Assembly: GCA_963845175.1 (NCBI GenBank)
Contig: CAWJRI010000012.1
Span: 13,928 to 77,927 of the forward strand
Source: an uncultured archaeon
Lineage (GTDB): Archaea; Nanobdellota; Nanobdellia; Woesearchaeales; CAIVOO01
DNA length: 64,000 bases
Direction of reading: 5' to 3'
Shown here: positions 1 through 64,000 of the stretch, piece after piece
Position numbering within the stretch: the stretch's first letter is position 1
Layout: the number at the start of each line of letters is the position of its first letter
The notes under the pieces: model-generated
Database searches by the model: none
Seen by the model: the letters and a program-made list of their open reading frames with translations, nothing else
What the model was told of the DNA's origin: nothing
Program-made: the position numbers and the translations under genes

Positions 1-512
1 CTAAGTCCGGATTTTGCCTGCGGAGATGTTGCCGGATTAATTATTGCTTCTGAATCAAATTGGTATTTGTCATGCTTAGGATAGCCCCATGGGTCTGTGC
101 CAGATGTCCATGACAAACTGACAGAATTTATGTGCTGGTCAGCCTGGGGTGTAAGCGAAGGACTTGTAGGCGGCGCGCATAAAGTAACATTTACTCTTGC
201 TGCTCCGAATGAGTCTGCAGTGCCTGTGTTTGTGCCTGTGCCAGGGGATTTGGCTGCATTAACTAAAACACCCCCTCCTGCATTAAGGTTGAGGTTTGCA
301 ACATCATAATACCCGCCCGGGTCAGAAGTGAAAGTTTTGACACAGCCGTCAGAACATCCGCTGACTGTAACTGTTACAGTCGCGCCTGAAACCTTATTTC
401 CATTCATATCAAGGATATAACCATCACATGTCCCAAGATAAATTGGCGCATAGACAACAGGAATAACTAACAAAACCAATGCAACAAGTAAAAACCTCTT
501 CATATTCTTCAT
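1..512 (-). CDS. Secreted adhesin-like protein, 5' part only (gene runs off the window start); paralog of the 562-aa protein at 1338..3026
   Basis: Absent from the ORF track because there is no stop in the window. Reverse translation from the ATG (rc of 510-512) gives MKNMKRFLLVALVLLVIPVVYA (signal peptide). This is followed by GTCDGYILDMNGNKVSGATVTVTVSGC (carboxypeptidase-regulatory-like beta-sandwich) and an FN3-like SLSWTSGTDPWGY repeat. The sequence is colinear with 2515..3026 and highly similar at nucleotide level. Confidence 0.75.
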   Translation of the reverse strand, partial: MKNMKRFLLVALVLLVIPVVYAPIYLGTCDGYILDMNGNKVSGATVTVTVSGCSDGCVKTFTSDPGGYYDVANLNLNAGGGVLVNAAKSPGTGTNTGTADSFGAARVNVTLCAPPTSPSLTPQADQHINSVSLSWTSGTDPWGYPKHDKYQFDSEAIINPATSPQAKSGL

Positions 513-534
513 TATTATTCGCCTATTTAAAAAA

Positions 535-1221
535 TTATTGCAAATTTGTGCGGTTGTAAAACAAATAAGCGCCTCCGGAATCCTTAATATTAATAAACTG
601 TCCCTCACCTGAAAATATTGTTTCAAAAGGATTTGAATAGGCGAGCGGGCTGTAAATCATGAATTCCTGGCTTGATGCATCCCACTTCATCACGTACCTG
701 TACTTATCGCCAAGGGTTGAAAGATGCTTTGTTATGTTTGTGCTGAATTCATAAGGATAAGTTGGTGTGTTCCAGCCAAACAAAAGGCTCAGGTTCAAAT
801 CACCAAAATTATTGCCATGACAGTAAAGGTCTGTTTTGTTGTTTTTTTCAAAATAAATGAAATAGCTGAGGTTCTCATTGAATCTATCAAAAGGATTTGA
901 ATAAGCAAGCGGGCTGTAAATCATGAATTCCTGGCTTGATGCATTCCATTGCATAAGATATCTATAGGAGTTGTTTATCTGCGAAAGCGCGCTTTCAACT
1001 GATTTGTTTGTGAGATTTGTGCAGAAAGATATTAGATTCCAGCCTTGCTCGAGCGGGATGAAGCAAACAGGAAGAATTTCAAGTCTAACCACTGCCGCAC
1101 CAGTTAGGGAATTATTTGCTTTTTCGCCAGTTTTTTCTGGAAGCGGGCTTAAAAGATAAATCGATAAAATCAACACATAAACAAGGATTGCGCACAGCAG
1201 ATACTTCATACCCCTTTTCAT
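535..1221 (-). CDS. N-terminally anchored/secreted 228-aa protein with an internal two-fold repeat (GWN...YRY[LV]M.W.ASSQEFMIYSPLAYSNPF); partner gene of the adhesin cassette
   Basis: ORF track. Hydrophobic N-terminus (YLLCAILVYVLILSIYLL). Two ~85-aa repeats. Paralog at 3049..3735 in the same position relative to an adhesin gene. Confidence 0.7.
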   Translation of the reverse strand: MKRGMKYLLCAILVYVLILSIYLLSPLPEKTGEKANNSLTGAAVVRLEILPVCFIPLEQGWNLISFCTNLTNKSVESALSQINNSYRYLMQWNASSQEFMIYSPLAYSNPFDRFNENLSYFIYFEKNNKTDLYCHGNNFGDLNLSLLFGWNTPTYPYEFSTNITKHLSTLGDKYRYVMKWDASSQEFMIYSPLAYSNPFETIFSGEGQFINIKDSGGAYLFYNRTNLQ

Positions 1222-1254
1222 ATTTGATTAGAACTGTTTTTTATTTAAAAATCT

Positions 1255-1298
1255 TTAGATTCTTTTGATATAAATCTTGAGTTTTCCAGTATGATTGC
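1255..1298 (-). pseudogene. 44-nt relic of the 3' end of a copy of the 146/162-aa gene (3769..4209); junction scar of the tandem duplication
   Basis: The reverse complement reads NHTGKLKIYIKRI*, matching the C-terminus NHTGKLKVYIKRI* of the gene at 3769. Homology stops abruptly at 1298 / 3812 (offset 2,514 bp). Confidence 0.7.
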
Positions 1299-1337
1299 TT
1301 AATAAAGCCAGTTTAAGCGTATAATTTTAAAAAATCC

Positions 1338-3026
1338 TTATGAGGATTTCTTTGCAGTAAATGTCAATACAACGTTTTTATTACCCACTCCTGCATCAGC
1401 CGGAACAATTAATTTAATTGATGTGTTAAACTCATTATTGCCTGCTCCAAATTTCAGTTTATCACACAATGTCGCAGCTGCGTTAGCTGTATTTATTTCC
1501 TTGTATGTGTTCAAGTAGGTTGAGTTATCACAAGCGCCAAGTTCTGTCTCCCAGCCAATTATCTCTAAGCCCGGAGCTGTTCCGCCTAGCCATGAAGTGA
1601 TATTTGAGCTTGCTGAAACATTAACTGTTTCGTTCACTGTTCCGTCATTTTTAATTTGGAGGTATTGCTCAGGCCAGGACCAGGTACCGCCTTCTGCTGC
1701 TGTATTGTTGCTTTCAAGCGTAGCACTTGAATTATCCCCTGCAACTCGTCCATCTCCAAAATCAATATCATATTTGACAGATATTGAAACTTCTGATGTT
1801 AGATTAATGGACACATTCCCCAAAAGATTGCATGAGATAGTGCATACTGGGCATAGACTAACAATAAACGAGTCCGCTGACCATGGAGAGCATTTTTCTG
1901 GATCGCAGGTTCTGACGCGCCAGTAATATATGCTGTCATTTGAAAGATTTGTTCTTGATATCGGAGCGATTGCGCTTATGTTACTGTAAAGCAGAGTTGA
2001 GAAATCATAGAAATGACTGAACTGGAATTCGTCGTGGACAGGGTCAAGTTCAGGGTCTATGCCTGATGTCCAGTTTAGACTTACATTAGTTAATGTTGTT
2101 GAAGGCTGATGTTCCAGAATGGGCGCTGAAGGCGCGGAGTTTGTTACTGAAAAGCTGTCTGATACCCAGGCAGAGCATCCGCCTGCGGCTTCACCGAGTG
2201 AATCACAGGTTCTGACACGCCAGGTATGAAATGTTCCTAAAAGAAGGCCAGATCTTGCCTGCGGACTTGATGCAGTTATATTTATCGCTTCAGAATCAAA
2301 CTGGAATTCGTTGTGAACTGGTGTATCATTTTCAGGGTCTGGGTATGATATCCAATTGAGCGAGACAGATGTGTTGTGTGAGTCAGCCTGGTCTGTCAAG
2401 TGCGGCGCTGGAGGCGCTGCATTTGTTATTGTAAATGTGCTTGAGCCCGGAGCAGAACAGCATTGGTCATTGCATGTCCAGACTCTCCAGGTATGCAATG
2501 TATTATAGCTAAGTCCAGATTTTGATTGTGGGCTATGTGCAGTTGTGTTCATGGTTCCTAAATCCAGTCGGAATTCGTCATACTGAGTATAGCCCCATGG
2601 GTCTGTGCCAGATGTCCATGACAAACTAACAGAATTTAAGTGCTGATCAGCCTGGGGTGTAAGCGAAGGGCTTGTAGGCGGATTGCACACAGTTACATTA
2701 ACTCTTGCTGCCCCAGACGGGTTTGCAATTCCTGTATTCAAACCCGTAGCAGTTGATTTGTTTGCGTAAACTGAAACAGTCCCTCCTGCGCTAAGTTTGA
2801 GGTTGGCAATAACATAATATCCAGTTGATTCAGAAATGTAATGTCCGACACAGCCGTCGCCAGAACATCCGCTTACTGTAACTGTGACAGTTGCTCCGGA
2901 AAAGGCGTTGCCATTCATGTAATGGATGTAGCCGTCGCATGTCCCCGTATAAACCTCTCCCGCATAAGCAATAGGAATAGCTAACAAAACCAATGCAGCG
3001 AGTAAAAACCTATTCATATTCTTCAT
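1338..3026 (-). CDS. Secreted 562-aa adhesin-like protein: signal peptide, CarboxypepD_reg-like domain, three FN3-like repeats, and a C-terminal domain homologous to the 199-aa protein at 5449..6048
   Basis: ORF track. Three repeats carry the pattern SL[SN]W[TI]S..DP....[YH][DN]EF....HTWRVRTC. The C-terminal ~170 aa (GNVSINLTSEVSISVKYDIDFGDGRV...NKNVVLTFTAKK) aligns with the 199-aa protein (GNVSVNLTSSVSVLVKYNINFGNGRV...KRNVVLTFTVK). Confidence 0.85.
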   Translation of the reverse strand: MKNMNRFLLAALVLLAIPIAYAGEVYTGTCDGYIHYMNGNAFSGATVTVTVSGCSGDGCVGHYISESTGYYVIANLKLSAGGTVSVYANKSTATGLNTGIANPSGAARVNVTVCNPPTSPSLTPQADQHLNSVSLSWTSGTDPWGYTQYDEFRLDLGTMNTTAHSPQSKSGLSYNTLHTWRVWTCNDQCCSAPGSSTFTITNAAPPAPHLTDQADSHNTSVSLNWISYPDPENDTPVHNEFQFDSEAINITASSPQARSGLLLGTFHTWRVRTCDSLGEAAGGCSAWVSDSFSVTNSAPSAPILEHQPSTTLTNVSLNWTSGIDPELDPVHDEFQFSHFYDFSTLLYSNISAIAPISRTNLSNDSIYYWRVRTCDPEKCSPWSADSFIVSLCPVCTISCNLLGNVSINLTSEVSISVKYDIDFGDGRVAGDNSSATLESNNTAAEGGTWSWPEQYLQIKNDGTVNETVNVSASSNITSWLGGTAPGLEIIGWETELGACDNSTYLNTYKEINTANAAATLCDKLKFGAGNNEFNTSIKLIVPADAGVGNKNVVLTFTAKKSS

Positions 3027-3048
3027 TATTATTCACCTATTTAAAAAA

Positions 3049-3735
3049 TTATTGCAAATTTGTGCGGTTGTAAAACAAATGAGCGCCTCCAGCATCATCT
3101 ATGTAAATAAACTGGCCCTCGGTTGGTAGTATTGTTTCAAATGGCTTTGAAGATGAAAGCGGGCTGTAAATCATGAATTTCTGGGCTGAAGCATTCCACT
3201 TCATCAGATACCTATATTTCCCGCCAAGGGTTGAAAGATATTTTGTTATGTTTGCAGTGACCATATAAGGATAAGTTGGTGTGTTCCAGCCGGACAACAG
3301 GCTCAGGTTCAAATTGCCAAAATCAGTGCCCTGACAGTAAAGGTGTGTTATGTTGCTTTCTTCAGAATAAATGAAATAACTGAGAGTTTCATTGAATTTT
3401 GTAAATGGGTTTGAAGATGAAAGCGGGCTGTAAATCATGAATTTCTGGGCTGAAGCATCCCATTCCATTACATATCTATATGAGCCGCTTATCTGCGAAA
3501 GCGCATTTTCAACTGACTTGTCTGTGAGATTTGTGCAGAAAGATATTAGATTCCAGCCCTGCTCAAGCGGGATGAAGCAGAAAGGAGCAATTTCAAATCC
3601 AACCACTGCCCCCCCTGTTATGGGGCTGGGCATTTTTTCTCCGGTTTTTTCTGCAGGCGGGATTAAAAGATAAATGAATAAAATCAATATACAAACAAGA
3701 ATTGCGCAGAGCAAATACATAATGTCCCTTTTCAT
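3049..3735 (-). CDS. Paralog of the 228-aa internal-repeat protein (535..1221)
   Basis: ORF track. Same length and architecture. Both of its internal repeats read ASAQKFMIYSPLSSS[NK]PF. Confidence 0.8.
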   Translation of the reverse strand: MKRDIMYLLCAILVCILILFIYLLIPPAEKTGEKMPSPITGGAVVGFEIAPFCFIPLEQGWNLISFCTNLTDKSVENALSQISGSYRYVMEWDASAQKFMIYSPLSSSNPFTKFNETLSYFIYSEESNITHLYCQGTDFGNLNLSLLSGWNTPTYPYMVTANITKYLSTLGGKYRYLMKWNASAQKFMIYSPLSSSKPFETILPTEGQFIYIDDAGGAHLFYNRTNLQ

Positions 3736-3768
3736 AAATGGTTAAAATTGTTTTTTATTTAAAAAGCT

Positions 3769-4209
3769 TTAGATTCTTTTGATATAAACCTTGAGTTTTC
3801 CAGTATGATTGCCAAGCGAAGCGCCTTCTGGCACAGTTGCGGTTATATTCACTGTTTTTGTTACATCTTTTTCAAGAACAAAGTCATTATCTGAAATCGT
3901 AACCCAGTTTTTTAAGTTGCCTGACGCAACTATCTGCACAAGAACAGGACTCTGATAATTGTGCTTTAATATGATCTTCTGCATCCCGCTGTTGCCGGCA
4001 GACATTTTCCCAAAATAAATCATTCCGGGAATTATGCCTATGCCAAAGCCTGATTTATCATCAACGACTTTCAGTAGCAGGTCATACTCTTTATAACTGA
4101 TTATTTTGTGACGGGTATAAAGTATCGACGTGACACCAATTATAATAAGTACAATAGTTAACAGCAAAACTAGAATCTTTAAAATGCTAAATTTCTGTTT
4201 CTTCCTCAT
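3769..4209 (-). CDS. N-terminally anchored small beta-sandwich protein (146 aa from the internal ATG; the track ORF extends to 4257)
   Basis: MRKKQKFSILKILVLLLTIVLIIIGV is a TM segment. The C-terminal pattern is FG..S.G......I..N......V.I..SG....WV..S...F.L......V.I.A.VP..A..G.H.G.L.V, which is CARDB/DUF11-like. Start chosen at M17 to limit overlap with the upstream gene. Confidence 0.65.
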   Translation of the reverse strand: MRKKQKFSILKILVLLLTIVLIIIGVTSILYTRHKIISYKEYDLLLKVVDDKSGFGIGIIPGMIYFGKMSAGNSGMQKIILKHNYQSPVLVQIVASGNLKNWVTISDNDFVLEKDVTKTVNITATVPEGASLGNHTGKLKVYIKRI

Positions 4210-5383
4210 TTTTATTTTTCTTTCTCCTCCAGAACCAGACGAGGTTGAAGATAACAAGCAGAATTAATATGAGTATAAGGATGTTTGTTGTTGTCAAATA
4301 ACTTCCGAATCCACTTTCAAATCCTTTTGCAGGCATTTCTGTCTTTCCGCCCTTAAGTACATCTATTGTTCCATTTTTGTATGAATAATGCATTTCATTG
4401 CTTCCTATCTCATTAAATGACAGCGCGATGTTTATTTTATAGCTGCCTACCAGAAGATTTGCTGTGTTAAGGTAGCCTGTAATATTTTTGATTTCCCACG
4501 AGCTCAGCGTCTTTTCAGAAGCGGAAAAAGTCATTAATTTATAGCTCCCATTTAATACGCTGACATCGGCAAAAAGGTTTTCAACGGGGTCGTTCCATTC
4601 ACTTTGAACTTCCACATTGAATCCATTAACCTGCTTTTCATAAACCTCTTTCGTATAATCAATTATTTTGACATTTAAAATTCCTATCCTAAAATTATCT
4701 TGGGCAGTTGTTGATTTCTCATCGTACTGGACTGTCGCGACTGCCTTGTAATTGCCCTGCTTCTGGCCTTTTGTATTCCATTTTGCATTCAGGGTTGCGC
4801 TGCCATAAATATCCACTGGCTTTTCGTCTGTTGCCACAGAACCAACCTTTTCATTTCCGTTGTAAATATCAATGACTGCCTTTGCGCCATTAATCTTTTC
4901 TGTGCCCACATTATTAACTGTCACAACAAACTCGGCGTCCTTGCCAAGCTTGGCGTCTTTTGCGTCCAAAGACGCTTCAGCGTACTTTCCCGGATACTGA
5001 ACAAAAATTTCAATTGGAGATATAACCTCTCCCCTTGCACCCACAGGCCCGCCTGTTCCTGTGGATTCTGTTGCAATAAAACGTATTGCATGGTTACCTG
5101 GCTTTTCTATCTTTTCAGGAAACTTCAGGCTGACATTTACACTGCCGTATTCCCCTGGATTAAGGAAAACCTTGTTTGAACTCAGGGTTGCGTATTCTGC
5201 CAAATCACCTGAAAGCTGCAGGTCAACATCCATTGCACTGTTCATGTTGCTCCTAAGCCTATAGGTTATTTGTGTCTCAAGATTTGGCTTGAAGTTTATT
5301 TTAGCCTCTGCGGGGGAAACACCCACTGAATAAACTATTGGAAGAACCAGCAGGAATATTAAAAGCGCAGTTAATTTCTTCAT
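4187..5383 (-). CDS. 398-aa surface protein: signal peptide, ~3 CARDB-like beta-sandwich domains, C-terminal TM and a basic tail
   Basis: ORF track. N-terminus MKKLTALLIFLLVLPIVYS. The motif FVVTVNNVGTEKINGAKAVIDIY is CARDB-like. C-terminus LILILILLVIFNLVWFWRRKKNK. The N-terminal domain is paralogous to the protein at 21235..21876. Confidence 0.8.
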   Translation of the reverse strand: MKKLTALLIFLLVLPIVYSVGVSPAEAKINFKPNLETQITYRLRSNMNSAMDVDLQLSGDLAEYATLSSNKVFLNPGEYGSVNVSLKFPEKIEKPGNHAIRFIATESTGTGGPVGARGEVISPIEIFVQYPGKYAEASLDAKDAKLGKDAEFVVTVNNVGTEKINGAKAVIDIYNGNEKVGSVATDEKPVDIYGSATLNAKWNTKGQKQGNYKAVATVQYDEKSTTAQDNFRIGILNVKIIDYTKEVYEKQVNGFNVEVQSEWNDPVENLFADVSVLNGSYKLMTFSASEKTLSSWEIKNITGYLNTANLLVGSYKINIALSFNEIGSNEMHYSYKNGTIDVLKGGKTEMPAKGFESGFGSYLTTTNILILILILLVIFNLVWFWRRKKNKNEEETEI

Positions 5384-5421
5384 TATTGTTCTGTGTTTGT
5401 CAAGAATTTATATACTTTTCT

Positions 5422-5444
5422 AAAAAAAGAAAAAAAGAAAAAAA
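5422..5444 (-). terminator. Oligo-T tract (minus strand) immediately after the stop of the 199-aa gene; candidate archaeal intrinsic terminator
   Basis: The plus strand reads aaaaaaagaaaaaaagaaaaaaa, 4 nt downstream (in the gene's orientation) of the stop at 5449-5451. A TATA-like element (tatataaatt on the minus strand, about 5408-5417) for the next gene follows. Confidence 0.45.
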
Positions 5445-5448
5445 TACT

Positions 5449-6048
5449 TTACACCATTTTAACGGTGAAAGTCAGCACTACGTTTCTCTTACCTGTTGAT
5501 GCGTCAGACGGTACAACTAATTTAATTGACGCATTGACAGTGTCTGCAGAGTTGCCATATTGCAGGTTCGGGCATAATACTGCTTGTGCGGTGGTGCTTA
5601 TGTCATGGTATGCAAATAATGTTGCATTATTTGTGCAGGCGCCAACTTCTGTCTGCCAGCCCCTAGTATATATAGCTGGATTTGTTCCACCTAGCCATGA
5701 CGCAACTGCGGTCGGTTCTGAGACATTAAGTGATTCGTTCACTGTTCCATCATTCTCAATGTATATGTACTGCTTAGAATATGTCCAGCTTCCGCCTTTT
5801 GCTGCTGTATTGTTGCTTTCAAGAGTTGAACTTAGATTGCTTCCTAAAACCCTGCCGTTTCCGAAGTTAATGTTATATTTAACCAACACTGAAACAGATG
5901 ATGTAAGGTTTACAGAAACGTTTCCAGTTGTTCCCCTCCCTGTTACGTACAGGACACTTGGCTTTCCAAAGCTCATAATGCCTACTACAGAAACAACAAT
6001 TGCAATTCCCACTAGAATCGCCAATGTTTTGTTTGAAATGTCTGCCAT
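5449..6048 (-). CDS. 199-aa N-terminally anchored/secreted beta-rich protein; candidate major structural (fibre) subunit with a possible TasA/CARDB-like fold
   Basis: ORF track. Strong SD (GGAGGTGA) about 6 nt upstream of the ATG and its own oligo-T terminator. The N-terminal motif DIS.KT.AIL..IAIV.S is shared with the 77-aa upstream protein. The body is homologous to the C-terminal domain of the 562-aa adhesin. Confidence 0.8.
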   Translation of the reverse strand: MADISNKTLAILVGIAIVVSVVGIMSFGKPSVLYVTGRGTTGNVSVNLTSSVSVLVKYNINFGNGRVLGSNLSSTLESNNTAAKGGSWTYSKQYIYIENDGTVNESLNVSEPTAVASWLGGTNPAIYTRGWQTEVGACTNNATLFAYHDISTTAQAVLCPNLQYGNSADTVNASIKLVVPSDASTGKRNVVLTFTVKMV

Positions 6049-6063
6049 TTATTTCACCTCCTT

Positions 6064-6297
6064 TTATGTTATCTCGAGCGTAACTTTTCCAGTTGCTGAA
6101 GCAACTGTGTTTTCTCCCTGTTGTTGATCCCCATTTATAACCCCGATTGACACTTGGGCTGTGCCTTCAGGGTTTGTTCCTTTTACCACTATACCCTTAT
6201 CTAGCATCTTCCATGTAGCAATCGCAGAAAGAACAATAGCAATTACCAAAAGAATCGCCACTGTTTTTTTAGAGATATCGTCACTCATGTTTTGCAC
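6064..6297 (-). CDS. 77-aa protein with the same conserved N-terminal hydrophobic segment as the 199-aa protein, plus a short beta-rich tail
   Basis: ORF track. SD-like GAGGTG upstream. DDISKKTVAILLVIAIVLSAIA aligns with ADISNKTLAILVGIAIVVSVVG of the next gene. Confidence 0.6.
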   Translation of the reverse strand: MQNMSDDISKKTVAILLVIAIVLSAIATWKMLDKGIVVKGTNPEGTAQVSIGVINGDQQQGENTVASATGKVTLEIT

Positions 6298-6390
6298 CTC
6301 TGATTTTTTACTATTTTATAATTTAAAAAAATTATAGATATATATAAATTTTTTGGTTTTTTAGTATATAGTTCTAAAATTTTGCGAAAA

Positions 6391-6587
6391 GTATATAAAA
6401 TACTTACATTGTAAGTACAAATAAAAAGATTTATATATTCTATACTTACATTGTAAGTAAAACATAAATTTTTATATATAAAATACTTACATTGTAAGTA
6501 AAGAAACACAGAATTTTTATATAAGTACCTACATTGTAAGTACAAATAAAAAGATTTATATATTCTATACTTACATTGTAAGTAAAA
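6391..6587. promoter_or_regulatory. Array of five TATA-box-like elements, each followed by a 17-bp palindrome TAC[TC]TACA-T-TGTAAGTA (candidate operator)
   Basis: Palindromes at 6401-6417, 6443-6459, 6484-6500, 6526-6542 (one mismatch) and 6568-6584. Centre-to-centre spacing is 42, 41, 42 and 42 bp. Each is preceded within 2-5 nt by (T)TTATATA. The last palindrome ends 3 nt before the first HTH reading frame. Confidence 0.6.
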
Positions 6588-6767
6588 TTGATACCTACTG
6601 AGATTTTCAAAGACCGTACATTAAGTGTTCTCGAAGCTATTGTTGAATATCTCAAGGAGCAGAATGGGCTTTCTTATCACAAAATTGCTGAGATGCTAAA
6701 CAGAAATGACAGGACAGTCTGGACATGCTATCATCGCGCAAAGCAGAAAAGGAAAGTGACAGAATGA
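6588..6767 (+). CDS. Mini HTH protein, copy 1 (59 aa if initiated at TTG 6588); possibly leaderless or untranslated
   Basis: Encodes (L/M)IPTEIFKDRTLSVLEAIVEYLKEQNGLSYHKIAEMLNRNDRTVWTCYHRAKQKRKVTE. There is no ATG and no SD. Its stop overlaps the ATG of copy 2 (ATGA). Confidence 0.4.
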   Translation: MIPTEIFKDRTLSVLEAIVEYLKEQNGLSYHKIAEMLNRNDRTVWTCYHRAKQKRKVTE

Positions 6768-6924
6768 TACCTACTGAGATTTTCAAAGACCGTACATTAA
6801 GTGTTCTCGAAGCTATTGTTGAATATCTCAAGGAGCAGAATGGGCTTTCTTATCACAAAATTGCTGAGATGCTAAACAGAAATGACAGGACAGTCTGGAC
6901 ATGCTATCATCGCGCAAAGCAGAA
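6591..6924 (+). repeat. Perfect 158-bp direct repeat (6591-6748 = 6767-6924), period 176 bp, duplicating the mini-HTH gene
   Basis: Read directly from the sequence. I found no mismatches across the 158 bp. Confidence 0.9.
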
Positions 6925-6943
6925 GAGAAAGAAAAATGAATGA
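6764..6943 (+). CDS. Mini HTH DNA-binding protein, copy 2 (59 aa), sigma-70 region 4 / LuxR / Tfx-N-like helix-turn-helix
   Basis: MIPTEIF...LSYHKIAEMLNRNDRTVWTCYHRAKQKRKKNE fits the pattern LS..EIAE.L.....TV.....RA..K typical of sigma70_r4/LuxR-type HTH. An ATG with a purine-rich stretch upstream is present. The track ORF start at 6725 is an out-of-frame read-through of copy 1. Confidence 0.65.
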   Translation: MIPTEIFKDRTLSVLEAIVEYLKEQNGLSYHKIAEMLNRNDRTVWTCYHRAKQKRKKNE

Positions 6944-9900
6944 AGACAAATTAAGCGAGCTGGAGAAGAGGTTTGAGGAGTGCAAGCTCTCGCTTACTGA
7001 ATATGATATCTTAAAAGAGAAGCTAATCAAGAAATATGACTTGGCTGAGCCAGCCAAACCTCCAAGAATAGAAAAGAAGAAGCCAAGAAAGCTGGCGATT
7101 GGAATAGCTGTTTTGGTTGTCTTGATTGGATTATTCTTCTTGGTAAAGGCGCCTTCATTTACCGGCTTGTTTATGCAGAATGTAAGCAACGAGACAAATG
7201 CCAGTATTAATATAAGTGTGGTTTTGAATGAAAGTCAGATAAATGAAACTTTGAATGTTTCAATTAAGAACATTGGTTTAGAGAATATAACTGAAAATCT
7301 AACTTCAAATAATTCAATCAAGAATATTAGTTTAGAAAACAAAATTAAAAAAATCATTCCAAAAACTGCGTTGGACAAATTAAATGACAAATTCAATGGT
7401 ATCAATTTTGAAAAGGATAAAAACTACTTAAAAATAAAACACAAAAAAGCAGAAATAAGGCTAAAGGGCGCGAATGAGTCAGAGATAAAAGAAGTCCAGG
7501 TTGCAAGCGAAGATGAGATTAAGATAAAAAATAAAAAAGCTTCTTTCGGAACGCCTGTTGTCGCGATAAACTCAATAAACATAACAAATGCCACAATTAT
7601 TCTGGACAAGGAAGGGCCTGTCAATAGGATTGTCTACTGCCCTGACTGGAATTTTACTGGAGAAAGCTGCTCTGCGTGGGTTGAAACAAACATTCCATTC
7701 ACGGATTTGGGCGACAAGATAAGCTTTACAGTGACCCACTTCACAGCTTATGCAGGAAGCTTTGTGACAAATGTTGCTTCTGAATGGGATGCGGGATTGT
7801 TCACAAACACTGAGAAACTTGGCAATGTGACAATTCTTTCTGGAGCGAACACAACAGGAACATATTTGAGCTACGTCTACAGAAATGGGACAACAGCAAA
7901 CGACGCAGTTATTGTGGACTGGACGAAACTTGCGTGGGTGGATGATTACAACGGAACAACACATTATCAGGAAGCGCCGGTAAGAAGTGGAATGGTCGGC
8001 TACTGGAAACTGAACAACAACACGCTGGACAGTAGCACAAAGCACAACAATATGACAAGCTACGAGGCAACACCAACGACAGAGTGCGTTTTCGGAACAG
8101 GGAACTGCGCTTATGATTTTGGTGGAACAAGCAGTTATATGACTGCATTGAACAGTGCCGACTTTGATTTTGGCACAGGAGATTTTACAGTAGAGGTATG
8201 GGTTTATCCAACAGGAGATCCTTCTTCAATGGAGGAAATAATAAACAAGGCAGACTCAACTTCTTATGCACCTTTCAGGATTTTAAGAGTGCCAACAGGA
8301 GGCGGACTAAATTATTTAATGTCGAACACCGCGGGAAGTTGGGTAACATACGGAGGCGTATGGTACGGAGACAGCGCATACGCACCGCTAAACAAGTGGA
8401 CACACATCGTGCTGACAAGAAATTCGGGTACAGCACACTTCTACGTGAACGGAGTGCAGGTTTCGAGTATGTCAGCAAACTACCAAGTCTATAATGACGC
8501 AAGCGAAGTCGCAATAGGCAGACTCCTGCATTACGGAACACCCTACTGGTTCCAGGGCAAAATAGACAATGTAATTATTTACAAAGACAAGGGACTAACG
8601 CAAGACGAAGTAAAAGAGGAATATGCAAGAGGCGCGAAAGAGCTGAACATAACTCTGGCGTACAGAACAACTAATCTGACGCAGGAAGTTTACAACACAA
8701 GCGGGCTGCTTGGCTGGTGGAAGCTGGACGAGAACGCGACAGACTTCTCAGGAAACGGCAACAACGGGAACATTGTCGGAGCAGCAAAAATAGGCGGATA
8801 TTTCAACAACAGCTACATGTTTGACCTTGCGTACCTCAAATACATAGACGTGGGAACAGGGCTGAACGCGCAAACTGTGATGACTCTCGAAGCCTGGGTA
8901 AACCCTCACAGTGGATATTCACATATAGGGGGCATAATATCAAAGTATCAACAGGGAGCAAGCCCAGCAGGAAGCTATTACATGGACATAGATGACGCAC
9001 TGCATCCCAACTATGCATTCTACGGGCTGTCTCCTTCATGCGCAGGGTCAGTAACAAGTTACACATTCCCGACAGATAAATGGACTTACTATGCAATTAC
9101 GTACGACGGAAGCAAGGTAATAACATACATCAACGGAAACGATATAGATGAAAGAGCCTGCTCCGGAACAATAACACAGTCGTCAGCAACAGTATGGATA
9201 GGAAACCTAAACCAGCCTGCATATTATTATAACTACTATGGCAAAATCGACAGCGCGAGAGTTTACAACAGAAGCCTTTCAGCAGAGGAAATAAAATACA
9301 ACTACTGGCATGCAAACTTTACAGGCAGAAACTTCGGAGCTTACAAGGCAGAAAGCCCAGCAACAATAAACCAAAACGCAAAATACTTCCAGTACAAGGC
9401 AAAACTAGTCAGCAACGCAAGTGGGTACACTCCATTCCTAGAAAAAACTGAAGCAAATTTCTCATTTACATCTGGTAACACTGCTCCGACGCAGGGAACT
9501 CCTAAATTAAATTCAACTCACAGAACAAACAAGTCAAATGAAAATCTGACTGTCTATAACACTTCAACCTACGATGCTGATGGTGATCATGTTACAAACA
9601 TAATCAACTGGTACAGAAACGGAAATTCAATAACTGCGCTGAACATGCCTTTCAATTCCAACAATTCAGCTGGAGCTGGAAAGACAAAAGATTATTCTGG
9701 AAATGGAAATAATGGAACTATTAATGGAGCGACGTGGAGTGCAACATCTGGATTTGACGGAAAAGGAGCATACAGCTTTGACGGAACAAACGACTACATT
9801 ACAATTCCACATTCATCTTCAATAAATATTATCTCAGGCCAAGCAACTTATTCAATGTGGCTCAAAAGAGGCAGGTCTGGAGCTACTGAAGTATTGTTTG

Positions 9901-12900
9901 ACAAGAACTCTGTAACACCAGAGCCAGTTTATATCAGGTTCAGCAATAATGACCGCATTTATATTCAGATATTTGCCAACGATGGCTCTTATCATTATTT
10001 TTTTGCTTCAAGCACTTCTACGATTACTGATACGGACTGGCATTTATTAGATGTAGTCTTTGATTATGATACTTGGACAAATTCAAAAATTTACATTGAT
10101 GGGGTGGCGGAAACATTATACAGCCCAACTCAATTTGGAACGCAAATTGCATTAACAAACACAGGGATACTTACTATTGGCTCACCTAATTCTGGTGCAG
10201 ATTATAATTTCAACGGCAAAATAGACAATGTAAGAATCTACAACAGAGCTTTGTCAGCAGCGCAGATAAAAGCATTGTACAACAACAGAACAGATAGAAT
10301 TGTCTCGCAGGAATTAAATGCAGGAGAAATCTGGAAAGCGTCGATCACGCCGAATGATGGTTACGCTGACGGACTGACAAAGTTCTCGAACAACGTAACA
10401 ATACTCAGCTCAGCTAATACAGCACCTACACAAGGGACACCAATACTGAATTCAACGCACGGCACAAATAGGTCAAATGAAAATCTGACTGTCTATAACA
10501 CTTCAACCTACGATGCTGATGGTGATCATGTTACAAACATAATCAACTGGTACAGAAACGGAAATTCAATAACTGCGCTGAACATGCCTTTCAATTCCAA
10601 CAATTCAGCTGGAGCTGGAAAGACAAAAGATTATTCTGGAAATGGAAATAATGGAACTATTAATGGAGCGACGTGGAGTGCAACATCTGGATTTGACGGA
10701 AAAGGAGCATACAGCTTTGACGGAAGCAATGATATAACTGTAAGTGATTCATCATCTCTTAAATTAGGAAGAGGGTCATTCACAATAAGTTTATGGCTCA
10801 AAACTGGTTATCATGGATATCAATTAATTCTTGGAAAATATAATCCTACTTATCCATATGAAGATTATGAAATTAGTATGTTAGATGCTTCAACAATAAG
10901 AGGCTGTGCAATAGACTGTGGCACGAGTGCTTGTGGATTTGGTTCTACAAGGTTCTGTCTTCCAGTAACTTTCTCGATTGCAGATAATCAATGGCATTAT
11001 ATTACTTATACGCGAAGTGGTAGTTTAGAAACATTCTATATTGATGGCGTTTCTTTAGGAACACTTACTCAAGGACCATTGAATACGGATTCTACAGGAG
11101 TGCTTCATATCGGCAGTACATCTTTTAGCGGAAAAATAGACAACATAATCATTTACAATAGAAGTCTGACAGCGCAAGAAATCAAGGCATTGTACAACAA
11201 TAGGACAGATAGGATTGTTTCGCAGGAGTTAAATGCAGGAGATATTTGGAAAGCGGCAGTCACCCCCAATGACGGCTACACAGACGGACTCACAAAATTC
11301 TCAAACAACATAACAATACTCAGCGCAGCTAATACGGCACCTACACAGGGAACGCCTAAATTAAATTCAACCCACGGCACAAACAGATCAAATGAAAACC
11401 TGACTGTTTACAATGTTTCGACTTATGATGCAGAAGGTGATCCTGTCACAAACATAATCAACTGGTACAAAAACGGAAATTCAATTATGGCTCTGAACAT
11501 GCCGTTCAACTCAAACAATTCAGCCGGAGCTGGGAAGACAAAAGATTATTCTGGACATGGAAATAATGGAACTGTTAATGGCGCAACCTGGATTTCAAAT
11601 GGAGGGTTTGACGGAAAAGGAGCTTACAGCTTTGACGGAAGCGATTATGTAAGCTGTGGAAATAGAGCAAAAACTGTATTAAATGATAGGCTTACTCTTG
11701 AAGCTTGGATTAAGCCGACTGTAGGAGCAACCAGTCCGATAGTTGGGAAAGACTCCCAATCTCCTGGCTGGGAAAGCTATGCAATGTCACTTTCAACTGC
11801 TGGAGAAGTTGTAATGCAACTTACGAATGGTGCAACTTACTCTTATGTTAAATCAAGCGGGGTTGTATCTAACGGAGTATGGTCACATGTTGCAGTAACT
11901 TGGCAATATACAGGAGCAGGAGGAATGACTGATGTTTCAATTTACATAAATGGAGTTAAGCAAACAAATTTCCTTGTTGCTCAAACAGGAGAGCCATCTA
12001 CTTTATCAGCAGCAACAGGAGATTTAAGAATTGGAATGCTCGCAAACCAGGCATATTATTTCACAGGCAAAATAGACAATGTAAGAATCTATAACAGAAG
12101 CCTGTCAGCAGAACAGATAAAAGCATTGTACCAGAATAGGACAGATAGGATTGTTTCGCAGGAGTTAAATGCAGGAGATATTTGGAAAGCGGCAGTCACC
12201 CCCAATGATGGTTATTCAGATGGACTGACAAAGTTCTCAAATAATGTGACAATACGCGCCCCAGCTGTAGCTAACACAGCATCTACACAAGGGACACCAA
12301 TACTGAATTCAACGCACGGCACAAATAGGTCAAATGAAAACCTGACTGTTTACAATGTTTCGACTTATGATGCAGAAGGTGATCCTGTTACAAACATAAT
12401 CAACTGGTACAGGAATGGAACTTCGATTGCTGTGCTAAATATGCCGTTCAACTCAAACAATTCAGCTGGAGCTGGAAAGACAAAGGATTACTCAGGCTTA
12501 GGAAATAATGGAACTGTTAATGGAGCAAAATGGATTCCAAATGGAGGGTTTGACGGAAAAGGTACATACAGCTTCGACGGAAGCGGAACTTACATAGATT
12601 TAGGAACAGGATTAAATGTACAAACCGAAATGACATTTGAAGCGTGGGTGATGCCACATTATCCATTTCCACAAATAGGAGCAATACTATCAAAGTTTAA
12701 TCAATACGGAAGTCCACCAGGAAGCTACTATTTTACAATAGATGGGAATTTACACCCGAATTACTATATTTATGGACCAGCTTGTTCGGGACAGGTAAAT
12801 AGTTATACATTCCCGACAGAACAATGGACGCACTACGCTGTAACGTATAATGGAAGTAAAGCAATAACATATATTAACGGACAGAAAGTAGATGAAATAA

Positions 12901-15900
12901 GCTGTTCGGGTGCGATACAGCATTCAGCGTCAAGCGTATGGATAGGGAATTTAAATCAGCCAGCATATTATTACAAATATTTCGGAAAAATAGACAGCGT
13001 AAGATTATACAATACATCTTTGTCAGCGGCGCAGATAAAAGCATTGTACCAGAATAGGACAGATAGGATTGTTTCGCAGGAGTTAAATGCAGGAGATATT
13101 TGGAAAGCGGCAGTCACCCCCAATGATGGTTATTCAGATGGACTGACAAAGTTCTCAAATAATGTGACAATACGCGCCCCAGCTGTAGCTAACACAGCAC
13201 CTACACAAGGGACACCAATACTGAATTCAACGCACGGCACAAATAGGTCAAATGAAAACCTGACTGTTTACAATGTTTCGACTTATGATGCAGAAGGTGA
13301 TCCTGTTACAAACATAATCAACTGGTACAGGAATGGAACTTCGATTGCTGTGCTAAATATGCCGTTCAACTCAAACAATTCAGCTGGAGCTGGAAAGACA
13401 AAGGATTACTCAGGCTTAGGAAATAATGGAACTGTTAATGGAGCAACCTGGAATGCAACAGCTGGATTCGATGGGAAAGGCGCCTACAGCTTTAATGGTA
13501 ATACTAATAATTACATATCCTGGACTTATACAAAACCTCAAAACAGCTTTACTATGGTGGCATGGGTCAAAGCAACTACAACGCACGAAATTGATTCTTT
13601 ATCGGATCCTCTTGGTGGAGTAAGCGGTGAAAAATATGTATTCTGGCCAAATCATGAAGCTAATAGTAGTGCTGGTGCTGGACTTTCTGTCGGAACAAAT
13701 GGTATAACTGTATACGAACATGGAGATTGGTACCTGCCTGCAGTTGCCGAATATATTGGTAACTTGTCAACACATTGGCACCACATTGCCATAGTTTACG
13801 CCAACAAGCAACCTAAAATTTATTTAGATGGCGCTTTAGTAAGTACTGGCGGAATATCCACGAGGACGATAGTTTATGCTCCAACCCAAATGGGTTCAGG
13901 TTCTTATGGTGGTTTCCCAGGTTTAATAGAAGATGTCCGTATCTACAACAGTTCATTATCAGCAGTAGAAATAAAAGCATTGTACAACAACAGGACAGAC
14001 AGGATTGTCTCGCAGGAATTAAATGTAGGAGATATTTGGAAAGCGTCAATCACGCCGAACGACGGCTACAGCGACGGGCTGACAAAGTTCTCAAACAATA
14101 TAACAATCAAAGCTAACATACCGCCGACACAGGGAACGCCGATATTGAACTCAAGCAAGAGGTTGAACAGATCAAATGAAAACCTGACTGTCTACAATGT
14201 CTCAACCTATGATGCTGACAGCGATCCTGTTACAAACATAATCAACTGGTACAGAAACGGAAATTCAATCATGGTTCTGAACATGCCGTTCAATTCGAAC
14301 AATTCAGCCGGAGCTGGGAAGACAAAAGATTATTCTGGACATGGAAATAATGGAACTGTTAGTGGAGCAACCTGGATTTCAGATGGAGGGTTTGACGGGA
14401 AAGGCGCATACAGATTCAATGATAGTAAGTCAGATTTCATCAATCTTGGAACAGGCAGTTCATTAACAATTGCAGATAAAATCACTTTAGAAGCATGGAT
14501 CTACCTTCCGGACTTAACAGGATATCATCCAATTATCTCAAAACAAGGATACAGTGTGTTAAGATACAATTACGCGTTTGGAACAAGTGGTGCAAATATT
14601 TACTTGTGGCTTGATGCAGAGGGTGGGGGGACAGCCGGAGAGATTATAACAACAGACAATCCTATCACAACAACAGGCTGGCATCACATAGTTGCCTCAT
14701 ATGATGGAAGTTACGAAGCCATTTATCTGGATGGTGTGGACGTAAAGCATCAAGTAGTATCTATAACGCTGGCAAATTCAGGCACACATGCCTGCTACAT
14801 AGGAAGAGAGGATTACAATACTGGAATCTCGGGGCTTTTCAACGGAAAGATAGATTCAGCAAGAATTTATCATCGAGCTTTGACTGCGCAGCAGATAAAA
14901 GCGTTGTACAACAACAGGACAGACAAGATTGTTTCGCAGGAATTAAGTGCTGGAGATGTTTGGAAAGCATCAATCACGCCGAATGACGGATACAGCGACG
15001 GGCTGACAAAGTTCTCAAACAATGTAACAATACTAAGTTCAGCAGCAGCAAATACACCGCCAACACAGGGAACGCCGATACTAAATTCTACTCACAGAAC
15101 AAATAAGTCGAATGAGAATCTGACTGTCTACAATGTCTCAACCTATGATGCTGACAGCGATCCTGTTACAAACATAATCAACTGGTACAGAAACGGAAAT
15201 TCAATCATGGTTCTGAACATGCCGTTCAATTCGAACAATTCAGCCGGAGCTGGGAAGACAAAAGATTATTCTGGACATGGAAATAATGGAACTGTCGATG
15301 GAGCGACGTGGAGTGCAACAGCTGGATTTGACGGGAAGGGTGCATACATGTTTAGCAGCAGTTATATTGAAAGAGCCTACGACCCTGACTTTACTCCAGG
15401 AACCAAAAGCTGGACAGTTGCGGCATGGATAAAAGTTCCGCTTACTGAGGGTCCACCGTCGTTCATTGCAGACTGGTATAGATGCGGCGCTAATCCTTCA
15501 TGCGGTAGTCCTGATTCTGCATTATACAGTCTAAGCATAATTAATAACAACAAAGTAAATTGGCATGTAAGAGATGATAATAGTAATGATGTATCACTAA
15601 CAAGTTCTTCAGCTGTTGCAGATAATAATTGGCATTATATAGTTGGAACTTTTGACCCAACAAATGACTTAACAAAGTTATATATAGATGGAGCTGAAGT
15701 TGCGACAAATAATACACCCTTAACTTCTCTTTCAGACGGCGGTGTGTCAATACCATTAGAAATTGGACGACGTTTTGTAACAGGATGGGGTTCACCAAGT
15801 GGTTATTTGTACGGCAAAATAGACGATGTAAGAATCTATAGCAGAGCGCTGACAGCTGCGCAGATAAAAGCGTTGTACAACAACAGAACAGATAGGATTG

Positions 15901-18900
15901 ATTCGCAGGAATTAAAAGTTGGAGAGACTTGGAATGCGAGCGTTACGCCGAACGACGGCTACGCAGATGGGTTGACAGAATTCAGCAATTCGGTCACTAT
16001 TAAGTCGTCAACCCCTCCAAACATAACGAAGGTACAGCTGCATGACAAAAACAAAAAGCCGATAACAAACAAGACGCTCGTAAAAGCAGGGGAAAATATA
16101 ACAATAAATGTGACTGTGGCGCAGACAGAGGGAACAGTGAGCAGCGTCTGGATAAAAGTATGGAAAACTGTTGCAAACGCATTTACAACAATCTTTGAAG
16201 GAGTCCTAAATTTAATTTCTGGCAATCTGTGGCAGATAACAATAACAACAAATGGAAGCTGGACGCATGGCACGAATTACACCATCTACGCGAATGACAC
16301 AACTAATATAATAACGTCAAGAAATGAGAAAGTGTTTGTCAATAATCTGCCAACACAGGGTGTGCCGGCATTAAGTTCTCTCCTTAGAAGAAATGGAACA
16401 AATGAAAACCTAACTGTTTACAATACATCTACATATGACAGAGACAAAGATCCTGTTACAAACATAATCAACTGGTACAGGAATGGAACTTCGATTGCTA
16501 TGCTGAACATGCCGTTCAATTCGAACAATTCAGCCGGAGCTGGGAAGACAAAAGATTATTCTGGACATGGAAATAATGGAACTGTCGATGGAGCGACGTG
16601 GAGTGCAACAGCTGGATTTGACGGGAAGGGTGCATACAGCTTCACTGGAACAAATGGAGAATACATAGATGCAGGAAACGTGCCAGGAATAAATGGAGCA
16701 TCTGCATTGTCAGTTGAAGCCTGGGTTTATGTTAATGCATTTTCAGGCGATAATGGAATTGTTGCGAAAAGAGTTGCAGGCGTTGGAGAGGGCTTTCAGC
16801 TTATAAGTTATGATAGTGGAGGCAATCATTTCCATTGGTATCCAGAAACAACCGGAACAAATAATGTTGCTTCTTCAGTTAAAAATAAAGTTATCAATAC
16901 TTGGTATCATGTCGTTGGAACTTATGATGGTTCTTACGCAAGGATTTATGTTAATGGCGTTCTTGAGGATACACAAGTGGTTACGGGAACAATAATATCT
17001 TCAGCAGCGTCAATATGGATAGGAAATTATTATAGCACAGACCACCCTTTTGACGGCAAAATAGACAGCATAAGAATATACAATAGAGCGCTAAGTCCGG
17101 CGCAGATAAAGGCATTATACAACAACAGAACAGATTTAATTGTCGCTGAAGAAACAAAAAGCAAGGAAACATGGAAGGCGTGCATAACGCCGAACGACGG
17201 CTACGGAGACGGACCAACAAACTGCTCAAACAATCTCACAATAAATACAGCTCCAACGGTTGTACTGGCAGGCCCTGCCAATAACTCTGTTTGGAATATC
17301 CCGCCAACCTTCAGCTGGACTTATTCTGACAGCGACAATGATGTCCAGCAAGAATACCATATTATTATGGACAATGATAGTGACTTCTCCTCGCCGGAGA
17401 TAAATAGCACGGTAGTGAGCAGCAACAATTACACGCAGATAATGCCAAACAATCCAGGCAGTTATTACTGGAAAGTTCAGGTTTACGACGGCAAGGAATG
17501 GAGCAACTTCTCTGGCACAAGAAAGTTCACAACTACATGCCTAAGCCCATACAATGATATGTACATTAATTCAAACACAAAGCTGTGCAGCGGAACTTTC
17601 CATATTAATGACAGCTACCCTGATGGCGTCTTGATTTTAAATGCATCAGACATAATCTTAGACTGCAACAATGCAACTTTAATTGGAAATGGAGCGAACT
17701 ATGGGATTTATGTCAATCAAAAAAACAATATTACAATCAAGAACTGCATATTGAAAAATTATAATTATGGGATCTATTCTTGGTATTCGAACAATTCCAA
17801 AATAATAAATAATAAATTTTCCAACAGCACAATATATTTGTCTTCTTCACATTATTTCAACATAATAAGCAATTATATAAGCGCAAGTGGAAAACTCATA
17901 GACCTTGAGGGTTCTCGTCATACAAATATTTTCAACAATAAGATAAGCAAGAACCTATCTATTGATTTGTTTACCGGAAGTGGCAGCGGTGGACAGATTT
18001 ATGCATATCATTCACCCTACACTTATGCGCTAAATAACACATTCAAATATTCTGGAGGCATAAGGTTTTCCTGGAGCGACAACAGCAGCGCAGTCAACAA
18101 TACAGTTACTGATTTTAGCACAGCTTTTGCTGGCTTGATTGGCGTAGATGGTTCTAATGGGATTCTTTTCGAAGGAAACAATATAACAAACACAATGGGG
18201 CTGCTTGGTGCATTATATGCAGATGGTTCAAAAAATGTAATAATTAAAAGAAACAAAGTAGAGAACAACTTGCTCATGATGCTAACAATTACAAACTGCA
18301 ATAATATAACCGTCAGAGACAATAATCTAATGTCGAACAAAGACGCATGGTACATAAAGAACATATCTGCTATTTACGAAGAAATTACAAACCAGACTTT
18401 CCCGACATCCCTTGGAATTGACGGTTCGTCGTCATTCTTAATGACTTTGTTACAGCAGCTTTTCAGCCATGTTGAATCTGGCGCATTTAATATAAGTGGA
18501 GGAAATATAACGGGCGTTAATCTGGATGCTATGTCTTTATTGAAAATTCTCGGTCCGGTTTATTCGACAAATGTCAACAATATGACCTTAGTTAGCAACA
18601 ATCTAACCTTTGACAGCTTTAAAATTATGGCGAATCTGAGAGCTAACAAAGTTGATGTTAAGCGCGATGATGTTTCATTTGGAGCAGCTGTCGCGTACAT
18701 CGAAGGAAGTGATAATATTATCGAAAATAACTCTTTCATATTCAACAATAGCGGAGTTTCAATACACAGCTATGGAAATGTCACAGACATAGAAAACAAC
18801 AGATTAAACATAATTCTGGGTTCCTTCGCCCTGCAGGGAAATTCGAACAGAGTCTACCATAACAAGATGGCAATTGAAAAAAGCGGCATTGACCTGAATT

Positions 18901-21242
18901 CGCATACAAATACAACAATTGAAAATTCAACAGCTGTTAACGGCAAAGTATTCAGTATGAATATTTTAGGAAATAATAATGTTGCAAGCAATAATGATGT
19001 GCTTATCAAGGATTTGAATATAAATATAACTACCCATGGAAATAATGTTGACTTAAAAAAACTGTCAATCAATAATCTAACCATTGCGTTAGTTATTGTC
19101 GGAGGCTCGAACAACACCATCGAATCAAATAATGCAAAATATCATAATGCAAAATTATGGATCAGATCAGACGCAACAGATTATACAAAAATACATGACA
19201 CTGTTTTTGACTATAATTTTGTCTCATCCATTGGGCTAATGAATGCCAATAAAACCACAGTAAAAAACAATGTATTGACAATGGAAAATGCCGGCTTCGG
19301 CCTTGATATTATTCATGATGCATTTTATTCGACAAATATCACAAGGCTAATTTTCGGAGGAGTCGGCCTTATTAGCTCAAACAACAACACCATAGTCAAC
19401 AATTCGTTCATAGGCAACTCGCCTACTGCAAGCATCTCATTAACTCCCGCAAACGCAAAAAACAACACAATCAGCATAATTTATACGCTTCTGCTTGCAA
19501 TGCATAACTCCACTAATAATTATTTCGCAAACAACACAATTGTAAACAACACAATAAGTGAATCATTGGCTTCGCTGTTCAGCCCTTCGCTAGGGAACAA
19601 ACTAAGCATCCAGAAGCCAGGTATTTTGATTGACTCAGACAACAACAAAATATTTTCAAACAAAGTTTACAACAGCGGAAACTTTGATGCCTGGATAAAT
19701 GGAACAAACAACTCGTTCAGGCTTAACAGCTTTCTTTCAAATGGCATCGGCGGAAAGAAAAGCTTCTACGGTTCATACTCGCCGATGCACTACAATGGAG
19801 AGTATTTCAACGATACATATGGTTTTGTCGTCATAGGATCCGGCATTCAGGTTGTAACAGTAGACAACACATTAATAACACCAGCAAATGGCACCAACAA
19901 TTATGATCTTATGCTGTTCAACGACACAGTGGGTGCACTTGGAAATGGAACTGGAAAAATGTCAACCGCATTCTGTATAGGATGTTATGCTGGCGGCATA
20001 ATCAATTGCAGCGCTTTAGATGCTGCGCTTAGCTCTCCAGGTGCCTGCCGCTATTACAAACACAATGCGCTTGTAGGCCAGGGCGCTGGACAGGATTATT
20101 TGTTCAATGACATCTTCAACTCCACTTATTATGTGATACATAGCTACACTTCGCCACCTTCGATAAATTTGAAGGACTTCAGCAATAATTACTGCGTCGC
20201 TGGCGAAGGAAACTTCTATGAAGAATCGATACCTATGTCTAGAATCGGCTCGAATGACTGCGGTCTCAGCAATTTGACAAGCCCAACCGCAGGGAACTAC
20301 AACGACGGAACAGTAAAAATAAACTGGACAAGGCAGAGCGCCATGAGCACTGTAACCTATGACATCTTGCTTAACAGAACATGGACAGGAGTTGAAACGC
20401 TCCTTGCAAGAACTGTGGGGCTTAACTACCTCTGGAATACCACTGGCTACGAACCAGGCATTTACAGCATAAGGCTTGTTCCATGGATAGTCGGAAGCAG
20501 GCATAACGCGACAAATGCAAAAAGTGAAGAATTTGACCTAAACGGCACGATTCCTGCGACACCTTTGTTAATTTCGCCGGCAAACGATTCAACTCTGATC
20601 GACAGGACACCGACGATGAACTGGACAACTGTAGCAGGCAGCGGAATCACGTATCAGCTGCTGGTTGATAATGACACATCATTCGCTTCACCCGAAATAA
20701 ACGTCACAATCTCTGACACAAATTACACGCCGCTGACTGACATGAAGTTTGGAACGCACAACTGGAAAGTAAGGGCTTACAGAGGGGTTTTATATAGCAG
20801 TTTCAGCACGCAGAGGAATTTCACAATAATCACAAGCATCAGCTGCTCGCTGCCTGTGGCTGCTATTAATTTTGGAAATATAGATAAGGATGCAATTAAG
20901 AATACACAGAGCGAGAATCCTGCACCAATGATTGTCCGGAACAACGGAAACCTGAAACTCAACATTTCAATCAATTCAACTGACTTGTGGAAGTCACAAC
21001 CGAATCCGTCATCCTACTACCAGTTCAGGATCGACAAGAATGAAAGCAATGCATGGGATTCTGCGCTTAATGATTCATGGCACAATCTAGTCAAGACAAC
21101 TCCGCTGGTGGCAATCAGCGGACTGAAATACCATAGCGAAAGCAATTCAGCGGAAATCGAGCTTCAGATAACAGGACCGCCTGATGAAGGTGCAGGATCA
21201 AAGAAATCACAATTAAATGTGTGGTGCAGCCAAGATGAATAA
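6936..21242 (+). CDS. Giant (4,768 aa) N-terminally anchored surface protein: SHOCT-like cytoplasmic head, one TM, a sequon-rich stalk, ~10 LamG (concanavalin-A-like lectin) modules, Ig/FN3-like domains, a right-handed parallel beta-helix (PbH1) region and a C-terminal beta-sandwich
   Basis: A single uninterrupted ORF. Start taken at ATG 6936 (MNEDKLSELEKRFEE), because the first 18 aa of the track ORF are the HTH gene in another frame. TM is LAIGIAVLVVLIGLFFLV. LamG hallmarks (WTH.A.TY.G....YI[ND]G, GKIDNVRIYNR.LS..[EQ]IKALY) recur 10 times. Beta-helix repeats (N.TIKNC.L.N...GIY...S.NN.I.NN) span about 17540-19760. N-x-S/T sequons are abundant throughout. Confidence 0.9.
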   Translation: MNEDKLSELEKRFEECKLSLTEYDILKEKLIKKYDLAEPAKPPRIEKKKPRKLAIGIAVLVVLIGLFFLVKAPSFTGLFMQNVSNETNASINISVVLNESQINETLNVSIKNIGLENITENLTSNNSIKNISLENKIKKIIPKTALDKLNDKFNGINFEKDKNYLKIKHKKAEIRLKGANESEIKEVQVASEDEIKIKNKKASFGTPVVAINSINITNATIILDKEGPVNRIVYCPDWNFTGESCSAWVETNIPFTDLGDKISFTVTHFTAYAGSFVTNVASEWDAGLFTNTEKLGNVTILSGANTTGTYLSYVYRNGTTANDAVIVDWTKLAWVDDYNGTTHYQEAPVRSGMVGYWKLNNNTLDSSTKHNNMTSYEATPTTECVFGTGNCAYDFGGTSSYMTALNSADFDFGTGDFTVEVWVYPTGDPSSMEEIINKADSTSYAPFRILRVPTGGGLNYLMSNTAGSWVTYGGVWYGDSAYAPLNKWTHIVLTRNSGTAHFYVNGVQVSSMSANYQVYNDASEVAIGRLLHYGTPYWFQGKIDNVIIYKDKGLTQDEVKEEYARGAKELNITLAYRTTNLTQEVYNTSGLLGWWKLDENATDFSGNGNNGNIVGAAKIGGYFNNSYMFDLAYLKYIDVGTGLNAQTVMTLEAWVNPHSGYSHIGGIISKYQQGASPAGSYYMDIDDALHPNYAFYGLSPSCAGSVTSYTFPTDKWTYYAITYDGSKVITYINGNDIDERACSGTITQSSATVWIGNLNQPAYYYNYYGKIDSARVYNRSLSAEEIKYNYWHANFTGRNFGAYKAESPATINQNAKYFQYKAKLVSNASGYTPFLEKTEANFSFTSGNTAPTQGTPKLNSTHRTNKSNENLTVYNTSTYDADGDHVTNIINWYRNGNSITALNMPFNSNNSAGAGKTKDYSGNGNNGTINGATWSATSGFDGKGAYSFDGTNDYITIPHSSSINIISGQATYSMWLKRGRSGATEVLFDKNSVTPEPVYIRFSNNDRIYIQIFANDGSYHYFFASSTSTITDTDWHLLDVVFDYDTWTNSKIYIDGVAETLYSPTQFGTQIALTNTGILTIGSPNSGADYNFNGKIDNVRIYNRALSAAQIKALYNNRTDRIVSQELNAGEIWKASITPNDGYADGLTKFSNNVTILSSANTAPTQGTPILNSTHGTNRSNENLTVYNTSTYDADGDHVTNIINWYRNGNSITALNMPFNSNNSAGAGKTKDYSGNGNNGTINGATWSATSGFDGKGAYSFDGSNDITVSDSSSLKLGRGSFTISLWLKTGYHGYQLILGKYNPTYPYEDYEISMLDASTIRGCAIDCGTSACGFGSTRFCLPVTFSIADNQWHYITYTRSGSLETFYIDGVSLGTLTQGPLNTDSTGVLHIGSTSFSGKIDNIIIYNRSLTAQEIKALYNNRTDRIVSQELNAGDIWKAAVTPNDGYTDGLTKFSNNITILSAANTAPTQGTPKLNSTHGTNRSNENLTVYNVSTYDAEGDPVTNIINWYKNGNSIMALNMPFNSNNSAGAGKTKDYSGHGNNGTVNGATWISNGGFDGKGAYSFDGSDYVSCGNRAKTVLNDRLTLEAWIKPTVGATSPIVGKDSQSPGWESYAMSLSTAGEVVMQLTNGATYSYVKSSGVVSNGVWSHVAVTWQYTGAGGMTDVSIYINGVKQTNFLVAQTGEPSTLSAATGDLRIGMLANQAYYFTGKIDNVRIYNRSLSAEQIKALYQNRTDRIVSQELNAGDIWKAAVTPNDGYSDGLTKFSNNVTIRAPAVANTASTQGTPILNSTHGTNRSNENLTVYNVSTYDAEGDPVTNIINWYRNGTSIAVLNMPFNSNNSAGAGKTKDYSGLGNNGTVNGAKWIPNGGFDGKGTYSFDGSGTYIDLGTGLNVQTEMTFEAWVMPHYPFPQIGAILSKFNQYGSPPGSYYFTIDGNLHPNYYIYGPACSGQVNSYTFPTEQWTHYAVTYNGSKAITYINGQKVDEISCSGAIQHSASSVWIGNLNQPAYYYKYFGKIDSVRLYNTSLSAAQIKALYQNRTDRIVSQELNAGDIWKAAVTPNDGYSDGLTKFSNNVTIRAPAVANTAPTQGTPILNSTHGTNRSNENLTVYNVSTYDAEGDPVTNIINWYRNGTSIAVLNMPFNSNNSAGAGKTKDYSGLGNNGTVNGATWNATAGFDGKGAYSFNGNTNNYISWTYTKPQNSFTMVAWVKATTTHEIDSLSDPLGGVSGEKYVFWPNHEANSSAGAGLSVGTNGITVYEHGDWYLPAVAEYIGNLSTHWHHIAIVYANKQPKIYLDGALVSTGGISTRTIVYAPTQMGSGSYGGFPGLIEDVRIYNSSLSAVEIKALYNNRTDRIVSQELNVGDIWKASITPNDGYSDGLTKFSNNITIKANIPPTQGTPILNSSKRLNRSNENLTVYNVSTYDADSDPVTNIINWYRNGNSIMVLNMPFNSNNSAGAGKTKDYSGHGNNGTVSGATWISDGGFDGKGAYRFNDSKSDFINLGTGSSLTIADKITLEAWIYLPDLTGYHPIISKQGYSVLRYNYAFGTSGANIYLWLDAEGGGTAGEIITTDNPITTTGWHHIVASYDGSYEAIYLDGVDVKHQVVSITLANSGTHACYIGREDYNTGISGLFNGKIDSARIYHRALTAQQIKALYNNRTDKIVSQELSAGDVWKASITPNDGYSDGLTKFSNNVTILSSAAANTPPTQGTPILNSTHRTNKSNENLTVYNVSTYDADSDPVTNIINWYRNGNSIMVLNMPFNSNNSAGAGKTKDYSGHGNNGTVDGATWSATAGFDGKGAYMFSSSYIERAYDPDFTPGTKSWTVAAWIKVPLTEGPPSFIADWYRCGANPSCGSPDSALYSLSIINNNKVNWHVRDDNSNDVSLTSSSAVADNNWHYIVGTFDPTNDLTKLYIDGAEVATNNTPLTSLSDGGVSIPLEIGRRFVTGWGSPSGYLYGKIDDVRIYSRALTAAQIKALYNNRTDRIDSQELKVGETWNASVTPNDGYADGLTEFSNSVTIKSSTPPNITKVQLHDKNKKPITNKTLVKAGENITINVTVAQTEGTVSSVWIKVWKTVANAFTTIFEGVLNLISGNLWQITITTNGSWTHGTNYTIYANDTTNIITSRNEKVFVNNLPTQGVPALSSLLRRNGTNENLTVYNTSTYDRDKDPVTNIINWYRNGTSIAMLNMPFNSNNSAGAGKTKDYSGHGNNGTVDGATWSATAGFDGKGAYSFTGTNGEYIDAGNVPGINGASALSVEAWVYVNAFSGDNGIVAKRVAGVGEGFQLISYDSGGNHFHWYPETTGTNNVASSVKNKVINTWYHVVGTYDGSYARIYVNGVLEDTQVVTGTIISSAASIWIGNYYSTDHPFDGKIDSIRIYNRALSPAQIKALYNNRTDLIVAEETKSKETWKACITPNDGYGDGPTNCSNNLTINTAPTVVLAGPANNSVWNIPPTFSWTYSDSDNDVQQEYHIIMDNDSDFSSPEINSTVVSSNNYTQIMPNNPGSYYWKVQVYDGKEWSNFSGTRKFTTTCLSPYNDMYINSNTKLCSGTFHINDSYPDGVLILNASDIILDCNNATLIGNGANYGIYVNQKNNITIKNCILKNYNYGIYSWYSNNSKIINNKFSNSTIYLSSSHYFNIISNYISASGKLIDLEGSRHTNIFNNKISKNLSIDLFTGSGSGGQIYAYHSPYTYALNNTFKYSGGIRFSWSDNSSAVNNTVTDFSTAFAGLIGVDGSNGILFEGNNITNTMGLLGALYADGSKNVIIKRNKVENNLLMMLTITNCNNITVRDNNLMSNKDAWYIKNISAIYEEITNQTFPTSLGIDGSSSFLMTLLQQLFSHVESGAFNISGGNITGVNLDAMSLLKILGPVYSTNVNNMTLVSNNLTFDSFKIMANLRANKVDVKRDDVSFGAAVAYIEGSDNIIENNSFIFNNSGVSIHSYGNVTDIENNRLNIILGSFALQGNSNRVYHNKMAIEKSGIDLNSHTNTTIENSTAVNGKVFSMNILGNNNVASNNDVLIKDLNINITTHGNNVDLKKLSINNLTIALVIVGGSNNTIESNNAKYHNAKLWIRSDATDYTKIHDTVFDYNFVSSIGLMNANKTTVKNNVLTMENAGFGLDIIHDAFYSTNITRLIFGGVGLISSNNNTIVNNSFIGNSPTASISLTPANAKNNTISIIYTLLLAMHNSTNNYFANNTIVNNTISESLASLFSPSLGNKLSIQKPGILIDSDNNKIFSNKVYNSGNFDAWINGTNNSFRLNSFLSNGIGGKKSFYGSYSPMHYNGEYFNDTYGFVVIGSGIQVVTVDNTLITPANGTNNYDLMLFNDTVGALGNGTGKMSTAFCIGCYAGGIINCSALDAALSSPGACRYYKHNALVGQGAGQDYLFNDIFNSTYYVIHSYTSPPSINLKDFSNNYCVAGEGNFYEESIPMSRIGSNDCGLSNLTSPTAGNYNDGTVKINWTRQSAMSTVTYDILLNRTWTGVETLLARTVGLNYLWNTTGYEPGIYSIRLVPWIVGSRHNATNAKSEEFDLNGTIPATPLLISPANDSTLIDRTPTMNWTTVAGSGITYQLLVDNDTSFASPEINVTISDTNYTPLTDMKFGTHNWKVRAYRGVLYSSFSTQRNFTIITSISCSLPVAAINFGNIDKDAIKNTQSENPAPMIVRNNGNLKLNISINSTDLWKSQPNPSSYYQFRIDKNESNAWDSALNDSWHNLVKTTPLVAISGLKYHSESNSAEIELQITGPPDEGAGSKKSQLNVWCSQDE
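9476..17240 (+). repeat. Eight tandem ~0.9-1.3 kb coding modules (small beta-sandwich split by a LamG domain) with 100%-identical nucleotide blocks in the linkers and divergent LamG cores
   Basis: Module starts (N[TI][AP]PTQGTP) are near 9476, 10413, 11328, 12270, 13190, 14113, 15050 and 16340. Identical blocks: 9533-9786 = 10472-10725; 12114-12528 = 13032-13446 (1 mismatch); 14184-14359 = 15120-15295; 15213-15348 = 16503-16638. Confidence 0.9.
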
Positions 21243-21876
21243 GCTGAACAGAACAGGGCTTGTGATGTTTTTGCTAGCTGTGCTTGTGTGCAGCTCTGCG
21301 CTTGCACTTGGGATAGGAACAAACAACAAGGTAATTAAATATGAGCCGAATGTTCAAAAATCAGCCAGTGTCTATATAATAAATGATGAGCATAAAGACA
21401 TGAATGTCGAAATATCTGCTGCTGGCTCGCTTGCAGAGTATGCGACAGTTCCGAACACATTATTTGTTTCGGCTTCAGAGGACATAAAGAAGTTCAGCAT
21501 TGATTTCACGCTGCCGAAAGGCCTGGAAGAAGGCGACTTAAAAGTGATTGCCTCCGAAGCAACTATTCAGAACAGTCAGATAGGCGCGAAGGTGCACGCA
21601 ATTGCAGAGGTAAAGATAGATTTCTCAACAGGTGCAGCAAAAGAAGAAAATGCAAATGTTAAGAAAGTCAATCTTGGGGAGCATCTGACAAATGTGCAAG
21701 AAGCTGATCCTTTCGGCATTAAGAAAGGGGCTGCTGCAAAATACAACATAGTAAAGGCGCTGCTAATACCCTCAATAGCAATAATTACAATAGTTATCGT
21801 AGATTTAATATTTTATTACAGAAGGAGAAAGGCAAAGCGTGGCCAGGAGCGTTTTAGCGAGCTTGGGAAGCTTTAA
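21235..21876 (+). CDS. 213-aa surface protein: signal peptide, one beta-sandwich domain, C-terminal TM and a basic tail; paralog of the N-terminal domain of the 398-aa protein
   Basis: The ATG at 21235 overlaps the giant gene's stop by 8 nt (ATGAATAA). AAGSLAEYATVPNTLFV aligns with LSGDLAEYATLSSNKVFL (398-aa protein). C-terminus IAIITIVIVDLIFYYRRRKAKR. Confidence 0.75.
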   Translation: MNKLNRTGLVMFLLAVLVCSSALALGIGTNNKVIKYEPNVQKSASVYIINDEHKDMNVEISAAGSLAEYATVPNTLFVSASEDIKKFSIDFTLPKGLEEGDLKVIASEATIQNSQIGAKVHAIAEVKIDFSTGAAKEENANVKKVNLGEHLTNVQEADPFGIKKGAAAKYNIVKALLIPSIAIITIVIVDLIFYYRRRKAKRGQERFSELGKL

Positions 21877-21951
21877 TATCCTCATAAATATTTCGTAATA
21901 TATTCAACAGAGAATAGAAAAAGATAAATAAGAGTTTGGATATTCTAACTT

Positions 21952-23544
21952 ATGCACCCTGCAAAATGGATAATAGTGACTGGAGGGGTTCTATCTGGGC
22001 TTGGTAAAGGCACTGCAGCAGCTGCCATAGGCTTGTTGATTAAGAACAATCTTAAAATTGTTACTGTCAAATGCGATGGTTATTTGAATGTGGATCCCGG
22101 GACCATGAACCCCATAGAGCACGGCGAAGTCTTTGTTCTCGATGACGGCGGCGAAGTTGACATGGATTTTGGCCACTATGAAAGGTTTCTCAATACAAAC
22201 TGCAAATTTGAGTGGAATCTTACATCGGGAAAAATATTCAATTCAGTTATTGAAAAAGAAAGAAAAGGGGAGTTCTTGGGAAAAACAATCCAGATTTACC
22301 CGCACATTGTTGATGAAATAAAGAAAAGATTTAATCAAATAGCTGAGAAGGAGAAAGCGGACATAATGCTTATAGAAATAGGAGGCACAATAGGAGACAT
22401 AGAAAATTCGTGGTTTACAGAGGCAGTGAGGCAGCTGAAAAAAGATGTTGGCCCTGAGAATATAATCTATGTTCATTTAACCTATGTCCCTTTTTTGCAT
22501 TCTGTTGGAGAGCCGAAAACAAAGCCGGCGCAAAGAGACATTGCGCTTCTGAGGGAAAAAGGAATCCAGCCCAACATAATTATCGCAAGAAGCAAGGAAA
22601 TGCTTTCAAAGAAGCACAAGGAGAAGATAGCTCTTTTCTGCGACATTGATGAAGAATGTGTCATAAGTGGAAGAGACATAGACACAATTTACGAAATTCC
22701 GTTGATGTTCAAGAAAGAAGGCATGATAGACCTTCTGGTTAAAAAACTTGGCATGAGTGCGACAGATTTGTCAGAGTGGGAGATGCTTGTTGAAAAAATT
22801 AAAAATCCAGAGCAGGTTGTCAGGGTGGCAATTTGCGGGAAATACACTGAATTAAGGGACTCCTATGCGAGCATAATTGAAGCTTTGGCGCATGCGGGAG
22901 CCCATTTGGGTGCGAAGGTTAGCCTCAAATGGGTTGAAACAACAGATATAGAAGAAGGAAAAGTAAATATCGAGGAAGCCCTAAATGATGTCAAAGGAAT
23001 CATTATACCTGGAGGTTTTGGAACAAGGGGCGCAGAAGGAAAAATAGAAATGATAAAGTATGCGCGAGAGAAAAATATTCCTTTTCTTGGACTGTGCTTT
23101 GGCTTGCAGCTGGCTGTTGTTGAGTTTGCAAGAAATGTCTGCGGCTTGGATGCAAATTCTGAAGAGGTTGATGAAAAAACAAGCAACCCGGTAATAGCTA
23201 TCCTGCCTGAGCAGATAGGAATTGATAAGAAAGGGGGCACCATGAGGCTGGGCTCGTACACTGCAAAGCTGAAAGAAGGGACATTGGTTCAAAATCTCTA
23301 CAAATCAAACGTGGCTGCCGAGAGGCACAGGCACAGGTATGAGGTAAATCCTAATTATCATGATATTCTGCAAAAAAATGGCTTGGTTTTTTCTGGGATT
23401 TCTGAAAACAGAAGGCTTGTTGAATTTATAGAGCTTCCTGAAAATAAGTTTCATGTTGCTACGCAGGCGCATCCGGAATTCAAATCAAGACTTTTGAAGC
23501 CTTCTCCCCTATTTTATGGTTTTGTCAGTGCATGTATGGGCTGA
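21952..23544 (+). CDS. pyrG: CTP synthase
   Basis: N-terminal VTGGVLSGLGKG, C-terminal glutamine amidotransferase motif GLCFGLQLAVVEFARN, 530 aa. Confidence 0.95.
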   Translation: MHPAKWIIVTGGVLSGLGKGTAAAAIGLLIKNNLKIVTVKCDGYLNVDPGTMNPIEHGEVFVLDDGGEVDMDFGHYERFLNTNCKFEWNLTSGKIFNSVIEKERKGEFLGKTIQIYPHIVDEIKKRFNQIAEKEKADIMLIEIGGTIGDIENSWFTEAVRQLKKDVGPENIIYVHLTYVPFLHSVGEPKTKPAQRDIALLREKGIQPNIIIARSKEMLSKKHKEKIALFCDIDEECVISGRDIDTIYEIPLMFKKEGMIDLLVKKLGMSATDLSEWEMLVEKIKNPEQVVRVAICGKYTELRDSYASIIEALAHAGAHLGAKVSLKWVETTDIEEGKVNIEEALNDVKGIIIPGGFGTRGAEGKIEMIKYAREKNIPFLGLCFGLQLAVVEFARNVCGLDANSEEVDEKTSNPVIAILPEQIGIDKKGGTMRLGSYTAKLKEGTLVQNLYKSNVAAERHRHRYEVNPNYHDILQKNGLVFSGISENRRLVEFIELPENKFHVATQAHPEFKSRLLKPSPLFYGFVSACMG

Positions 23545-23588
23545 CCAAAACATTTATAAACAGACTTATTTCTTTTTTAACGGGGGAA

Positions 23589-24473
23589 ATGAAAAATATA
23601 ATAGGAAAAATAACTGAAATCTATGATAAAAAATACAAAACACTACTTATATTCCCGCTAATAATGTTCATTTTATCAATTGCAGTTATTGGCGGCCTTT
23701 ACATCAAGACCGGCGATTTTTTCTACAAGGGTGTGAGCCTCAAGGGGGGCACGACAATAACTGTGCAGACAAACGAAACAGTTGATGTTGACAAGTTAAG
23801 GACGCTTTTAATCAAGGAGACAGGAGAGGATGTTGTTGTTAGGGAGCTTTCGACAACAGGCACACAGCTTGGCATAATCGTAGAGACAACTGCGCAGATT
23901 CCTGACAAGACAGTTGAAATTATAAAACAAAATGTAAAGGTTTCTACAATAAACACAGAAACAACCGGGCCAAGCCTGGGCGCAAGCTTTTTCAGGGAGG
24001 CTGTGATTGCCGTGCTTATTGCATTTGTCTTCATGGCGATTGTTATCTTGATTTATTTCAGGAATCCTGTTACAAGCGGCTACATAGTGCTCTGCGGATT
24101 GTGTGATATACTGTTCGCGTGGGCAATGACAATTGTTTTGGGCGTAAAAGTTTCAACTGCAGGAATCGCAGCCATGCTTATGCTTATCGGCTATTCAGTT
24201 GACACAGACATCCTGCTTACAACAAGGGTGCTAAAAAGAGAAGGGGATATTTTTGAAAAGATAAAGGGCGCGCTTTCTACAGGAACGACAATGACTTTTG
24301 CTGCGCTGGCTGCGACAGGAATTGCATATTTGACAATGCCTTCAGATGTCCTGAGGCAGATAATGCTTGTGCTTTTCTGGGGCCTTGTCGCTGACTTGTG
24401 GAACACCTGGATTACCAACGTTGGATTGTTAAGATTATACCTGGAAAAAAAGAATAAAAATGTCAGAACTTAA
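23589..24473 (+). CDS. secF: Protein-export membrane protein SecF
   Basis: GVSLKGGTTITV periplasmic head followed by 5-6 TM segments. Immediately precedes and overlaps secD. Start moved to ATG 23589 (GGGGGAA upstream). Confidence 0.85.
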   Translation: MKNIIGKITEIYDKKYKTLLIFPLIMFILSIAVIGGLYIKTGDFFYKGVSLKGGTTITVQTNETVDVDKLRTLLIKETGEDVVVRELSTTGTQLGIIVETTAQIPDKTVEIIKQNVKVSTINTETTGPSLGASFFREAVIAVLIAFVFMAIVILIYFRNPVTSGYIVLCGLCDILFAWAMTIVLGVKVSTAGIAAMLMLIGYSVDTDILLTTRVLKREGDIFEKIKGALSTGTTMTFAALAATGIAYLTMPSDVLRQIMLVLFWGLVADLWNTWITNVGLLRLYLEKKNKNVRT

Positions 24474-26184
24474 AAGACTGTTCAGGAGCGGAAGGGTCAT
24501 ACTTTTAGTCATACTGCTACTTCTTTCAATAGTTGCCATTTATCCAAACTTCTGGAACAAGGGGGTTGCAATAAGATCTGTTGTAAAGGACGGGCCTGCC
24601 TACGTTGGGGGAATTCAAAGCCCGAAGCCGACAGCTTCCCCGATGTCAAGGGAAAAAATTGTTTCCATAAATAACATACCAGTAAACAATGTTAATGATT
24701 ATTATGGTGTGATTGGCAAGCTTGCCTATAATGTCAGCGCCCAGGTAAGGACAAACAAGGGTACATACATGGTCAGGCCTGAATACAGTTTCACGCTTGT
24801 TACGACAAATGAGACTGAAAAGCTTAACAAAACAGTAGAAGTTTTTGATGAGAAACTAAATAAAACAATAAACAAGACAGAATCCTATGAAGCACCAAAG
24901 GAAAAGAAAGTTTATTCTAATGAACTGTGGTTTGGCTTGAGTGTTTACGATGCTCCAACAACAAACATAAGAAAAGGCCTTGACTTGGAAGGTGGGACAA
25001 GAGTTTTATTGCAGCCGGCAGAAAAGGTAAGCAAGGATACGCTTGATACAATGATAATGAGCATGGAGCAGAGGCTTAATGTCTATGGAATAAGCGATGT
25101 AACAATAAGTCCTGTAACAGATCTTTCAGGCAACCAGTTTATCATGGTCGAGATTGCCGGCGTAACAGAGGAAGAAGTGAGAAGCCTGCTGGAGACTCAG
25201 GGCAAGTTCGAGGCAAAGGTCGGCAATAAAAGTGTTTTCCTCGGCGGAAATGATATAACTTATGTATGCAGGACAGCTGAATGCTCTGGCTTGGACCCTT
25301 ATCATGGCTGCAGCCAGTACCAAGATGGCTGGGCATGCAGCTTCAGGTTCTCGATTGCGCTGAACCCCGCTGCTGCAAAGAGAGAGGCAGATGCAACAAA
25401 GGATTTGAGTTTAGTGACAAAATCTGGCGAGTCATATTTGAACGAGACACTTGACCTTTATCTTGATGACCAGCCAGTTGATTCCTTGAACATAGGTGCT
25501 GACTTGAAAGGCAGAGTTATCACAGACATCCAGATTTCCGGCTCAGGCACAGGCAAGCTGCAGCAGGAAGCTGCAAATGATGCGCTGCAGAACATGAAGA
25601 GGCTGCAGACAATCCTTGTAACTGGCTCGCTGCCTGTCAAGGTAAATATTGTAAAAATAGATTCGATAAGCCCTCTCCTTGGGAAAGAGTTTACAAAAAG
25701 TGCATTAATCATGGCTGTGCTTGCGACACTGGCTGTTGTCCTGATTATTTATTTGAAATACAGAGAGATAAGGATTACAATACCAATAGCAATCACATTA
25801 ATCTCTGAAATAATTATCCTGCTCGGTGTAGCATCGTTAATTGGCTGGAATCTAGATCTGGCGTCAATTGCCGGAATAATTGTTGCTGTTGGAACGGGTG
25901 TGGATGATCAGATAGTTATAACTGACGAGACATTGAAAGGGGATGCTGCAAGGCTGCTGAGCTGGAAGGAGAAATTCAAGAGGGCTTTCTTCATAATAAT
26001 GGCTGCCTACTTTACTGTATTAGTTTCAATGATTCCATTGCTTTTTGCAGGAGCTGGCCTGCTGAAAGGATTTGCAATAACAACAATAATAGGAATTTCA
26101 GTCGGCGTTTTCATAACAAGGCCTGCCTACGCAGCCATTGTCGAGATTATCCTAAGGCACAAGGAAGAAGTTAAAGCCAGCTGA
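24460..26184 (+). CDS. secD: Protein-export membrane protein SecD
   Basis: GLDLEGGTRVLLQP motif, large extracytoplasmic domain, C-terminal 6-TM bundle, 14-nt overlap with secF. Confidence 0.85.
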   Translation: MSELKRLFRSGRVILLVILLLLSIVAIYPNFWNKGVAIRSVVKDGPAYVGGIQSPKPTASPMSREKIVSINNIPVNNVNDYYGVIGKLAYNVSAQVRTNKGTYMVRPEYSFTLVTTNETEKLNKTVEVFDEKLNKTINKTESYEAPKEKKVYSNELWFGLSVYDAPTTNIRKGLDLEGGTRVLLQPAEKVSKDTLDTMIMSMEQRLNVYGISDVTISPVTDLSGNQFIMVEIAGVTEEEVRSLLETQGKFEAKVGNKSVFLGGNDITYVCRTAECSGLDPYHGCSQYQDGWACSFRFSIALNPAAAKREADATKDLSLVTKSGESYLNETLDLYLDDQPVDSLNIGADLKGRVITDIQISGSGTGKLQQEAANDALQNMKRLQTILVTGSLPVKVNIVKIDSISPLLGKEFTKSALIMAVLATLAVVLIIYLKYREIRITIPIAITLISEIIILLGVASLIGWNLDLASIAGIIVAVGTGVDDQIVITDETLKGDAARLLSWKEKFKRAFFIIMAAYFTVLVSMIPLLFAGAGLLKGFAITTIIGISVGVFITRPAYAAIVEIILRHKEEVKAS

Positions 26185-26247
26185 GAAATTCTGTATTTTT
26201 TCAAGCTTTTCACAATATTTAAATATTTATCTCTTTTATTGGAATAT

Positions 26248-26955
26248 ATGGATGACCTATTCAAAAAGAATCTTGAGCTGACAAAGAAGAGGCTCAGGGA
26301 AAGTGTAAAATTCGACACCCTGCTTGTGCAGGCAATAAACAACATTGACGAATTAAACAAATCCACAAATCTGCTTGCAAAGAGGCTTAGGGAGTGGTTC
26401 GAGCTTTACAATCCGGAGTTTTCAAAGGATATTCCGGACAATGATAAATTTGCAGAGCTTGTGACAAGAAAGCAGGATAAAAAAGAAAAAGGAAGTATGG
26501 GCGCAGAGCTTCCTGAAAATGATTTGAGGCAGATGAGGGGTCTTGCAGCTGAAATAAACAATCTTTACAAGCTAAAAGAGAATGAGACAGGCTATGTGGA
26601 AGAGCTCATGCAGAAGAACTGCCCAAATATGGAAAAGGTTGCAGGAGCGTTGATTGGCGCGAAGCTGATTGAGATTGCAGGCTCGCTTGAGAGGCTTGCA
26701 AAAATGGCTGCATCTACTGTGCAGATGCTTGGCGCCGAAAAGGCATTGTTCAGGCACATAAAGACAGGCGCAAAGGCGCCGAAGTACGGCGTGATTTTTG
26801 CGCATCCTTTTATTTCAGAGGCGAAAATTGATAGAGGAAAGAGGGCAAGGGCTCTGGCAGACAAGATTTCAGTCGCCGCAAAGGTTGATTTTTTCAAGGG
26901 CGAATTCGCGGCTGACAGGCTCCTGCAGGAATTGAAAAAGAAATTCGGAGGTTAA
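26248..26955 (+). CDS. nop5: C/D box sRNP protein Nop5 (Nop56/58), short form with NOSIC and Nop domains only
   Basis: LLVQAINNIDELNKSTNLLAKRLREWFELYNPEF (NOSIC) and LGAEKALFRHIKTGAKAPKYGVIFAHPFI (Nop domain). Located upstream of fibrillarin. First ATG is 26248 (the track start 26239 is TTG). Confidence 0.8.
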   Translation: MDDLFKKNLELTKKRLRESVKFDTLLVQAINNIDELNKSTNLLAKRLREWFELYNPEFSKDIPDNDKFAELVTRKQDKKEKGSMGAELPENDLRQMRGLAAEINNLYKLKENETGYVEELMQKNCPNMEKVAGALIGAKLIEIAGSLERLAKMAASTVQMLGAEKALFRHIKTGAKAPKYGVIFAHPFISEAKIDRGKRARALADKISVAAKVDFFKGEFAADRLLQELKKKFGG

Positions 26956-26956
26956 A

Positions 26957-27154
26957 ATGGCAATACAGGTTTTGCATGCAAAAGACAAGAAGAAAAGAAG
27001 GATTGGAGTTGTTGAGTACCTAATAGGGATTGTGGCTCTGGGGATATCAGTTGGGCTGTTTTTGAACACAGACAAATATGCGTATGCACTGTCAACATTT
27101 ACATTGCTGGCAGCAGTCTATATGATTATTAACGCAAGAACGCAGTGGCTATGA
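26957..27154 (+). CDS. 65-aa two-TM membrane protein wedged between nop5 and fibrillarin
   Basis: Starts 1 nt after the nop5 stop. Its stop overlaps the flpA ATG (ATGA). Two hydrophobic helices are present. No recognisable family. Confidence 0.45.
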   Translation: MAIQVLHAKDKKKRRIGVVEYLIGIVALGISVGLFLNTDKYAYALSTFTLLAAVYMIINARTQWL

Positions 27155-27771
27155 ACAAGTTCAACGGAGTTTTTGTTGAAGGCAGAAGGATTTATACGCG
27201 AGATTTAATTAGCGGAAAGCCCTCTGAGTGGGATCCAAGAAGAAGCAAGCTTGCTGCTGCAATTGCAAAAGGCATTTCAGAGATTGGGATAAAGGAAGGT
27301 AACACTATTCTTTATCTTGGCGCCTCTTCAGGCACAACAGCTTCGCATGTCTCTGACATTGTCGGGAAGAACGGCTTTGTTTTTGCATTAGATTCATCGC
27401 CAAGAATGGTCAGGGATTTGGTGTTTGAGTGCGAAAGGAAAAAGAACATGGCGCCATTGCTTGAGGACGCGAACCATCCTGAAAGATACAACGAGAATGT
27501 GACAAAGGTTGATGTTGTTTATCAGGACATCAGCCAGAGGAACCAGTCAGAGATTTTCCTGAAGAACTGCAGGGCTTTCCTGAAAAAAGGCGGGTTTGGC
27601 CTGCTGGCTGTGAAGGCCAGGTCAGTGGATGTCACAAAGAAGCCAGTTGAAATATTCAAAATTGCCAGGGAAGATCTTGAAAAAGAAATGGAGATTGTGG
27701 ACAGCAGGCAGTTGGAGCCGTTCGAGAAGGACCACATGTTGTTTGTTTGCAGAAATAAGAAAAATATATAA
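27151..27771 (+). CDS. flpA: Fibrillarin-like rRNA/tRNA 2'-O-methyltransferase
   Basis: WDPRRSKLAAAI, ILYLGASSGTTASHVSDIVG (SAM-binding motif), and a position following nop5. Confidence 0.9.
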   Translation: MNKFNGVFVEGRRIYTRDLISGKPSEWDPRRSKLAAAIAKGISEIGIKEGNTILYLGASSGTTASHVSDIVGKNGFVFALDSSPRMVRDLVFECERKKNMAPLLEDANHPERYNENVTKVDVVYQDISQRNQSEIFLKNCRAFLKKGGFGLLAVKARSVDVTKKPVEIFKIAREDLEKEMEIVDSRQLEPFEKDHMLFVCRNKKNI

Positions 27772-27794
27772 ACCGTTGAAACAGATTTCTATAT

Positions 27795-29207
27795 ATGATA
27801 AAATTTTACAGCACATTAAGCAAAAAAATAGAGGAATTTAAGCCTGTTAAGAATGATTTTGTAAGGATTTACAACTGCGGGCCGACTGTTTATGATTATG
27901 ATCATTTAGGGCATATGTGGACATACACCATGGCTGACCTAATACGAAGAGTTCTCGAATACAATAAATTAAAAGTCAAGCAGGTAATGAACATAACTGA
28001 TGTTGGGCATCTGACAGAAGGGGATGTGGACAAGATGCTGATTGCATCTGAAAGGGAAAAAAAGACACCTAAGCAAATCTGCGACTTTTATACAAAAATA
28101 TTCATGGAGAACAGGAAGAAGCTGAATATTCTTGAACCGCACATAATCTGCAAGGCAACAGAGCATATTAAGGAGATGCAGGGATTGATTAAAAAATTGC
28201 TTGACAGGGGCTATGCCTATAAAATTTCAGGCGGAGTTTACTATAATGTTCCAAAATTCAAGGATTATGGAAAATTATCAGGGAACACTGTTGAAAGGCT
28301 GGAAGCCGGTGCAAGAATAGAGGTAAACCCTGAAAAAAAGCATCCTGCTGATTTCGCGCTATGGATTATTGCAAAGCCGGAGCATCTGATGCAGTGGGAC
28401 TCGCCCTGGGGCAGGGGTTATCCTGGCTGGCACATAGAATGCAGCGCAATGTCTACAAAATATCTGGGCGACGAGCTTGATATACATACCGGCGGCGAGG
28501 ACAACATATTCCCGCACCATGAAAATGAAATTGCACAGAGCGAAGGCGCAACTGGAAAGAAATTTGTAAAAGTCTGGATGCACACCCGCTTCCTGAATAT
28601 TGAAGGGGAAAAGATGTCAAAAAGCCTCGGAAATTTCATGAGGCTGCAGGACATCGAAAAAAAAGGATTCGAACCTCTGGCTTTGAGATATTTGTTTTTG
28701 ATAACTCATTACCGCACGCCGCTGAATTTTACCTGGGAAGGGCTGAAGGCGGCTGACACTGCCTGGAAGAGGGTGCTGGAGTTTGTTGATGTCCTGAAAA
28801 ATCTGAAAATAAAATACGGGCACAACGACGAAATCGACGAGCTGATTGAAAAGTCAAGGGAAGCGTTCAAGGAAGCAGTAAATAATGACCTGAACACCCC
28901 AAAAGCTGTTTCTGTGCTGTTTGACTTCATGAACAAGGTAAACAAGTTCATTGCAGAGAAGAAGCTTGACCAGAAGAATGTCCTTGAAAGCTACAATTTA
29001 GTTAAGGATTTTGACAGTGTACTTGCGATTCTGAAGGAAGAAGAGGAATTTAAAGCTCCAAAAGACGTTAAAAAACTGCTTGAAGACAGGGAAAAGGCAA
29101 GAAAGGAAAAGGATTGGACTAAGGCAGATGAAATAAGGGAAAAAATAAAGAAAAAAGGTTTTATTATTCTTGATTCCGATTCAGGGCCGAGGCTGAAAAA
29201 AGTTTAA
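27795..29207 (+). CDS. cysS: Cysteine--tRNA ligase
   Basis: YNCGPTVYDYDHLGH (HIGH motif) and KMSKSLGNF (KMSKS motif), 470 aa. Confidence 0.95.
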   Translation: MIKFYSTLSKKIEEFKPVKNDFVRIYNCGPTVYDYDHLGHMWTYTMADLIRRVLEYNKLKVKQVMNITDVGHLTEGDVDKMLIASEREKKTPKQICDFYTKIFMENRKKLNILEPHIICKATEHIKEMQGLIKKLLDRGYAYKISGGVYYNVPKFKDYGKLSGNTVERLEAGARIEVNPEKKHPADFALWIIAKPEHLMQWDSPWGRGYPGWHIECSAMSTKYLGDELDIHTGGEDNIFPHHENEIAQSEGATGKKFVKVWMHTRFLNIEGEKMSKSLGNFMRLQDIEKKGFEPLALRYLFLITHYRTPLNFTWEGLKAADTAWKRVLEFVDVLKNLKIKYGHNDEIDELIEKSREAFKEAVNNDLNTPKAVSVLFDFMNKVNKFIAEKKLDQKNVLESYNLVKDFDSVLAILKEEEEFKAPKDVKKLLEDREKARKEKDWTKADEIREKIKKKGFIILDSDSGPRLKKV

Positions 29208-29581
29208 ATTCTGCCCTGCCAAAAATTCGGAGAGTTTCTGTAATTGCTTTCTGTTATGTTCCTTAGCTCCGCCTGATCCCCAAACCTATTAAAAGGTATT
29301 TCCACAGGCATGAAAGGAGGCTCGTAGGCAACCATGACCTGAATATATCTTCCTGAATTGTGTATATTTTCTATCTGCACGCCTTCTTTTTCAAGAACAT
29401 CTCCAAGGTCATCTGTGCTGATTGTCCTTTGTTCATCTATTCTTTTCCTTGAAGACTCGTTCAAAGATATTCTGCCTTTCAAAATAGATTGCAAAAGCAG
29501 ATTCTGCATGTATAATTTAACATGGCTGTCTCCCTGCACTTTTATGTTGCTATAACCAAATAAATCGCTAACTGCATTCAT
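29204..29581 (-). CDS. Hypothetical 125-aa protein, 4-nt coupled downstream of valS
   Basis: ORF track. Its ATG overlaps the valS stop. No recognisable motifs. Confidence 0.5.
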   Translation of the reverse strand: MNAVSDLFGYSNIKVQGDSHVKLYMQNLLLQSILKGRISLNESSRKRIDEQRTISTDDLGDVLEKEGVQIENIHNSGRYIQVMVAYEPPFMPVEIPFNRFGDQAELRNITESNYRNSPNFWQGRI

Positions 29582-32010
29582 ATTTTCACCCCAAGTTCTC
29601 CATATTTTATCTCTTTTACGCTGTGCGCCTCTTTAATGTCTGCCTCGATGCTCTTGAATTTCTCGGGCATCGTAAGAAGAGTGACTTCAGCTTTTAAGCT
29701 TTTCCCCGCGTCCTTCTTTGTTTTCCATATTAAAGAATTTAACTCCAATAATTCCTCTTTTTTAAACTCCAGTTCATATTCCTCGTCAGCTTTCGGAAAC
29801 TCCTCCAGATGGATGTCTTTTCCCCTGAACTCGCTGTAAATCTTGTACGTTATCATCGGAATGACAGGCGCAAAGACCTTGAGCATTTTTTCAAGGCAGT
29901 GTATCAGCGTGAAGACTGCGGCGTTCTGCTCCTCTTTTGAGAATTTATTGTTGTCATTATAAGCCCTGCCCTTAACAAGCTCCAGATAATGCGACGCGAA
30001 TATTTCCCAGAGGAAGTTTTTCAGGTCAATGATTGGGTTATGGAAGTCGTACTTTTCAAACTTGATTCTTGCATTTTTTACAATTGAATTTATTTCATTT
30101 ATTATCCACTTGTCAAGCGCAGTCAATTCTATCTTGCCTTTCGGCTCAGGGAACATCAGTATGAATTTAGATACATTCCAAAGCTTTGTCAGGGTTTTTC
30201 CTGCACCGTCTATTCTTTCTTCAGAGCACCTGAAATCTGTCCTATCAAGATTTCCCTCAACAACGCACCATAGCCTGAGCGGCTCTGCGCCGAATTTTTC
30301 TATTATTTTTTGGGGATCTATTGAGTTGCCTGCTGATTTTGACATCTTCTTTCCTTTATCGTCAAGAATGTGATAGTTTACCCAGACATCCCTGAATATC
30401 GCCTTTCCAGTCAGCAGGTAGTCCTTGAACAAAGTATAATAAAGCCAAGTTCTTACAATCTCCTTGCCCTGCGGCCTTAGCGAGCATCTGCTGTTCTTTT
30501 CAAAGAATTCTAAATCGCGCGAATACTTGAGTATGTAAAGTGGAGAGATTGAGGAATCAAACCAGGTGTCAAAGACCCTTTCATCGCCTTTTATTTTTCC
30601 TGAGCCGCACTTCGGGCATTTCTTGACCGGAGCTGGCTCTTTCCATGGCCTGTAATACTTTCCCTTCAGCGGCAGAATCAGCTCCCCGCATTCGCAATGC
30701 CAGACAGGAACTTCTGTCGCGTAATATCTTCTTCTTGAGATTGGCCAGTCAATTGAAATTGAATTGACCCAGTCGAGATAAATCTGCTTGCTTTCAGGTG
30801 CGTAGAAATTTATCATTTCTGCAATTTCAAGCATCTTGTCCTTGAATTCAATCTGCTTCAGATAGAACTCGTTCATTGCTATGAACTCTATCTCGTCTTT
30901 TGAGCGCTCGCATATCGGCGTGCGGTGATTTATCTGCGTCTGCTTGACAAGAAGCCCTTTTTCCCGCAGTGTTTCAATTATCTTTTTTCTTGCTTCCCTG
31001 ACTTTCAGCCCTTCGAGCAGGCCCGCATTTTCATTCATTTTTCCGTCTGCGTTTATCGCAATCGTGGGAACAAGATTCATCTCCCTGAAGAAGCGGATGT
31101 CAGAAAGGTCTCCTGCAGAGCACATCATGGCAAGCCCAGTTCCTTTCTCTATTTCTGCCATTGGATGCGTTTTTATTGGAACTTCTTTTTCAAAGACAGG
31201 TATTATTGCTGTTTTCCCGGCAAGGTGCTGGTAGCGTTCATCATCTGGATTGAATATGACCATCCCGCAGGTGCAGATAAGCTCAGGCCTTGTTGTTCCG
31301 ATTATTATGTCCTCTCCTGTTTCCTTGACTTTGAAAATTACGTCATTGAAAAGAGTCGGCTTTATCTCATAAATAACCTCTGCATCTGCAAGGGTTGTCC
31401 GGCAGCCGGGGCAGTAGTTGTTTATTCTTTCGTCTTCGTAAATAAGCCCTTTGTTGTACAAATCAATGAATGTTTCCTGCGTCAATGCGCGGTAATCATC
31501 TGAATCTGTGTGGTACAAATCGCCGATTCCTGTCCCGAGCTTCCAGGAGTTGAAGCTTATCGCAAGCTTCTGGAACGAATCAACTGATTCTGTGCTTGAC
31601 TCCTGTAGAACCTTCTCGCACATTTTCAGGAATTCCTCCCTGCTTACTTCATTGAATTTCTTGCCGAATTTCTTTTCAGCAGCCATCTCAATCGGAAGCC
31701 CGTTCCTGTCGAGGCCGAGCGGGAAAAGAACATTGAAGCCTATCATTCGCCTGAATCTTGCGAACATGTCCATGAGGGAGTAGGTTGCTGCATGGCCCAT
31801 GTGAATGGGCGTATTGACATAGGGCGGAGGAGTGTCTATGGAATAAACTGGCTTTAATGACTTTTTGTCAAATTTAAACGGGTTTTTAAGGAATTCGCCA
31901 GATATTTGTTTTTCAAACTCCTTAGTCCAGGCCTTGTCCTTTAATTTTGATTCCATAACTGCCTTATCTTGGAAAGAATTTAAATGCTTTACTGTTTTTT
32001 GTATACTCAA
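29578..32010 (-). CDS. valS: Valine--tRNA ligase
   Basis: PPYVNTPIHMGHA (HIGH-type motif), TTRPELI..G.V.FNPDDERY (ValRS signature), KMSKSAGN, 810 aa. Confidence 0.88.
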   Translation of the reverse strand: MSIQKTVKHLNSFQDKAVMESKLKDKAWTKEFEKQISGEFLKNPFKFDKKSLKPVYSIDTPPPYVNTPIHMGHAATYSLMDMFARFRRMIGFNVLFPLGLDRNGLPIEMAAEKKFGKKFNEVSREEFLKMCEKVLQESSTESVDSFQKLAISFNSWKLGTGIGDLYHTDSDDYRALTQETFIDLYNKGLIYEDERINNYCPGCRTTLADAEVIYEIKPTLFNDVIFKVKETGEDIIIGTTRPELICTCGMVIFNPDDERYQHLAGKTAIIPVFEKEVPIKTHPMAEIEKGTGLAMMCSAGDLSDIRFFREMNLVPTIAINADGKMNENAGLLEGLKVREARKKIIETLREKGLLVKQTQINHRTPICERSKDEIEFIAMNEFYLKQIEFKDKMLEIAEMINFYAPESKQIYLDWVNSISIDWPISRRRYYATEVPVWHCECGELILPLKGKYYRPWKEPAPVKKCPKCGSGKIKGDERVFDTWFDSSISPLYILKYSRDLEFFEKNSRCSLRPQGKEIVRTWLYYTLFKDYLLTGKAIFRDVWVNYHILDDKGKKMSKSAGNSIDPQKIIEKFGAEPLRLWCVVEGNLDRTDFRCSEERIDGAGKTLTKLWNVSKFILMFPEPKGKIELTALDKWIINEINSIVKNARIKFEKYDFHNPIIDLKNFLWEIFASHYLELVKGRAYNDNNKFSKEEQNAAVFTLIHCLEKMLKVFAPVIPMITYKIYSEFRGKDIHLEEFPKADEEYELEFKKEELLELNSLIWKTKKDAGKSLKAEVTLLTMPEKFKSIEADIKEAHSVKEIKYGELGVKI

Positions 32011-32051
32011 GAATAGATATCTATTTAAGGCGAAAAAATATCTGGGTTAAG

Positions 32052-33263
32052 ATGAATGGGGGTCCGTGGGTCAAAAGATATGAGCCGAAATCTCTTAATG
32101 AGATTGAAGGCCAGGAAAGAGGGGTTGCAAAGCTGAAGGACTTTGTTGTTAATTTCTCGAAACAGAGGAAAAAGGCGTTGATAATCTATGGCGCTGTTGG
32201 CTGCGGAAAGAGCGCAGCTGTGAAGGCGCTGGCAAATGAGCTGAACTGCGAGCTGCTTGAGGTAAACGCGTCTGACACAAGGAACGCAGAGGCAATTGAA
32301 AGCATTGTCGGTAATGCGCTGAAGCAGAAAAGCTTTTTCTTTCAGGGAAAAATAATCATGCTTGATGAAATTGACGGAATTTCCGGGCAGGAGGACAGGG
32401 GAGGTGTTTCTGTTCTTGCAAAACTGATTGAAAATTCAGCTTATCCAATAATAATGGTTGCGAACGACCCCTTTGACAAGAAATTTTCCGAGCTGAGGAC
32501 AAGGGCTGAGCTTGTTGAATTTGAGGTTTTGAATTCTCTGCATGTTTTCAATGTCCTGAAAAAAATATGCGAAAAAGAAAAAATCATGTTTGATGAAACT
32601 GCGTTGAAAATGCTTGCAAGGAGGGCTGGCGGCGACCTGAGGGCTGCGATAAATGATTTGGAAAGCATGACAACCGGCGGGAAGCTGACAAAGGAGATGA
32701 TTGAAGAGCTTTCTGAAAGGGAAAAGACAGAATCAGTGATTCAGGGGTTAACCAAGGTTTTTAAGACAACTGACCCGCTTGTTGCAATTGACGCCTTTGA
32801 AAGGGTTGATGAAGACAGGGAGAAGCTGATTTTCTGGCTCGACGAGAACCTACCGAAGGAATACACAAAGCCCCATGAACTTGCGAAGGCGTATCATTAT
32901 CTTTCTCTGGCTGATATTTTTGGAAAAAGGATAATGAGAAGGCAGGACTGGCGCTATCTTGTTTATATAAATTCATTTTTGACAGCGGGTGTAGCGGTTT
33001 CAAAAGACAAGAAATACGACCATTTTGTCAGCTACAGGCCCACGACAAGGATACTGAAGATGTGGCAGGCAAACATGAAGTACCAGAAAAGAAAGGCAAT
33101 TGCAGAAAAGGTTGCGCTGAAGACGCACTGCTCAACAAAAAAGGCGCTGCAGGACACGCTTCCTTACCTGAAAGTTATTTTCGAGAAAAACAAGAAGGAA
33201 GCTGAGAAAATCGGGAACTTCCTTGACTTGGACAAGGAAGAGGTCAAGTGGCTGGAAGCATGA
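32052..33263 (+). CDS. rfcL: Replication factor C large subunit
   Basis: PWVKRYEPKSLNEIEGQE, Walker A GAVGCGKSA, LEVNASDTRN, DEIDG. Confidence 0.85.
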   Translation: MNGGPWVKRYEPKSLNEIEGQERGVAKLKDFVVNFSKQRKKALIIYGAVGCGKSAAVKALANELNCELLEVNASDTRNAEAIESIVGNALKQKSFFFQGKIIMLDEIDGISGQEDRGGVSVLAKLIENSAYPIIMVANDPFDKKFSELRTRAELVEFEVLNSLHVFNVLKKICEKEKIMFDETALKMLARRAGGDLRAAINDLESMTTGGKLTKEMIEELSEREKTESVIQGLTKVFKTTDPLVAIDAFERVDEDREKLIFWLDENLPKEYTKPHELAKAYHYLSLADIFGKRIMRRQDWRYLVYINSFLTAGVAVSKDKKYDHFVSYRPTTRILKMWQANMKYQKRKAIAEKVALKTHCSTKKALQDTLPYLKVIFEKNKKEAEKIGNFLDLDKEEVKWLEA

Positions 33264-33796
33264 TAATATTGGTTGATATGGACGGCGTAATCGCAGATTT
33301 TGAAAAAGGCTTTTTAGACAATTACAGAAGATTGCACCCCAATAAACCATATGTTCCTCTTGAAAAAAGAACTGTGTTTCACACCAAAAACCAATATCCA
33401 AAGGAACTGCACCCAATAGTCGAATCTGTTTACCAAGCCCCTGGATTCTACCTTTCACTGCCTGTAATTGAAGGCAGTATCGAAGCCATGCTGGAGATTA
33501 GCAAAAAGCACGATGTGTTTATCTGCACAAGCCCTCTTTCAAAGTATGAAAACTGCGTCCTGGAAAAATACAAATGGGTGGAGAAAAATCTTGGAAAAGA
33601 GTGGGTCAAGAAAATTATCGTTGCAAAAGACAAGACACTTGTATCAGGAGGCAGGCTTATCGATGACAACCCTAAAATAACTGGTGTAAAAATCCCTGAA
33701 TGGGAGCATATCATATACGACCAGCCCTACAACAGGTCAGAAAATTCAAAAAGAAGAATAAACTGGAAAAATTGGAAATCTGTGTTGAATATGTGA
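33260..33796 (+). CDS. 5'(3')-deoxyribonucleotidase-like HAD phosphatase (NT5C family)
   Basis: ILVDMDGVIADFEKGF (HAD motif I). The size and remaining pattern fit NT5C. The ATG overlaps the rfcL stop (ATGA). Confidence 0.75.
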   Translation: MIILVDMDGVIADFEKGFLDNYRRLHPNKPYVPLEKRTVFHTKNQYPKELHPIVESVYQAPGFYLSLPVIEGSIEAMLEISKKHDVFICTSPLSKYENCVLEKYKWVEKNLGKEWVKKIIVAKDKTLVSGGRLIDDNPKITGVKIPEWEHIIYDQPYNRSENSKRRINWKNWKSVLNM

Positions 33797-33817
33797 TTGA
33801 TTTACTGGAGGCGCAAA

Positions 33818-34462
33818 ATGGATAAAACATTTTTTGATAACCTGAAAAAGAAAGCAAAGGAATTCATGGAAATAGGCGGCAGCCATGAGTTCAGCCATGT
33901 GGAAAGAGTTTACAAGCTTGCGGTAAAAATTGCAAAAAATGAGAAAGCTGATATAGATATAGTGAAGGCAGCTGCCCTGCTGCATGATATTGCAAGAATC
34001 ATGGAGGACAGCGGGAAAATAAAGTGTCATGCAGAGGAAGGAGCTAGGATTGCGGGAAAAATTTTGGAAAAAACAAATTTTCCAAAGGAGAAAATCAAAG
34101 AGGTTTGCGAAGCGATAAGGCTGCACAGATTCAGCAGGGGCTTAAAAGCAGAAACAAAGGAAGCAATGATAATCCAGGACGCTGACAGGCTGGATGCAAT
34201 TGGGGCAATTGCCATCGCAAGGGTATTTGCGCATGGTGGAAAAATGAATAGGCCAATACATTTCGATACTGCAAAACCAAAAGAGGATTATGATGGTTCC
34301 GGTTCAGAATCAAGTTTTGTTCATTTTCATGAGAAAATATTGAAAATAAGGCCGGAATTGTTTAATACAAAAACTGGAAGAAAAATAGCAGAGCACAGGT
34401 ATAATTTCGTTAAGGTATTTATGAAAAAATTCTTAGATGAGTGGAATGGAGGCGCAAAATGA
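33818..34462 (+). CDS. HD-domain phosphohydrolase
   Basis: [14 protein letters not shown]...AALLHDIAR...[17 protein letters not shown] lies 7 nt upstream of ATG 33818. Confidence 0.8.
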
Positions 34463-34830
34463 CACAACTAAACCAAATCTACAAATGCAATGTCTGCGGG
34501 AACATCGTTGAAGTGGCTCACGCAGGAGTGGGGCAGCTTGTCTGCTGCGGTCAGCCAATGGAATTACTGACTGAAAAAAATAAGGATGTCGGGCAGGAGA
34601 AGCACATGCCTGTAATTGAAAAAACAAACAAAGGAATCAAGATAAAGGTTGGCTCTATTCCACATCCAATGGAGGAGAAGCACTACATCGAGTTCATTGA
34701 AGTAATTTCAAACGGCAATGTCAGCAGGAAATTCTTGAAGCCAGGGGACAAGCCAGAGGCGGAATTTGAAGTCAGCGAAGCTGTCAGCGCAAGGGCTTAC
34801 TGCAATGTGCACGGGCTGTGGAAATCATAG
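34459..34830 (+). CDS. dfx: Desulfoferrodoxin (2Fe superoxide reductase)
   Basis: N-terminal desulforedoxin-like CNVCGN...VCCGQPM and C-terminal SOR domain EKHMPVIE...[13 protein letters not shown]...CNVHGLWK. Confidence 0.85.
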
Positions 34831-34878
34831 TCCAAAACCCGCGAAAAGTATATAAATAAACCCTGCTTGAAGTCATAT

Positions 34879-36369
34879 ATGGAAGCAGAAAAGCTTAAAG
34901 AGCTTGTAAGCTACATTGTTGAAAAAGGGTTTATATGGGGTCCTGAGCCGGAAATATATGGCGGAACAGCAGGATTCTACACCTATGCGCCGCTTGGAAA
35001 ACTGCTTAAAAACAATGTGGAAGGCGCAATAAGAAGCGTTCTGCAGGCAAATGATTTCTGGGAAGTCGAGTGCCCAACTGTAATGAAGAAAGAGGTTTGG
35101 GAGGCGTCCGGACATCTTGGCGGATTCTCAGACCCGATGATTCAGTGCTCGAAATGCGATTCTATTTTCAGGGTCGACACGCTGCTTGAGGAAAATGGAA
35201 TAAAGCCGGACAAAGACCCGCTGAAGCAGGTCATTGAAAGCAAGATTAAATGTCCAGGCTGCAAAGGCAATTTCAAAAATGAAATCAAAAAGCACAGCCT
35301 GATGATGCGCACAATAGTGGGTGTTGACACAGAGGCGTACAACAGGCCTGAAACAGCAACAACAACCTATCTTCCGTTCCAGAGATTTGCTGATTTCTTC
35401 AGGAAGAAAGTTCCATTCGGCGTTTTCCAGATTGGAAAAGCTTACAGGAACGAGATAAGCCCGAGGCAGCATGTGCTGAGATGCCGAGAGTTTACGCAGG
35501 CAGAGGCCCAGCTGTTCATTGGAAAAGAGCAGAAGGATGATTTTGAAAAATATGAGAAAGTGAAAAACGAGAAGCTGCCTCTGTGGCCGCACCAGCTGCA
35601 GGAAAAAGGAAAGCCAAAGATGATAGGTCTGGATGAAGCGCTGAAAAACAAATATTTGAAAAACAAGGCATATGCCTGGTGTTTGTATATTGCCTACAAG
35701 CTTTTTAGGGAGATAGGCATTCCAGAGGAAAAGATAAGACTTAGGCAGCACCATCCCGATGAGAAAGCATTCTATGCCGATGACGCTTGGGACATAGAGA
35801 TAAACCTTAACACATTTGGTTGGTTTGAATGCTGCGGAATCCATGACCGGACAGATTATGACCTGAAGCAGCATGCAAAATTCTCAGGAAAGAAGCTTGA
35901 GATATTCAGCGAGGATTTGAAAAAAAGCATTGTTCCTCATGTGCTTGAAATAGCATTCGGCACAGACAGGCCTGTTTTTGCGCTGCTTGACTTGTTTTAT
36001 GAGAAAAAGGAAAAGGAGGAAGGAAAATCCCTGCTGAAGCTTCCTGCAAATCTTGCGCCAGTCAAAGTCGCTGTATTTCCGCTTGTGAACAAGGATGAAT
36101 TGCTGGCATTGTCAGGCAAAGTTTATGATGAGCTGAGCAAGGAATTTATTGCCATATTTGACAAGTCAGGTGCGATTGGAAGAAGATATCTTAGGCAGGA
36201 TGAAATTGGAACTCCCTTCTGCCTCACTGTTGACTTCGATTCTATCAAGGGAAATGACATAACAATAAGGGAGAGGGACACAGCAAAGCAGAAAAGGGTA
36301 AAAATCAAGGATTTGAGTGAAATTTTGAGAAAATTAATAAATAAAGAAGTAAAATTTGATGTAATATGA
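34879..36369 (+). CDS. glyS: Glycine--tRNA ligase (archaeal/eukaryotic alpha2 type)
   Basis: GFIWGPEPEIYGGTAGFYTYAPLG, FRNEISPR, class II motif 3 region GTDRP. First ATG is 34879. Confidence 0.9.
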   Translation: MEAEKLKELVSYIVEKGFIWGPEPEIYGGTAGFYTYAPLGKLLKNNVEGAIRSVLQANDFWEVECPTVMKKEVWEASGHLGGFSDPMIQCSKCDSIFRVDTLLEENGIKPDKDPLKQVIESKIKCPGCKGNFKNEIKKHSLMMRTIVGVDTEAYNRPETATTTYLPFQRFADFFRKKVPFGVFQIGKAYRNEISPRQHVLRCREFTQAEAQLFIGKEQKDDFEKYEKVKNEKLPLWPHQLQEKGKPKMIGLDEALKNKYLKNKAYAWCLYIAYKLFREIGIPEEKIRLRQHHPDEKAFYADDAWDIEINLNTFGWFECCGIHDRTDYDLKQHAKFSGKKLEIFSEDLKKSIVPHVLEIAFGTDRPVFALLDLFYEKKEKEEGKSLLKLPANLAPVKVAVFPLVNKDELLALSGKVYDELSKEFIAIFDKSGAIGRRYLRQDEIGTPFCLTVDFDSIKGNDITIRERDTAKQKRVKIKDLSEILRKLINKEVKFDVI

Positions 36370-37196
36370 GAAGTAAAAAGGCAATAATAGGGAGTCTTGC
36401 AGCTGTTTTTATAGCGCTTATTATTTTGAACTTGTATGGAAATAATGCCTCAATTACCGGCTATGTTGCCAGGTCATCAGGCGATGTTCTTATTGATGTG
36501 CAGATAGTTGCAGCCAGCGACGCATTTAAGATGCTGGGAGAAGGGGCAAAGATATGTGCTGTGGTTGAAATGGACAAAAACACAACATATTATTTTGAAA
36601 TAAAAAAAACAGCCGGTTCATTTGTTCCTGAATCTAAATACTGCGCAGACCCGTCAAATGATGCTCTCACAATAAAATTCAATTCCTATGATGATTTTAC
36701 AAACTTCAAATCAGATCCTGCGGCTTTCCTGGGAAGCAAACAAAATACAGGTTATTATTTTTTCCCGTCAAAATATATACAGAGCGGTGGAGCAATCAAC
36801 TGTGATGCGGAATTCCAGCAGAGGTATTGTGCAGCTGCACAGTTTTTCTGGACAAAAGAGCAGTTAACAAGTCTGCAGCTTGACTGCTGTGCTAATTACG
36901 CGCTTCCGGCAGATGTTGAAAATCAAATAAAAACGCTGAAAACAGGGGCTGTCGAAAAGCCGGCAACTTTGATAAACACCACAAACCTAATAATAACAGT
37001 TGTGTTGCTGGCTGTGCTTGTTGCTTTGGTCCTTATTCTTTTAACAAAGAAAAAGCCAAAGATAAGCCCTGAAATAAAAGAGTATGTGGATAACAGCAGG
37101 GCGCAGGGCTTCACAAACGATCAGATAAGGGAGGCGCTTATGCAGAGCGGCTGGAAAGAGAAGGATATTAATAATATGCTGGGCAAAACTTTATAA
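36366..37196 (+). CDS. 276-aa bitopic membrane protein: Cys-containing extracytoplasmic domain and a short helical cytoplasmic tail
   Basis: N-terminal TM, second TM IITVVLLAVLVALVLILL, tail SRAQGFTNDQIREALMQSGWKEKDINNML. The ATG overlaps the glyS stop. Confidence 0.6.
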   Translation: MRSKKAIIGSLAAVFIALIILNLYGNNASITGYVARSSGDVLIDVQIVAASDAFKMLGEGAKICAVVEMDKNTTYYFEIKKTAGSFVPESKYCADPSNDALTIKFNSYDDFTNFKSDPAAFLGSKQNTGYYFFPSKYIQSGGAINCDAEFQQRYCAAAQFFWTKEQLTSLQLDCCANYALPADVENQIKTLKTGAVEKPATLINTTNLIITVVLLAVLVALVLILLTKKKPKISPEIKEYVDNSRAQGFTNDQIREALMQSGWKEKDINNMLGKTL

Positions 37197-37219
37197 ATTG
37201 TTCTTTTATCTCTTTTCCC

Positions 37220-37579
37220 ATGATTAAGGATTTAGAAGTCAAGCAGGGAAATGTGGAATTAATTGCAGAAGTTGCTGAAGTGGGCAATATAAGGGAGTTC
37301 AACAAATTCGGAAAATCAGGAAGAGTTGCAACAGCCATTCTGAAGGATGAGACAGGCGAGATAAAACTAAGCCTGTGGAACGAGCAGATAGACAATGTTC
37401 ATGCCGGCGACAAGGTTCACGTTAAAAATGGCTATGTCAGCGAATGGCAGGGAGAGAAGCAGCTGACAACAGGAAGGCTTGGAACAATTGAAGTGACTGA
37501 AAAGGGAAAGAACCCTGAAAAAGCAAAGGAAGAGATAACTGAAGAAATTCCTGAAGCCAAAGAAGAAGAGATAGAATAA
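37220..37579 (+). CDS. Single OB-fold ssDNA-binding protein (SSB/RPA-like) with an acidic C-terminal tail
   Basis: The OB pattern GRVATAILKDETGEIKLSLWNEQ...GDKVHVKNGYVSEWQGEKQL, followed by the tail EEITEEIPEAKEEEIE. Confidence 0.7.
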   Translation: MIKDLEVKQGNVELIAEVAEVGNIREFNKFGKSGRVATAILKDETGEIKLSLWNEQIDNVHAGDKVHVKNGYVSEWQGEKQLTTGRLGTIEVTEKGKNPEKAKEEITEEIPEAKEEEIE

Positions 37580-37685
37580 GGGGCGGTAGCTCAGCCTGGG
37601 ACTTGTCAATGATTTAGCCAGACAAGCAGGAAAGAGCACACGGCTGAAGACCGTGGTGTCGGGGGTTCAAATCCCCCTCGCCCCA
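37580..37685 (+). tRNA. tRNA-Phe: tRNA-Phe (anticodon GAA) with a ~30-32 nt intron in the D-loop
   Basis: Acceptor GGGGCGG/TCGCCCC with discriminator A. D-stem GCTC...GAGC. Anticodon arm CACGG-CTGAAGA-CCGTG. T-arm GGGGG-TTCAAAT-CCCCC. The D-loop region is 41 nt rather than about 9-11 nt and contains the hairpin CTTGTC-N13-GACAAG. Confidence 0.75.
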
Positions 37686-37728
37686 TTTATTTTTCTGCAA
37701 AGCAATAATAATTCATAGTAAATTGTTC

Positions 37729-39975
37729 TTATCCGCCAAGACTGGATTTAAGAATGCTCCCTGCAACAAGGTTGAAGATAATCATAATAGCCAAGGCAAG
37801 AAACACATACATCACTGTTGACCTTGTCAAATTCTGGCCAATCATGTATTCTTCATTCAATTTATCAACCCCGTTTTCTACGCCATTGGCCATAATTGTC
37901 AAGATATAAACTATTTGCACCACATAAATTCCAACGATAATCTGAAAATAAAACGTGGGAATGCCGTCGCCAAAAATATCCATCAAGCCGGCACCTGTCC
38001 CACCGGCAGAAGCTGCTCCGCCTGACTGTATTTTCGTGAGCTGCTCGCCAAGCCTTCCGATTATGGTTGTAATCATTGAGGTTATTCCAATCACAATACC
38101 AGAGATTGCCGGCGTAAGAAAATTTATCTGCGACTTCATGTCTGAGATTACATCAGCCATCAGGTCTTTCAATCTTTCGTCAACCTTATGTATTTCCTTT
38201 ATATAGGTTGAAACATTGATTATTGCCTGGGCTGCTATCATAGGCCCGCGTTTCGAGCTTTCAATAAGAACCTTCATTGAGCTGTCGATGAGATGAGAAG
38301 GATAGTTCAGGATGGCTCCCATCTTCGGATCAAATATTGCCTGCTCTACGCTAAAGCCCAATCTTCTTATATTCATCATCACTGCATTGAAAAAATCGCC
38401 TGAAGTTGTTCCCTCTGTCACGCTTGCAACCTTTTCAAAGGCAATCTCCGCAGGCAGTCCGTCTGCCAGCCTGTTTCCAAGCTGGAAAAGCGCAGAGGCG
38501 AAATCCTGCTCGAGCTTTTTGATATTTTCCCTTATCTGCATCACTGACTTTGACCTTATTTTGTAATAAATTCCTATACTCAGCCCCAGTGCCAAAGGCA
38601 ATGCCAAGCTCGCTATCGCAGCACCAAGACCATAGGGCCCGATTATCAGACCGGGTGTCTTCATCGATTCCCTATATTCAAGAAACTTGAACTGAATGTC
38701 CTTCATTTGCTCAGGTGTTGTGTATTGGTTGATAATCATGACATAGGGTGATTTAAGGGAAAATCCTATGTCCCATTTCGCGTCAGGAATAACTTTGTGA
38801 AGAATAAGTGGAGAAACTGAACAAACAAATAAGACTGCTCCAATAATTATGCTTATCACAAGCGGGGTGAAATTTATTTCAGCGCCAAGAAATTTGAGCC
38901 TGACCTTTTTGTATTTTTTCAGTTCTGGATTCGCCTCTGCAATATCCGCTTCACCATATCCTGTCGGCCTTTTTGAAAGAATGTTCGTTGTTAGGTAATA
39001 AACGCCTACAGGCAGTATTATGTTATAAAGCATTGCCAGCTGATACCAGGTAACGCCTTCCATGAAGCTGACAACAAGCGGCAGGATGACAAGGCCGAGT
39101 ATCGGCAGTATTATTCCAAGCATATGAAGCATTGTTATGGGTGACTTGAGATTTTGGGCGTAATGAAGCATTTTCTCGTATGTTTCCTCAAGAATTACTG
39201 TGAGCGACTTGTCCAGAACCGCAACCCTTCTTTCCTCGGAGCTTTCATACAATGATGATTCTAAAAGATGGAACGACTCTATGAATTCCATGTTCCATTT
39301 TTTCCATGTTTCCAAATAGGATTCAAGCGATTCCTTGACATTCTCATATTTTTCTGTCTCAACATCCCACATAACCTTCTTCAAATCAAGCGAAAGCGGC
39401 GGGGAAAGATGTTCGGATGCAAACTCTATTGCTCTTTCAATATTTGAGGTGTGCCTCATGTAGGTGACAACATAAAAAATACAGAGAACCATTTGGTTGG
39501 ATGCCTTCATTCTCCATTTGTTTGCCATAAAATCTGGAAATTTTGACAATGGAAAAATCAAGACAGCACCTATTATCATAGAAACAAGCATGAAAAACGT
39601 TGATGGGCTTCCGCCTGATACTGAAGGTATTGCGAAGCTGAGAAAAACTGTGACAAGAATGAACGCAACAGGCAGGAAATATGATGCACTCACAACCCCG
39701 GCAGGCGTTATGTTCAAATGGCATATTTTTATGTCCTCTTCAAGCTCCTTCCACCTTTTTTCATCGGGCTTAAGCTTGAGTATCTTTTCAGAAATATTGC
39801 AGAGCTTTTCATAGAATGACATGTGCTTCGGCATGTAAGTTTCCTTGAATTCCTTGTACTCAACAGAAGTTATAGGCCTTGCATTAACAGCCTGGCCGGG
39901 GGAAACTGTGCCTGCCTCTAGCTTTCCCTTATATTTAGAAATTAGTTCCTTTATCTCTTCTTCGGGTATTGGCAT
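37729..39975 (-). CDS. 748-aa polytopic membrane protein, candidate FlaJ/TadC/PilC-like platform protein (divergent)
   Basis: Starts 1 nt after the stop of the secretion ATPase gene. About 9 or more TM segments are separated by two cytoplasmic helical regions. The assignment rests mainly on gene context. Confidence 0.55.
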   Translation of the reverse strand: MPIPEEEIKELISKYKGKLEAGTVSPGQAVNARPITSVEYKEFKETYMPKHMSFYEKLCNISEKILKLKPDEKRWKELEEDIKICHLNITPAGVVSASYFLPVAFILVTVFLSFAIPSVSGGSPSTFFMLVSMIIGAVLIFPLSKFPDFMANKWRMKASNQMVLCIFYVVTYMRHTSNIERAIEFASEHLSPPLSLDLKKVMWDVETEKYENVKESLESYLETWKKWNMEFIESFHLLESSLYESSEERRVAVLDKSLTVILEETYEKMLHYAQNLKSPITMLHMLGIILPILGLVILPLVVSFMEGVTWYQLAMLYNIILPVGVYYLTTNILSKRPTGYGEADIAEANPELKKYKKVRLKFLGAEINFTPLVISIIIGAVLFVCSVSPLILHKVIPDAKWDIGFSLKSPYVMIINQYTTPEQMKDIQFKFLEYRESMKTPGLIIGPYGLGAAIASLALPLALGLSIGIYYKIRSKSVMQIRENIKKLEQDFASALFQLGNRLADGLPAEIAFEKVASVTEGTTSGDFFNAVMMNIRRLGFSVEQAIFDPKMGAILNYPSHLIDSSMKVLIESSKRGPMIAAQAIINVSTYIKEIHKVDERLKDLMADVISDMKSQINFLTPAISGIVIGITSMITTIIGRLGEQLTKIQSGGAASAGGTGAGLMDIFGDGIPTFYFQIIVGIYVVQIVYILTIMANGVENGVDKLNEEYMIGQNLTRSTVMYVFLALAIMIIFNLVAGSILKSSLGG

Positions 39976-39976
39976 T

Positions 39977-42241
39977 TTATTTCATCTGATACTTTTTTGC
40001 GGCTGCTTTCAGCCATTCATTAAATTCAAAGAAAATTCTTTTTGGGTCCAATGCGCCAAATTCTTCCCTCACTGTCTCTGAAATCTTGTGGAACTGGTCG
40101 TTACATAATACTACAAAATCAGCTTCCAGAAGCTCTGGCCTCTTTGCTGCATCTGAAATATCAACGATTGCCTTCTTGATATCCGCCCTCAACTGAACGT
40201 TTTCCCAGACAGCATCCCAGTTGCCTGCCCATTCCTTAACATTTCCTGCTATCGCTTTCAGTATGTCTGAATCGCCGTTTATCAAGTCATTGGAGCATTC
40301 AAGCTGGTCATGTTTTGATTCATATTTCATCAAATCGACAAATCCATGCTCGAGCAGCGGATCCTCCTCCCATTGCTTCCTTACCTCTGTAATGGAAGTG
40401 ACGCGCCTCCACCTGTGCATTCCGTCGGGGGATTTTATCGGGTTTGCAACAACAATTATGTCTGTTGCCTTGAATGATGTTTTTGGCACTTGCAAATCAT
40501 TTACAACCCTGTCATAAACTCCATAGGGGGAATCGCCATGGATTGTTCCTGCAACAACATTTGCAAGTGCGCCAACCCTCATTGCCTCGTAAAGCGCCCT
40601 TGCCTCTGTGCTCCTTACTTCACCAACAATCAGGGCAGAATCTCCCAGGCGCAGCGTCGTTCTTATGCCTTCATCTGCAGGTACTTCTGTTGTTCCTTTT
40701 GACATTGCGCTTGCAACCTTCATCTGCTGTATGTTGTATCCAAGATTCATTAAAGATCTTACAGGCAGTTCAAGCGTATCCTCGATTGTTATCATCCTGT
40801 AAGTTCTCATAACCTCAACCATTAAAGAGGCGAGAAGGGATGTTTTTCCTGCGCTTCTTGTCCCTGCAACCAGCAATGTCCTGTTTCCATCAATTATGAA
40901 GCTAAGAAGCCCTGCCGCAAGCGGGTTTAACATTCCCTGTTTTATGAAAAGCGGAAGTGTCCATGGCTTGTCCCTGTGCCTTCTGAATGCAAACGCAAGC
41001 CCTGTTGGATCAAGCGGCGGAGCAATAACACCTACCCTTGCCCTCGATCCAGGTATTTCTATTTCTGTATCTAAAATAGGATTTGCCTCGTCAAGCGGTC
41101 TGCCTGAAATCATCCTCAGCTTCGAGGCCCAGGACTCTGCCTCTGACCTTGTTATTATTGCATTTGTCCTGCAGTTGTCGAAATCCGCATGAACTATGAA
41201 CATCGGCGACTGGCCGGGCGGGCTGTTGATTGTTATGTCCTGTATTTTTTCATCCTGAAGAAGCACTTCAACAAGCCCGAAGCCGACAGTGTACCTGATT
41301 AATATTTCTGACAGCTCCACAATCTCGTCTTCTGTCAGAGTCATATTTCTGTATTTTGCAAGCTCCTCTATCAAATCCTTTCCGACGTTGAAGAAAACCT
41401 GCCTCATCCTATCAGGCTGCGTGAATTCCTCTGCCGTCGGCTTGTGCTCAGCCATTATTTTTCTTGCGGCATCCAAAACTTCATATTTTTCCTCTGAAAG
41501 CTTGAATTCAGGCGGCAGCATGTGATAAAGTGTATGGACTGTGTCAGGAAGTGTGAAGGCAGTTATTTCAGTGCCCTTTACCGTGTAGCTTGCAATCTCC
41601 TCTCCGCCAATCGGGTATGTTGCCATCAGCTTCGTAAACATGAAGTCCGGCTTTATCGCTGGCCTGAAAATTTTCTTGTAAACAGAGCGGTCAAGTTCGT
41701 AGCCGGCAAGATAGGGCTTGGCGATTGTAACCAACCTTGTTTTTTCCAAAAGAGAAAGTAAATATGTAATCAGTGAAAGGTATCTTTGCTGTCCCTGGAT
41801 TTCGGCATCTACGGTGTACTGCTCAAGTTTTATCCTTTCAGTTCTGAGAAGCCTTTTAAGTTCAACATAGCAACCCAGCGGATCTGAAGTGAGCAGCTGG
41901 AAAATTATTCTTTGGATATCATTGTATCTCTGCTCCTGGTCTCTTTTAAATGTCCCGCCAAAGCTCAGCGCCTCCAGGTTGAAAATATCCTTTTGCTTCA
42001 AAAGCCTATTGTATAGAAATGCAATCTCATTGAGAAGCTGGACCTGGTCAAACTCATATTCATAATCTCTTTTTTGGTAGAATATAACCTTTGTAACATT
42101 GCCGACTTCTGCAAGCTTGGCAATTGTCATTGACATGCAGTTTGGGTCGTCTTCAAGGGATGGCACCCTTAAATACTTTTCATAGTCTATTTTTAGTGTG
42201 ACTTCCCCGCCTTCCCTTGTTACATCATAATCGCCAGGCAC
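39977..42241 (-). CDS. Type II/IV secretion-family ATPase (FlaI/PilB/VirB11-like) with long N- and C-terminal extensions (754 aa)
   Basis: Walker A VAGTRSAGKTSLL, ITIEDTLEL (Asp box), ALIVGEVRSTEA (Walker B), AGTIHGDSP (His box). GTG start. Confidence 0.85.
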   Translation of the reverse strand: MPGDYDVTREGGEVTLKIDYEKYLRVPSLEDDPNCMSMTIAKLAEVGNVTKVIFYQKRDYEYEFDQVQLLNEIAFLYNRLLKQKDIFNLEALSFGGTFKRDQEQRYNDIQRIIFQLLTSDPLGCYVELKRLLRTERIKLEQYTVDAEIQGQQRYLSLITYLLSLLEKTRLVTIAKPYLAGYELDRSVYKKIFRPAIKPDFMFTKLMATYPIGGEEIASYTVKGTEITAFTLPDTVHTLYHMLPPEFKLSEEKYEVLDAARKIMAEHKPTAEEFTQPDRMRQVFFNVGKDLIEELAKYRNMTLTEDEIVELSEILIRYTVGFGLVEVLLQDEKIQDITINSPPGQSPMFIVHADFDNCRTNAIITRSEAESWASKLRMISGRPLDEANPILDTEIEIPGSRARVGVIAPPLDPTGLAFAFRRHRDKPWTLPLFIKQGMLNPLAAGLLSFIIDGNRTLLVAGTRSAGKTSLLASLMVEVMRTYRMITIEDTLELPVRSLMNLGYNIQQMKVASAMSKGTTEVPADEGIRTTLRLGDSALIVGEVRSTEARALYEAMRVGALANVVAGTIHGDSPYGVYDRVVNDLQVPKTSFKATDIIVVANPIKSPDGMHRWRRVTSITEVRKQWEEDPLLEHGFVDLMKYESKHDQLECSNDLINGDSDILKAIAGNVKEWAGNWDAVWENVQLRADIKKAIVDISDAAKRPELLEADFVVLCNDQFHKISETVREEFGALDPKRIFFEFNEWLKAAAKKYQMK

Positions 42242-42351
42242 AATACACCTCTTTTATTACTTTACTATAATAACACAAAATTTTATTTATTTAGTTATTT
42301 AAAAAGATTATTTAGGAATATATAAATATTACGTGTTATTTAATTGGAAAA

Positions 42352-42792
42352 ATGGCAAAGGAAGAAACGCCTGCTGGATCCACGGCGCCAGCAGTGCCAA
42401 AGACAAAGGAGCCGGCAATTGGTTTTGCTGAAGTGGCGAAGGAAGTCAACAACATAGAAAGGGCAATAAAAGTTCTAGAGGACAGGGTTTATAATCTTAG
42501 GGAAAAGGAAAAGATTGACAGCGAAAATGTGCTTGACACTAACAAAAAGGTTTTTGGCGAGATAAGGGTAATAAATTCTGACCTGCTTGATGTGAAAAGG
42601 GACGTTGAAGACATAAAAACAAAATTAAGGCTGATAATCAGCGATTTGAGAGTCTCGGCAAAGAAAGAAGAGATAGACCAGCTAAAAAAATATTTGGATC
42701 TGTGGGAGCCGCTTAATTTTATCACGAGAGGAGAGGTTGAAAAAATAGTTGAATCTATTATTGAAGACAAATTAAGAGAGAAAGGTTTATAA
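42352..42792 (+). CDS. 146-aa coiled-coil protein, divergent from the ATPase gene
   Basis: ORF track. Heptad-rich sequence with a low-complexity N-terminus. Confidence 0.55.
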   Translation: MAKEETPAGSTAPAVPKTKEPAIGFAEVAKEVNNIERAIKVLEDRVYNLREKEKIDSENVLDTNKKVFGEIRVINSDLLDVKRDVEDIKTKLRLIISDLRVSAKKEEIDQLKKYLDLWEPLNFITRGEVEKIVESIIEDKLREKGL

Positions 42793-42800
42793 AGATTAAA

Positions 42801-43388
42801 ATGCCAGAAGGTATTCCAACAGATGCTGTGCTTAAGCTTAGGGCACAGAGCCTGAGCAACAATCAGATAATTCAGACACTGCAGAGGCAAGGTTATAGCG
42901 TTCAGCAGATATCTGATGCAATGTCTCAGGCAGAAATGAAATACACCGTTGAGGGAGCTCCAATTTCAGGTGAAAAAATGCCAGAAGAACAACCATACTA
43001 TCCAGAAAATTATTCTGCAGGAGGGGAATCAGCGCAGCAGCCGACTTTCTCTGCAAAAAGCCTGCAGCCGATTGTTGAGAAAATAGTTGAGGAAAAGTGG
43101 GCGGAGCTTCTGAGGGACTTGGAGAAGCTTGCCAACTGGAAGGAAAAAACAGATGAAAGGCTTACAAAAATAGAATCGCAGCTGCTTGTTCTGAAAGACT
43201 CGTTTGACAGGCTTCATGAAGGTGTTCTTGGGCAGATTTCCGAATATGATAAAAGCATGAAGGATGTTGGAATCAGCGTGAAGGCAATGGAGGACGTGTT
43301 CAAAAAAGTTCTTCCGGGATTTGTCGAGAATGTTTCTGAATTGTCAAGAATAACACAGGAAATGAAGAAAACCACTGCAAAGAAATGA
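42801..43388 (+). CDS. 195-aa protein: small N-terminal helical domain, an acidic/Pro linker and a C-terminal coiled coil
   Basis: ORF track. The N-terminus LRAQSLSNNQIIQTLQRQGYSVQQISDAM resembles the tail of the protein at 36366..37196. Confidence 0.55.
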   Translation: MPEGIPTDAVLKLRAQSLSNNQIIQTLQRQGYSVQQISDAMSQAEMKYTVEGAPISGEKMPEEQPYYPENYSAGGESAQQPTFSAKSLQPIVEKIVEEKWAELLRDLEKLANWKEKTDERLTKIESQLLVLKDSFDRLHEGVLGQISEYDKSMKDVGISVKAMEDVFKKVLPGFVENVSELSRITQEMKKTTAKK

Positions 43389-43390
43389 TG

Positions 43391-43954
43391 TCAGGGTTTT
43401 GATTCTTCTGTTAAAAGCCAGATTGCAAACACAGCAATAAGCATAACGAAAAAGAAACTGAGGACTTTTGGACTAAAGAATGCCGTGCCTATATTATGAG
43501 AAACAGATGCTGTTGCTGTTCCGTTAACTGATGTCACATTTCCTCCACCAGTGTAAGCCAAAAGGCTGCTTCCGTAGACAGATGCAAATGACCCCATAAA
43601 TATTATTATTGCAATTATCAAAATCCAGTAGAATGCTGATCCTTCACTTCCGACAACTGCCTTTGAAAGCCAGTCATCTTGCACGCCAAACATTTTGTAA
43701 ATGACAAAGAGCAGGAATAGAAACATCATAACCACGACAAAGGCAGGCGCCATTGTGTCTATCAGCTTTATAACATTCGGCGAAAGCAGGGTGATAACTG
43801 CTAGGCAAAGCGCCAGTATGGCCCTGATTCCCGCCCTTCCTTCACCAAAAAACTTAAACGCCTCCATAGCAGCGTAGGCAACCACAAAGACAAAAAGAAA
43901 AGAGAAAACAGTAGAGATATTCTGCAAAAGTCCTATGTCAAGAAATGTTGCCAT
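43391..43954 (-). CDS. 187-aa five-TM membrane protein, paralog 3 of a tandem triplet
   Basis: ORF track. Same length and hydropathy layout as the two upstream genes, but more diverged. Confidence 0.6.
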   Translation of the reverse strand: MATFLDIGLLQNISTVFSFLFVFVVAYAAMEAFKFFGEGRAGIRAILALCLAVITLLSPNVIKLIDTMAPAFVVVMMFLFLLFVIYKMFGVQDDWLSKAVVGSEGSAFYWILIIAIIIFMGSFASVYGSSLLAYTGGGNVTSVNGTATASVSHNIGTAFFSPKVLSFFFVMLIAVFAIWLLTEESKP

Positions 43955-43969
43955 TTTATTAGGTATGTT

Positions 43970-44542
43970 TTATGGTTTCTTGGCCAACTTCGTCAATTCT
44001 TCGAAAAGGCCTCCTTTTTTTTCGCCGGGCTCCTTTGTTATGTAAGCCATCAGCACGAAAAATACAATTACGATGATTATTAATGCTTGTGTGCTCGGAT
44101 CCTCAAGGAAATAGAGCCAGCTTGGAAGGTTTTGAAAATAACCTGCTGCATTTACAAATACAAATATGACAAATAGTATGGCAAGTCCTATCATCCAGCC
44201 TGTTGCTTTGCTTTCTGCAAAGTTTGTTCCGCCCCATAATCCAAGCAAAAGCAGCAACATCACAACTGCAATTATGCCGACTGAAATGTTCGGCAGTGCA
44301 CTGTTAATTATATTGACAACATCTGCCTGTTGCGAGTACATTCCTGTGACATGCGGGATTACTACTGCAAGCCCCATAACCAATGCGACAATGATGTGAA
44401 CGTTTTTCTTTTCCTTGCCAAACAGCTCTGTTTTCTCCATTACTGCAAAAACAAGCGTGAATACCAGCAAAAAAGGCAGCAGAACATCTGCCACGCCAGC
44501 CTGCTGAAGGTAAAGAATTGCATCCTGAAAATTAATAGCCAT
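43970..44542 (-). CDS. 190-aa five-TM membrane protein, paralog 2 of a tandem triplet
   Basis: The N-terminus AGVADVLLPFLLVFTLVFAVMEKTELFG matches LGIYDVILPFLLVFSIVFAILEKTKVLG of paralog 1. Confidence 0.65.
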   Translation of the reverse strand: MAINFQDAILYLQQAGVADVLLPFLLVFTLVFAVMEKTELFGKEKKNVHIIVALVMGLAVVIPHVTGMYSQQADVVNIINSALPNISVGIIAVVMLLLLLGLWGGTNFAESKATGWMIGLAILFVIFVFVNAAGYFQNLPSWLYFLEDPSTQALIIIVIVFFVLMAYITKEPGEKKGGLFEELTKLAKKP

Positions 44543-44552
44543 GTTGTATCAC

Positions 44553-45116
44553 CTATCCTTTCTTTTCCTCCTTTTTCGGACTTTTTGTCACGAACCACAT
44601 GAATCCCACAACAACTATTGCCAGGATAATTGTGCCGACTGTGTTTCCTGACCAGTTTGATGAAATGTAACTAAATATATAATCAAGCCACGTCTGACCT
44701 GAGTCTGTCTTTATTGCGTGCAGGAATATTGCGACTATCGCAATAAACATGAAAAAAGAGAAGAATATCATCCATGGGTCATCCCATTTGAATTTTGTTT
44801 CCTCTGTGCCGAGAAATACGCCGACAAGCATTAGGAATGATACAGCCAGCAAAATCAGCAGCACAATGTTCGCCATTGTCTCGTTCACAATTGCAACAAG
44901 CTTTGTTGAGCCGACAACCAAAAATGCAATTACAAACGCAACCATTGAGTTGAGGTTCTTTTTTGTCAGCTTCTTTTCAGCGTCCTCGTATCCCAGCACT
45001 TTTGTCTTTTCAAGTATTGCAAAAACAATAGAGAAAACAAGCAGGAACGGCAAAATCACATCATAAATGCCAAGCTGGTTAAAAAACTCTATAACACCTC
45101 TAAACGTAGTTGCCAT
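44553..45116 (-). CDS. 187-aa five-TM membrane protein, paralog 1 of a tandem triplet
   Basis: ORF track. Intergenic gaps within the triplet are 10 and 15 nt. Confidence 0.65.
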   Translation of the reverse strand: MATTFRGVIEFFNQLGIYDVILPFLLVFSIVFAILEKTKVLGYEDAEKKLTKKNLNSMVAFVIAFLVVGSTKLVAIVNETMANIVLLILLAVSFLMLVGVFLGTEETKFKWDDPWMIFFSFFMFIAIVAIFLHAIKTDSGQTWLDYIFSYISSNWSGNTVGTIILAIVVVGFMWFVTKSPKKEEKKG

Positions 45117-45196
45117 ATAGCTGTTTTAACTATATTCTATATATAAATGTTGCGTTTTTAGAAAAGTTTATAATAATCATTTCCAAAGGAAGTTTT

Positions 45197-46627
45197 ATGG
45201 AAGATATAGAGCTTAAAAAGGAAAACGAATTTATATGGACTATGCCTAAAAAAGGCGCAATGGCTGTGCCTGCAAAGGTTTATGCCTCTGAAAAACTGCT
45301 TGGCAAGATAAAGGAAGACAGAACATTGATGCAGTTGAGAAATGTCGCCTGCCTGAAAGGGATAATTAAGCATGCTTTGGTCATGCCTGATGCGCACGAA
45401 GGTTATGGTTTTCCAATCGGAGGAGTTGCTGCGTTTGACATGCGCGATGGAATTATTTCGCCTGGCGGGGTTGGCTATGATATAAACTGCGGCGTAAGGC
45501 TGCTGAGGACAGATTGGAATGTAAATGATGTTCTTGCAAAAAGAAAAGAGCTTTTGAATGAAATTTTTAAGGAGGTTCCTGCAGGTGTCGGAAAAGGCGG
45601 AATCACGAAATTGCCAAGGGATGTTCTGATGGAAGTACTTTCAAAAGGCTCGAAATGGGCGCTTGATAATGGCTATGGCGCAAAAGAGGATTTGGAAAGG
45701 ACAGAGGAGAACGGATGTATGGCAGGAGCAGACCCTCATTTTGTCTCAAGCACTGCGCTGGCGAGGGGAATGCCCCAGCTTGGAACTCTTGGAAGCGGGA
45801 ATCATTTTCTTGAAATACAGAAGGTTGACAAGATTTTCAACAAGGAAATTGCTGAAAAGTTTGGAATTCAGAAAGAGGGGCAGATTACTGTAATGATTCA
45901 CTGCGGTTCTCGCGGACTTGGCCATCAGGTTGCTTCTGATTACATAAAAAAGATGGAAGACAAATACGGCTTCAAGGACTTGCCTGACCGCGAGCTTGTC
46001 AATGCGCCAATACAATCAGAGCTTGGGCAGGAATATTACAAGGCGATGTGCTGCGCGATAAATTATGCGTTTGCAAACAGGCAGATGATTTGCCATTGGA
46101 CTCGCGATGTTTTCAAGAAGGTAATGGGAACAAGCGACGGGGTGAGGCAGGTTTATGATGTCTGCCACAATCTTGCAAAGTTTGAGAAGCATTTAATTGA
46201 CGGCAAAGAGGAAAAGGTCTGCGTGCACAGGAAAGGCGCCACGCGTTCATTCGGTCCTGGAAGAGAAGAAATTCCAGAGATTTACAGGAAAGTCGGACAG
46301 CCGGTGATAATTCCGGGAAGCATGGGAACTGCCTCCTATCTTATGGTTGGGACAAAGACAGCTGAAGAGGTTTCTTTTGGAAGCACGGCGCACGGCGCAG
46401 GAAGGGTGATGAGCAGGATGGCTGCACTGAGGCAGTTCAGCGGCGAGCAGATAAAGCATTCGCTTGAAGGAAAAGGCATTGAGCTGAAATCAGCTTCGTG
46501 GAAAGGCGTTGCAGAGGAAGCGCCTGAGGTCTACAAAGACATAGATGAGGTTGCAAGGGTTTCTAATGGATTAGGAATCGGGAATCTTGTTGCAAGATTA
46601 GTTCCGATTGGTGTCATGAAAGGCTGA
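45197..46627 (+). CDS. rtcB: RNA-splicing ligase RtcB
   Basis: PDAHEGYGFPIGGV, GYDINCGVRLL, HCGSRGLGHQV, HGAGR. First ATG is 45197. Confidence 0.95.
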   Translation: MEDIELKKENEFIWTMPKKGAMAVPAKVYASEKLLGKIKEDRTLMQLRNVACLKGIIKHALVMPDAHEGYGFPIGGVAAFDMRDGIISPGGVGYDINCGVRLLRTDWNVNDVLAKRKELLNEIFKEVPAGVGKGGITKLPRDVLMEVLSKGSKWALDNGYGAKEDLERTEENGCMAGADPHFVSSTALARGMPQLGTLGSGNHFLEIQKVDKIFNKEIAEKFGIQKEGQITVMIHCGSRGLGHQVASDYIKKMEDKYGFKDLPDRELVNAPIQSELGQEYYKAMCCAINYAFANRQMICHWTRDVFKKVMGTSDGVRQVYDVCHNLAKFEKHLIDGKEEKVCVHRKGATRSFGPGREEIPEIYRKVGQPVIIPGSMGTASYLMVGTKTAEEVSFGSTAHGAGRVMSRMAALRQFSGEQIKHSLEGKGIELKSASWKGVAEEAPEVYKDIDEVARVSNGLGIGNLVARLVPIGVMKG

Positions 46628-46936
46628 TTATTTCTTCCCTACTTTTTCTTCCTTTAGAATCATTTTTGCAATCAGGAAAACAACGAATGCAATTATTATG
46701 AAGTTTATCAGTTCGCCGAGAAATGCGCCCCAGCCAATTTTGAACGGACCAAGCACCAGGATAGCTGTCTTCCATGCTCCGCCTGGCATGAATGGGGTTA
46801 TGAGTGGCATTATTATGTTGTCAACAAGTGATTTTATCAGGGCCGTTGAAGTTATACCCATCACAAAACCGATTGCAAGAGCAATAACCTTATATTCCTT
46901 AAGAAACTCTAAAAATTCTCTCATGAGTTGTTTCAT
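46628..46936 (-). CDS. mscL: Large-conductance mechanosensitive channel
   Basis: FLKEYKVIALAIGFVMGITSTALIKSLVDNIIMPLI, 102 aa, two TM segments. Confidence 0.85.
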   Translation of the reverse strand: MKQLMREFLEFLKEYKVIALAIGFVMGITSTALIKSLVDNIIMPLITPFMPGGAWKTAILVLGPFKIGWGAFLGELINFIIIAFVVFLIAKMILKEEKVGKK

Positions 46937-46972
46937 TTTTTATTTAAATTCGATTTACATTTATTAACTTTT

Positions 46973-47245
46973 CTATATGCCGAATGCGTCTGAGAATTCC
47001 CTGACTTTCTTGTAATTCTCAATGAAAGAAAAGCCCTTGTCAGTCAATTGAAAGACTTTTTTGTTTTTTACTGTATTTTCCACAACCAATTCCTTGTTTT
47101 TTAGGTAATCGAGATAGGAATTCATCCGATTATGCGAGAGGTTTGACTTATAAAGTAAGTGAGTTGGCTTGATTCTACCGCCTTTCTCTTGGATTGCCCT
47201 TAGCATATCGTTTACGATTTCCAGTTTTGTTCTTCTTTCTTGCAT
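46973..47245 (-). CDS. Winged-helix DNA-binding protein (HTH_45-like)
   Basis: RRTKLEIVNDMLRAIQEKGGRIKPTHLLYKSNLSHNRMNSYLDYLKNKELV is typical of small archaeal wHTH regulators. Confidence 0.7.
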   Translation of the reverse strand: MQERRTKLEIVNDMLRAIQEKGGRIKPTHLLYKSNLSHNRMNSYLDYLKNKELVVENTVKNKKVFQLTDKGFSFIENYKKVREFSDAFGI

Positions 47246-47858
47246 TTAGTAGACACCTGATTATGACATAGAATAAAATTGCGAATCCAACCAACTGGAT
47301 TATGTTGCTTATGTTATACATTAGGTTGCTGTAGTTGATAAAGATGAGAAGCGCGTGTGCAATCAGCATGAAAACAAATGAAATGAAAACCAACAAACTT
47401 AATGTTGTTTTTTTGCTGCGGTAATTTGAAAAGAAGCTTGGCACAACAAAAAGAAGCGCAAGCGTTGTGAGCAGGTGAAAAAGAAGTGCATTGTCAAGTG
47501 ACAGGATGAATGAAATTATGACTGTCAAGAAAAGGAAAAGCGCTGCCTTATTATCAAGATTAAGCGAAAGAATCGCAAGAACAATATATCCAATTGTGAT
47601 TAAAAGCGAATAGACAAAATAGCCCCTGTTGAAAGCGCTGAACAGGTTTGCAAGGTTTGTCTGGAAAAGCAGCACCAGGTTCGTAAGCAAAAGAACAAAG
47701 AAGCTTAAGCCGATGATGCTAAATGAAACTGCAAAATATTTGTGCCTTTTTTCAGATGTCAGCTTGTATGCCTTGTAGCCCATGAATGCAACTAGAAAAG
47801 AGGCAAACATTGAAACTGTCTCTGTAATAAAGTCAAATATAGATAAACTGACTTGCAT
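47175..47858 (-). CDS. 227-aa seven-TM membrane protein
   Basis: ORF track. Its basic C-terminal tail overlaps the wHTH gene by 71 nt in another frame. Confidence 0.55.
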   Translation of the reverse strand: MQVSLSIFDFITETVSMFASFLVAFMGYKAYKLTSEKRHKYFAVSFSIIGLSFFVLLLTNLVLLFQTNLANLFSAFNRGYFVYSLLITIGYIVLAILSLNLDNKAALFLFLTVIISFILSLDNALLFHLLTTLALLFVVPSFFSNYRSKKTTLSLLVFISFVFMLIAHALLIFINYSNLMYNISNIIQLVGFAILFYVIIRCLLNARKKNKTGNRKRYAKGNPRERR

Positions 47859-48070
47859 ATGTGTTAGTTCTTTTTTTTAGTTTTTAAAGTTTGTGGATTA
47901 TTGATGCAGATTAAGGCTTCCTAATGTATTTATTGATGGCGGTAATAATAGATAGTATGAGAATCGTACGCATATTCACTAAAAAGGAACCATTGTCAGA
48001 AATTGACCAAAGCGAAAAAAACAAGGAGGTGGTGATACGCAACAAATAACACCTAAAATGTCTGCCCAGG

Positions 48071-48088
48071 CCAGCCCTGCGGGGCTGG
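48071..48088 (-). terminator. 7-bp GC-rich hairpin (CCAGCCC-TGCG-GGGCTGG) directly after the metallophosphoesterase stop
   Basis: Seen in the sequence. A T-containing stretch follows on the minus strand. Function inferred. Confidence 0.35.
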
Positions 48089-48691
48089 TCATATTTCTAT
48101 TATCTTCCCAGCCTTACCTACATTAATCACTCTTGTCTTTCCTATCTTTTCCTCTATTCCTTCTGCCTCATGAACATGCGAGCACAGCAGAATGTCTGGC
48201 TTGAATTCGTCGATTGCCTTTCTTATCCCCTTGCTTCCTGGGAAGAACTGCGTGAATTTCTCCATGATTGTTTCTGACGGATGAACATGAGTTATCATTA
48301 TTTTTTTCTTGTAATTCTTTATATTCTCGAACCCTTTCTTTAGCGCGCTGAATATTTCGCTTTCAGACAGCTGGAACAAGCCGATGTTTGCCCCGCCGCA
48401 GCCGAACAATCCAACGTCTTTGTACTTGATTGAGTAGCCGTGAAGGTTGATAACATCATAAAGCTCTGCAAGGAAGTCAGCTGTTGCAATTGTCTCGTGA
48501 TTGCCTGGTATGAGAATGACTTTCTTGCCTTTCTTGACAAACGGACCGATAATGCCTTCTGTGCTTTTCTCTGCCATTGTCAAATCACCGCAGAGGATGA
48601 CTAGATCTACCTTTTCCTTCTCAGCCTGGTCAGCCAGCTTCTTTGCCTGGCCTGTGTCCCCATGTATGTCTCCTGCTGCTAGGATTTTCAT
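48089..48691 (-). CDS. Calcineurin-like metallophosphoesterase (YfcE/MJ0936-like)
   Basis: MKILAAGDIHGD, ILCGDLT, GNHE, ITHVHP, CSHVHE. Confidence 0.85.
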   Translation of the reverse strand: MKILAAGDIHGDTGQAKKLADQAEKEKVDLVILCGDLTMAEKSTEGIIGPFVKKGKKVILIPGNHETIATADFLAELYDVINLHGYSIKYKDVGLFGCGGANIGLFQLSESEIFSALKKGFENIKNYKKKIMITHVHPSETIMEKFTQFFPGSKGIRKAIDEFKPDILLCSHVHEAEGIEEKIGKTRVINVGKAGKIIEI

Positions 48692-48850
48692 AGCTTAACT
48701 GTGGAGGATATAGTTTAAAAATATGATTATTTTCTATATTCTAATTAAACAAGGCCATTTAACCTCAATCTACACACTACCACTGGACATCCCTTGTCGC
48801 GGCGTATTTAAACCAAACAGATCTAGTTTATTCTAAAAGAGGTGATTAAA

Positions 48851-48991
48851 ATGAATACAGAAACAAGAAGATTCATCGCAAAGGAAGTATACGGCGTGCC
48901 TGAAATCACAGGCAGTTTCCAAAGCAAGATACACGAACTTTTTTACACTCAGACAAGAGCGCTTACCCTGAAAACAGCAGGTGCAAGATGA
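48851..48991 (+). CDS. Possible 46-aa small protein (below the ORF-track cutoff)
   Basis: The ATG is preceded by AGAGGTGAT at -13 to -5. It translates as MNTETRRFIAKEVYGVPEITGSFQSKIHELFYTQTRALTLKTAGAR*. A hairpin plus T-tract lies about 50 nt downstream. Confidence 0.3.
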   Translation: MNTETRRFIAKEVYGVPEITGSFQSKIHELFYTQTRALTLKTAGAR

Positions 48992-49042
48992 GAATCAAGC
49001 TAAGGTGTTTCAAAAAACGCTAGCACATACGCCCCAAAAGCC

Positions 49043-49069
49043 AACGGTAGCTTTAAAAAAGCTACCGTT
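49043..49069 (+). terminator. 9-bp hairpin AACGGTAGC-N9-GCTACCGTT followed by a T-rich tail
   Basis: Seen in the sequence, between the small ORF and the tsaC start. Confidence 0.4.
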
Positions 49070-49082
49070 CTCTTTCTATTTT

Positions 49083-49634
49083 ATGAAGATTTACAATGGA
49101 CTTGAAGAAAAAGAAGAAATAATGTTTGAAATTGAATGCGGCGCTGTCTTCATCTATCCGACTGACACAATTTATGGCATCGGATGCAATGCAACTGATT
49201 CTAAGGCAGTCAGAAGAATAAGAAAAATTAAGGTAAGTAAAAAGCCATTTTCAGTTATTGTGCCTGGAAAGAAATGGATTGAGAACAACTGCGTTATTGA
49301 AACGCAGCATCAAAAATACCTGAAAAAACTTCCTGGCAAATACACTTTAATTTTAAAATTAAAAAACAAGGATTCAATTGCGAGAGAGGTTTCAACAAAG
49401 ACAATTGGCGTGAGAATTCCAAAAAACGAATTCTCAAAGCTTGTTGAAGATCTTGGATTCCCTGTTGTGACAACAAGTGTGAATGAAACAGGAAAGAAAT
49501 TCCTGACAAACTTAAAAAATCTGGATAAAAAAATCGAAAGGCAGGTTGATTTTGCAGTTGATGCTGGCAAAATCAATGGAAAGCCATCCACAATCATTGA
49601 TTTGACGCAAAAAAAGCCAAGAATTCTGCGCTAG
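49083..49634 (+). CDS. tsaC: Threonylcarbamoyl-AMP synthase (YrdC/TsaC domain only)
   Basis: GAVFIYPTDTIYGIGCNATD...KPFSVIV...IGVRIP...TTSVN. First ATG is 49083. Confidence 0.85.
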   Translation: MKIYNGLEEKEEIMFEIECGAVFIYPTDTIYGIGCNATDSKAVRRIRKIKVSKKPFSVIVPGKKWIENNCVIETQHQKYLKKLPGKYTLILKLKNKDSIAREVSTKTIGVRIPKNEFSKLVEDLGFPVVTTSVNETGKKFLTNLKNLDKKIERQVDFAVDAGKINGKPSTIIDLTQKKPRILR

Positions 49635-50701
49635 AACTCAGTCAATCTCTTGTCAGCGCCGTATTTTATTATCGTCGTGTTTCCTTCTGAACCGCCTGTC
49701 ACTCTTTCCGACGCTATGAACTTGTTCTCTGCGAGCTTCGCTATCTTCCGCTGAAATGATTTGTAAGCCATTTTTCCGCCTTTTTCCTGGTAAATCTTGT
49801 AAAGCTCACCTATTTTCCTACCTGAGTTGTCCTTCACAATCTTAAGAATATCATTTGATTCCTCATCAAGCTCATCTTTTTTCTTTATTGAGAAATCGCT
49901 TAGCTTGCTTATTGCCTTTTTCGCGTGCTTCTCCTCTATTGTCTTTGACGCAGAGTCCTCTGCAGAAAGCCCCGCCTCCCTCAGAAGATAAAGCCCGATT
50001 CTTATGTCGCCAATCTCAAATGTCTTTTTTGAAATCATGTCAAGCGCCTTCTGCTCAAGCACATTCGGCGCAAATGCATAGCCTGCACGCTCCTTCAAAA
50101 TTCCCTTTGTCTCTATTTCATTATAAGGTTTGAACTCAAGAGTCTCAGGCACAAGCCTTGATTTTATCCGGTTATCAATTTCGTCAATGAAAGTCTTGTA
50201 ATTTGTTATCAGGAAAACGCTTTTCCTAAAAATTTCTTCAAGAATTGTGTAAATGAAGTCAAACTCCTCTGCCTTGTCTATCTCATCAAAGACAAAAACA
50301 GCTGATTTCTTGTTGATAATGTTCTTGATGACTTCAAAAAGCTCCTCTGTCCTCTTGTTCTGTGTAAACTTATAACCAATGATGCTGCAGATTTCAAGCA
50401 CAACCTTGTAGGTTGTGTTCTTCTGCCAGCAATTTATGTAAATCGGGATGACATCGTCTGTCTCTTCCTCAAGCTCTTTAATGACATGAAGGCAGGCAAC
50501 TGTCTTTCCAACTCCCGGAGGTCCATGGATTATAATATTTCTTCCATTCCTGTTTTCAAGCAAGGGCTTTATCCTACTTGCAATGTAATGCTGCTGACTC
50601 TCCCTATATGGAATTAGCTTTGGCACAAAAGTGTAGTCCAGCGCTAATTCATTCAAAAATAGCGATTCAGACCCCCCAAGCATATTCCTGAAAATACCCA
50701 T
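49631..50701 (-). CDS. cdc6: Orc1/Cdc6 replication initiator
   Basis: IIHGPPGVGKT (Walker A), VFVFDEIDK (Walker B), C-terminal winged helix. Confidence 0.9.
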   Translation of the reverse strand: MGIFRNMLGGSESLFLNELALDYTFVPKLIPYRESQQHYIASRIKPLLENRNGRNIIIHGPPGVGKTVACLHVIKELEEETDDVIPIYINCWQKNTTYKVVLEICSIIGYKFTQNKRTEELFEVIKNIINKKSAVFVFDEIDKAEEFDFIYTILEEIFRKSVFLITNYKTFIDEIDNRIKSRLVPETLEFKPYNEIETKGILKERAGYAFAPNVLEQKALDMISKKTFEIGDIRIGLYLLREAGLSAEDSASKTIEEKHAKKAISKLSDFSIKKKDELDEESNDILKIVKDNSGRKIGELYKIYQEKGGKMAYKSFQRKIAKLAENKFIASERVTGGSEGNTTIIKYGADKRLTEF

Positions 50702-50755
50702 AGTTATACATAAACATAGCTAATATTTATATATTTATATCCTATACTGAATGCC

Positions 50756-52684
50756 ATGCCGACCATAGAAAGTCTGATTAAGAAAGTAAAAGAGTATAGC
50801 CCTTCTGTAAATGACGCGCTGATAAGGAAGGCATATGAAGTTGCTGAAAAAGCTCACAGAAATGAGAGAAGGGCATCTGGCGAGCCGTTCATAGTCCACC
50901 CACTTTCTGTTGCAGAGTCGCTTGCCGAGTTCAAGATGGATGAAGCTTCAATCTGCGCAGCCCTGCTTCACGATGTTGTTGAGGACACGCCCGAATCAAT
51001 TGACAGGATCAAAAGCGAATTTGGCGATGAGATTGCAATGCTTGTTGACGGCGTCACAAAAATAACAACATTAAAGTCAAAGAGCAGGGAGGAGTACCAG
51101 ACAGAATCATTGAGAAAAATGCTTTTCGCAACTGCAAAGGATATCCGGGTGATAATAATAAAACTTCTAGACAAGCTTCACAACATGAAAACTCTCGAGT
51201 TCCTGCCAAAGGAAAAACAGCTGAGGATTTCAAAGGAAGTTATGGATGTTTACGCACCGATTGCATACAGACTTGGGATTGAAAAGATAAAAAATCAATT
51301 GGAAGATCTGGCATTCAAGTATCTCGAGCCTGAAAAATTCAATGAAATTGAGGAAAAGATAAAGAAAAACAAAAGAGCAAGAGAGGAGCAGATAGAAAAG
51401 CTAAGGGAGTTTCTTGAAGGCGCACTTAAGGAGCACAACATACCCTGCAAGGTTGTCGGGAGGCTGAAGAACATTTACTCAATCTACAAAAAGATGGTAA
51501 GGAAAGAGAGAACATTCGAGGAAATATTTGATGTTGTTGCATTAAGGGTTGTGACTGACACACCAGACAACTGCTACAAAGTAATCGGAATCATTCACAG
51601 CATGTGGAAGCCGATTCCAAGAAGGTTCAAGGACTTCATTGCCATACCTAAGGTTAACATGTACCAGTCATTACATGATGTTGTCATAGGCGAAGGCGGA
51701 ACAATAATTGAGATACAGGTTAGGACAGAGGAGATGGACAAGTTAGCAGAGGAAGGGATTGCTGCTCACTGGAAATATAAGGGGCTTGAAACAGACAAGA
51801 AGTTTGACAAGAAGCTGAGCTGGCTGAAGGAAATAATGGACTGGCAGCAGGACGCTTCTGCAAAAGAATTTGTTGAGTCATTGGAAATAGATTTTTTCAA
51901 GGATGAAATTTATGTTTTCACGCCAAAAGGCGATGTTATAGAGCTGCCAAAGGGCTCCACGCCGATTGATTTTGCTTACTCAATTCATTCAGGCATCGGC
52001 GACCACTGCATCGGCGCAAAGGTCAACGGCACATTCGTGAGCCTGAGGCATGAATTGAGGACAGGTGATGTTGTTGAGATAATGACTTCAAAAACGCAGA
52101 AGCCAAGCGTCGGCTGGATGAAGATTGTAAAGACAGCAAAGGCGCTGAGCAAAATCAAAAAATACCTTTATGAGGAAAAGAAGATTCCTGTAAGAGGTAC
52201 CAAGAAGATTGAGAGAAAGGAGCTGTCTGTTTCAGGAGGACAGGGAATACTGCTGATTGAAGGTGTCAAAAATCCAAAAATAAAGCTTGCAAAATGCTGC
52301 AATCCCCTGCCTGGACAGGATATTATCGGCTACGCTGATAAAATCAGAGGGGTTGTAATACACAAGGCAGACTGCGGTAATTCTAAGTTAAAAGACACGC
52401 AGAAGAGAAAGGTTAAGGTACACTGGAGAAGCGAATTCAGTGCATTTATCGAGCTGAAAGTGGAGGCGCTTGACAGGGTTGGCCTGCTTGCTGACATTCT
52501 TAACACAATCGCGGCAACAGGCACTAATCTGGAGACTGCAAACGCGAAAATGCTTGGCAAGGATATGTCAGAATGTACGTTCAAGATAAAAGTTGAAGAT
52601 CTGGACCACATAAGGGATTTAATAGAAAGAATAAAGAAATTAAAGGACATAAAAAAGATTTATATTGGAAAGCTTGGTGTTTAG
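50756..52684 (+). CDS. rel: Long RelA/SpoT homolog (bifunctional (p)ppGpp synthetase/hydrolase architecture: HD, synthetase, TGS, ACT)
   Basis: HD domain: H..ERRASGEPFIVHPLSVA...LLHDVVEDT. Synthetase domain: GRLKNIYSIYKKM...VVALRVV...YQSLHDVV...IEIQVRT. TGS domain: IYVFTPKGDVIELPKGSTPIDFAYSIHS. ACT domain: DRVGLLADILNTIA. Confidence 0.9.
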   Translation: MPTIESLIKKVKEYSPSVNDALIRKAYEVAEKAHRNERRASGEPFIVHPLSVAESLAEFKMDEASICAALLHDVVEDTPESIDRIKSEFGDEIAMLVDGVTKITTLKSKSREEYQTESLRKMLFATAKDIRVIIIKLLDKLHNMKTLEFLPKEKQLRISKEVMDVYAPIAYRLGIEKIKNQLEDLAFKYLEPEKFNEIEEKIKKNKRAREEQIEKLREFLEGALKEHNIPCKVVGRLKNIYSIYKKMVRKERTFEEIFDVVALRVVTDTPDNCYKVIGIIHSMWKPIPRRFKDFIAIPKVNMYQSLHDVVIGEGGTIIEIQVRTEEMDKLAEEGIAAHWKYKGLETDKKFDKKLSWLKEIMDWQQDASAKEFVESLEIDFFKDEIYVFTPKGDVIELPKGSTPIDFAYSIHSGIGDHCIGAKVNGTFVSLRHELRTGDVVEIMTSKTQKPSVGWMKIVKTAKALSKIKKYLYEEKKIPVRGTKKIERKELSVSGGQGILLIEGVKNPKIKLAKCCNPLPGQDIIGYADKIRGVVIHKADCGNSKLKDTQKRKVKVHWRSEFSAFIELKVEALDRVGLLADILNTIAATGTNLETANAKMLGKDMSECTFKIKVEDLDHIRDLIERIKKLKDIKKIYIGKLGV

Positions 52685-53016
52685 TGCCTTGCCTCAAATT
52701 CTGCAACGCATTTGTCAGAGCAGAACTTATGCATCTTCTCATTGATTCTTTTCTCAACTGGATTTTTTCCAAGCACTTTTTTGCAGTTGTCGCAAACTGC
52801 GTCTTCTCCTTCTTCGCCCTCTGAAAATCCTGCTTCCCAACTATCTATCTCATCATCTTCGACAAGCTTTTCCCTTCCCTCTTCTGAGTAAACATCCTCT
52901 TCTTTCTCGCCTGTCTCCATCTCCAATTCCAGCTCATCTGAGCTTTCCTCGTGCTCCTCTGGCTCGTCCTCGAAGCTATCTTTCTTTGACTCATCCTCTT
53001 CGTCGTCCCTTTTCAT
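52681..53016 (-). CDS. Highly acidic 111-aa protein with a C-terminal TRASH/MYM-like zinc ribbon
   Basis: CDNCKK...(21 aa)...CSDKC, preceded by about 70 aa rich in D/E. The ATG overlaps the serS stop. Confidence 0.6.
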   Translation of the reverse strand: MKRDDEEDESKKDSFEDEPEEHEESSDELELEMETGEKEEDVYSEEGREKLVEDDEIDSWEAGFSEGEEGEDAVCDNCKKVLGKNPVEKRINEKMHKFCSDKCVAEFEARH

Positions 53017-54293
53017 TTTTTCCCTCCTATGACTTTGATTCCATTCATATAAGGCACCAGGACTTTTGGAACAGTCAATGTGCCGTCTTTGTTCTGGTAA
53101 TTTTCCAAGATTGCAACCATTGCCCTTGAGGTTGCAATGGCTGTATTGTTAAGCGTGTGTGGAAAATATGTATTTTTTCCATCTGTTACCTTTATGTTTA
53201 ATCTTCTCGCCTGCGCAGCCTCCATGTTTGTGACTGAAGTTATTTCAAAATAATCATTTTTTCTTGGGGACCATGCTTCCAGATCAGCTGACTTTGCTTT
53301 TAGGTCAGAAAGATCACCTGAGCAACATTCTATTTCCCTTATTGGAAGCCCAAGTTTCTTGAATATTGCTTTGGAATGATTCTGCATTTCTTCATAAAAC
53401 TTATAGGAATCTTCTGGCTCGCATATAACAACCATTTCCTGCTTGTTAAACTGGTGTGTCCTGAAAAGCCCTTTCTCATCTATTCCATGGCTTCCAATCT
53501 CTCTTCTGAAGCACGGGGAAAATCCAGTTAGTTTTATTGGCAGGTCTTTTTTGCTTATTGTCTGGTTGATGAACATGCCAATCAAAGGATGCTCTGAGGT
53601 TGCAATGAGAAAGAGGTCTTCTCCTTCGATCTTATACGACATCTGTGCTATGTCTTCCTTTGAGTAAACTCCCTTCAAAACATTCTCCCTTATCATCCAG
53701 GGTGGCTCAACATACAGGTATCCCTTTTTAATCATGTAATCTCTTGCATAATTTATCAGTGCCATGTTAAGCTGTGCAAGCTCTCCTTTGAGAAAATAAA
53801 ATCCGTTTCCTGATGTTCTTGCCGAAGCGTCAAAATCAGCAACTCCAAGCGCTTCTGCGAGCTCGGCGTGGCCCTTCACACTAAAGTTTAATTTCTTGGG
53901 CTTGCCTATCACTTCCCGAACAACATTTTCCTTGTTGTTTTTTCCTATTGGAACAGATTTATGGATTATGTTTGGGATAACTAGAAGAATTTCTTTTATT
54001 CTCTGCTTGAATTTTTCCTGCTCTTCTTCAGCCTGCATAAGTTTCTGTGGTATTTCTTTTGCTTCTTTCAGCTCATTTGAAGCGCTTTTGCCTTCTTTCT
54101 TGAGCTTGTTTATCTTTTCAGAAAGTATATTTCGCTGCTGCCTTAATTTCTCAGACGTCTGCAAAAGCTTGCGGTATTTCTCATCTTTTTCAATAAGCTC
54201 GTCAACTAGCTTAAGCTTTGAGTCCTGAAATTTCTTTTTTATGTTTTCCTTCACAACTTCAGGATTTTCCCGTATGAATTTTATGTCAAGCAT
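53013..54293 (-). CDS. serS: Serine--tRNA ligase
   Basis: N-terminal coiled-coil arm, motif 2 FSPCFRREIGSHG, motif 3 region, 426 aa. Confidence 0.95.
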   Translation of the reverse strand: MLDIKFIRENPEVVKENIKKKFQDSKLKLVDELIEKDEKYRKLLQTSEKLRQQRNILSEKINKLKKEGKSASNELKEAKEIPQKLMQAEEEQEKFKQRIKEILLVIPNIIHKSVPIGKNNKENVVREVIGKPKKLNFSVKGHAELAEALGVADFDASARTSGNGFYFLKGELAQLNMALINYARDYMIKKGYLYVEPPWMIRENVLKGVYSKEDIAQMSYKIEGEDLFLIATSEHPLIGMFINQTISKKDLPIKLTGFSPCFRREIGSHGIDEKGLFRTHQFNKQEMVVICEPEDSYKFYEEMQNHSKAIFKKLGLPIREIECCSGDLSDLKAKSADLEAWSPRKNDYFEITSVTNMEAAQARRLNIKVTDGKNTYFPHTLNNTAIATSRAMVAILENYQNKDGTLTVPKVLVPYMNGIKVIGGKK

Positions 54294-54367
54294 ATCCTAA
54301 CTTATCAAATCAGGGTTTATAAAATTTTGGGTAAAAGTTTATAAAACAGCCCTGTTTTGTATACATC

Positions 54368-54937
54368 ATGCTTAACTCAAAGGATTTTGATGGAATGAGG
54401 GATGAAATCTCAAAGTTTGATGAGCAGCGCGAGCTTCTGATAAAGGATTCCAGAAATGTTATAAAGCTTTCAAAGCAGATAATTTACGGGATTCATAGGG
54501 GAGAAAATATTGACAAATTAATAGAAAGCATCAAGGCAGAGCTTGCAAATCTTACAAAGCTTACAAAAGTTCATCCTGAACTTTATTACTCACCAACCTA
54601 TAAGATGGCTGTGCAGGAGTTTGTTGAGGCGCTTGCGTATTATCATTTTGTTAAGGAGAACAAGATACCAACACACAAGGAGCTTGAAGTTGATTCAGAA
54701 GGCTATCTTCTCGGCATCTGCGACCTGACAGGCGAGCTTGTAAGAAAGGCTATTGATTCTGCAATAAAAGGAAATACTGAAATGGCGCTTAAAATTAAGG
54801 AGACTGTTTCTGAAATTTATGGCGAATTCTTGAAGTTCGATTTCAGGAACGGACTTTTAAGGAAAAAGTTTGATGGAATAAAATATGACCTTAAAAAACT
54901 TGAGGATCTTGCATTGAACCTGAAGCTGAAGAAATAA
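54368..54937 (+). CDS. Translin-family protein
   Basis: The length and the pattern R..V...S...I...HRG......YL.G..DL.GEL.R fit archaeal translin homologs. Confidence 0.65.
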   Translation: MLNSKDFDGMRDEISKFDEQRELLIKDSRNVIKLSKQIIYGIHRGENIDKLIESIKAELANLTKLTKVHPELYYSPTYKMAVQEFVEALAYYHFVKENKIPTHKELEVDSEGYLLGICDLTGELVRKAIDSAIKGNTEMALKIKETVSEIYGEFLKFDFRNGLLRKKFDGIKYDLKKLEDLALNLKLKK

Positions 54938-54938
54938 G

Positions 54939-55577
54939 ATGTACAAGAAAGAAGGTATTGAGATAAATAGGATAAATCATTCCTGCTTCAAGATAAGCTA
55001 CACTAAAATAATCTACACAGACCCTTTCAAAATAGAAAACAATCTTGAGCCGGCTGACATTATTCTGATAAGCCATGAGCATTTTGACCATTGCTCTCCA
55101 GAGGATATTGCAAAAATACTGAAAAATGACACGCTAATTATCTGCACGCCCGACTGCCTGAGCAAGCTTTCAAGGCTTGATAAAGGGCGCACAGCTGTTA
55201 TGAGGCCTGGCGAGAAATTAAAAGTAAGCGAGCTGGTTGAAATCGAAGCAGTGCCGGCGTACAACATAAACAAGAAATTTCATCCGAAAGAAAATGAATG
55301 GGTTGGCTATGTGATTTCCCTTGGAAGCAGGAGAATTTATTTTGCAGGCGACACTGATTTCATTCCTGAAATGAAGGAGCTTAAAAACATAGAAGTGGCG
55401 CTGATGCCTGTCTCTGGGATGTATGTGATGACTGCTGAGGAAGCTGCAAATGCTGTCAATTCATTTAGGCCAAAAATGGCTATTCCCATGCATTATGGTG
55501 GAAGTATTGGAAAAGAAGATGATGCGCAGAGGTTTAAGAAGTTGGCAAAGGTTGAGGTTGTAATACTGGAGAAGTAA
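54939..55577 (+). CDS. Metallo-beta-lactamase fold hydrolase (UPF0173-like)
   Basis: ILISHEHFDHCS (HxHxDH) and YFAGDT. Confidence 0.8.
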   Translation: MYKKEGIEINRINHSCFKISYTKIIYTDPFKIENNLEPADIILISHEHFDHCSPEDIAKILKNDTLIICTPDCLSKLSRLDKGRTAVMRPGEKLKVSELVEIEAVPAYNINKKFHPKENEWVGYVISLGSRRIYFAGDTDFIPEMKELKNIEVALMPVSGMYVMTAEEAANAVNSFRPKMAIPMHYGGSIGKEDDAQRFKKLAKVEVVILEK

Positions 55578-55631
55578 TTTTCAATATTGTAAATAATCAC
55601 TTTTATATATTTCTTTTAAAAAATAAGGATT

Positions 55632-57383
55632 ATGCGCAGAACACACACTTGCGGTGAACTTACAAAAAATGAGATTGGAAGCAAGGTAATTCTAGATGGC
55701 TGGGTTCATGTAAGGCGTGACCATGGCGGACTGACTTTCATTGATTTGAGGGACAGGTACGGCTTTACGCAGGTTGTTTTTGACCCGAAGACATCAAAGC
55801 AGGCACACGAACTTGCCTATGGCTTGAGAAGAGAGGATGTTGTTGAAATTGAAGGTGTTGTCAGGCAGAGGCCGAAGGGGACAGAAAACCCAAAAATGAT
55901 AACAGGTGATGTTGAAGTTGCAGTTTCAAAGCTTGATATTCTTAACAAGTCAGAAACCCCTCCTTTGGAGGTTGATGACAGGATTGCTGCAAACGATGAT
56001 ATGAGATTAAAATTCCGTTATCTTGATTTGAGAAGGCCTGTAATGCAGAAGCATCTGCTGATAAGGCATAAGGCAATGCAGGCAACAAGGGAGTATCTCA
56101 ATTCAAAAGGATTTCTTGAAATAGAAACCCCATTATTGGTCAGGAACACGCCAGAGGGCGCCAGAGATTTTTTGGTTCCAAGCAGGATTAATCCTGGAAA
56201 AACATATTCTCTGCCACAGAGCCCCCAGCTTTACAAGCAATTGCTTATGGTCAGCGGCTGTGATAGATATTATCAGCTTGCGCGCTGCCTAAGAGATGAA
56301 GACTTGAGAGTTGACAGGCAGCTTGAATTCACGCAGATAGATTTGGAGATGAGCTTCATAAATGAATTTGACATTTACGAATTAACAGATGAATTAATGA
56401 AGCGCATTTTCAAGAAATCAATTGATGTTGATTTGAAAATTCCATTCCCAAGGATTCCCTACAAGGAAGCGATGGACAAATACGGCTGCGACAAGCCGGA
56501 CCTGAGGTTTGGAATGGAGCTGTTTGACGCGACAGCTATTCTTAAAAAATCTGATTTTGAGATTTTCAAGAAAGCGGAGATGATTAAGGGATTGTGCGCA
56601 AAGAAATGCTCATTCACAAGAAAAGAGCTTGACCATTTCATTAATCTCGTGAAGCCATATGGCGCAAAAGGCCTTGTCTCGATAAAAATAGAGAAAGATG
56701 AAATGGAGTCTTCTGTCACAAAATACATGAATGCAGGAATTCAGTCTGAGCTGAAGAAGAAATCAGGCGCTGGCGACGGCGATGTGATATTCTTGGTTGC
56801 TGACAAGCCTGCTGTTGTGAATGCCTCGCTCGCCGCTTTAAGAAATCATTTGGGAAAAGAATTGAAGCTTTACAATGAAAAGGAATTCAAATTCTGCTGG
56901 GTTGTTGACTATCCAATGTTCGGCTGGAGCGAGGAAGAGGAGAAATGGGAGCCGATGCATCACATCTTCACAATGCCGAAGCCAGACCACATTCCATTAT
57001 TGGACAAGGACCCTTCAAAAGTGCTTGGCCAGCTTTACGACCTTGTGCTCAACGGGATTGAGATTGCCTCCGGCTCGATAAGGATTCACAGGCCAGACAT
57101 ACAGGAAAAGGTTCTGAACATAATCGGCATTTCAAAAAAAGAGGCAAATGAGAAATTCGGATTCTTGATGGAGGCATTCAAATACGGCGCGCCTCCTCAC
57201 GGCGGAGTTGCGCCTGGATTTGATCGCTTAGTCGCGTTGATGTGCGGCTTCAATGATATCAGAGAGGTAATTGCATTCCCAAAAACAAAGGCAGGCGAAT
57301 GTCCGATGGACGGCTGCCCTTCTGATCCGGATCCAAATCTTCTTAAGGAATTGCACATGAAGTTTGATGTCGGAAAAAAATGA
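55632..57383 (+). CDS. aspS: Aspartate--tRNA ligase, bacterial type (with GAD insertion domain)
   Basis: RTHTCGEL, LPQSPQLYKQLLM, FTQIDLEMSF, GGVAPGFDRLVALM. It is 583 aa with a ~290-aa segment between motifs 2 and 3. Confidence 0.93.
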   Translation: MRRTHTCGELTKNEIGSKVILDGWVHVRRDHGGLTFIDLRDRYGFTQVVFDPKTSKQAHELAYGLRREDVVEIEGVVRQRPKGTENPKMITGDVEVAVSKLDILNKSETPPLEVDDRIAANDDMRLKFRYLDLRRPVMQKHLLIRHKAMQATREYLNSKGFLEIETPLLVRNTPEGARDFLVPSRINPGKTYSLPQSPQLYKQLLMVSGCDRYYQLARCLRDEDLRVDRQLEFTQIDLEMSFINEFDIYELTDELMKRIFKKSIDVDLKIPFPRIPYKEAMDKYGCDKPDLRFGMELFDATAILKKSDFEIFKKAEMIKGLCAKKCSFTRKELDHFINLVKPYGAKGLVSIKIEKDEMESSVTKYMNAGIQSELKKKSGAGDGDVIFLVADKPAVVNASLAALRNHLGKELKLYNEKEFKFCWVVDYPMFGWSEEEEKWEPMHHIFTMPKPDHIPLLDKDPSKVLGQLYDLVLNGIEIASGSIRIHRPDIQEKVLNIIGISKKEANEKFGFLMEAFKYGAPPHGGVAPGFDRLVALMCGFNDIREVIAFPKTKAGECPMDGCPSDPDPNLLKELHMKFDVGKK

Positions 57384-57664
57384 AAGTTGACGCTGAACTT
57401 ATAAAAAGAGTTGCTGCAAATGCTCGGCTTAACCTTAGTGGCAATGAAATAAGAGAGTTCATTCCGCAGTTCAAGGAAATAATTGATTATTTCTCAAAGC
57501 TCGATGAAGCTGATGTAAAAGACACAAAGCCGAGCTTCCAGCCTGTTGAAATAAAAAATGCAGTGAGGGCTGACAAGGCAGGCGCTTCATTGACGCAGGA
57601 AGAGGCATTGAGAAACGCCCAGCACAAGAAAGACGGATATTTTAAGGGGCCGAGAGCTGTATGA
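57380..57664 (+). CDS. gatC: Asp/Glu-tRNA amidotransferase subunit C
   Basis: 94 aa, with 4-nt overlaps to both aspS and gatA. IKRVAANARLNLSGNEI. Confidence 0.85.
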   Translation: MKVDAELIKRVAANARLNLSGNEIREFIPQFKEIIDYFSKLDEADVKDTKPSFQPVEIKNAVRADKAGASLTQEEALRNAQHKKDGYFKGPRAV

Positions 57665-59040
57665 AAACAAATGAATTTGTCAATGAAGTTAAAAAAGGGA
57701 ATATCTCAGTAGAAGAAAATACAGAAAATATCCTAAAGGAAGCTGAAAAAGTAAATTCAGAATACAAATATTTTAATGTCATCTCAAAAGAGCTTGCGCT
57801 GAAGCAGGCAATAGAGCTGGACAAGAGAATAAAATCCGGCAAGGCAAAAGGAAGATTGCTGGGAGTTCCTGTTTCTGTGAAGGACTGCATCTGCGTAAAA
57901 GATGTTGAGTCAAGGGCAGGCTCAAAGATACTTGAAGGCTACCTGCCAGTATTCAATGCAACTGCTGTCCAAAGAGCGATTGACGAAGGCGCAGTCATAA
58001 TTGGAAAGACTGCCCAGGATGAATTCGGATTTGGAAGTTTCTCAGCAAATGTCGGACTCGGCTTCAACAGGCCCCTGAATCCTTTTGATAAAACAAGGGC
58101 TTGCGGCGGAAGCTCTGGTGGAGCAGCTGGCTGGGCACAGAAGACAAAAAACACGCAAATCTCATTGGGCCAGTCAACAGGCGGCTCAATTGCCTGTCCT
58201 GCATCCTTCTGTGGCGTTGCCGGACTGACACCAACATACGGACTTGTTTCAAGATACGGGCTGATTGATTATGCCAATTCATTAGATAAGATAGGCTCGA
58301 TTGCAAAAACAATTGAAGACGCTGAGTTGATGCTTGACATAATTTCCGGGCATGATTTAAGGGATTCGACATCAGTGAAAGAGGGAATGCAGAAGCCTTC
58401 TGTCAAAAAGATTGCGATAATCAAAGACAGCTTCAAGGACATTGATGAAAATGTTAAGAAAGTTGTGCTGAAAAAGCTTGAAGGAATCGATTATGATGAA
58501 ATAACACTGCCATTGACAAACAAGTATGGGATTGCTGTTTATTACCTGCTTGCGACTTCAGAGGCTTCAACAAACCTTGCAAAATATTGCGGAATGAGAT
58601 ACGGCGCCCATGACAAGCTTGAAGGAAGCTTTAATGAGTATTTTTCAAAAGTAAGAAGCGATAATTTTGGAAAAGAAGCAAAGAGAAGGATAATATTGGG
58701 CACATTTGCAAGGATGTCGGGCTTCAGGGACGCCTATTACCTTAAGGCTGCAAAAATAAGGACAAAGATAATTGAAGAATACAAGAAAATTTTCAAGAAA
58801 TATGATGTAATTATCTCGCCGACAATGCCTATTCTTCCGCCAAAGTTTGATGAAATAGAGAAATTAACGCCTTTGCAGAACTACATGATGGACATAATGA
58901 CAGTAGGCCCAAATCTTGCAGGCCTGCCGCATCTTTCAATCAATGCAGGCTTTGCAAAAGAGCTGCCTGTCGGAATTATGCTTACAGCAGACCATCTGAA
59001 AGAGAAGAATTTAATTGAATTGGGAAAGAGGCTGGAATGA
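57661..59040 (+). CDS. gatA: Asp/Glu-tRNA amidotransferase subunit A
   Basis: Amidase signature GGSSGGAA...GGSIACPASFCGV. Confidence 0.95.
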   Translation: MKTNEFVNEVKKGNISVEENTENILKEAEKVNSEYKYFNVISKELALKQAIELDKRIKSGKAKGRLLGVPVSVKDCICVKDVESRAGSKILEGYLPVFNATAVQRAIDEGAVIIGKTAQDEFGFGSFSANVGLGFNRPLNPFDKTRACGGSSGGAAGWAQKTKNTQISLGQSTGGSIACPASFCGVAGLTPTYGLVSRYGLIDYANSLDKIGSIAKTIEDAELMLDIISGHDLRDSTSVKEGMQKPSVKKIAIIKDSFKDIDENVKKVVLKKLEGIDYDEITLPLTNKYGIAVYYLLATSEASTNLAKYCGMRYGAHDKLEGSFNEYFSKVRSDNFGKEAKRRIILGTFARMSGFRDAYYLKAAKIRTKIIEEYKKIFKKYDVIISPTMPILPPKFDEIEKLTPLQNYMMDIMTVGPNLAGLPHLSINAGFAKELPVGIMLTADHLKEKNLIELGKRLE

Positions 59041-60437
59041 AACCTGATGTAATGGTTGGAATGGAGGTTCATGTCGAGCTTGACACAGAGTCAAAGCTTT
59101 TCTGCGGCTGCTCCACAACAGCTGAAATTCCAAACAGCGCAACCTGTGAAGTTTGTCTTGGCCATCCTGGCTCAAAGCCTGTTGTAAACAAGAAGGCAAT
59201 TGACTTCGCGCTGAAGCTTGCGCTTGCATTGAACTGCAAAATCTCGCCTGAACTAATTTTCTCAAGAAAATCATATTTCTATCCAGACATGTCAAAAAAT
59301 TACCAGATAACGCAGTACGAGATTCCGCTTGGAAAAGAGGGAAGCATAAAGACAGGTGAGAAAGAAATTGGGATTATAAGAGTGCATCTTGAGGAAGATC
59401 CTGCTTCGCTGGTGCATAAGGGCAGCATGGAAACCTCTCCCTATGTTCTTATCGATTACAACAGAAGCGGAAGGCCGCTCTGCGAGATTGTAACAAAGCC
59501 TGACATAGGCAGCGCAGAAGAAGCGCGCGATTTCATGAAAAGGCTGATTACGATTCTGAGGTATTTGAAGATATTTGACATCAAAAAATGCATAATCAAG
59601 GCAGATGTAAATGTTTCAGTTGCAGAATCCGGCAACACAAAGGTTGAGATAAAAAATGTTTCCGGATTCAAGGAGATAGAAAATGCAGTCAAATATGAGG
59701 TTGAAAGGCAGAAAAAGGAAGTGAAGGAAGGAAAGAATATAAAACAGGAGACAAGGGGCTGGAACCCTGAAACAGGCACGACATTTTTTTTGAGAAGCAA
59801 GGAAACAGAAGAGGATTACGGCTATATTTTTGACCCCGACTTGGTTGTCATAGATATAACAAAAGAATCAATTGAAAAGGCAAAGAAGGACATGCCTGAG
59901 CTTCCTTCTGAAAAAGCGAAAAAATTTGTGAAGCTGCACAAAATAAAGCCAGAGGATGCTGAGATTCTGTCATCTGAAATAATCCTTGCTGACTTGTTTG
60001 AAAAGCTTGCAGCTGAGATAAATCCGCTTGTTGCAGCGAAATGGCTGAGAAGGGAGCTGCCAAGAATCGCACATTATAATAAAAAGGAGCTTGAAGAGCT
60101 TGACATAGATGAAAAGCACATCATCGAGCTTCTGGCAATGGTCGAAAAAGGCGAGATAACAGAGGCAGTTGCAAAGAAAATCCTGGAAAAGATGCTTATC
60201 AAGACATTCTCGCCAAAAGATTATGTGAAAAGGGAGAAATTAAGCATGGTTGCAGGCGCTTCTGAGCTTAAGAAGCTTTGCGAGGAAGCTGTGAAAGAGA
60301 ATCCAAATGTTGTTGAGGATTACAAGAAGGGAAAGCTTGAGGCTTTGAATTTCTTGGTCGGGCAGGTCATGAGAAAAACAAAAGGAACTTCCAATCCTGT
60401 GGAATTAAAAGAAATAATTAAAAAAATAATAAATTAA
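59037..60437 (+). CDS. gatB: Asp/Glu-tRNA amidotransferase subunit B
   Basis: VGMEVHVEL, RVHLEEDP, C-terminal YqeY-like tail (LNFLVGQVMRKTKG). Confidence 0.95.
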   Translation: MKPDVMVGMEVHVELDTESKLFCGCSTTAEIPNSATCEVCLGHPGSKPVVNKKAIDFALKLALALNCKISPELIFSRKSYFYPDMSKNYQITQYEIPLGKEGSIKTGEKEIGIIRVHLEEDPASLVHKGSMETSPYVLIDYNRSGRPLCEIVTKPDIGSAEEARDFMKRLITILRYLKIFDIKKCIIKADVNVSVAESGNTKVEIKNVSGFKEIENAVKYEVERQKKEVKEGKNIKQETRGWNPETGTTFFLRSKETEEDYGYIFDPDLVVIDITKESIEKAKKDMPELPSEKAKKFVKLHKIKPEDAEILSSEIILADLFEKLAAEINPLVAAKWLRRELPRIAHYNKKELEELDIDEKHIIELLAMVEKGEITEAVAKKILEKMLIKTFSPKDYVKREKLSMVAGASELKKLCEEAVKENPNVVEDYKKGKLEALNFLVGQVMRKTKGTSNPVELKEIIKKIIN

Positions 60438-60856
60438 ATGCAAACTCCGTCCTTGCACCCATTCGGGCACTTGTGCACATCTGTCTGCGGCTTTCCTGTG
60501 TCGCTGCAAAAATACTCATTCAGATAGCCATTATTACCTGTTACGCAGATATCTTCTTTTTCATATTTAATACCCAAGGTATTCACGCCAGAGATATTTC
60601 CTTTTACTGCATAATTTTTCCCGCCATCAGAATCCATGCACCTTTTATCCCCAACAGGCTTAACTTCTTCCTGGGGAGCTGCTGCTGGCATTGCTTGTCC
60701 TTCTGATGATGCTGAAGGCATAGCAGATGTTGGCGTTGATGCTGGCGCTGAAGGCATAGCAGATGTTGGTGTTTGCGCTGCAGCCTCGGGCGCTTTTTTT
60801 GCACAACCCGCTAGCAAGAATGCCGCAACCAAAAACAAAACAATAAGTCTTTTCAT
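60434..60856 (-). CDS. 140-aa putative lipoprotein: lipobox, Pro/Ala/Ser/Thr-rich linker with a tandem TPTSAMPSA repeat, and a 6-Cys C-terminal domain
   Basis: MKRLIVLFLVAAFLLAGC. GAGGTG lies 7 nt upstream of ATG 60856. C-terminus is CMDSDGG...C.TGNNGYLNEYFC....C.NGC.DGVC. Confidence 0.65.
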   Translation of the reverse strand: MKRLIVLFLVAAFLLAGCAKKAPEAAAQTPTSAMPSAPASTPTSAMPSASSEGQAMPAAAPQEEVKPVGDKRCMDSDGGKNYAVKGNISGVNTLGIKYEKEDICVTGNNGYLNEYFCSDTGKPQTDVHKCPNGCKDGVCI

Positions 60857-60894
60857 AATCACACCTCTTTGCATTAATTATTTTTTTCAGATAT

Positions 60895-62103
60895 TTATAA
60901 AGCTTTCTTTTTTATCTCAAAAACTTTCAAGGCATCTTCAACAACCCTTTTCTCAAAATCCGCTATTTTTTCATCTTCTTCCTTTTCCTTATTAAGCACA
61001 CTCATGAGATCATTAACAAGTTTTCTTTCATTTTGGTTTATTTTTATCTGGTTTATATTCTCCTCGATTAGTTTGCTTTCAACTTCTTCTACAGAGCCAA
61101 TCTTAACAGCTTCAAACTCCCTTGTTTCAAGGCTTGAAACATTTTTCATTACAAAATAAGCGCCTTTTTCATACAGTCTACTGTAAATCTGACTGAAATT
61201 AATATCAGAAATCATTCCCTCTTTAAGCTTTCCGGACAGCCTAAGTGTCACAATTGTGTTAAAAAATTCTTTGTGTTTAATATCTTCAAAAAGTTCCTGC
61301 TCAACTTCCTGCGGATTTTTGAGGCTGCAGTTTATCTTGATTGAAAGAACATTTTGAATTTGTACAGGCTGCCACTCCGCATTGTCATCTTCTACAATGA
61401 AGAATCCGCCATTGCCAAACTTCTCAAGCTCCCTGAAGTTCGCCGGAAACAATGCGCCTGGGTAAACAATTGGCCCGTAGCCTTTTTCTTTTACATTTAT
61501 CACTTCGTGCACATGCCCGCCTGCATAATAATTAAAGTTTTTTGGCAGATATGAAAGCGGTGCAGAATCCATCTTGTCCATGTCTGCTGGCTTTAGTTCA
61601 GACAGTGCGGTATGAAACATGAATATTTTGTAGCCAGGCTCCTGCTCAAGATTTGCTTTTTCAAGATTTTCATAATAATTTCTTTCAAGCATTCCTTTCC
61701 TGCCAACAATCCCCGTGATTTTTGCGCCCGTTTTCTTGTCAACTGTAAAATTTAATTTAAGAATGTTATTTTCAGCGCTTCCCTTGAAAACATTTACCAG
61801 CAGGCCTGCGTGCTCAAGAACGTCAATTATTGTCCTGCCAGATGGCGAAAAATCATGGCTTCCTGCAACTGCATAAGCCTGAATGTCCTTATCTTTAAGC
61901 TCCTTTAGCTTCTTGACAACAACCTTAAGATTATCTATACTGGGCAAAGAGTTATTGAACAAATCGCCTGTTATAAGCACAAAATCGAGGTTTTTTTCTA
62001 TAACAATATTTATTGCCTTTTCAAAGGCTTTGGCAGCTATAAAGCTCAATTTAGGCTCTCTCCAGCCTCCTATGTGGCAGTCACCCAGATGCGCGAATTT
62101 CAT
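60895..62103 (-). CDS. mre11: Mre11/SbcD-family DNA repair nuclease (metallophosphoesterase)
   Basis: MKFAHLGDCHIG, LITGDLF, VAGSHD, GGHVHE. Start set at the internal ATG (rc of 62101-62103), since the 93-aa upstream extension in the track has no homology logic. Confidence 0.8.
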   Translation of the reverse strand: MKFAHLGDCHIGGWREPKLSFIAAKAFEKAINIVIEKNLDFVLITGDLFNNSLPSIDNLKVVVKKLKELKDKDIQAYAVAGSHDFSPSGRTIIDVLEHAGLLVNVFKGSAENNILKLNFTVDKKTGAKITGIVGRKGMLERNYYENLEKANLEQEPGYKIFMFHTALSELKPADMDKMDSAPLSYLPKNFNYYAGGHVHEVINVKEKGYGPIVYPGALFPANFRELEKFGNGGFFIVEDDNAEWQPVQIQNVLSIKINCSLKNPQEVEQELFEDIKHKEFFNTIVTLRLSGKLKEGMISDINFSQIYSRLYEKGAYFVMKNVSSLETREFEAVKIGSVEEVESKLIEENINQIKINQNERKLVNDLMSVLNKEKEEDEKIADFEKRVVEDALKVFEIKKKAL

Positions 62104-62258
62104 GTTTTTATATGGTTTAAACAAATATTTAATAGTATCTTTTACTACTTTTATGTGGTAAAAATAGAAAGATTTATACTCTGCGAATTTTTGAGCCAGA
62201 AGCCCATATGGCTTTGTTTTCGAGCACCTGACAAGCATAAAAAACAGGAGGCTCGCAA

Positions 62259-62645
62259 ATGGCAAGGGGAATCCGCAAAGATTGTTTAGGAGAGTATGAG
62301 AAGCTGAAAAAGGACATAATGGACAAGTTTCCAGATTTGGATGCTCGTAATTTATGTGTTTTATTGGGCAGACTCGGGACATTTCATTACAGCAAAAAGA
62401 CTTTAATCATGGGCAGGGAAAGGGAGATATACAATTTCCTGGTTGAAAACTCCTACAACCCCTACACTGTGTACAGGTGGGCACTGCTTGAAAGGGTTCC
62501 CGAGGAGATAAAGTTCCAGCTAAAGAACCATTACCTGAGCCTGAAAAGAGCAAGCAGCGCATTCTTTCAGCAAAGGCATGAAACAGAAACAAGCCTTCAA
62601 AGAGACATAAGGGAGCTTGGTTTAAGATTAATAAGGGAGATGTGA
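62259..62645 (+). CDS. Hypothetical 128-aa protein
   Basis: GGAGG lies 7-8 nt upstream of the ATG. No recognisable motifs. It overlaps the next reading frame by 4 nt (ATGTGA). Confidence 0.5.
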   Translation: MARGIRKDCLGEYEKLKKDIMDKFPDLDARNLCVLLGRLGTFHYSKKTLIMGREREIYNFLVENSYNPYTVYRWALLERVPEEIKFQLKNHYLSLKRASSAFFQQRHETETSLQRDIRELGLRLIREM

Positions 62646-62745
62646 CAAGAATGGCAAACATAAGGGCAGTCAAGGAAAGGGGAAGAAAGCTTCCAAATGT
62701 ATTAAACAAAAAACAGTTGTTGCAGCTGTTTGGCTGCATTGAGCT
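62642..62745 (+). pseudogene. Possible 5' fragment of a tyrosine recombinase/integrase gene
   Basis: MANIRAVKERGRKLPNVLNKKQLLQLFGCIE resembles the N-terminal '..LP.VL..EE...L' segment of Xer/phage integrases. The rest of the frame is low-complexity nonsense. Weak evidence. Confidence 0.25.
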
Positions 62746-62917
62746 TGGGTCTATTTTGCTCCAATCTTCAGTAGTTGTTGGAGGAGCGTCAGGATCGTAT
62801 AGCACTGCTGCGTTAACGATTTTGATAACTAATAAAAATATAATTATTAGTAATATTCGCTCTTTTTTAACCATATATAGTTATATTTATTATTTTGTTT
62901 AAAAATCTAACTATAAA

Positions 62918-63526
62918 TTAATTAGAATTTGGCAAATATTTTGTATTAATTACCTCTATTACCTTTTGGGCTTCTTCAGAATACTTACCATTGAGTTCTA
63001 TTACTTTTTTATAAAATTCTATGGATCTCAAAAGAAATATTCTATTATTTTTACTTTTTCCTAGTTCTTTATAAGTTAATGCTAAATTTCTCCAAAATAA
63101 TTGATTATCAGGATCTAATTCCGTTGCTTTTTTGTTAAAAGGTATTGATTCTTCATATTGTTTTTTTCCATATAATCCAGAACCAAAATCATCGTATATT
63201 TGCGCTGCAACTCGTTTTGCATTTAGATTTAATTTTGTTATATTATATTTTTCTAAAATATCAACAAAATTTTTACAGTATTGAATTAAACTATCATAGT
63301 TATTTGACTGATATAAATTTTCAGATTTTTCTTGATTATAAACTTCAATCAACTTATACAATACCTCATCCGGTGCTTTTGTTCCAAAATAACTGTTTGC
63401 TTCTTTTTCCAGTTGAGAAGCCTCTTGCTTTTTCGGCTCTTCAGCATTCGCCCTGCTAACCAAATAAGGAGAACTCAATAACCCAACCAATCCAAGCCCA
63501 ACAATTGCCTTCTTTAGCCCATTCAT
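62918..63526 (-). CDS. Secreted TPR-repeat protein
   Basis: Signal peptide MNGLKKAIVGLGLVGLLSSPYLVSRANA. TPR-like segment YEESIPFNKKATELDPDNQLFWRNLALTYKELG. AT-rich codon usage. Confidence 0.75.
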   Translation of the reverse strand: MNGLKKAIVGLGLVGLLSSPYLVSRANAEEPKKQEASQLEKEANSYFGTKAPDEVLYKLIEVYNQEKSENLYQSNNYDSLIQYCKNFVDILEKYNITKLNLNAKRVAAQIYDDFGSGLYGKKQYEESIPFNKKATELDPDNQLFWRNLALTYKELGKSKNNRIFLLRSIEFYKKVIELNGKYSEEAQKVIEVINTKYLPNSN

Positions 63527-63625
63527 TCATATATGAATTGCGCTTCTACTATTTAAACCTTTCTATTATTGTCACTATATAATGGTAAAATTTATATACT
63601 TAAATACTATTCATATAATATTAAA

Positions 63626-64000
63626 ATGATGAATAGTACGCTTGAACAAGACGCTGAAAGATTTTATAGAGAATTTAGAAATAAACTAAACACAGTATTT
63701 CTCTATATGTTGAATAACTGCAATTTTGAATGTAAACATTGCTACATGGGAGAAAAAATAAATTTTGATAGATTGTCATTTAATGAAATAAAATCAATTC
63801 TTACTCAAACATTTGAACTTGGTGCCAAACATATTATATTTCTGGGTGGAGAACCCACCTTGCACCCAGATATTTTGAAAGCGATTAGATTTGCAAAGAA
63901 AATAGGATTTAACAAAATTTGCGTTGATACAAATGGAAGTTTTCCGATAAAATTTTTGGATGATTCCAACTTCAAGTTGATTGATGTGTTATCTTTCAGT
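63626..64000 (+). CDS. Radical SAM enzyme, N-terminal part (gene runs off the window end)
   Basis: CNFECKHC (Cx3Cx2C) and IIFLGGEPTL (GGE motif). Confidence 0.8.
   Translation, partial: MMNSTLEQDAERFYREFRNKLNTVFLYMLNNCNFECKHCYMGEKINFDRLSFNEIKSILTQTFELGAKHIIFLGGEPTLHPDILKAIRFAKKIGFNKICVDTNGSFPIKFLDDSNFKLIDVLSFS

Follow-up and report, generated by a model that had tools for sequence, protein, structure and literature searches.

In the stretch of DNA analysed here (the window; 64,000 nucleotides from an uncultured archaeon of the tiny, symbiotic type), one beta-sandwich domain is common to a small stand-alone protein and to large adhesins, and the genes that carry it lie next to homologs of the WxL-interacting protein (WxLIP) of Firmicutes. 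We judge it a little better than even that this locus encodes the archaeal (Woesearchaeota) form of the Firmicute WxL/Csc surface complex, with the shared domain as its docking module. Most likely, the system keeps adhesins attached to the cell and does not build a pilus. The features on which this reading is based are collected in Table 1.

Table 1. Features of the locus and their positions in the window.
Feature	Position	Strand	Basis
Second 228-aa paralog	535..1221	-	ORF list
562-aa secreted adhesin	1338..3026	-	ORF list, BLASTP, profile
228-aa membrane-anchored protein, internal repeat	3049..3735	-	ORF list
162-aa one-Ig-domain protein	3769..4257	-	hhalign
398-aa WxLIP homolog	4187..5383	-	hhalign, PDB 9i1y, Pfam
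199-aa protein, small form of shared domain	5449..6048	-	Profile, AF2
Small membrane-inserted protein, listed ORF 77 aa from GTG	6064..6297	-	Homologs, hhalign
Five copies of near-palindrome ACTTACATTGTAAGTA, 41-42 bp spacing, TTTATATA after each	6398..6587	.	Repeat family D2
Two tandem HTH genes (~60-70 aa)	6588..6943	+	ORF list, repeats
Giant adhesin, large-type shared domain at extreme C-terminus (~20830-21239)	6882..21242	+	Family HMM, jackhmmer
219-aa short WxLIP-like protein	21217..21876	+	Match to 398-aa family, E 7e-33

An earlier, sequence-only reading of this DNA had described the 199-aa protein as colinear with the C-terminus of the 562-aa FN3 adhesin, and the two are 57% identical over 157 aa (residues 403-559 of the larger protein; E 4e-59). 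A profile of the domain was built from 26 homologs, leaving out the giant, and compared with all 690 ORFs of the window. Four matched: the 199-aa protein, the C-terminus of the 562-aa protein (E 9e-50), the giant (E 1.3e-8) and the 77-aa ORF (E 1e-7). The match in the giant covers the last ~110 residues and ends 8 aa before the stop codon; direct BLASTP of the 199-aa protein against this tail gives a weak match (E 0.002), and jackhmmer seeded with the tail converges on the 199-aa family. The looser version of the domain proposed at the giant's C-terminus is thus recovered with a giant-free profile, and the view that a single module is common to a small stand-alone protein and to large adhesins holds. 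By sequence, the domain is a large unannotated family. Its sequence matches nothing in Pfam, NCBIfam or the PDB; it yields 2,409 representative clusters at E<=1e-3 and, among the matches obtained here, occurs only in Woesearchaeota/Nanoarchaeota MAGs.

The domain occupies a fixed position in large proteins, ending no more than 8 aa from the C-terminus in 24/24 large relatives. In the 562-aa protein a Sec signal peptide (cleavage between AYA and G) precedes a carboxypeptidase-regulatory-like domain and three FN3-like repeats; the shared domain comes last and, with its N-terminal strand, spans residues ~403-560 (window ~1341-1820). The Sec signal is cleavable and the protein has no anchor of its own; the need to retain such a secreted protein was counted for the docking reading. 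In the FN3 orthologs of two related loci (L001 and L007), a TM helix and basic tail stand at the C-terminus in place of the shared domain, and this swap argues for an anchoring role. The earlier proposal that adhesins are incorporated through the shared domain therefore survives, on C-terminal position and anchor swap, as incorporation or anchoring by a module. In the giant, a cytoplasmic stretch and a TM helix lead into ~10 LamG-type repeat units; a beta-helix region and FN3-like domains come next, ahead of the terminal shared domain. Laminin_G_3 is annotated on the giant's counterpart in locus L005. Counted from the first ATG, the giant measures 4,786 aa; the figure used previously, 4,768 aa, corresponds to the ATG at 6936, which is the likelier start because it overlaps the stop codon of the second HTH copy upstream.

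The neighbours of the domain genes identify the known system that the locus most resembles. The 398-aa protein is, by profile comparison, a homolog of Firmicute WxLIP (DUF916+DUF3324+C-terminal TM). From a Sec signal peptide it runs through three domains, one DUF916-like Ig, one DUF3324/CARDB-like Ig and one more, to a C-terminal TM helix with a basic tail; its family (32 orthologs) aligns with 9 Firmicute WxLIPs across both Ig domains (hhalign 98.7%, E 2.2e-16, 193 columns). Reversed-sequence controls gave a score of ~27 (P ~0.01) and matched TM helices only. PDB 9i1y (EfmWxLIP1) matches the 398-aa protein at E 7e-4 across both domains, and Pfam WxLIP_HBD matches 9/32 family members. The 162-aa ORF, which likely starts at ATG 4209 to give 146 aa, encodes a single Ig domain behind an N-terminal TM helix, and this domain is related to the DUF916-like one that comes first in the 398-aa protein (97.2%, E 4e-11) and in WxLIP (82%, E 1e-5, WxLIP columns 47-155). 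In the 219-aa protein, whose gene overlaps the giant's stop by 26 nt, a single DUF916-like Ig domain lies between a signal peptide and a C-terminal TM helix with a basic tail. The WxLIP-like nature of these three neighbours had been missed in the sequence-only reading. It had left the assembly route open, and the three proteins point to docking of the WxL/Csc type, not to a pilus operon.

Gene order is conserved across 62 archaeal loci. A gene of the 74-aa type lies directly upstream of a small domain gene in 52/66 cases, small domain genes are followed by a 398-type gene in 50/65, and 398-type genes by a 162-type gene in 45/49; for large domain proteins, a 398-like gene of their own comes next in 14/19. 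As published, WxL clusters encode WxLIP together with two kinds of WxL protein, a small one made of signal peptide and domain and a large one whose domain is always C-terminal (PMC10599100, PMC9772566). In Firmicute plasmid clusters, WxL-type proteins directly precede WxLIP in 7/9, a small LPXTG gene comes first in five of seven, and large adhesins and HTH genes are found near WxL/WxLIP. The archaeal order matches this arrangement: a small anchored protein, domain-only protein(s) and WxLIP in turn, accompanied by large adhesins that have the same domain at their end, and with the 74-aa protein where WxL clusters have the small LPXTG protein (CscD). The shared domain, however, lacks the conserved Trp-x-Leu pair of WxL. 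PF13731 (WxL) matched none of 126 shared-domain members, and hhalign against 12-13 WxL proteins gave probabilities of 3-9% (P 0.001-0.014), no better than reversed controls. The only similarity is a C-terminal L.VP..A....LT[FW] motif, and homology of the domain to WxL itself is not detectable in sequence.

The small proteins carry the features that bear on how the domain might bind. With homologs of 71-74 aa, the 77-aa ORF probably starts at ATG 6288 and encodes 74 aa. After its conserved N-terminal DISKKT..TM segment come a short strand, GTAQVSIGV, and, at the C-terminus, a second one, ATGKVTLEIT. The unusual segment DIS[KN]KT.A.L..IAIV.S that had been said to link it to the 199-aa protein is common to both families, as is the strand that follows (GTAQVSIGV vs TGNVSVNLT); hhalign of the two profiles gives 97.8% and E 1.2e-12 over 52 columns (within columns 1-54). 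As had also been proposed, it carries only the first strand or strands, and is a truncated, membrane-inserted relative with the N-terminal strand region alone. The near-invariant N-terminal M.DISNKTLA motif of the two proteins is without counterpart in WxL clusters, a point that was counted against docking. The 199-aa protein starts with a hydrophobic segment; a linker, in which T36-G37 is invariant, joins this to the conserved strand TGNVSVNLT and a beta-sandwich of ~150 aa. In its AF2 model pLDDT exceeds 90 at residues 50-199 and is below 62 at residues 20-50, where a short helix (residues 7-22) gives way to a Pro/Gly-containing linker. The strand at residues 42-50 is conserved and amphipathic (G42 in >=90% of members), and AF2 leaves it unpaired in this otherwise very confident model. 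When an extra copy was supplied in a chimera, it formed a 9-residue beta-strand paired with the last strand, which lengthened from 193-198 to 186-198; the edge at residues 186-192 is paired only in this construct. The pLDDT of the copy was ~40, and the pairing is thus predicted only tentatively. Some form of the strand complementation suggested earlier is plausible. The model resembles WxL in its confident core, unplaced conserved N-terminal strand and last-strand edge free for an added strand. In WxL the N-terminal strand is flexibly attached, and AF2 predictions for the bacterial proteins, which are computed only, have a WxLIP strand filling a gap in the WxL sandwich (PMC10599100, PMC9772566).

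These same features could be read as the sequence-only reading had read them, with the 199-aa protein as major subunit of an extracellular donor-strand-exchange fibre in which TGNVSVNLT fills the neighbour's open edge or groove. Domain-bearing adhesins would then sit at the tips or decorate the sides, the base would be capped or anchored by the strand-only 74-aa protein, and WxLIP-like proteins would act as membrane-tethered chaperones or assembly platforms. The best Foldseek matches of the 199-aa model in the PDB are all donor-strand fibre subunits: CanX/CanA cannulae (E 4e-3, probability 1.0, TM 0.46/0.58), FimA rods, PapE, PapA, Csu and CfaB, but none reaches E 1e-3 and the TM-scores are modest. 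A signal peptidase might cut at the invariant T36-G37 and the x-[GA] after it, leaving the strand at the mature N-terminus; yet with its length (~18 residues) and uncharged n-region the hydrophobic segment bears a closer resemblance to a signal anchor, in which case all subunits would stay fixed to the membrane, and a signal peptidase is not conserved in the module. We infer both the membrane topology and the cleavage state of this segment. As reported before, the gene has a strong Shine-Dalgarno (GGAGGTGA, 7 nt 5' of the ATG) and its own oligo-T terminator (T7-C-T7-C-T7 directly 3' of the stop codon). Major pilin genes often have both, and their presence suggests that the 199-aa protein is made in excess of its partners; such overproduction would be expected of an abundant polymer or coat more than of a protein that docks 1:1, and was counted against docking. 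Kelch-like or LamG-like inserts in a surface loop of some family members would also suit a fibre, as would the octamers that a small WxL protein was reported to form (PMC13522541). No sequence link was found to TasA/Peptidase_M73, AbpA, CanA, thread subunit, CARDB or spore-coat-U (SCPU); TasA/Peptidase_M73, AbpA, CARDB and SCPU were the families that had been suggested earlier for comparison. The anchor swap and WxLIP partners already account for the shared domain with no need of a fibre. We therefore consider this reading unlikely: donor-strand exchange into fibres is weakly supported, and a homopolymeric TasA- or chaperone-usher-like fibre has gained no positive evidence from the Foldseek matches or the chimera.

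Somewhat less likely again, the domain proteins may form an abundant, heavily N-glycosylated, membrane-anchored coat or S-layer-like layer of DPANN cells, their Ig-like module being shuffled without specific partner or strand complementation. Domain proteins have many N-x-S/T sequons, most family members have one N-terminal TM-like segment, and weak Pfam matches are only to generic Ig-like families (NPCBM_assoc, 12/126); binding to WxLIP-like proteins is, moreover, argued by analogy. A generic module, though, would not be strictly C-terminal, be swapped specifically for a TM anchor in orthologs, or so regularly precede a WxLIP-type gene, and the unplaced conserved strand, together with a 74-aa protein keeping just that strand, argues for an intermolecular role. 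That the 74-aa protein is a minor and the 199-aa protein a major type IV pilin-like protein, both with a class III signal peptide and served by a prepilin peptidase and by the T2SSE-type ATPase and FlaJ/PilC-like pair at 37729-42241, ~32 kb away, is highly improbable: they share a highly conserved hydrophobic segment, as pilin sets do, but it has no preceding [KR]-[GA] cleavage motif (it reads N-K-T followed by L), its predicted helix is short and not packed on the globular domain as a long pilin helix is, fusion proteins carry the domain without it, and in none of 62 loci does the module have an ATPase, platform or peptidase gene linked to it, in keeping with the earlier remark that the locus lacks a signal or pilin peptidase.

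Between the two operons, the near-palindrome ACTTACATTGTAAGTA (10 strand matches vs 0.04 expected by chance) and TTTATATA form a candidate operator/promoter array in a divergent control region. The adjoining HTH pair arose as a 176-nt duplication with 95% identical copies; HTH genes recur in 8 related loci and the window, and the homolog in locus L003 has GerE/Sigma70_r4 Pfam matches. The small HTH protein and the repeated palindrome probably regulate both operons. The 228-aa gene, with homologs in only 4/64 sources searched (63 loci plus the window) and no family match, is a lineage-specific accessory gene of the cluster.

In the docking system that we favour, the 199-aa protein would be the domain alone, inserted in or tethered to the membrane by its conserved N-terminal hydrophobic segment, and adhesins, whether secreted (the FN3 protein) or giant (the LamG protein), would have the same docking domain at their very C-terminus. 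The membrane-anchored 398-aa, one-domain 162-aa and giant-coupled 219-aa proteins would bind and capture it at the cell surface, a beta-strand or hairpin being inserted to complete its open edge, by analogy with the AlphaFold WxLIP-WxL predictions. A 74-aa membrane-inserted fragment with the N-terminal strand region only would stand in for the bacterial LPXTG-anchored protein, and transmembrane helices would replace cell-wall binding and sortase anchoring because the archaeon lacks peptidoglycan. The adhesins so displayed may serve in attachment to hosts or surfaces, and the locus would extend a known surface-display system by a new form from archaea.

Comparisons by BLAST-type searches, profiles and hhalign bore out in full the observation, first made in a sequence-only reading, that one beta-rich domain is shared by a small protein and by large adhesins. 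The 199-aa protein, a stand-alone form of the domain, is colinear with residues 403–559 at the C-terminus of the 562-aa FN3 adhesin, as that reading had it (57% identity over 157 aa, E 4e-59). When a profile built from 26 homologs of the 199-aa protein, with the giant 4,786-aa LamG adhesin left out, was run against all 690 ORFs of the window, it matched only four: the 199-aa protein itself, the tail of the 562-aa adhesin (E 9e-50), the tail of the giant, and a 77-aa ORF (E 1e-7). The looser version of the domain reported for the C-terminus of the giant occupies its last ~110 residues (profile E 1.3e-8). The N-terminal segment said to be common to the 199-aa protein and its small neighbor was also recovered by hhalign (97.8%, E 1.2e-12), over columns 1–54 of the 199-aa family, a stretch that spans the hydrophobic segment and the first strand. 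Because homologs of the small protein are 71–74 aa long, the real start of its ORF is probably an internal ATG, and we refer to the product as the 74-aa protein.

Upstream of its C-terminal domain, the giant carries about ten near-identical units of ~250 aa, each made up of a LamG-like body and the motif NWY[RK]NG.S...LNMPFNSNNSAGAGKTKDYSG.GNNGT; the units are followed by an N-rich region resembling a beta-helix and by FN3-like domains. Conserved cysteines bracket the C-terminal domain (CSLP...VWCSQDE), and the same bracket is found in the counterpart of the giant in the related locus L001.

An exhaustive profile search for the 199-aa family returned 2,409 representative clusters at E≤1e-3, mostly of 195–230 aa. 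Among the matches listed, every named one is called "hypothetical protein" by its source and none has a precomputed Pfam domain; the homologs carry Woesearchaeota or Nanoarchaeota names. Conservation is highest at the N-terminus (M.DISNKTLA..L..AIVVS), with T36-G37 and G42 invariant or nearly so. Some members are beta-helix or FN3 proteins with the domain at their end, and in all 24 non-redundant large relatives the domain stops no more than 8 residues from the C-terminus. In other members (P0038, P0044, P0054, P0057, P0071, P0085, P0096, P0100, P0113, P0125 and P0170), Kelch-like inserts (WEYDG..W propeller repeats) or LamG-like inserts split the domain in the loop after 'ATLDS', leaving the N-terminal segment and first strands in place. 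The 199-aa protein matched nothing in Pfam, NCBIfam or PDB sequences, and the outcome was the same with its sequence alone, with a profile and with 126 family members.

Figures for the predicted structure come from AlphaFold2 with a 26-sequence alignment. Residues 50–199 of the 199-aa protein are modeled at pLDDT >90 as about eight strands and two short helices, preceded by a short N-terminal helix and by residues 20–50, which are unplaced and include the conserved strand TGNVSVNLT. Foldseek found nothing in the PDB at E≤1e-3 for this model. Its top matches, at E 4e-3 or weaker, were the cannula proteins CanX and CanA (E 4e-3, TM 0.46 and 0.58), FimA, PapE, PapA, Csu and CfaB; all of these weak matches are donor-strand fibre subunits (TM 0.36–0.58 overall, 0.45–0.53 for FimA, PapE and PapA). 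We also modeled a single-chain chimera, in which the full 199-aa protein was extended by its native linker, taken twice, and by a second copy of the N-terminal strand. This added copy formed a 9-residue beta-strand (DSSP 'E', residues 229–237) and the last strand of the domain grew from 193–198 to 186–198, both at pLDDT about 40. Pairing over residues 186–192, which the last strand shows only with the added strand supplied, points weakly to an open edge there.

The genes concerned lie on either side of a divergent control region. One arm is a run of seven co-oriented genes, and the other holds two tandem HTH genes, the giant and a 219-aa ORF; fibrillarin and Nop5 are also encoded within the window and mark its source as archaeal.

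Features of the locus and of related loci, with coordinates in the sequence named
Feature	Sequence	Coordinates	Strand	Remarks
Seven co-oriented genes	window	535-6297	minus	77/74, 199, 398, 162, 228, 562 and 228 aa
Small ORF (77/74 aa)	window	6064-6297	minus	probable start ATG at 6288
199-aa protein	window	5449-6048	minus	stand-alone domain
Region 3′ of 199-aa stop	window	5385-5450	minus	oligo-T tract, then TATATAAA
398-aa protein	window	4187-5383	minus	WxLIP-like
162-aa protein	window	3769-4257	minus	WxLIP-like
228-aa paralog	window	3049-3735	minus	membrane-anchored; beside 562-aa adhesin gene
562-aa FN3 adhesin	window	1338-3026	minus	ends in shared domain
228-aa paralog	window	535-1221	minus	membrane-anchored; other side of 562-aa adhesin gene
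Near-palindrome array	window	6398-6587		five copies
Tandem HTH genes	window	6589-6940	plus	second stop (6941-6943) overlaps likely giant ATG at 6936
4,786-aa giant adhesin	window	6882-21242	plus	ends in shared domain
219-aa ORF	window	21217-21876	plus	WxLIP-like; overlaps stop codon of giant
Type IV filament-like machinery	window	37729-45116	minus	748-aa polytopic FlaJ/PilC-like protein, 754-aa T2SSE-type ATPase, three paralogous 187-190-aa multi-TM proteins
FN3 adhesin ortholog	L001	11640-13208		TM anchor in place of domain
FN3 adhesin ortholog	L007	7933-9252		TM anchor in place of domain
Tat and Peptidase_S26 genes	L003	4420-7045		directly upstream of module

Between the 74/199-aa operon on one side and the HTH/giant operon on the other, the near-palindrome ACTTACATTGTAAGTA recurs at a spacing of 41–42 bp, each copy followed by TTTATATA; ten strand matches were observed against 0.04 expected by chance, and the repeats look like an operator/promoter array. 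The adjoining HTH gene, of ~60–70 aa, is present twice through a 176-nt tandem duplication (95% identical), and a related HTH gene in locus L003 has GerE/Sigma70_r4 matches. Each of the two 228-aa paralogs contains the internal repeat YRY[VL]M.W[ND]AS.Q.F.IYSPL; they matched no known family, and a search of 64 sources, 63 loci and the window, found homologs in just 4.

The 74-, 199-, 398- and 162-aa genes form a module whose context is kept in 62 related archaeal loci. The gene directly upstream of the small domain gene or genes is of the 74-aa type in 52 of 66 cases; next after them, 50 of 65 have a ~400-aa gene, and behind the ~400-aa gene 45 of 49 have a ~150-aa gene. Large proteins that end in the domain are followed by a ~400-aa-type paralog of their own in 14 of 19 cases, the 219-aa ORF being the window's example. 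A one-to-one relation of domain proteins to DUF916-like proteins, which is true of the window and of L001, does not hold generally. Module loci L011, L014, L024, L033, L035, L043 and L046, and further L049, L050, L056, L058, L060 and L062, belong to MAGs that bear the label 'uncultured Methanosarcinales' or 'Methanosarcinales archaeon'; carrying a Woesearchaeota-type module, these are probably mislabelled bins.

The identity of the ~400-aa partner was approached through its family alignment. With 32 orthologs, the 398-aa family matched PDB 9i1y (EfmWxLIP1) at E 7e-4 over two domains, and 9 of the 32 gave weak matches to Pfam WxLIP_HBD, individual members falling under the Pfam gathering scores. 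Against nine Firmicute WxLIPs, taken from plasmids together with their gene neighbors, hhalign returned 98.7% (E 2.2e-16) over 193 columns across DUF916 and DUF3324, whereas reversed-sequence controls scored about 27 (P about 0.01). The 162-aa family aligned with the first Ig domain, at 97.2% for the 398-aa family and 82% for WxLIP. Judged by these alignments, the 398-aa protein is a true WxLIP homolog. Isolated DUF916 is reported to be insoluble in the absence of a partner.

In the WxL/Csc clusters of Lactobacillales and Bacillales, the small WxL protein is CscB, the large WxL protein CscC, WxLIP (DUF916 and DUF3324) CscA, and the small LPXTG protein CscD. The small WxL protein consists of a signal peptide and the domain alone, WxLIP combines two Ig domains with a TM helix at its C-terminus, and a small LPXTG protein is often present (PMC10599100, PMC9772566). 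The WxL N-terminal strand is loosely attached (PMC9772566), and AlphaFold2 predictions for bacteria have a strand of WxLIP filling a gap in the WxL sandwich (PMC10599100). In the Firmicute plasmid loci, one or more WxL-type proteins directly precede WxLIP in seven of nine, five of these with a small LPXTG gene first, and large adhesins and HTH genes lie nearby. In the archaeal loci, too, the encoded WxLIP homolog has a pair of Ig domains and ends in a TM helix, and a beta domain of ~150–190 aa is found on its own, in a protein of ~200 aa, as well as at the very C-terminal end of large adhesins with FN3, Ig, beta-helix or lectin-type domains. One to three small paralogs stand in tandem, the order runs from a small anchored protein through the domain protein or proteins to WxLIP, and HTH regulator genes are associated; the domain version in large proteins is shorter than in small ones, and the domain's N-terminal strand is flexibly attached, on the archaeal side in the AlphaFold2 model. 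In gene order and logic, the archaeal module is built as WxL/Csc clusters are.

In contrast, the archaeal domain is not recognisably WxL. PF13731 matched neither the 199-aa protein nor any of the 126 family members at E≤1, the conserved Trp-x-Leu pair is absent from the 199-aa family (no W is conserved at the equivalent positions), and hhalign of the domain with WxL alignments, in several trimmings and modes, gave 3–9% (P 1e-3 to 1.4e-2), the level of reversed controls. The sole likeness is the C-terminal motif L.VP..A....LT[FW]. A WxL HMM run over 3,261 archaeal sequences placed only 199-family members at the top, yet at E 0.005 to 1.2, values that are not significant, and the ranking may be a composition effect. 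Given the PF13731, Trp-x-Leu and hhalign results, the domain is either a WxL domain that has diverged very far or another domain in its place. The small archaeal proteins further differ in carrying a conserved N-terminal TM-like segment, extra one-domain WxLIP-like proteins are present (the 162-aa one has its TM helix at the N-terminus, the 219-aa one at the C-terminus), and the adhesins reach about 4,800 aa. Peptidoglycan is absent from archaea, and wall binding and sortase/LPXTG anchoring are therefore absent too; the 74-aa protein lacks an LPXTG motif and bears a TM-like N-terminal segment in its place. Comparing CscD-type LPXTG proteins with the 74-aa family and with WxL, hhalign found nothing, and the look common to CscD and WxL N-termini ('S.G.[IV].F' and Pro-rich) is an impression only.

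We favor a reading in which the adhesins would dock, through their C-terminal domain, onto membrane-anchored WxLIP-type proteins. An anchoring role for the domain is suggested by a swap among FN3 adhesin orthologs: those in loci L001 and L007 close with a TM helix and a basic tail, reached through a linker rich in Gly, Pro and Cys, and the shared domain of the 562-aa protein, which has a cleavable Sec signal only, stands exactly where they have this TM anchor. Binding between the domain and WxLIP-like proteins, strand insertion, membrane topology and processing of the N-terminal segment are what we infer. Docking leaves the near-invariant N-terminal motif of the 74- and 199-aa proteins unexplained.

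The sequence-only reading had proposed instead that the small protein may polymerize, for example by donor-strand exchange, an account that we consider unlikely but that draws on several features of the locus. Archaeal donor-strand-complemented filaments include cannulae (CanA/CanX), bundling pili (AbpA, AbpX), Sulfolobus threads and haloarchaeal Tafi. As in these filaments, the putative subunit would have a beta-sandwich or jelly-roll fold of ~150 aa and, at its N-terminus, a conserved strand, and CanX and CanA are the best, though weak, structural matches of the 199-aa protein. Tafi comprise TafA/E, the tip protein TafC, the TM and jelly-roll anchor TafF and the regulator TafB, and the layout of the archaeal locus recalls theirs, in that a regulator and a small subunit are encoded along with a large adhesin-like protein and with jelly-roll or Ig proteins anchored in the membrane (PMC12337348). 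WxLIP-like proteins would fit a fibre as membrane-tethered chaperones, completing an unfinished fold as the Ig-fold proteins PapD and FimC do; adhesive domains lie N-terminal to a subunit-like C-terminal domain, as in the chaperone-usher adhesins FimH and PapG, and the 74-aa protein could be a TapA-like accessory that gives a strand only, as in TasA-TapA of Bacillus. The archaeal locus, however, has no usher, no periplasm and no homology to these systems, its chaperone-like partners being membrane-anchored WxLIP relatives, and the resemblance to chaperone-usher and TasA-TapA assembly is one of principle only. The Peptidase_M73/TasA, CARDB and SCPU families brought up along with that proposal showed no link in Pfam, NCBIfam or PDB, by single sequence or profiles, and the 199-aa protein had no sequence or profile match in these databases to AbpA, CanA, thread, TafE or fimbrial families. 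Nor is it related in sequence to the archaeal filaments, which lack WxLIP homologs as partners; its N-terminal segment has the look of an anchor, not of a cleaved Sec/Tat signal, its polymerization is not confidently predicted by the chimera, and the module has no conserved dedicated signal peptidase. In the distant locus L003, the genes directly upstream of the module encode TatC, two proteins resembling TatA/B and a 475-aa protein that matches Peptidase_S26, an arrangement absent from the other loci examined, and a signal peptidase link, seen there alone, was rejected.

The Shine-Dalgarno and oligo-T tract ascribed to the 199-aa gene are both present. Past its stop codon come T7-C-T7-C-T7 and TATATAAA, in that order, with the ATG of the 398-aa gene ~25 nt further on. 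These signals suggest that the 74/199-aa pair has its own, probably higher, expression level and that the 199-aa product is perhaps made in excess, which would keep an abundant polymer or coat in play. The fuller version of the fibre reading, with the domain as an incomplete beta-sandwich forming a donor-strand polymer, the WxLIP relatives as chaperones or platforms and the 74-aa protein as membrane anchor or nucleator, seems to us distinctly improbable. If it were true, the module would represent a fourth, DPANN-specific class of archaeal donor-strand fibre, showing giant adhesins for host attachment, and bacterial WxL/Csc clusters would be donor-strand assemblies of like kind.

There is a similarly small chance that the 199-aa protein is a plain surface glycoprotein, a view that leaves the strict C-terminal position of the domain, the anchor swap and the partner genes without account. 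That the 74- and 199-aa proteins are type IV pilins is hardly credible, and this reading was rejected on signal motif and lack of linkage: no [KR][GA] precedes the hydrophobic stretch, where the motif reads ..SNKT and then LAIL.., the conserved module holds no ATPase, platform or prepilin peptidase gene, and the only T2SSE ATPase/FlaJ-like pair lies about 32 kb off, within a machinery that shows no linkage to the module elsewhere among the loci.

An attached life on other cells is presumed for Woesearchaeota, as for DPANN archaea in general, and the module bears on how their very large adhesins are kept on a cell that has no wall. The module of 74-, ~200-, ~400- and ~150-aa proteins recurs in 62 related loci, and its ~200-aa family counts ~2,400 sequence clusters, none annotated. 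Our literature search turned up no paper on WxL-like clusters in archaea, nor any on this module there. With the known WxL/Csc system the module has its cluster logic and true WxLIP homologs in common; it differs in a proposed docking domain that is either new or diverged beyond recognition, in TM anchoring where the bacteria rely on sortase and peptidoglycan, and in a cargo of giant adhesins from DPANN cells. The tie to Firmicute WxL/Csc gives the module a concrete, testable mechanism in docking. The WxL/Csc system would thereby span the divide between bacteria and archaea, with membrane anchors taking the place of peptidoglycan in its archaeal form, and this variant could clarify the essential features of WxL clusters, whose molecular assembly is known from predictions only.

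What the first reader, a model, noticed from the sequence alone, without database searches (positions are those of the whole stretch)
6391..6943. Five phased TATA-plus-palindrome modules feeding a perfectly duplicated mini-HTH gene, at the divergent hub of the surface-protein island
A 17-bp perfect inverted repeat, TACTTACA-T-TGTAAGTA, occurs five times between 6401 and 6584 (one copy has a single mismatch). Spacing is 41-42 bp, roughly four helical turns, so all copies sit on the same DNA face. Each copy lies 2-5 nt downstream of a TTTATATA-type archaeal TATA box. Units 1-2 are themselves re-duplicated as units 4-5 (125-bp offset). The last palindrome abuts a 59-aa sigma70-r4/LuxR/Tfx-like HTH reading frame, and that frame is duplicated with 158/158 identical nucleotides (176-bp period). 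Copy 1 has only a TTG start. Copy 2 has an ATG and overlaps the start of the 14.3-kb surface-protein gene by 8 nt. The minus-strand fibre and adhesin genes diverge from the same region. I infer an autoregulated, multi-operator switch, possibly variable in copy number (phase variation), that controls both arms of the island. Tandemly reiterated promoter-operator units of this kind are not a standard archaeal promoter layout.
Basis: partly seen in the sequence, partly recalled or inferred. Interest (0 to 1): 0.8.

Follow-up and report, generated by a model that had tools for sequence, protein, structure and literature searches.

The report
Repeated promoter-operator modules before mini-HTH genes
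Five tandem copies of a promoter carrying a 17-bp palindrome sit upstream of a duplicated 59-residue DNA-binding protein gene and a giant surface-protein gene in a DPANN-type archaeon, and the same palindrome/regulator/membrane-protein unit recurs in dozens of related genomes, pointing to a large family of regulators that no searched database or paper names.

Summary
The palindrome TACTTACATTGTAAGTA occurs five times (6401-6584), 41-42 bp apart. Each copy lies 1-5 nt downstream of a plus-oriented TATA box. Two tandem 59-aa HTH genes follow and overlap each other and a 4,768-aa LamG gene.

It is not an assembly artefact. Independent assemblies of relatives show 2, 3 or 5 modules and 1 or 2 HTH copies (possibly 3). 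The two copies are homogenised within each genome, which indicates gene conversion.

The 17-mer lies directly upstream of HTH homologues in 35 non-redundant Woesearchaeota/Nanoarchaeota loci. It has a polar TATA box on the gene-distal side (p=2e-13). Its 9-bp core occurs nowhere else in the window.

The protein models confidently as an ECF-sigma region-4 fold. Its family has about 2,000 clusters at 50% identity. Members often carry 2-5 tandem HTH repeats, and some are fused to the cytoplasmic tail of giant LamG proteins. I found no dedicated Pfam or NCBIfam model and no paper.

Best reading: an autorepressed promoter-operator array driving a regulator plus surface-protein operon. I found no evidence that it controls the divergent minus-strand genes. 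Strict helical phasing is not a family feature, and phase variation cannot be tested here. Binding and repression are inferred.

The parts
6384..6417 (+). Module 1: A-rich BRE-like tract and TATATAAA (6392-6399), then the 17-bp palindrome (6401-6417)
   Evidence: TATA polarity across the family
6423..6459 (+). Module 2: AAAAAGA, TTTATATA (6430-6437), palindrome (6443-6459)
6466..6500 (+). Module 3: TTTATATA (6471-6478), palindrome (6484-6500). Together with modules 4-5 it forms the P-Y-P-X-P core shared with relatives L001 and L116
6510..6542 (+). Module 4: TTTATATA (6516-6523), palindrome with one mismatch (TACCTACATTGTAAGTA, 6526-6542). Near-copy of module 1
6548..6584 (+). Module 5: TTTATATA (6555-6562), palindrome (6568-6584). 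The TATA starts 33 nt before the TTG start codon, which matches the geometry of leaderless promoters elsewhere in this window
6588..6767 (+). HTH gene copy 1 (59 aa, TTG start, C-terminus KVTE). Sigma region-4-like helix-turn-helix
   Evidence: the TTG start is conserved in L001, L002, L116 and L117
6764..6943 (+). HTH gene copy 2 (59 aa, ATG start created by the duplication junction, C-terminus KKNE). Overlaps the copy-1 stop (ATGA) and the giant gene start (8 nt)
6936..21242 (+). 4,768-aa surface protein. Cytoplasmic charged N-terminus (about 50 aa), one TM segment, then 10 Laminin_G_3 domains plus a beta-helix. Apparently translationally coupled to the HTH
6341..6349 (-). Separate TATA box of the divergent minus-strand operon. 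The first gene is 6064-6288, with Shine-Dalgarno GAGGTG. No palindrome lies in this core promoter

Best explanation
The region holds the control region and regulator genes of a surface-protein operon in a DPANN (Woesearchaeota/Nanoarchaeota-type) archaeon.

Each of the five roughly 42-bp units is a complete archaeal promoter of the leaderless type: an A-rich BRE-like tract plus a TATA box. A 17-bp palindromic operator fills the space between the TATA box and the predicted start site, at about -18 to -2. The operator is the conserved target of the sigma-region-4-like 59-aa HTH protein encoded immediately downstream. That gene is present as two tandem copies kept identical by gene conversion.

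The HTH genes overlap each other and the giant LamG surface-protein gene, so all three are probably co-transcribed and translationally coupled. HTH dimers bound to the operators would let TBP/TFB bind but block RNA polymerase recruitment at every module, and could also obstruct read-through from upstream modules. That would give negative feedback on regulator and surface protein together. Several modules would raise output when derepressed and sharpen the response.

Shown:
- the sequence anatomy;
- the conserved motif/HTH/membrane-protein linkage;
- TATA polarity;
- the fold;
- copy-number variation among relatives and concerted evolution.

Inferred:
- DNA binding by this protein;
- the direction of regulation (repression);
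- that all five modules actually fire.
For: 1. Motif/HTH linkage, tested in both directions. Homologues at 63-93% identity were fetched by protein alone and carry 2-7 copies of CTTACAWTGTAAG directly upstream. The core occurs nowhere else in those loci. A genome scan for the motif pair returned about 47 DPANN loci, 33 with an HTH homologue directly downstream, always on the side the array faces.
2. Consensus over 114 sites in 35 non-redundant loci is TACTTACAWTGTAAGTA. The sequence itself is conserved rather than co-varying, as expected for a protein site and not an RNA stem.
3. Polarity. A 7/8 or better TTTAWAWA match lies in the 16 nt upstream of 65 of 116 sites. The mirrored downstream side has 12 of 116 (29 versus 0 for perfect matches; Wilcoxon p=2e-13).
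4. First-in-operon genes of this window have their TATA 8-mer starting 27-33 nt before the ATG, which is the signature of leaderless transcripts. Module 5 sits 33 nt before the TTG. In L012 and L114 the last motif abuts the start codon.
5. By established knowledge of archaeal repressors (MDR1, LrpA, Phr; recalled, not re-read here), sites between the TATA box and the start site repress by blocking polymerase recruitment.
6. Fold. The AlphaFold2 model has pLDDT 94, and the top Foldseek PDB hits are all ECF sigma region 4 with TM 0.72-0.80. Pfam Sigma70_r4_2 scores 26.4 bits against a cut-off of 25.7.
7. In 31 of 35 loci the HTH stop overlaps the start of a membrane or secreted protein gene.
8. 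The tandem state is genuine. Eleven substitutions separate the window and L001 lineages, and each is shared by both copies within a genome. The junction and tail sequences remain orthologous between genomes.
Against: - There is no experimental or transcript evidence; binding, repression and start sites are all inferred.
- About 14 DPANN arrays have no adjacent HTH. They lie upstream of LamG and LTD proteins but also RFC-like and Trm5 genes. The site could therefore belong to a wider regulon or to a different factor.
- L003 has the HTH but no motif within 12 kb.
- Only 56% of sites across the family have a strong TATA box, so not every module need be a promoter.
- A TTG start on a leaderless mRNA should be translated poorly, from my knowledge of haloarchaeal leaderless translation.
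- Foldseek E-values are weak (0.017 or higher), as expected for a 55-residue domain.
Confidence: 0.6

Rival explanations
1. Membrane-coupled signalling pair. The sigma-4-like HTH is controlled by, or tethered to, the cytoplasmic part of the co-encoded single-pass surface protein. This would resemble an ECF sigma/anti-sigma pair or a ToxR-type membrane-bound regulator, so that the state of the giant surface protein (for example host contact) feeds back on transcription at the palindromes.
For: - In 31 of 35 loci the HTH is translationally coupled to an N-in single-pass membrane protein with a charged, helical cytoplasmic N-terminus.
- At least 15 of the top 150 family representatives, plus three fetched loci, are LamG proteins whose C-terminal anchor (WTIRxI..., hydrophobic stretch, RRRK) is followed by 2-4 HTH repeats in the same polypeptide.
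- The structural hits are the domain that anti-sigma factors bind.
- There is a weak DUF4179 hit, E=0.033, on residues 47-114 of the giant protein; I recall DUF4179 as an anti-sigma-associated domain.
Against: - The partner proteins have no detectable anti-sigma domain, and their N-termini are not homologous across loci.
- Several partners have plain signal peptides with no cytoplasmic tail (L004, L012, L014, L063).
- Some fusions could be read-through or frameshift calls at poly-A (KKKKKK) tracts.
- This reading extends the autoregulation model rather than excluding it.
Confidence: 0.2
2. The HTH is an activator or a concentration-dependent dual regulator like Ss-LrpB. The upstream palindromes would recruit or stabilise the pre-initiation complex at the proximal promoter and would not be independent promoters.
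For: - Multi-site cooperative autoregulation with dual outcome is documented for Ss-LrpB (PMC2995911).
- 44% of sites across the family lack a strong TATA box.
- Relative to module 5, modules 1-4 lie upstream of its BRE/TATA.
Against: - In this window every palindrome has its own consensus TATA box at the same 1-5 nt distance.
- The proximal site lies between the TATA box and the start codon. That is a repressor position in characterised archaeal systems, where activator sites abut the BRE from upstream (PMC2995911).
Confidence: 0.15
3. The palindrome is bound by some other, possibly global, factor of these archaea. The HTH gene would simply be one of its frequent targets.
For: - Arrays without an adjacent HTH lie upstream of unrelated genes.
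- Three MAGs have one HTH-linked array and one HTH-less array (L030/L045, L051/L032, L062/L079).
Against: - That pattern is equally what a regulon of an autoregulated factor looks like.
- Fused A-B type HTH genes (L113, L114) lack the palindrome and instead carry arrays of different, non-palindromic repeats. The cis element therefore appears to change together with the HTH type, although on only two loci.
- The linkage holds across 63-100% protein identity.
Confidence: 0.1
4. Copy-number phase variation. Unequal recombination among the 42-bp and 176-bp repeats switches expression of the surface protein within a population.
For: - Relatives carry 2 (L117), 3 (L001, L002) or 5 (window, L116) modules, in different orders.
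- They carry 1 (L116, L117) or 2 (window, L001) HTH copies. In L002 the second copy ends in the internal-junction type of sequence at the contig end, which hints at a third copy.
- Gene conversion shows that recombination between the copies is ongoing.
Against: - The differences are between populations that are 80-92% identical in DNA, not within one population.
- The single copy in L116 and the possible third copy in L002 could be short-read assembly effects.
- No reads are available here.
Confidence: 0.1
5. The feature is an assembly artefact, or a different kind of element: replication origin or iterons, CRISPR-like array, transposon end, or structured RNA.
For: - Tandem identical repeats are prone to assembly error.
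- The array folds strongly as RNA (z=-7.8).
- Gene orientation diverges at this point.
Against: - An orthologous duplication junction is present in independent JGI assemblies.
- There is no Rfam match. The strong fold is the trivial result of repeated palindromes, and the site sequence is conserved without covariation.
- The repeats are 17 nt with TATA-containing, mutually similar 'spacers', so this is not a CRISPR array. No cas, orc1/cdc6 or transposase gene was seen among the neighbours I examined.
- Two arrays per genome occur in three MAGs.
Confidence: 0.03

Closest known systems
   Same: A palindromic operator immediately downstream of the TATA box and covering the predicted start site; the regulator gene lies in the regulated operon; the expected mechanism is a block of RNA polymerase recruitment after TBP/TFB binding.
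   Different: Different protein folds (DtxR, Lrp/AsnC, winged helix versus a sigma-4-like mini-HTH). Those systems have one promoter, whereas here whole promoter-operator units are repeated 2-8 times.
Ss-LrpB of Sulfolobus solfataricus (three cooperatively bound, regularly spaced palindromic boxes in its own control region; PMC2995911)
   Same: Autoregulation through an array of regularly spaced palindromic sites, with cooperative, switch-like behaviour proposed.
   Different: Ss-LrpB is an Lrp-family protein with a RAM domain, and its boxes lie upstream of a single promoter. Here each site sits inside its own promoter, the protein is a 59-aa sigma-4-like domain, and helical phasing is not conserved.
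Region 4 of bacterial ECF sigma factors with their anti-sigma partners (SigE/RseA, SigR, SigH, SigD/RsdA, SigW/RsiW)
   Same: Best fold match and the only Pfam model passed (PF08281). The gene is followed by, and coupled to, a single-pass N-in membrane protein gene, as for sigma/anti-sigma pairs. The locus lies behind its own recognition sites.
   Different: There is no sigma region 2, so it is not a sigma factor, and archaea use TBP/TFB. It recognises a palindrome, which implies a dimer or tandem domains, rather than a -35 element. The partner has no detectable anti-sigma domain.
Membrane-bound one-component regulators (ToxR/CadC type); recalled, not tested
   Same: In the fused family members a DNA-binding domain and an extracytoplasmic domain are joined through a single membrane anchor.
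   Different: Opposite polarity: the DNA-binding repeats are C-terminal. The domain type differs (OmpR-type winged helix in ToxR), and there are 2-4 tandem HTH repeats. In this window the HTH is a separate protein.
Bacterial TetR-family operators with the same palindrome (PmeR/TtgR-like)
   Same: The 13-bp core CTTACANTGTAAG occurs as an operator pair in about 45 bacterial genomes. In the six acidobacterial and actinobacterial-type loci whose neighbouring ORF I extracted, it lies next to a TetR-like gene, confirmed by Pfam for one. TACTTACA and TGTAAGTA strings occur in the PmeR gene-switch paper (PMC4538802); their place in the PmeR operator was not read.
   Different: Unrelated protein family. 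The sites are embedded in a sigma-70 promoter (TTGAC, site, TATAAT, site), about 33-37 bp apart, with exactly two sites. This is a coincidence of sequence, not homology.

Membership tests
Sigma-70 family sigma factor (ECF type) | Region 4 HTH domain | tested here: met
   Pfam PF08281 scores 26.4 bits against a cut-off of 25.7. NCBIfam matches only the C-terminal region of ECF sigma models, all far below their cut-offs. The Foldseek top 30 are ECF sigma region 4 with TM 0.72-0.80.
Sigma-70 family sigma factor (ECF type) | Region 2 (core binding and -10 recognition) in the same protein | tested here: not met
   The protein is 59 aa and consists of region 4 alone. It is therefore not a sigma factor.
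   Neither appears among Pfam hits at E<=0.01. The hits are Sigma70_r4_2, HTH_23, HTH_11, HTH_24 and Trans_coact.
Autoregulated archaeal repressor with an operator between the TATA box and the start site | Operator located between the TATA box and the transcription start of its own operon | tested here: inconclusive
   The geometry fits: the TATA box ends 1-5 nt before each palindrome, and the module-5 TATA starts 33 nt before the start codon, as for leaderless genes of this window. The start site is predicted, not mapped.
Autoregulated archaeal repressor with an operator between the TATA box and the start site | The protein binds the operator and lowers transcription | not testable with these tools
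   Only comparative linkage is available.
Ss-LrpB-like cooperative multi-site autoregulation | Three or more regularly spaced palindromic sites in the regulator's own control region | tested here: met
   Five sites at 41-42 bp spacing. Homologous loci have 2-8 sites.
Ss-LrpB-like cooperative multi-site autoregulation | Lrp/AsnC fold, with sites aligned on one DNA face | tested here: not met
   The fold is sigma-4-like. Family spacings of 41-46, 54-57 and 63-64 bp show no preferred 10.5-bp period.
ECF sigma/anti-sigma gene pair | Co-transcribed downstream single-pass membrane protein with a cytoplasmic N-terminus | tested here: met
   In 31 of 35 loci the next ORF overlaps the HTH stop. Most such ORFs have a charged N-terminus followed by one hydrophobic segment. 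Topology is inferred from sequence.
ECF sigma/anti-sigma gene pair | Recognisable anti-sigma domain in the partner | tested here: not met
   There are no Pfam hits above threshold. The only hint is DUF4179 at E=0.033, 15 bits against a cut-off of 30.
CRISPR array | Repeats of 23-47 nt separated by unrelated spacers, usually with cas genes | tested here: not met
   The repeats are 17 nt. The 24-25-nt intervals are mutually similar and contain TATA boxes. No cas-like domain was found in the genes examined.
Phase-variable (contingency) repeat locus | Copy-number heterogeneity within one population | not testable with these tools
   Only differences between related populations were seen: 2, 3 or 5 modules and 1 or 2 (possibly 3) HTH copies.

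The most novel reading that the evidence does not exclude
The sigma-4-like HTH and the giant single-pass surface protein form an archaeal transmembrane signalling device. It would be analogous to, and independent of, bacterial ECF sigma/anti-sigma pairs or membrane-tethered transcription factors. The regulator would be held or released by the cytoplasmic part of the surface protein. In many relatives it is covalently fused to that part as 2-4 tandem HTH repeats. Contact of the DPANN cell's giant adhesin with a host would then be read out at arrays of promoter-operator modules.
Probability: 0.2. Interest if true: 0.85.

Novelty: new variant of a known kind. Interest (0 to 1): 0.68.

Why it matters
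Almost nothing is known about gene regulation in DPANN archaea. Their giant LamG-type surface proteins are the leading candidates for host attachment.

This locus gives a concrete, testable regulator-operator pair. It comprises a 59-aa protein, a 17-bp site and a predicted repression geometry. The pair is conserved across dozens of genomes and belongs to a family of about 2,000 sequence clusters with no dedicated Pfam or NCBIfam model found.

It also shows three unusual evolutionary behaviours:
- whole promoter-operator units multiplying in tandem;
- regulator genes kept identical by gene conversion, or fused into 2-5-domain chains;
- fusion of those chains to the cytoplasmic tails of giant surface proteins.

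If the membrane coupling is functional, it would be a new route from the cell surface to transcription in archaea.

Tried and rejected
- Exact look-up of the database protein for copy 2 (P0001, 72 aa) found nothing on record.
- A profile search of PDB sequences gave no meaningful hit.
- Rfam found nothing. The strong RNA fold was discounted as the trivial result of repeated palindromes.
- Pfam found nothing for the downstream partner proteins. My impression of a SHOCT-like [IL][ST]xxEY motif in their cytoplasmic N-termini was not confirmed by any profile, so it remains only a reading of the sequences.
- NCBIfam and Pfam gave no assignment for the minus-strand 'fibre/adhesin' genes.
- Rayleigh tests at periods of 9.5-12 bp gave similar R values (0.29-0.35). 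The same-face rule was therefore dropped as a family feature.
- The first metagenome scan, with a flank-plus-palindrome pattern, found nothing. The second, with an HTH gene pattern, found one contig.
- The roughly 45 bacterial hits of the motif scan were examined and set aside as TetR operators.
- Origin, iteron, CRISPR and transposon-end readings were considered and rejected on context (see rivals).
- Five literature searches and a string search for the motif found no description of this family or motif in archaea.
Full report
**1. Observation**

- TACTTACATTGTAAGTA lies at 6401, 6443, 6484, 6526 (one mismatch) and 6568. Chance expectation is 0.17 per window.
- TRF reports a 42-bp period over 6392-6588 and a 176-bp period over 6589-6931.
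- Units 1-2 and units 4-5 are 97% identical.
- The 9-bp core TACAWTGTA occurs nowhere else in the 64 kb.
- Each palindrome follows a TATA box by 1-5 nt and is preceded by an A-rich tract.
- The two HTH frames (6588-6767, TTG start; 6764-6943, ATG start) are identical over 160 nt and differ only in their last codons.
- The duplication junction AATGATACC supplies both the TGA stop of copy 1 and the ATG of copy 2.
- Copy 2 overlaps the ATG (6936) of a 4,768-aa protein with 10 Laminin_G_3 domains and a beta-helix.

**2. Not an artefact; a dynamic locus**

Relatives were fetched through the protein or its DNA, from independent assemblies.

| Locus | Similarity to window | Modules | HTH copies |
|---|---|---|---|
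| window | - | 5 | 2 |
| L001, L002 (two JGI samples) | about 80-91% DNA | 3 | 2 (L002 possibly 3) |
| L116 | 92.5% DNA | 5, in a different order | 1 |
| L117 | more distant (identity not computed) | 2 | 1 |

In every case the first or only HTH gene has the TTG start next to the last palindrome, and the homologous giant gene follows.

Eleven substitutions separate the window and L001 HTH genes. All eleven are shared by both copies within a genome. The copy-specific tails and the junction remain orthologous between genomes. So the duplication predates the split of these lineages, and gene conversion has homogenised the copies since.

The same pattern appears in the spacers. Both X-type spacers read caaataaAaag in the window and caaataaCaag in L116.

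Two cases could be short-read assembly effects and need reads to settle: the single copy in L116, and the second copy in L002 that ends with the internal-junction sequence at the contig end.

**3. The palindrome and the HTH belong together**

The first line of evidence is unbiased with respect to the motif. Homologues at 63-77% identity came from different genomic contexts:
- L004-L011, next to MoxR/DUF58/BatA genes;
- L012, next to the same pilin-like cluster as the window;
- L014;
- L016 and L017, next to glycosyltransferases.

Each carries 2-7 copies of the motif directly upstream and none elsewhere. The one exception is L003, where the HTH gene follows a 9,781-aa gene.

The second line runs in the other direction. 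I scanned 185,579 species genomes for two CTTACANTGTAAG sites 20-50 nt apart. My estimate of the chance expectation is below 1. The scan gave 95 loci. About 47 are Woesearchaeota or Nanoarchaeota. MAGs labelled 'uncultured Methanosarcinales' appear to be of the same kind; L033, for example, is the contig of L012. Of these, 33 have an HTH homologue directly downstream of the array, always in that orientation.

Over 35 non-redundant loci and 114 sites the consensus is the full 17-mer. Its sequence is conserved and does not co-vary.

**4. The units are polar promoter-operator modules**

- Within the 16 nt on the gene-distal side, 65 of 116 sites have a 7/8 or better match to TTTAWAWA. The mirrored side has 12 of 116. 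Perfect matches are 29 versus 0 (p=2e-13).
- In this window, first-in-operon genes have their TATA box starting 27-33 nt before the ATG. That is the signature of leaderless mRNAs. The module-5 TATA box starts 33 nt before the TTG.
- The palindrome therefore fills about -18 to -2 of an otherwise ordinary promoter. In characterised archaeal systems that position gives repression by blocking polymerase recruitment (established knowledge). Activator sites abut the BRE from upstream (PMC2995911).
- Spacing across the family clusters broadly at 41-46 bp, with smaller groups at 54-57 and 63-64 bp. No 10.5-bp period is preferred. The 42 bp here is best read as the length of a duplicated unit and not as a phasing rule.

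**5. The protein**

- The AlphaFold2 model has pLDDT 94 and four helices.
- Foldseek against the PDB returns ECF sigma region 4 domains at the top: SigR, SigH, SigE, SigD and SigW, with TM 0.72-0.80. E-values are weak, as expected for 55 residues.
- Pfam gives Sigma70_r4_2 just above its threshold.
- NCBIfam matches only the C-terminal part of ECF sigma models, far below their cut-offs.
- A profile search of PDB sequences finds nothing.
- The protein lacks region 2, so it is not a sigma factor.

A profile search of 1.84 billion cluster representatives finds 2,186 members, 1,947 of them at E<=1e-10. Many have 2, 3, 4 or 5 tandem HTH repeats in one chain.

Nine of the motif-retrieved loci encode fused di-HTH proteins. 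Their two halves are 35-67% identical.

At least 15 of the top 150 representatives are LamG proteins of 779-5,919 aa. Their C-terminal anchor (WTIRxI, a hydrophobic stretch, then RRRK) is followed by 2-4 HTH repeats of two alternating subtypes. I fetched three such genes: L113, L114 and L115. Two of them lack the palindrome and have other, non-palindromic repeats arrayed upstream:
- L114 has CATAAATARTAAGT six times, with the last copy abutting the ATG.
- L113 has ATCATACATAWTACG three times.

That fits hetero-domain HTH pairs reading asymmetric sites. It rests on only two loci.

**6. The partner gene**

In 31 of 35 loci the HTH stop overlaps the next start codon, mostly as ATGA. The next protein is a membrane or secreted protein. 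Usually it has a charged, helical cytoplasmic N-terminus, one TM segment, a TG[FYL] motif, and then a large ectodomain. None of these partners has a Pfam assignment at the N-terminus.

This conserved coupling, together with the fusions, motivates the signalling reading. I rate that at about 0.2.

**7. What is not supported**

- The divergent minus-strand operon has its own TATA box (about 6341-6349) and a Shine-Dalgarno sequence. The nearest palindrome is about 50 nt upstream of that TATA box, and all modules face the other way.
- That gene cluster accompanies the HTH only in the window's close relatives and in L012.
- Its proteins have no family assignment.
- Control of 'both arms' is therefore not excluded, but nothing supports it.

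**8. Wider regulon**

About 14 DPANN arrays have no adjacent HTH. They lie upstream of a LamG membrane protein (L084) and a lamin-tail-domain protein (L023). They also lie next to RFC-like (L024, L067) and Trm5 (L045) genes. Three MAGs have one array of each kind. This pattern fits an autoregulated factor with further targets. It also leaves room for a different binder, which I rate at 0.1.

**9. Novelty**

Five literature searches and a search for the motif string found no description of this family, motif or layout in archaea. The regulatory logic, an autoregulated HTH with an operator behind the TATA box, is of a known kind. Three things appear new:
- the stand-alone sigma-4-like family;
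- the tandem multiplication of whole promoter-operator units;
- the tandem or fused HTH chains tied to giant surface proteins.

**Verdict**

This is a real feature and a new variant of a known kind. Interest is 0.68.

Noticed in passing
window 535-1221 (-) and 3049-3735 (-): Two 228-aa paralogues, 72% identical, flank the 562-aa gene. Each has an N-terminal TM segment followed by a TG[AG]AVV motif and an internal repeat (YRY[LV]M[KQE]W[DN]AS.Q.FMIYSPL appears twice). No family assignment.
   Followed up: partly
window 1338-3026 (-) and 5449-6048 (-): The C-terminal 157 aa of the 562-aa protein is 57% identical to most of the 199-aa pilin-like protein. A shared module links a small subunit and a large multi-repeat protein of the same minus-strand cluster.
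   Followed up: partly
window-wide, e.g. upstream of 4187-5383(-), 27795, 44553-45116(-), 49631-50701(-), 50756, 53013-54293(-), 54368, 55632: Most first-in-operon genes have a TATA 8-mer starting 27-33 nt before the ATG and no Shine-Dalgarno sequence. This organism therefore seems to use mainly leaderless mRNAs. A few genes do have GAGGTG or GGAGGTG (6064-6288, 5449-6048, 39977-42241).
   Followed up: partly
L018-L112, about 45 bacterial loci (e.g. L019, L029, L036, L041, L044, L077): The same 13-bp palindrome CTTACANTGTAAG occurs as an exact pair 33-37 bp apart inside sigma-70 promoters (TTGAC, site, TATAAT, site). It is found in Acidobacteria, Alpha- and Gammaproteobacteria, Sericytochromatia and others. 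In the six loci whose neighbouring ORF I extracted, it lies next to a TetR-like regulator gene, confirmed by Pfam for one of them. This is an unrelated system with a coincident site.
   Followed up: yes
downstream partner proteins in L001, L016, L017, L020, L025, L027, L030, L038, L040, L071, L083, L087, L103 and window 6936->: A short motif T-G-[FYLAH] follows the first TM segment of many DPANN surface proteins (e.g. PSFTGLF, TITGYAV, GITGLVV, SITGFTGYV). It may be a processing or sorting signal. It also occurs in the window's 228-aa proteins.
   Followed up: no
L002 2025-2197: The second HTH copy ends with the junction-type tail (aagcgac) at the contig end instead of the terminal tail seen in L001. 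This suggests a third tandem copy in that population, or an assembler loop.
   Followed up: partly
L003 1-6264: Here the HTH gene overlaps the end of a 9,781-aa gene and precedes a 469-aa protein. By eye that protein resembles the window's 398-aa minus-strand protein; I did not test the similarity. The same components appear in a different order, with no palindrome within 12 kb.
   Followed up: no
window 6725-6943: Public annotation (P0001, 72 aa) starts copy 2 at an in-frame ATG inside copy 1. Homologue alignment places the true start at ATG 6764.
   Followed up: yes

Follow-up and report, generated by a model that had tools for sequence, protein, structure and literature searches.

A giant, probable surface adhesin of a DPANN archaeon, with framed LamG modules whose cores are swapped between close relatives

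A single gene in the DNA analysed here (the window, 64,000 nt in all) encodes a protein of 4,768 residues, whose LamG cores are swapped wholesale between close relatives around a constant scaffold and with sharp breakpoints. We think it likely that the protein is a giant type II, heavily N-glycosylated surface adhesin of a DPANN (Woesearchaeota-like) archaeon, carrying an array of recombining binding cassettes. It belongs to a recognised kind, the sugar-coated lectin-domain adhesins of host-dependent archaea, and its source is here taken to be host-dependent. The lineage is judged from a single marker together with what homologs are named. Coordinates are those of the window, and all the features described are on the + strand.

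The giant gene and its surroundings

The giant coding sequence (6936..21242; 4,768 aa plus stop) lies in an uninterrupted single open reading frame spanning 6882..21242. The ATG at 6936 is the likelier start, because the ATG at 6882 falls within the upstream HTH gene in another frame. The gene has an ortholog, P0158 (3,689 aa), on an independent and fully syntenic contig, L082, where the gene order is two HTH genes, the giant gene, a small TM protein, CTP synthase, SecF and SecD. Between L082 and the window, identity is 78-83% in the flanking DNA and 56-92% in the flanking proteins. The one giant reading frame of the original prediction is therefore real, and P0158 agrees with it. The protein contains 177 N-x-S/T sequons, compared with 98.0±8.3 expected from 500 shuffles, an excess of about 9.5 sd that bears out the predicted richness in this motif. 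None lies N-terminal to the TM helix described below; all are on its C-terminal side, which would be glycosylated.

The gene is preceded by an array of 4.7 copies of a 42-bp unit (6392..6588; TRF period 42). Each unit contains a TATA-like stretch (TTTATATA) and the near-palindrome TACTTACATTGTAAGTA. Its 13-mer core has nine matches, against 0.05 expected, and is found in three copies in each of the orthologous loci, L082 and L083. We regard the array as a candidate promoter/operator region. It is followed by two small HTH genes. Copy 1 (6588..6767) encodes a sigma-70 region-4-like protein of 59 aa (Pfam Sigma70_r4_2, E 5.3e-6), 92% identical to its L082 counterpart, and its stop overlaps the ATG of copy 2 (6764..6943) as ATGA. 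The two copies form a tandem duplication of 176 nt (direct repeat D5, 95% identity; TRF period 176, 98% matches), and copy 2 runs 8 nt into the giant gene, with its stop and the giant gene's start overlapping (ATGAATGA). Two HTH genes precede the ortholog in L082 as well. The 59-aa gene upstream of P0001, a homolog discussed below, is unrelated to the HTH genes of the window. P0001 adjoins a type IV pilus locus, which raised the idea of a functional link; we set this aside because the sole T2SSE ATPase gene of the window is about 19 kb from the giant gene.

Downstream, a gene that on translation overlaps the stop of the giant gene (21235..21876) encodes a protein of 213 aa, whose N-terminus resembles a signal peptide, whose middle is beta-rich and whose C-terminal end has a TM segment and a basic tail. 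It occupies the same position in L082, with 72% identity, and matches no family in Pfam or NCBIfam. Its position suggests that it may be functionally linked to the giant protein. No tRNA or Rfam family was found within the window.

Membrane anchor, stalk and membrane-proximal domain

The protein starts with a cytoplasmic head (aa 1-52; 6936..7091), made up of a helical-looking motif (LSELEKRFEECKLSLTEYDILKEKLIKK) and a K/R-rich stretch. The head is 88% identical to that of P0158 (over aa 1-75) and 98% identical to that of strain L083 (over aa 1-50). A single TM helix follows (aa 53-71; 7092..7148), which would serve as a signal anchor, and after it the sequence P-S-F-T-G. This is the sole strong hydrophobic segment of the protein (Kyte-Doolittle 2.83, the runner-up having 1.49). 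The 15 residues on its N-terminal side contain seven K/R and the 15 on its C-terminal side none. The positive-inside rule, taken by itself, supports a type II (signal-anchor), N-in/C-out topology, as originally predicted, in which the bulk of the protein would be exposed at the cell surface. In keeping with a type II signal anchor there is one N-terminal TM segment, its N-terminal side is positive, and a Pro follows the sole A-x-A-like site.

The next segment is a low-complexity stalk (aa 72-195; 7149..7520), which is sequon-dense, as had been claimed: it has 12 sequons, or 9.7 per 100 aa, and is 72% identical to the stalk of P0158. It leads to a conserved membrane-proximal domain and linker (aa 196-345, with a core at about aa 200-285; 7521..7970). 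The domain matches no family in Pfam or NCBIfam, and a word-indexed search with the N-terminal 350 aa came back empty, which suggested an orphan anchor. An exhaustive HMMER search overturned that suggestion, finding 239 proteins at E<=1e-3 and 66 at E<=1e-10. Most of the 239 matches align to aa ~170-300, and the proteins include some of 4,736, 5,316, 5,993 and 6,042 aa. Among the best 150 of the 239, an N-terminal hydrophobic segment is present in 125, and about 30 have a cytoplasmic head of at least 40 aa. Many of the relatives' heads are 40-134 aa long with recognisable conserved motifs, and an x-T-G motif follows the TM segment in 55 of the 125. P0161 and P0231 have both a helical head and, on reading the sequence by eye, the same kind of terminal cap as the giant protein.

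The giant protein thus has the three marks of this group, namely an N-terminal hydrophobic anchor, a sequon-rich stalk and a domain homologous to aa ~200-285. The original prediction called the anchor unusual, but many giant relatives combine head, TM segment, sequon stalk and conserved domain in the same way. To judge from their sequences, this anchor and the C-terminal cap are building blocks common to a large class of giant archaeal proteins, presumably of the cell surface, most of which lack annotation.

The head had also been described as SHOCT-like, a description that does not hold. The SHOCT profile (PF09851) gave no HMM match at E<=10, whether the query was the head (52 aa), the motif (35 aa) or the N-terminal 350 aa, whereas the positive control, a C-terminal segment of P0129 of the same length, was matched at E 1.8e-8 (34.3 bits). 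BLASTP of the head against this true SHOCT sequence gave no alignment. Of eight relatives' heads that were also scanned, only that of P0257 matched, reaching a sub-threshold 16.6 bits with the SHOCT-like DUF1707 (cut-off 27.6), too weak a match to carry over. There is some likeness by eye, with a short amphipathic helix pair and a similar E-Y-D...K...L pattern, and the head and the true SHOCT both weakly match the same part of GvpG. The motif is at aa 5-33 of 4,768, and SHOCT is mostly C-terminal. Position alone is not decisive, because N-terminal SHOCT domains are documented (PMC3581485).

The LamG array

Laminin_G_3 (PF13385) matches ten stretches of the protein in Pfam (E 8.6e-223; 730.8 bits against a gathering cut-off of 27.6), so that the predicted ten LamG modules stand; one unit alone scores 103.8 bits. 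Two of the modules are unframed, LamG1 (about aa 361-560) and LamG2 (about aa 590-790), which together lie at 8016..9305 and are joined by a conserved linker. The other eight, U1-U8 (aa 846-3448; 9471..17279), were delimited by unit alignment. In each, a variable core of ~140 aa is enclosed by two constant parts, an N-frame (~105 aa) and a C-frame (~65 aa). Among U1-U8 the N-frames are 84% and the C-frames 76% identical, while the cores are about 21% identical. Where residues are conserved, codon identity is 0.70 and 0.63 in the frames versus 0.475 in the cores. In the DNA, repeat families D1-D3 belong to the framed units, and the cores of LamG2 and U4 are paralogous (72% DNA identity; repeat D4). 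The layout of constant frames and variable cores had been missed in the original prediction.

An AlphaFold2 (AF2) model of U1 and U2 together has a pLDDT of 85.9 and a pTM of 0.66. Foldseek matches this model with a probability of 1.00 to neurexin LNS domains, laminin LG4-5, the Hc of TeNT/BoNT and the lectin domains of trans-sialidases. Carbohydrate-binding domain 4 of AbnA also matches (TMt 0.76, rmsd 3.0), as do many phage LamG structural proteins. The model thus upholds the LamG fold that the original prediction had assigned, and the modules are predicted to be curved two-sheet jelly-rolls with a ConA-like lectin fold. LamG domains occur in enzymes and structural proteins too. The best PDB match of one unit by sequence is 4qvs, an 'S-layer domain-containing protein' (E 1.5e-7).

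The frames appear to have a structure of their own. In the homologs P0038, P0053 and P0055 the N-frame comes directly after the signal peptide, and the last unit of P0038 closes with a C-frame, followed by a C-terminal anchor. The array of the giant protein, too, is opened by an N-frame and closed by a C-frame. In the model of U1 and U2 the terminal half-frames have pLDDT values of 88-98. We infer a topology in which the LamG jelly-roll is inserted into the frame, whose two halves probably pair into one small beta-domain.

Unit U7 carries a further ~110 aa after its C-frame (aa 3024-3133; 16005..16334), presumed to be Ig-like. The unit alignment identifies this segment, placed at about 16010-16340 in the original prediction, as a real insert that is extra relative to the other units. 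It recurs twice in P0158, in copies 75-76% identical, and it matches no family in a Pfam/NCBIfam search.

Core replacement between relatives

Comparison with P0158 separates the conserved from the variable parts of the protein. Identity reaches 88% in the head, 82% in the N-domain and 70% over the last 350 aa. The cores are 23-45% identical, except for U6 and V1 (59%), which occupy different positions in their arrays. At the DNA level the LamG1 and LamG2 cores are non-homologous to those of P0158, and the linkers (8550-8815 and 9234-9799) align at about 78%. Strain L083 is 90-98% identical up to aa 350, after which identity falls to 52% and then, inside LamG1, to 33%; the drop falls exactly at the first core. 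Three alleles have been compared, one of them (L083) being a 2.6-kb fragment. Across them, LamG cores are swapped wholesale between close relatives. This replacement had not been noticed in the original prediction. The pattern suggests that recombination is the mechanism of core variation. No donor cassettes, whether for the LamG units, the N-domain, the beta-helix or the C-terminal module, were found elsewhere in the window.

The distal part of the protein

The array is followed by an Ig/FN3-like domain (aa 3449-3540; 17280..17555), which contains a match to Ig_Rha78A_N (PF25788) at aa 3457-3536 (E 8e-7; 29.7 bits, just above the cut-off of 27.4). The original prediction placed an FN3-like segment at about 17240-17535. 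The Ig_Rha78A_N match falls on this segment. Pfam fn3 (PF00041) has no match there or in the rest of the giant protein.

Next comes a right-handed parallel beta-helix (aa 3541-4275; 17556..19760). Pfam Beta_helix (PF13229) matches in two stretches, the best at aa 3556-3703 (50.7 bits against a cut-off of 25.9), and NCBIfam TIGR03804 (para_beta_helix) also matches (24.1 against 19.45). The PbH1-type helix proposed at 17540-19760 is thereby confirmed, and domain searches, whose failure for LamG and beta-helix would have told against the original prediction, find both. The NCBIfam NosD model scores 23.8 bits, far below its cut-off of 300. Over its full length the helix is 31-33% identical to P0001 and P0002, both with precomputed Pfam Beta_helix/NosD annotation, and in P0158 a different, shorter helix takes its place. 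No PDB relative was found, either with the single sequence or with a 3-sequence profile, and no catalytic beta-helix subfamily (pectate lyase, GH28 or tailspike depolymerase) matches in Pfam or NCBIfam. The repeats are generic and of Beta_helix/NosD type, and the suggestion that the protein might degrade glycans is not upheld.

A Cys-containing module follows (aa 4276-4417; 19761..20186), 56% identical to P0001. This segment, too, had been recognised originally. It is duplicated in P0001 and P0002 with its cysteines kept, and is absent from P0158. After it come the motif NYC-x-GEGNFYE and two FN3-like domains (aa 4418-4632; 20187..20831), a segment kept in P0001, P0002, P0003 and P0158; the second domain of the pair is 35-46% identical to repeats in homologs that are annotated as PF25788. 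The protein ends in a cap domain (aa 4633-4768; 20832..21239) that is predicted to be all-beta (AF2 pLDDT about 55-70) and whose last residues are VWCSQDE. The cap has no family match in Pfam or NCBIfam. In P0003, P0075-77, P0083, P0046, P0054, P0013, P0024, P0029 and P0158 it likewise stands at the very C-terminus or no more than about 10 residues from it. An AF2 model of the C-terminal 493 aa, including the Cys module, was poor (13-row alignment; mean pLDDT 51), with values of 70-84 in the first FN3-like domain (the FN3b block), and Foldseek gave weak tandem-FN3 matches. The FN3-like pair and terminal beta-sandwich of the original prediction are weakly supported by these results.

Alternative explanations

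The repeats in the gene bear on how far its assembly can be trusted. Neighbouring units are joined by perfect DNA tracts of 254, 246, 176, 168 and 136 nt, and because exact repeats reach 254 nt, it is uncertain how many units there are and how they are ordered. A short-read assembler could have misordered or miscounted units, and the signal from perfect tracts may be part artefact. A more radical proposal is that the reading frame is an assembly artefact, a chimera of several LamG and beta-helix genes joined via these repeats, which are longer than common k-mer sizes. A mis-join could stay open, since the frames are in phase. Contig L083 stops within LamG1, the MAG of the close relative is fragmented, and the beta-helix/Cys segment resembles P0001 and P0002, which are from another organism in the same sample as P0158. 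We consider this very unlikely, because the independently assembled and syntenic P0158 has the same head, TM segment, stalk, frames and C-terminus, united in one reading frame and in the same gene neighbourhood. Furthermore, the window contains zero N bases, the GC profile has no abrupt shift across the gene, and both ends of the beta-helix can be aligned with P0158 DNA (17053-17762; 20179 onward). On the sequence evidence the existence of the gene is firm, and doubt is confined to the count and order of its units. It is also improbable that the hydrophobic segment is cleaved off as a signal peptide with an extended n-region, which would leave the protein released or held on the surface by its C-terminal cap. 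Shorter cap-bearing homologs (P0003, P0038-like) do start with short signal peptides of the ordinary sort, all homologs found have the cap at or near the terminus, like sorting or attachment domains, and the x-T-G conserved after the TM segment in 55 of 125 relatives could mark processing. However, a conserved head of 52 residues, 88-98% identical in orthologs, is atypical for an n-region, and the many relatives with heads of 40-134 aa bearing conserved motifs point the same way. Signal peptidase I disfavours Pro at +1 and an aromatic residue at -3, and here VKA-PSFTG has Pro at +1 of the sole A-x-A-like site and an aromatic residue at -3 of TG.

Two other readings accept the gene and its anchor and differ over function. 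The protein might be primarily a surface-tethered enzyme that degrades polysaccharide, the beta-helix being a lyase or glycosidase fed by the LamG modules as carbohydrate-binding modules. Beta_helix/PbH1-type repeats are known in pectate lyases, GH28 enzymes and phage tailspike depolymerases, and the fold matches of the LamG units include the AbnA arabinanase binding domain and sialidase lectin domains. This too we find hard to credit, given that the helix matches generic models and no catalytic family (with NosD at 23.8 against 300) and has no PDB relative by sequence or profile. A spacer or rod fits better than a conserved active site, because P0158 replaces the helix with a shorter and different one and lacks the Cys module. 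Slightly less improbable, though still unlikely, is a structural role in the envelope or matrix, as an S-layer-associated sheath or a biofilm scaffold, with the variability serving escape from viruses or grazers rather than host recognition. The protein is large, repetitive and putatively glycosylated; the best PDB match of a unit is the S-layer-domain protein 4qvs; and LamG is common in phage structural and receptor-binding proteins, so that surface arrays could be targets or decoys. Phage-driven hypervariable cell-wall islands are known in other archaea, for example Haloquadratum (PMC4535781). Against this, there is one N-terminal anchor, Pfam finds neither a lattice-forming nor an SLH-type domain, binding modules carried distally on a stalk are the architecture of an adhesin, and the DPANN literature favours host attachment (PMC7443923, PMC5498576).

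Proposed role and significance

The host-attachment adhesin is the preferred reading. We propose that the 52-residue cytoplasmic head and the one TM helix would fix the protein in the membrane, and that the sequon-dense stalk and membrane-proximal domain would raise the remainder off the cell. Further outward there would be the ten LamG modules, then the long beta-helix as a rod, and finally FN3-FN3-cap as the distal end. The conserved frames may double as homology arms, by which cores would be duplicated, moved and replaced through recombination. The outcome would be a strain-specific set of binding specificities for glycans or glycoproteins on the surface of the host cell.

A more specific and rather tentative possibility is that the locus is a dedicated surface-variation system, in which the frames are arms for core exchange and the two translationally coupled HTH genes, acting on the 42-bp palindrome array, control expression. 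The partners in exchange might then be other cores of the array, other strains or co-resident DPANN lineages. If this were true, an archaeon would be varying its antigens or its host range by means of cassettes.

LamG-rich giants are standing candidates for the means by which DPANN archaea recognise and grip their hosts, a process that is poorly understood. The locus shows no new kind of system. Its value is that in one gene, with three comparable alleles, the scaffold and the putative binding cores separate cleanly, and therefore cores can be expressed singly and tested for ligands. The breakpoints can also be traced in population metagenomes, to ask whether host range tracks cassette content.

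Comparison with known systems

The adhesin reading matches the literature on LamG-rich, N-glycosylated DPANN surface proteins (PMC7443923, PMC5498576, PMC10266531), and such proteins have been proposed to be glycosylated, organism-specific host-attachment proteins (PMC7443923, PMC5498576, PMC10266531, PMC11310336). The multi-LamG/ConA-like lectin surface proteins compared here are those of the Nanohaloarchaeota LC1Nh, SVXNc and BNXNv and of the Micrarchaeota Mia14. Like the giant protein they are secreted or membrane-bound, with one or more LamG domains and many N-glycosylation sites, and they are organism- or strain-specific (PMC7443923, PMC10266531, PMC5498576). Homologs of single units are annotated 'LamG domain-containing protein [Nanoarchaeota archaeon]'. 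The described DPANN proteins have up to about five LamG domains, whereas the giant protein has ten in 4,768 aa, eight of them framed, and adds a 735-aa beta-helix, the Cys module, the cap and an N-terminal signal anchor. Comparison with other DPANN giants, which the original prediction had proposed, turned up many giant relatives with the same N-terminal design.

The SPEARE-type proteins of Nanohaloarchaeota (5,000-9,409 aa) are also giant and strain-variable, with Ig/FN3-like arrays, and are thought to act in host interaction; they have an N-terminal Sec signal peptide and a C-terminal TM segment, followed by a cytosolic VirB4/TraG-like ATPase (PMC10266531). In contrast, the giant protein is oppositely anchored, has neither a second TM segment nor an ATPase, and ends in a beta-rich cap. 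Some relatives with the membrane-proximal domain are SPEARE-like by eye: P0205 has a C-terminal hydrophobic segment and then a P-loop-like GATGSGKT, and in P0178, P0220, P0246 and P0293 such a segment is combined with a charged tail.

The arrays of LNS (LG) domains in neurexin and laminin share the tandem jelly-roll fold, according to Foldseek. They too are ligand-binding modules with variability concentrated in part of the domain. However, they are eukaryotic, with no sequence kinship beyond the fold, and they vary by splicing at loop sites, whereas the giant gene replaces the central ~140 residues. NosD/PbH1 proteins share the Beta_helix and para_beta_helix matches, and the homologs P0001 and P0002 are annotated NosD/Beta_helix, but the NosD score is 23.8 against 300 and there is no nos gene context. 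Proteins diversified by DGRs have a variable region with the CLec (C-type-lectin) fold and adenine-specific changes, and their genes lie near a reverse transcriptase and a template repeat. Pfam finds no CLec domain in the giant protein, and its gene varies by whole-core replacement, not by point changes.

Giant bacterial repeat adhesins of the LapA, SiiE and MpIBP type have a cell-anchored end, a long repetitive extender and distal ligand-binding modules, and the giant protein follows the same logic of anchor, extender and binding module; SiiE is among the weak Foldseek matches of the C-terminal model. Those adhesins use type I secretion, outer-membrane anchoring and Ca-binding BIg extenders, whereas the giant protein has an archaeal signal anchor, and its repeats are themselves the putative binding modules.

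The LamG array

The giant protein was predicted to contain ten LamG modules, and Pfam Laminin_G_3 does match it in ten stretches (E 8.6e-223). Two modules are unframed (about aa 361-560 and 590-790). The others form eight framed units (U1-U8, aa 846-3448), each ~305-315 aa long apart from U7, which a 110-aa insert extends to 430 aa. Each unit consists of a constant N-frame (~105 aa, 84% aa identity among units), a variable core (~140 aa, 21%) and a constant C-frame (~65 aa, 76%). The frames comprise a small β-rich segment at either end, together with the first and last LamG strands.

Codon identity at identical residues is 70% in the N-frame and 63% in the C-frame, against 47.5% in the cores. 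Neighbouring units with unrelated cores also share perfectly identical DNA tracts within 9533-16640, the exact repeat pairs being 254 nt (9533/10472), 246 nt (12283/13201), 176 nt (14184/15120), 168 nt (12114/13032) and 136 nt (15213/16503). These tracts could be a signature of gene conversion, and an assembly hazard as well. The frames and the cores therefore differ in history: either the frames would be undergoing homogenisation, or the cores would be imported. The LamG2 and U4 cores are paralogs (72% at DNA level), and cores thus move independently of frames.

The AlphaFold2 model of U1+U2 is confident (pLDDT 85.9, pTM 0.66). It matches neurexin LNS, laminin LG4-5 and tetanus and botulinum Hc, as well as trans-sialidase lectin domains, the AbnA binding domain and many phage LamG structural proteins. 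In the homologous proteins P0038, P0053 and P0055 an N-frame comes first, straight after the signal peptide, and in P0038 a C-frame comes last, ahead of a C-terminal anchor; the giant array is likewise bounded by an N-frame at its start and a C-frame at its end. From this order we infer that the two frame halves of one unit may make up one small domain into which LamG is inserted, in agreement with the terminal half-frames of the U1+U2 model, whose pLDDT is high. In P0231, a relative of 5,993 aa, a LamG unit is interrupted at ~aa 2960-3420 by a stretch, CYDNETEILTDQGW to VLVRRHNGT, that looks like an intein or Hint-type insertion.

Comparison with an ortholog and a second allele

A word-indexed search with the N-terminal 350 aa gave no match. 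Exhaustive HMMER found P0158, a protein of 3,689 aa with 80% identity across aa 1-345. The contig on which it lies, L082, shows full synteny, with two 59-aa HTH genes, the giant gene, a ~214-aa signal-peptide/TM protein, CTP synthase, SecF and SecD; the flanking DNA is colinear at 78-83%, and the flanking proteins are 56-92% identical.

Identity to P0158 is 88% in the head and TM, 72% in the stalk, 82% in the N-domain, 75-76% in the U7 insert and 70% in the C-terminal 350 aa. P0158 has six framed units versus eight here and two inserts versus one; its β-helix is shorter and different, and the Cys module is missing. Its LamG cores share no more than 23-45% identity with any core here, except for one pair (U6 and V1, the P0158 unit, 59%) that occupies different array positions. 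No DNA alignment is obtained for the cores, in contrast to the linkers separating them (~78%). A fragmentary second allele from a close strain (L083, 2.6 kb) is 90-98% identical through aa 350, after which identity falls to 52% and then 33% inside the first LamG core. As this step goes beyond ordinary divergence, the simplest explanation would be that the LamG core was replaced by recombination between relatives. No donor cassettes were found elsewhere in the window.

Anchor and membrane-proximal domain

The head (aa 1-52) contains LSELEKRFEECKLSLTEYDILKEKLIKK, then PPRIEKKKPRK, and leads into a single strong hydrophobic segment at aa 53-71 (nt 7092-7148; Kyte-Doolittle 2.83, runner-up 1.49), followed by PSFTG. 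There are seven K/R in the 15 residues before it and none in the 15 after. By the positive-inside rule the N-terminus is predicted to be cytoplasmic and the other ~4,700 residues to be outside, as originally proposed. The expected richness in N-x-S/T was likewise borne out: there are 177 sequons, compared with 98.0±8.3 in composition-preserving shuffles, with none before the TM and 9.7 per 100 aa in the first 124 extracellular residues, which make up the sequon-dense stalk (aa 72-195).

The head had been described as SHOCT-like. PF09851 gave no match at E<=10 to the head alone, to the 35-aa motif or to the first 350 aa, while an equal-length true SHOCT (the P0129 C-terminus) gave E 1.8e-8 in the same search; BLASTP of the head against the P0129 SHOCT found nothing. 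The heads of relatives did not match SHOCT either, with one sub-threshold match to DUF1707 'SHOCT-like'. We therefore reject this identity and regard the resemblance as a by-eye pattern. N-terminal SHOCT occurrences are listed in the SHOCT paper itself (PMC3581485).

The domain at aa ~196-300 matched no Pfam or NCBIfam family. It is common to 239 proteins (E<=1e-3, exhaustive HMMER), including proteins of 4,736, 5,316, 5,993 and 6,042 aa. An N-terminal hydrophobic segment is present in 125 of the 150 best relatives, and starts after residue 40 in about 30 of the 150. Just after it, 55 of the 125 (among P0158-P0307) have x-T-G (for example PSFTG, PGITG, PSLTG, NITGY), a motif that may serve for processing or for membrane exit. 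In P0161 and P0231, too, the cytoplasmic head is helical, and the C-terminal end reads as the terminal cap domain of the present protein. Contrary to the original claim, the N-in anchor is therefore not unusual, but a design that recurs among giant surface proteins of a large class without annotation. Two head types recur among relatives, neither with a Pfam family: (M)VHKRYIKKGGK-x-YGPY-x-YKSVR...GKV..IYLG, in the first ~50 aa before the TM (P0165, P0210, P0248, P0254, P0255, P0292, P0303, P0218), and ITYAEYEYL..YLKGKSL..W..YY (P0206, P0242, P0261, P0265).

The C-terminal third

The array is followed by an Ig domain (Pfam Ig_Rha78A_N, aa 3457-3536) and then by a 735-aa β-helix, which was correctly predicted (Pfam Beta_helix, 50.7 bits, cut-off 25.9). 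Two Beta_helix/NosD proteins of 2,150 aa that have ordinary signal peptides, P0001 and P0002, are 31-33% identical to the β-helix along its length; immediately downstream of P0001 is a type IV pilus-like locus. The β-helix gives way to a Cys module with 56% identity to P0001, in which the module is duplicated. Beyond it are the conserved motif NYC-x-GEGNFYE, a pair of FN3-like segments and a 136-aa all-β cap. The Pfam scan of the giant protein found no fn3 and no SHOCT. Of the FN3-like domains originally proposed, the two C-terminal segments are weakly supported, as is the fold of the cap, because the AlphaFold2 model of this region is poor (pLDDT 51).

The cap lies at the C-terminus, or at most about 10 residues from it, in every homolog found (P0003, P0075-77, P0083, P0046, P0054, P0013, P0024, P0029, P0158). 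It has cysteines at aa 4637 (nt ~20844, SISCSLP, near the first strand) and aa 4764 (nt ~21225, VWCSQDE, in the last residues), conserved in P0158 and P0003 and absent from caps that are more distant, suggesting a disulfide staple specific to the lineage.

Gene neighbourhood and source

The giant gene is contained in an uninterrupted plus-strand ORF, 6882..21242. The originally chosen ATG 6936 gives 4,768 aa with the N-terminus MNEDKLSELEKRF, and is a better start than ATG 6882, which lies in another frame within the second gene of an upstream HTH pair. The two HTH genes are tandem, 95% identical copies (6588-6767 and 6764-6943) encoding sigma-70-region-4-like proteins of 59 aa. They are joined to each other by an ATGA stop/start overlap, and the stop of the second overlaps ATG 6936 by eight bases (ATGAATGA). 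The pair also precedes the ortholog in L082; L083 apparently has one copy only. Between this operon and a divergent one is an array (6392-6588) of five copies of the near-palindrome TACTTACATTGTAAGTA, evenly spaced at ~42 bp and each preceded by a TATA-like TTTATATA. Its 13-mer core has 9 matches versus 0.05 expected and is conserved in L082 and L083. The HTH proteins encoded next to the array might use it as operators.

The divergent run, read from ORFs, has at least seven minus-strand genes (535-6290): a ~73-aa small ORF (about 6070-6290, hydrophobic N-terminus), then 199, 398, 162, 228, 562 and 228 aa. The five genes scanned had no Pfam match. The order is kept in L082 (56-80% identity), and the run may be another surface-structure operon. 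Downstream, a gene whose start overlaps the stop of the giant gene (21235-21876) encodes a protein of 213 aa whose N-terminus resembles a signal peptide, followed by a β-rich middle and a C-terminal TM with a basic tail; it matched no family and occupies the same position in L082 (72% identity). About 19 kb from the giant gene, on the minus strand (37729-42241), are a 754-aa T2SSE-family secretion/pilus ATPase and an adjoining 748-aa protein without a Pfam match.

Other neighbours are archaeal housekeeping genes (Nop5, fibrillarin, RFC, RtcB, SecD/F, tRNA synthetases). RtcB shares 94% identity with an 'uncultured archaeon' MAG from lake sediment. Its matches at 64-76% have mixed labels (other uncultured archaea, and MAGs named Methanosarcinales, Eubacteriales and Aminicenantes), named Woesearchaeota MAGs being at 65-72%. 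Homologs of the units are annotated Nanoarchaeota, and those of the C-terminal part Woesearchaeota, Aenigmatarchaeota and Micrarchaeota. From this one marker and the homolog names, a DPANN, Woesearchaeota-like origin is likely. The contig also carries a full-length bacterial-type RelA/SpoT homolog (HD, RelA_SpoT, TGS, ACT; 50756-52684) and an AspRS with a GAD insertion (55632-57383), which, with the many bacterial Aminicenantes among the RtcB matches at ~65-75%, suggest bacterial gene acquisitions.

Proposed function

We consider it probable that this is a type II-anchored, N-glycosylated giant adhesin with exchanged LamG cores, which is the best-supported reading. The cores would supply binding specificities, and would be exchanged by recombination between the conserved frames. 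The weightiest of four rivals, though itself unlikely, is that viruses drive the variability of what would be an envelope or decoy protein. We think it improbable that the protein is a tethered glycan-degrading enzyme, as the original prediction allowed, since nothing marks the β-helix as an enzyme: it matches generic repeat models only, NosD falls far below its cut-off, and it has no sequence relative in the PDB.

Also improbable is a cleaved signal peptide with attachment via the cap domain, which ranks third. An assembly chimera is very improbable. Exact internal repeats of up to 254 nt (254, 246, 176, 168 and 136 nt) can mislead short-read assemblers with the reading frame kept, but the independent, fully syntenic L082 assembly has the same head, TM, stalk, frames, β-helix start and C-terminal module joined within a single ORF. 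We are less certain of the number (eight) and order of the units than of the gene being real.

The adhesin reading fits the published view, in which DPANN-host attachment is attributed to LamG-rich, sequon-rich, organism-specific surface proteins (PMC7443923, PMC5498576, PMC10266531, PMC11310336). The kind of object is already known. New in detail, and worth following, are the mosaic of constant frames and variable cores, with cores replaced at strain level, the anchor and cap modules that recur in a broader class of giant proteins, the pair of translationally coupled HTH genes and the 42-bp palindrome array upstream. SPEARE-type giants of Nanohaloarchaeota combine an N-terminal signal with a C-terminal TM and an ATPase, whereas the giant protein here is anchored oppositely and has no ATPase.
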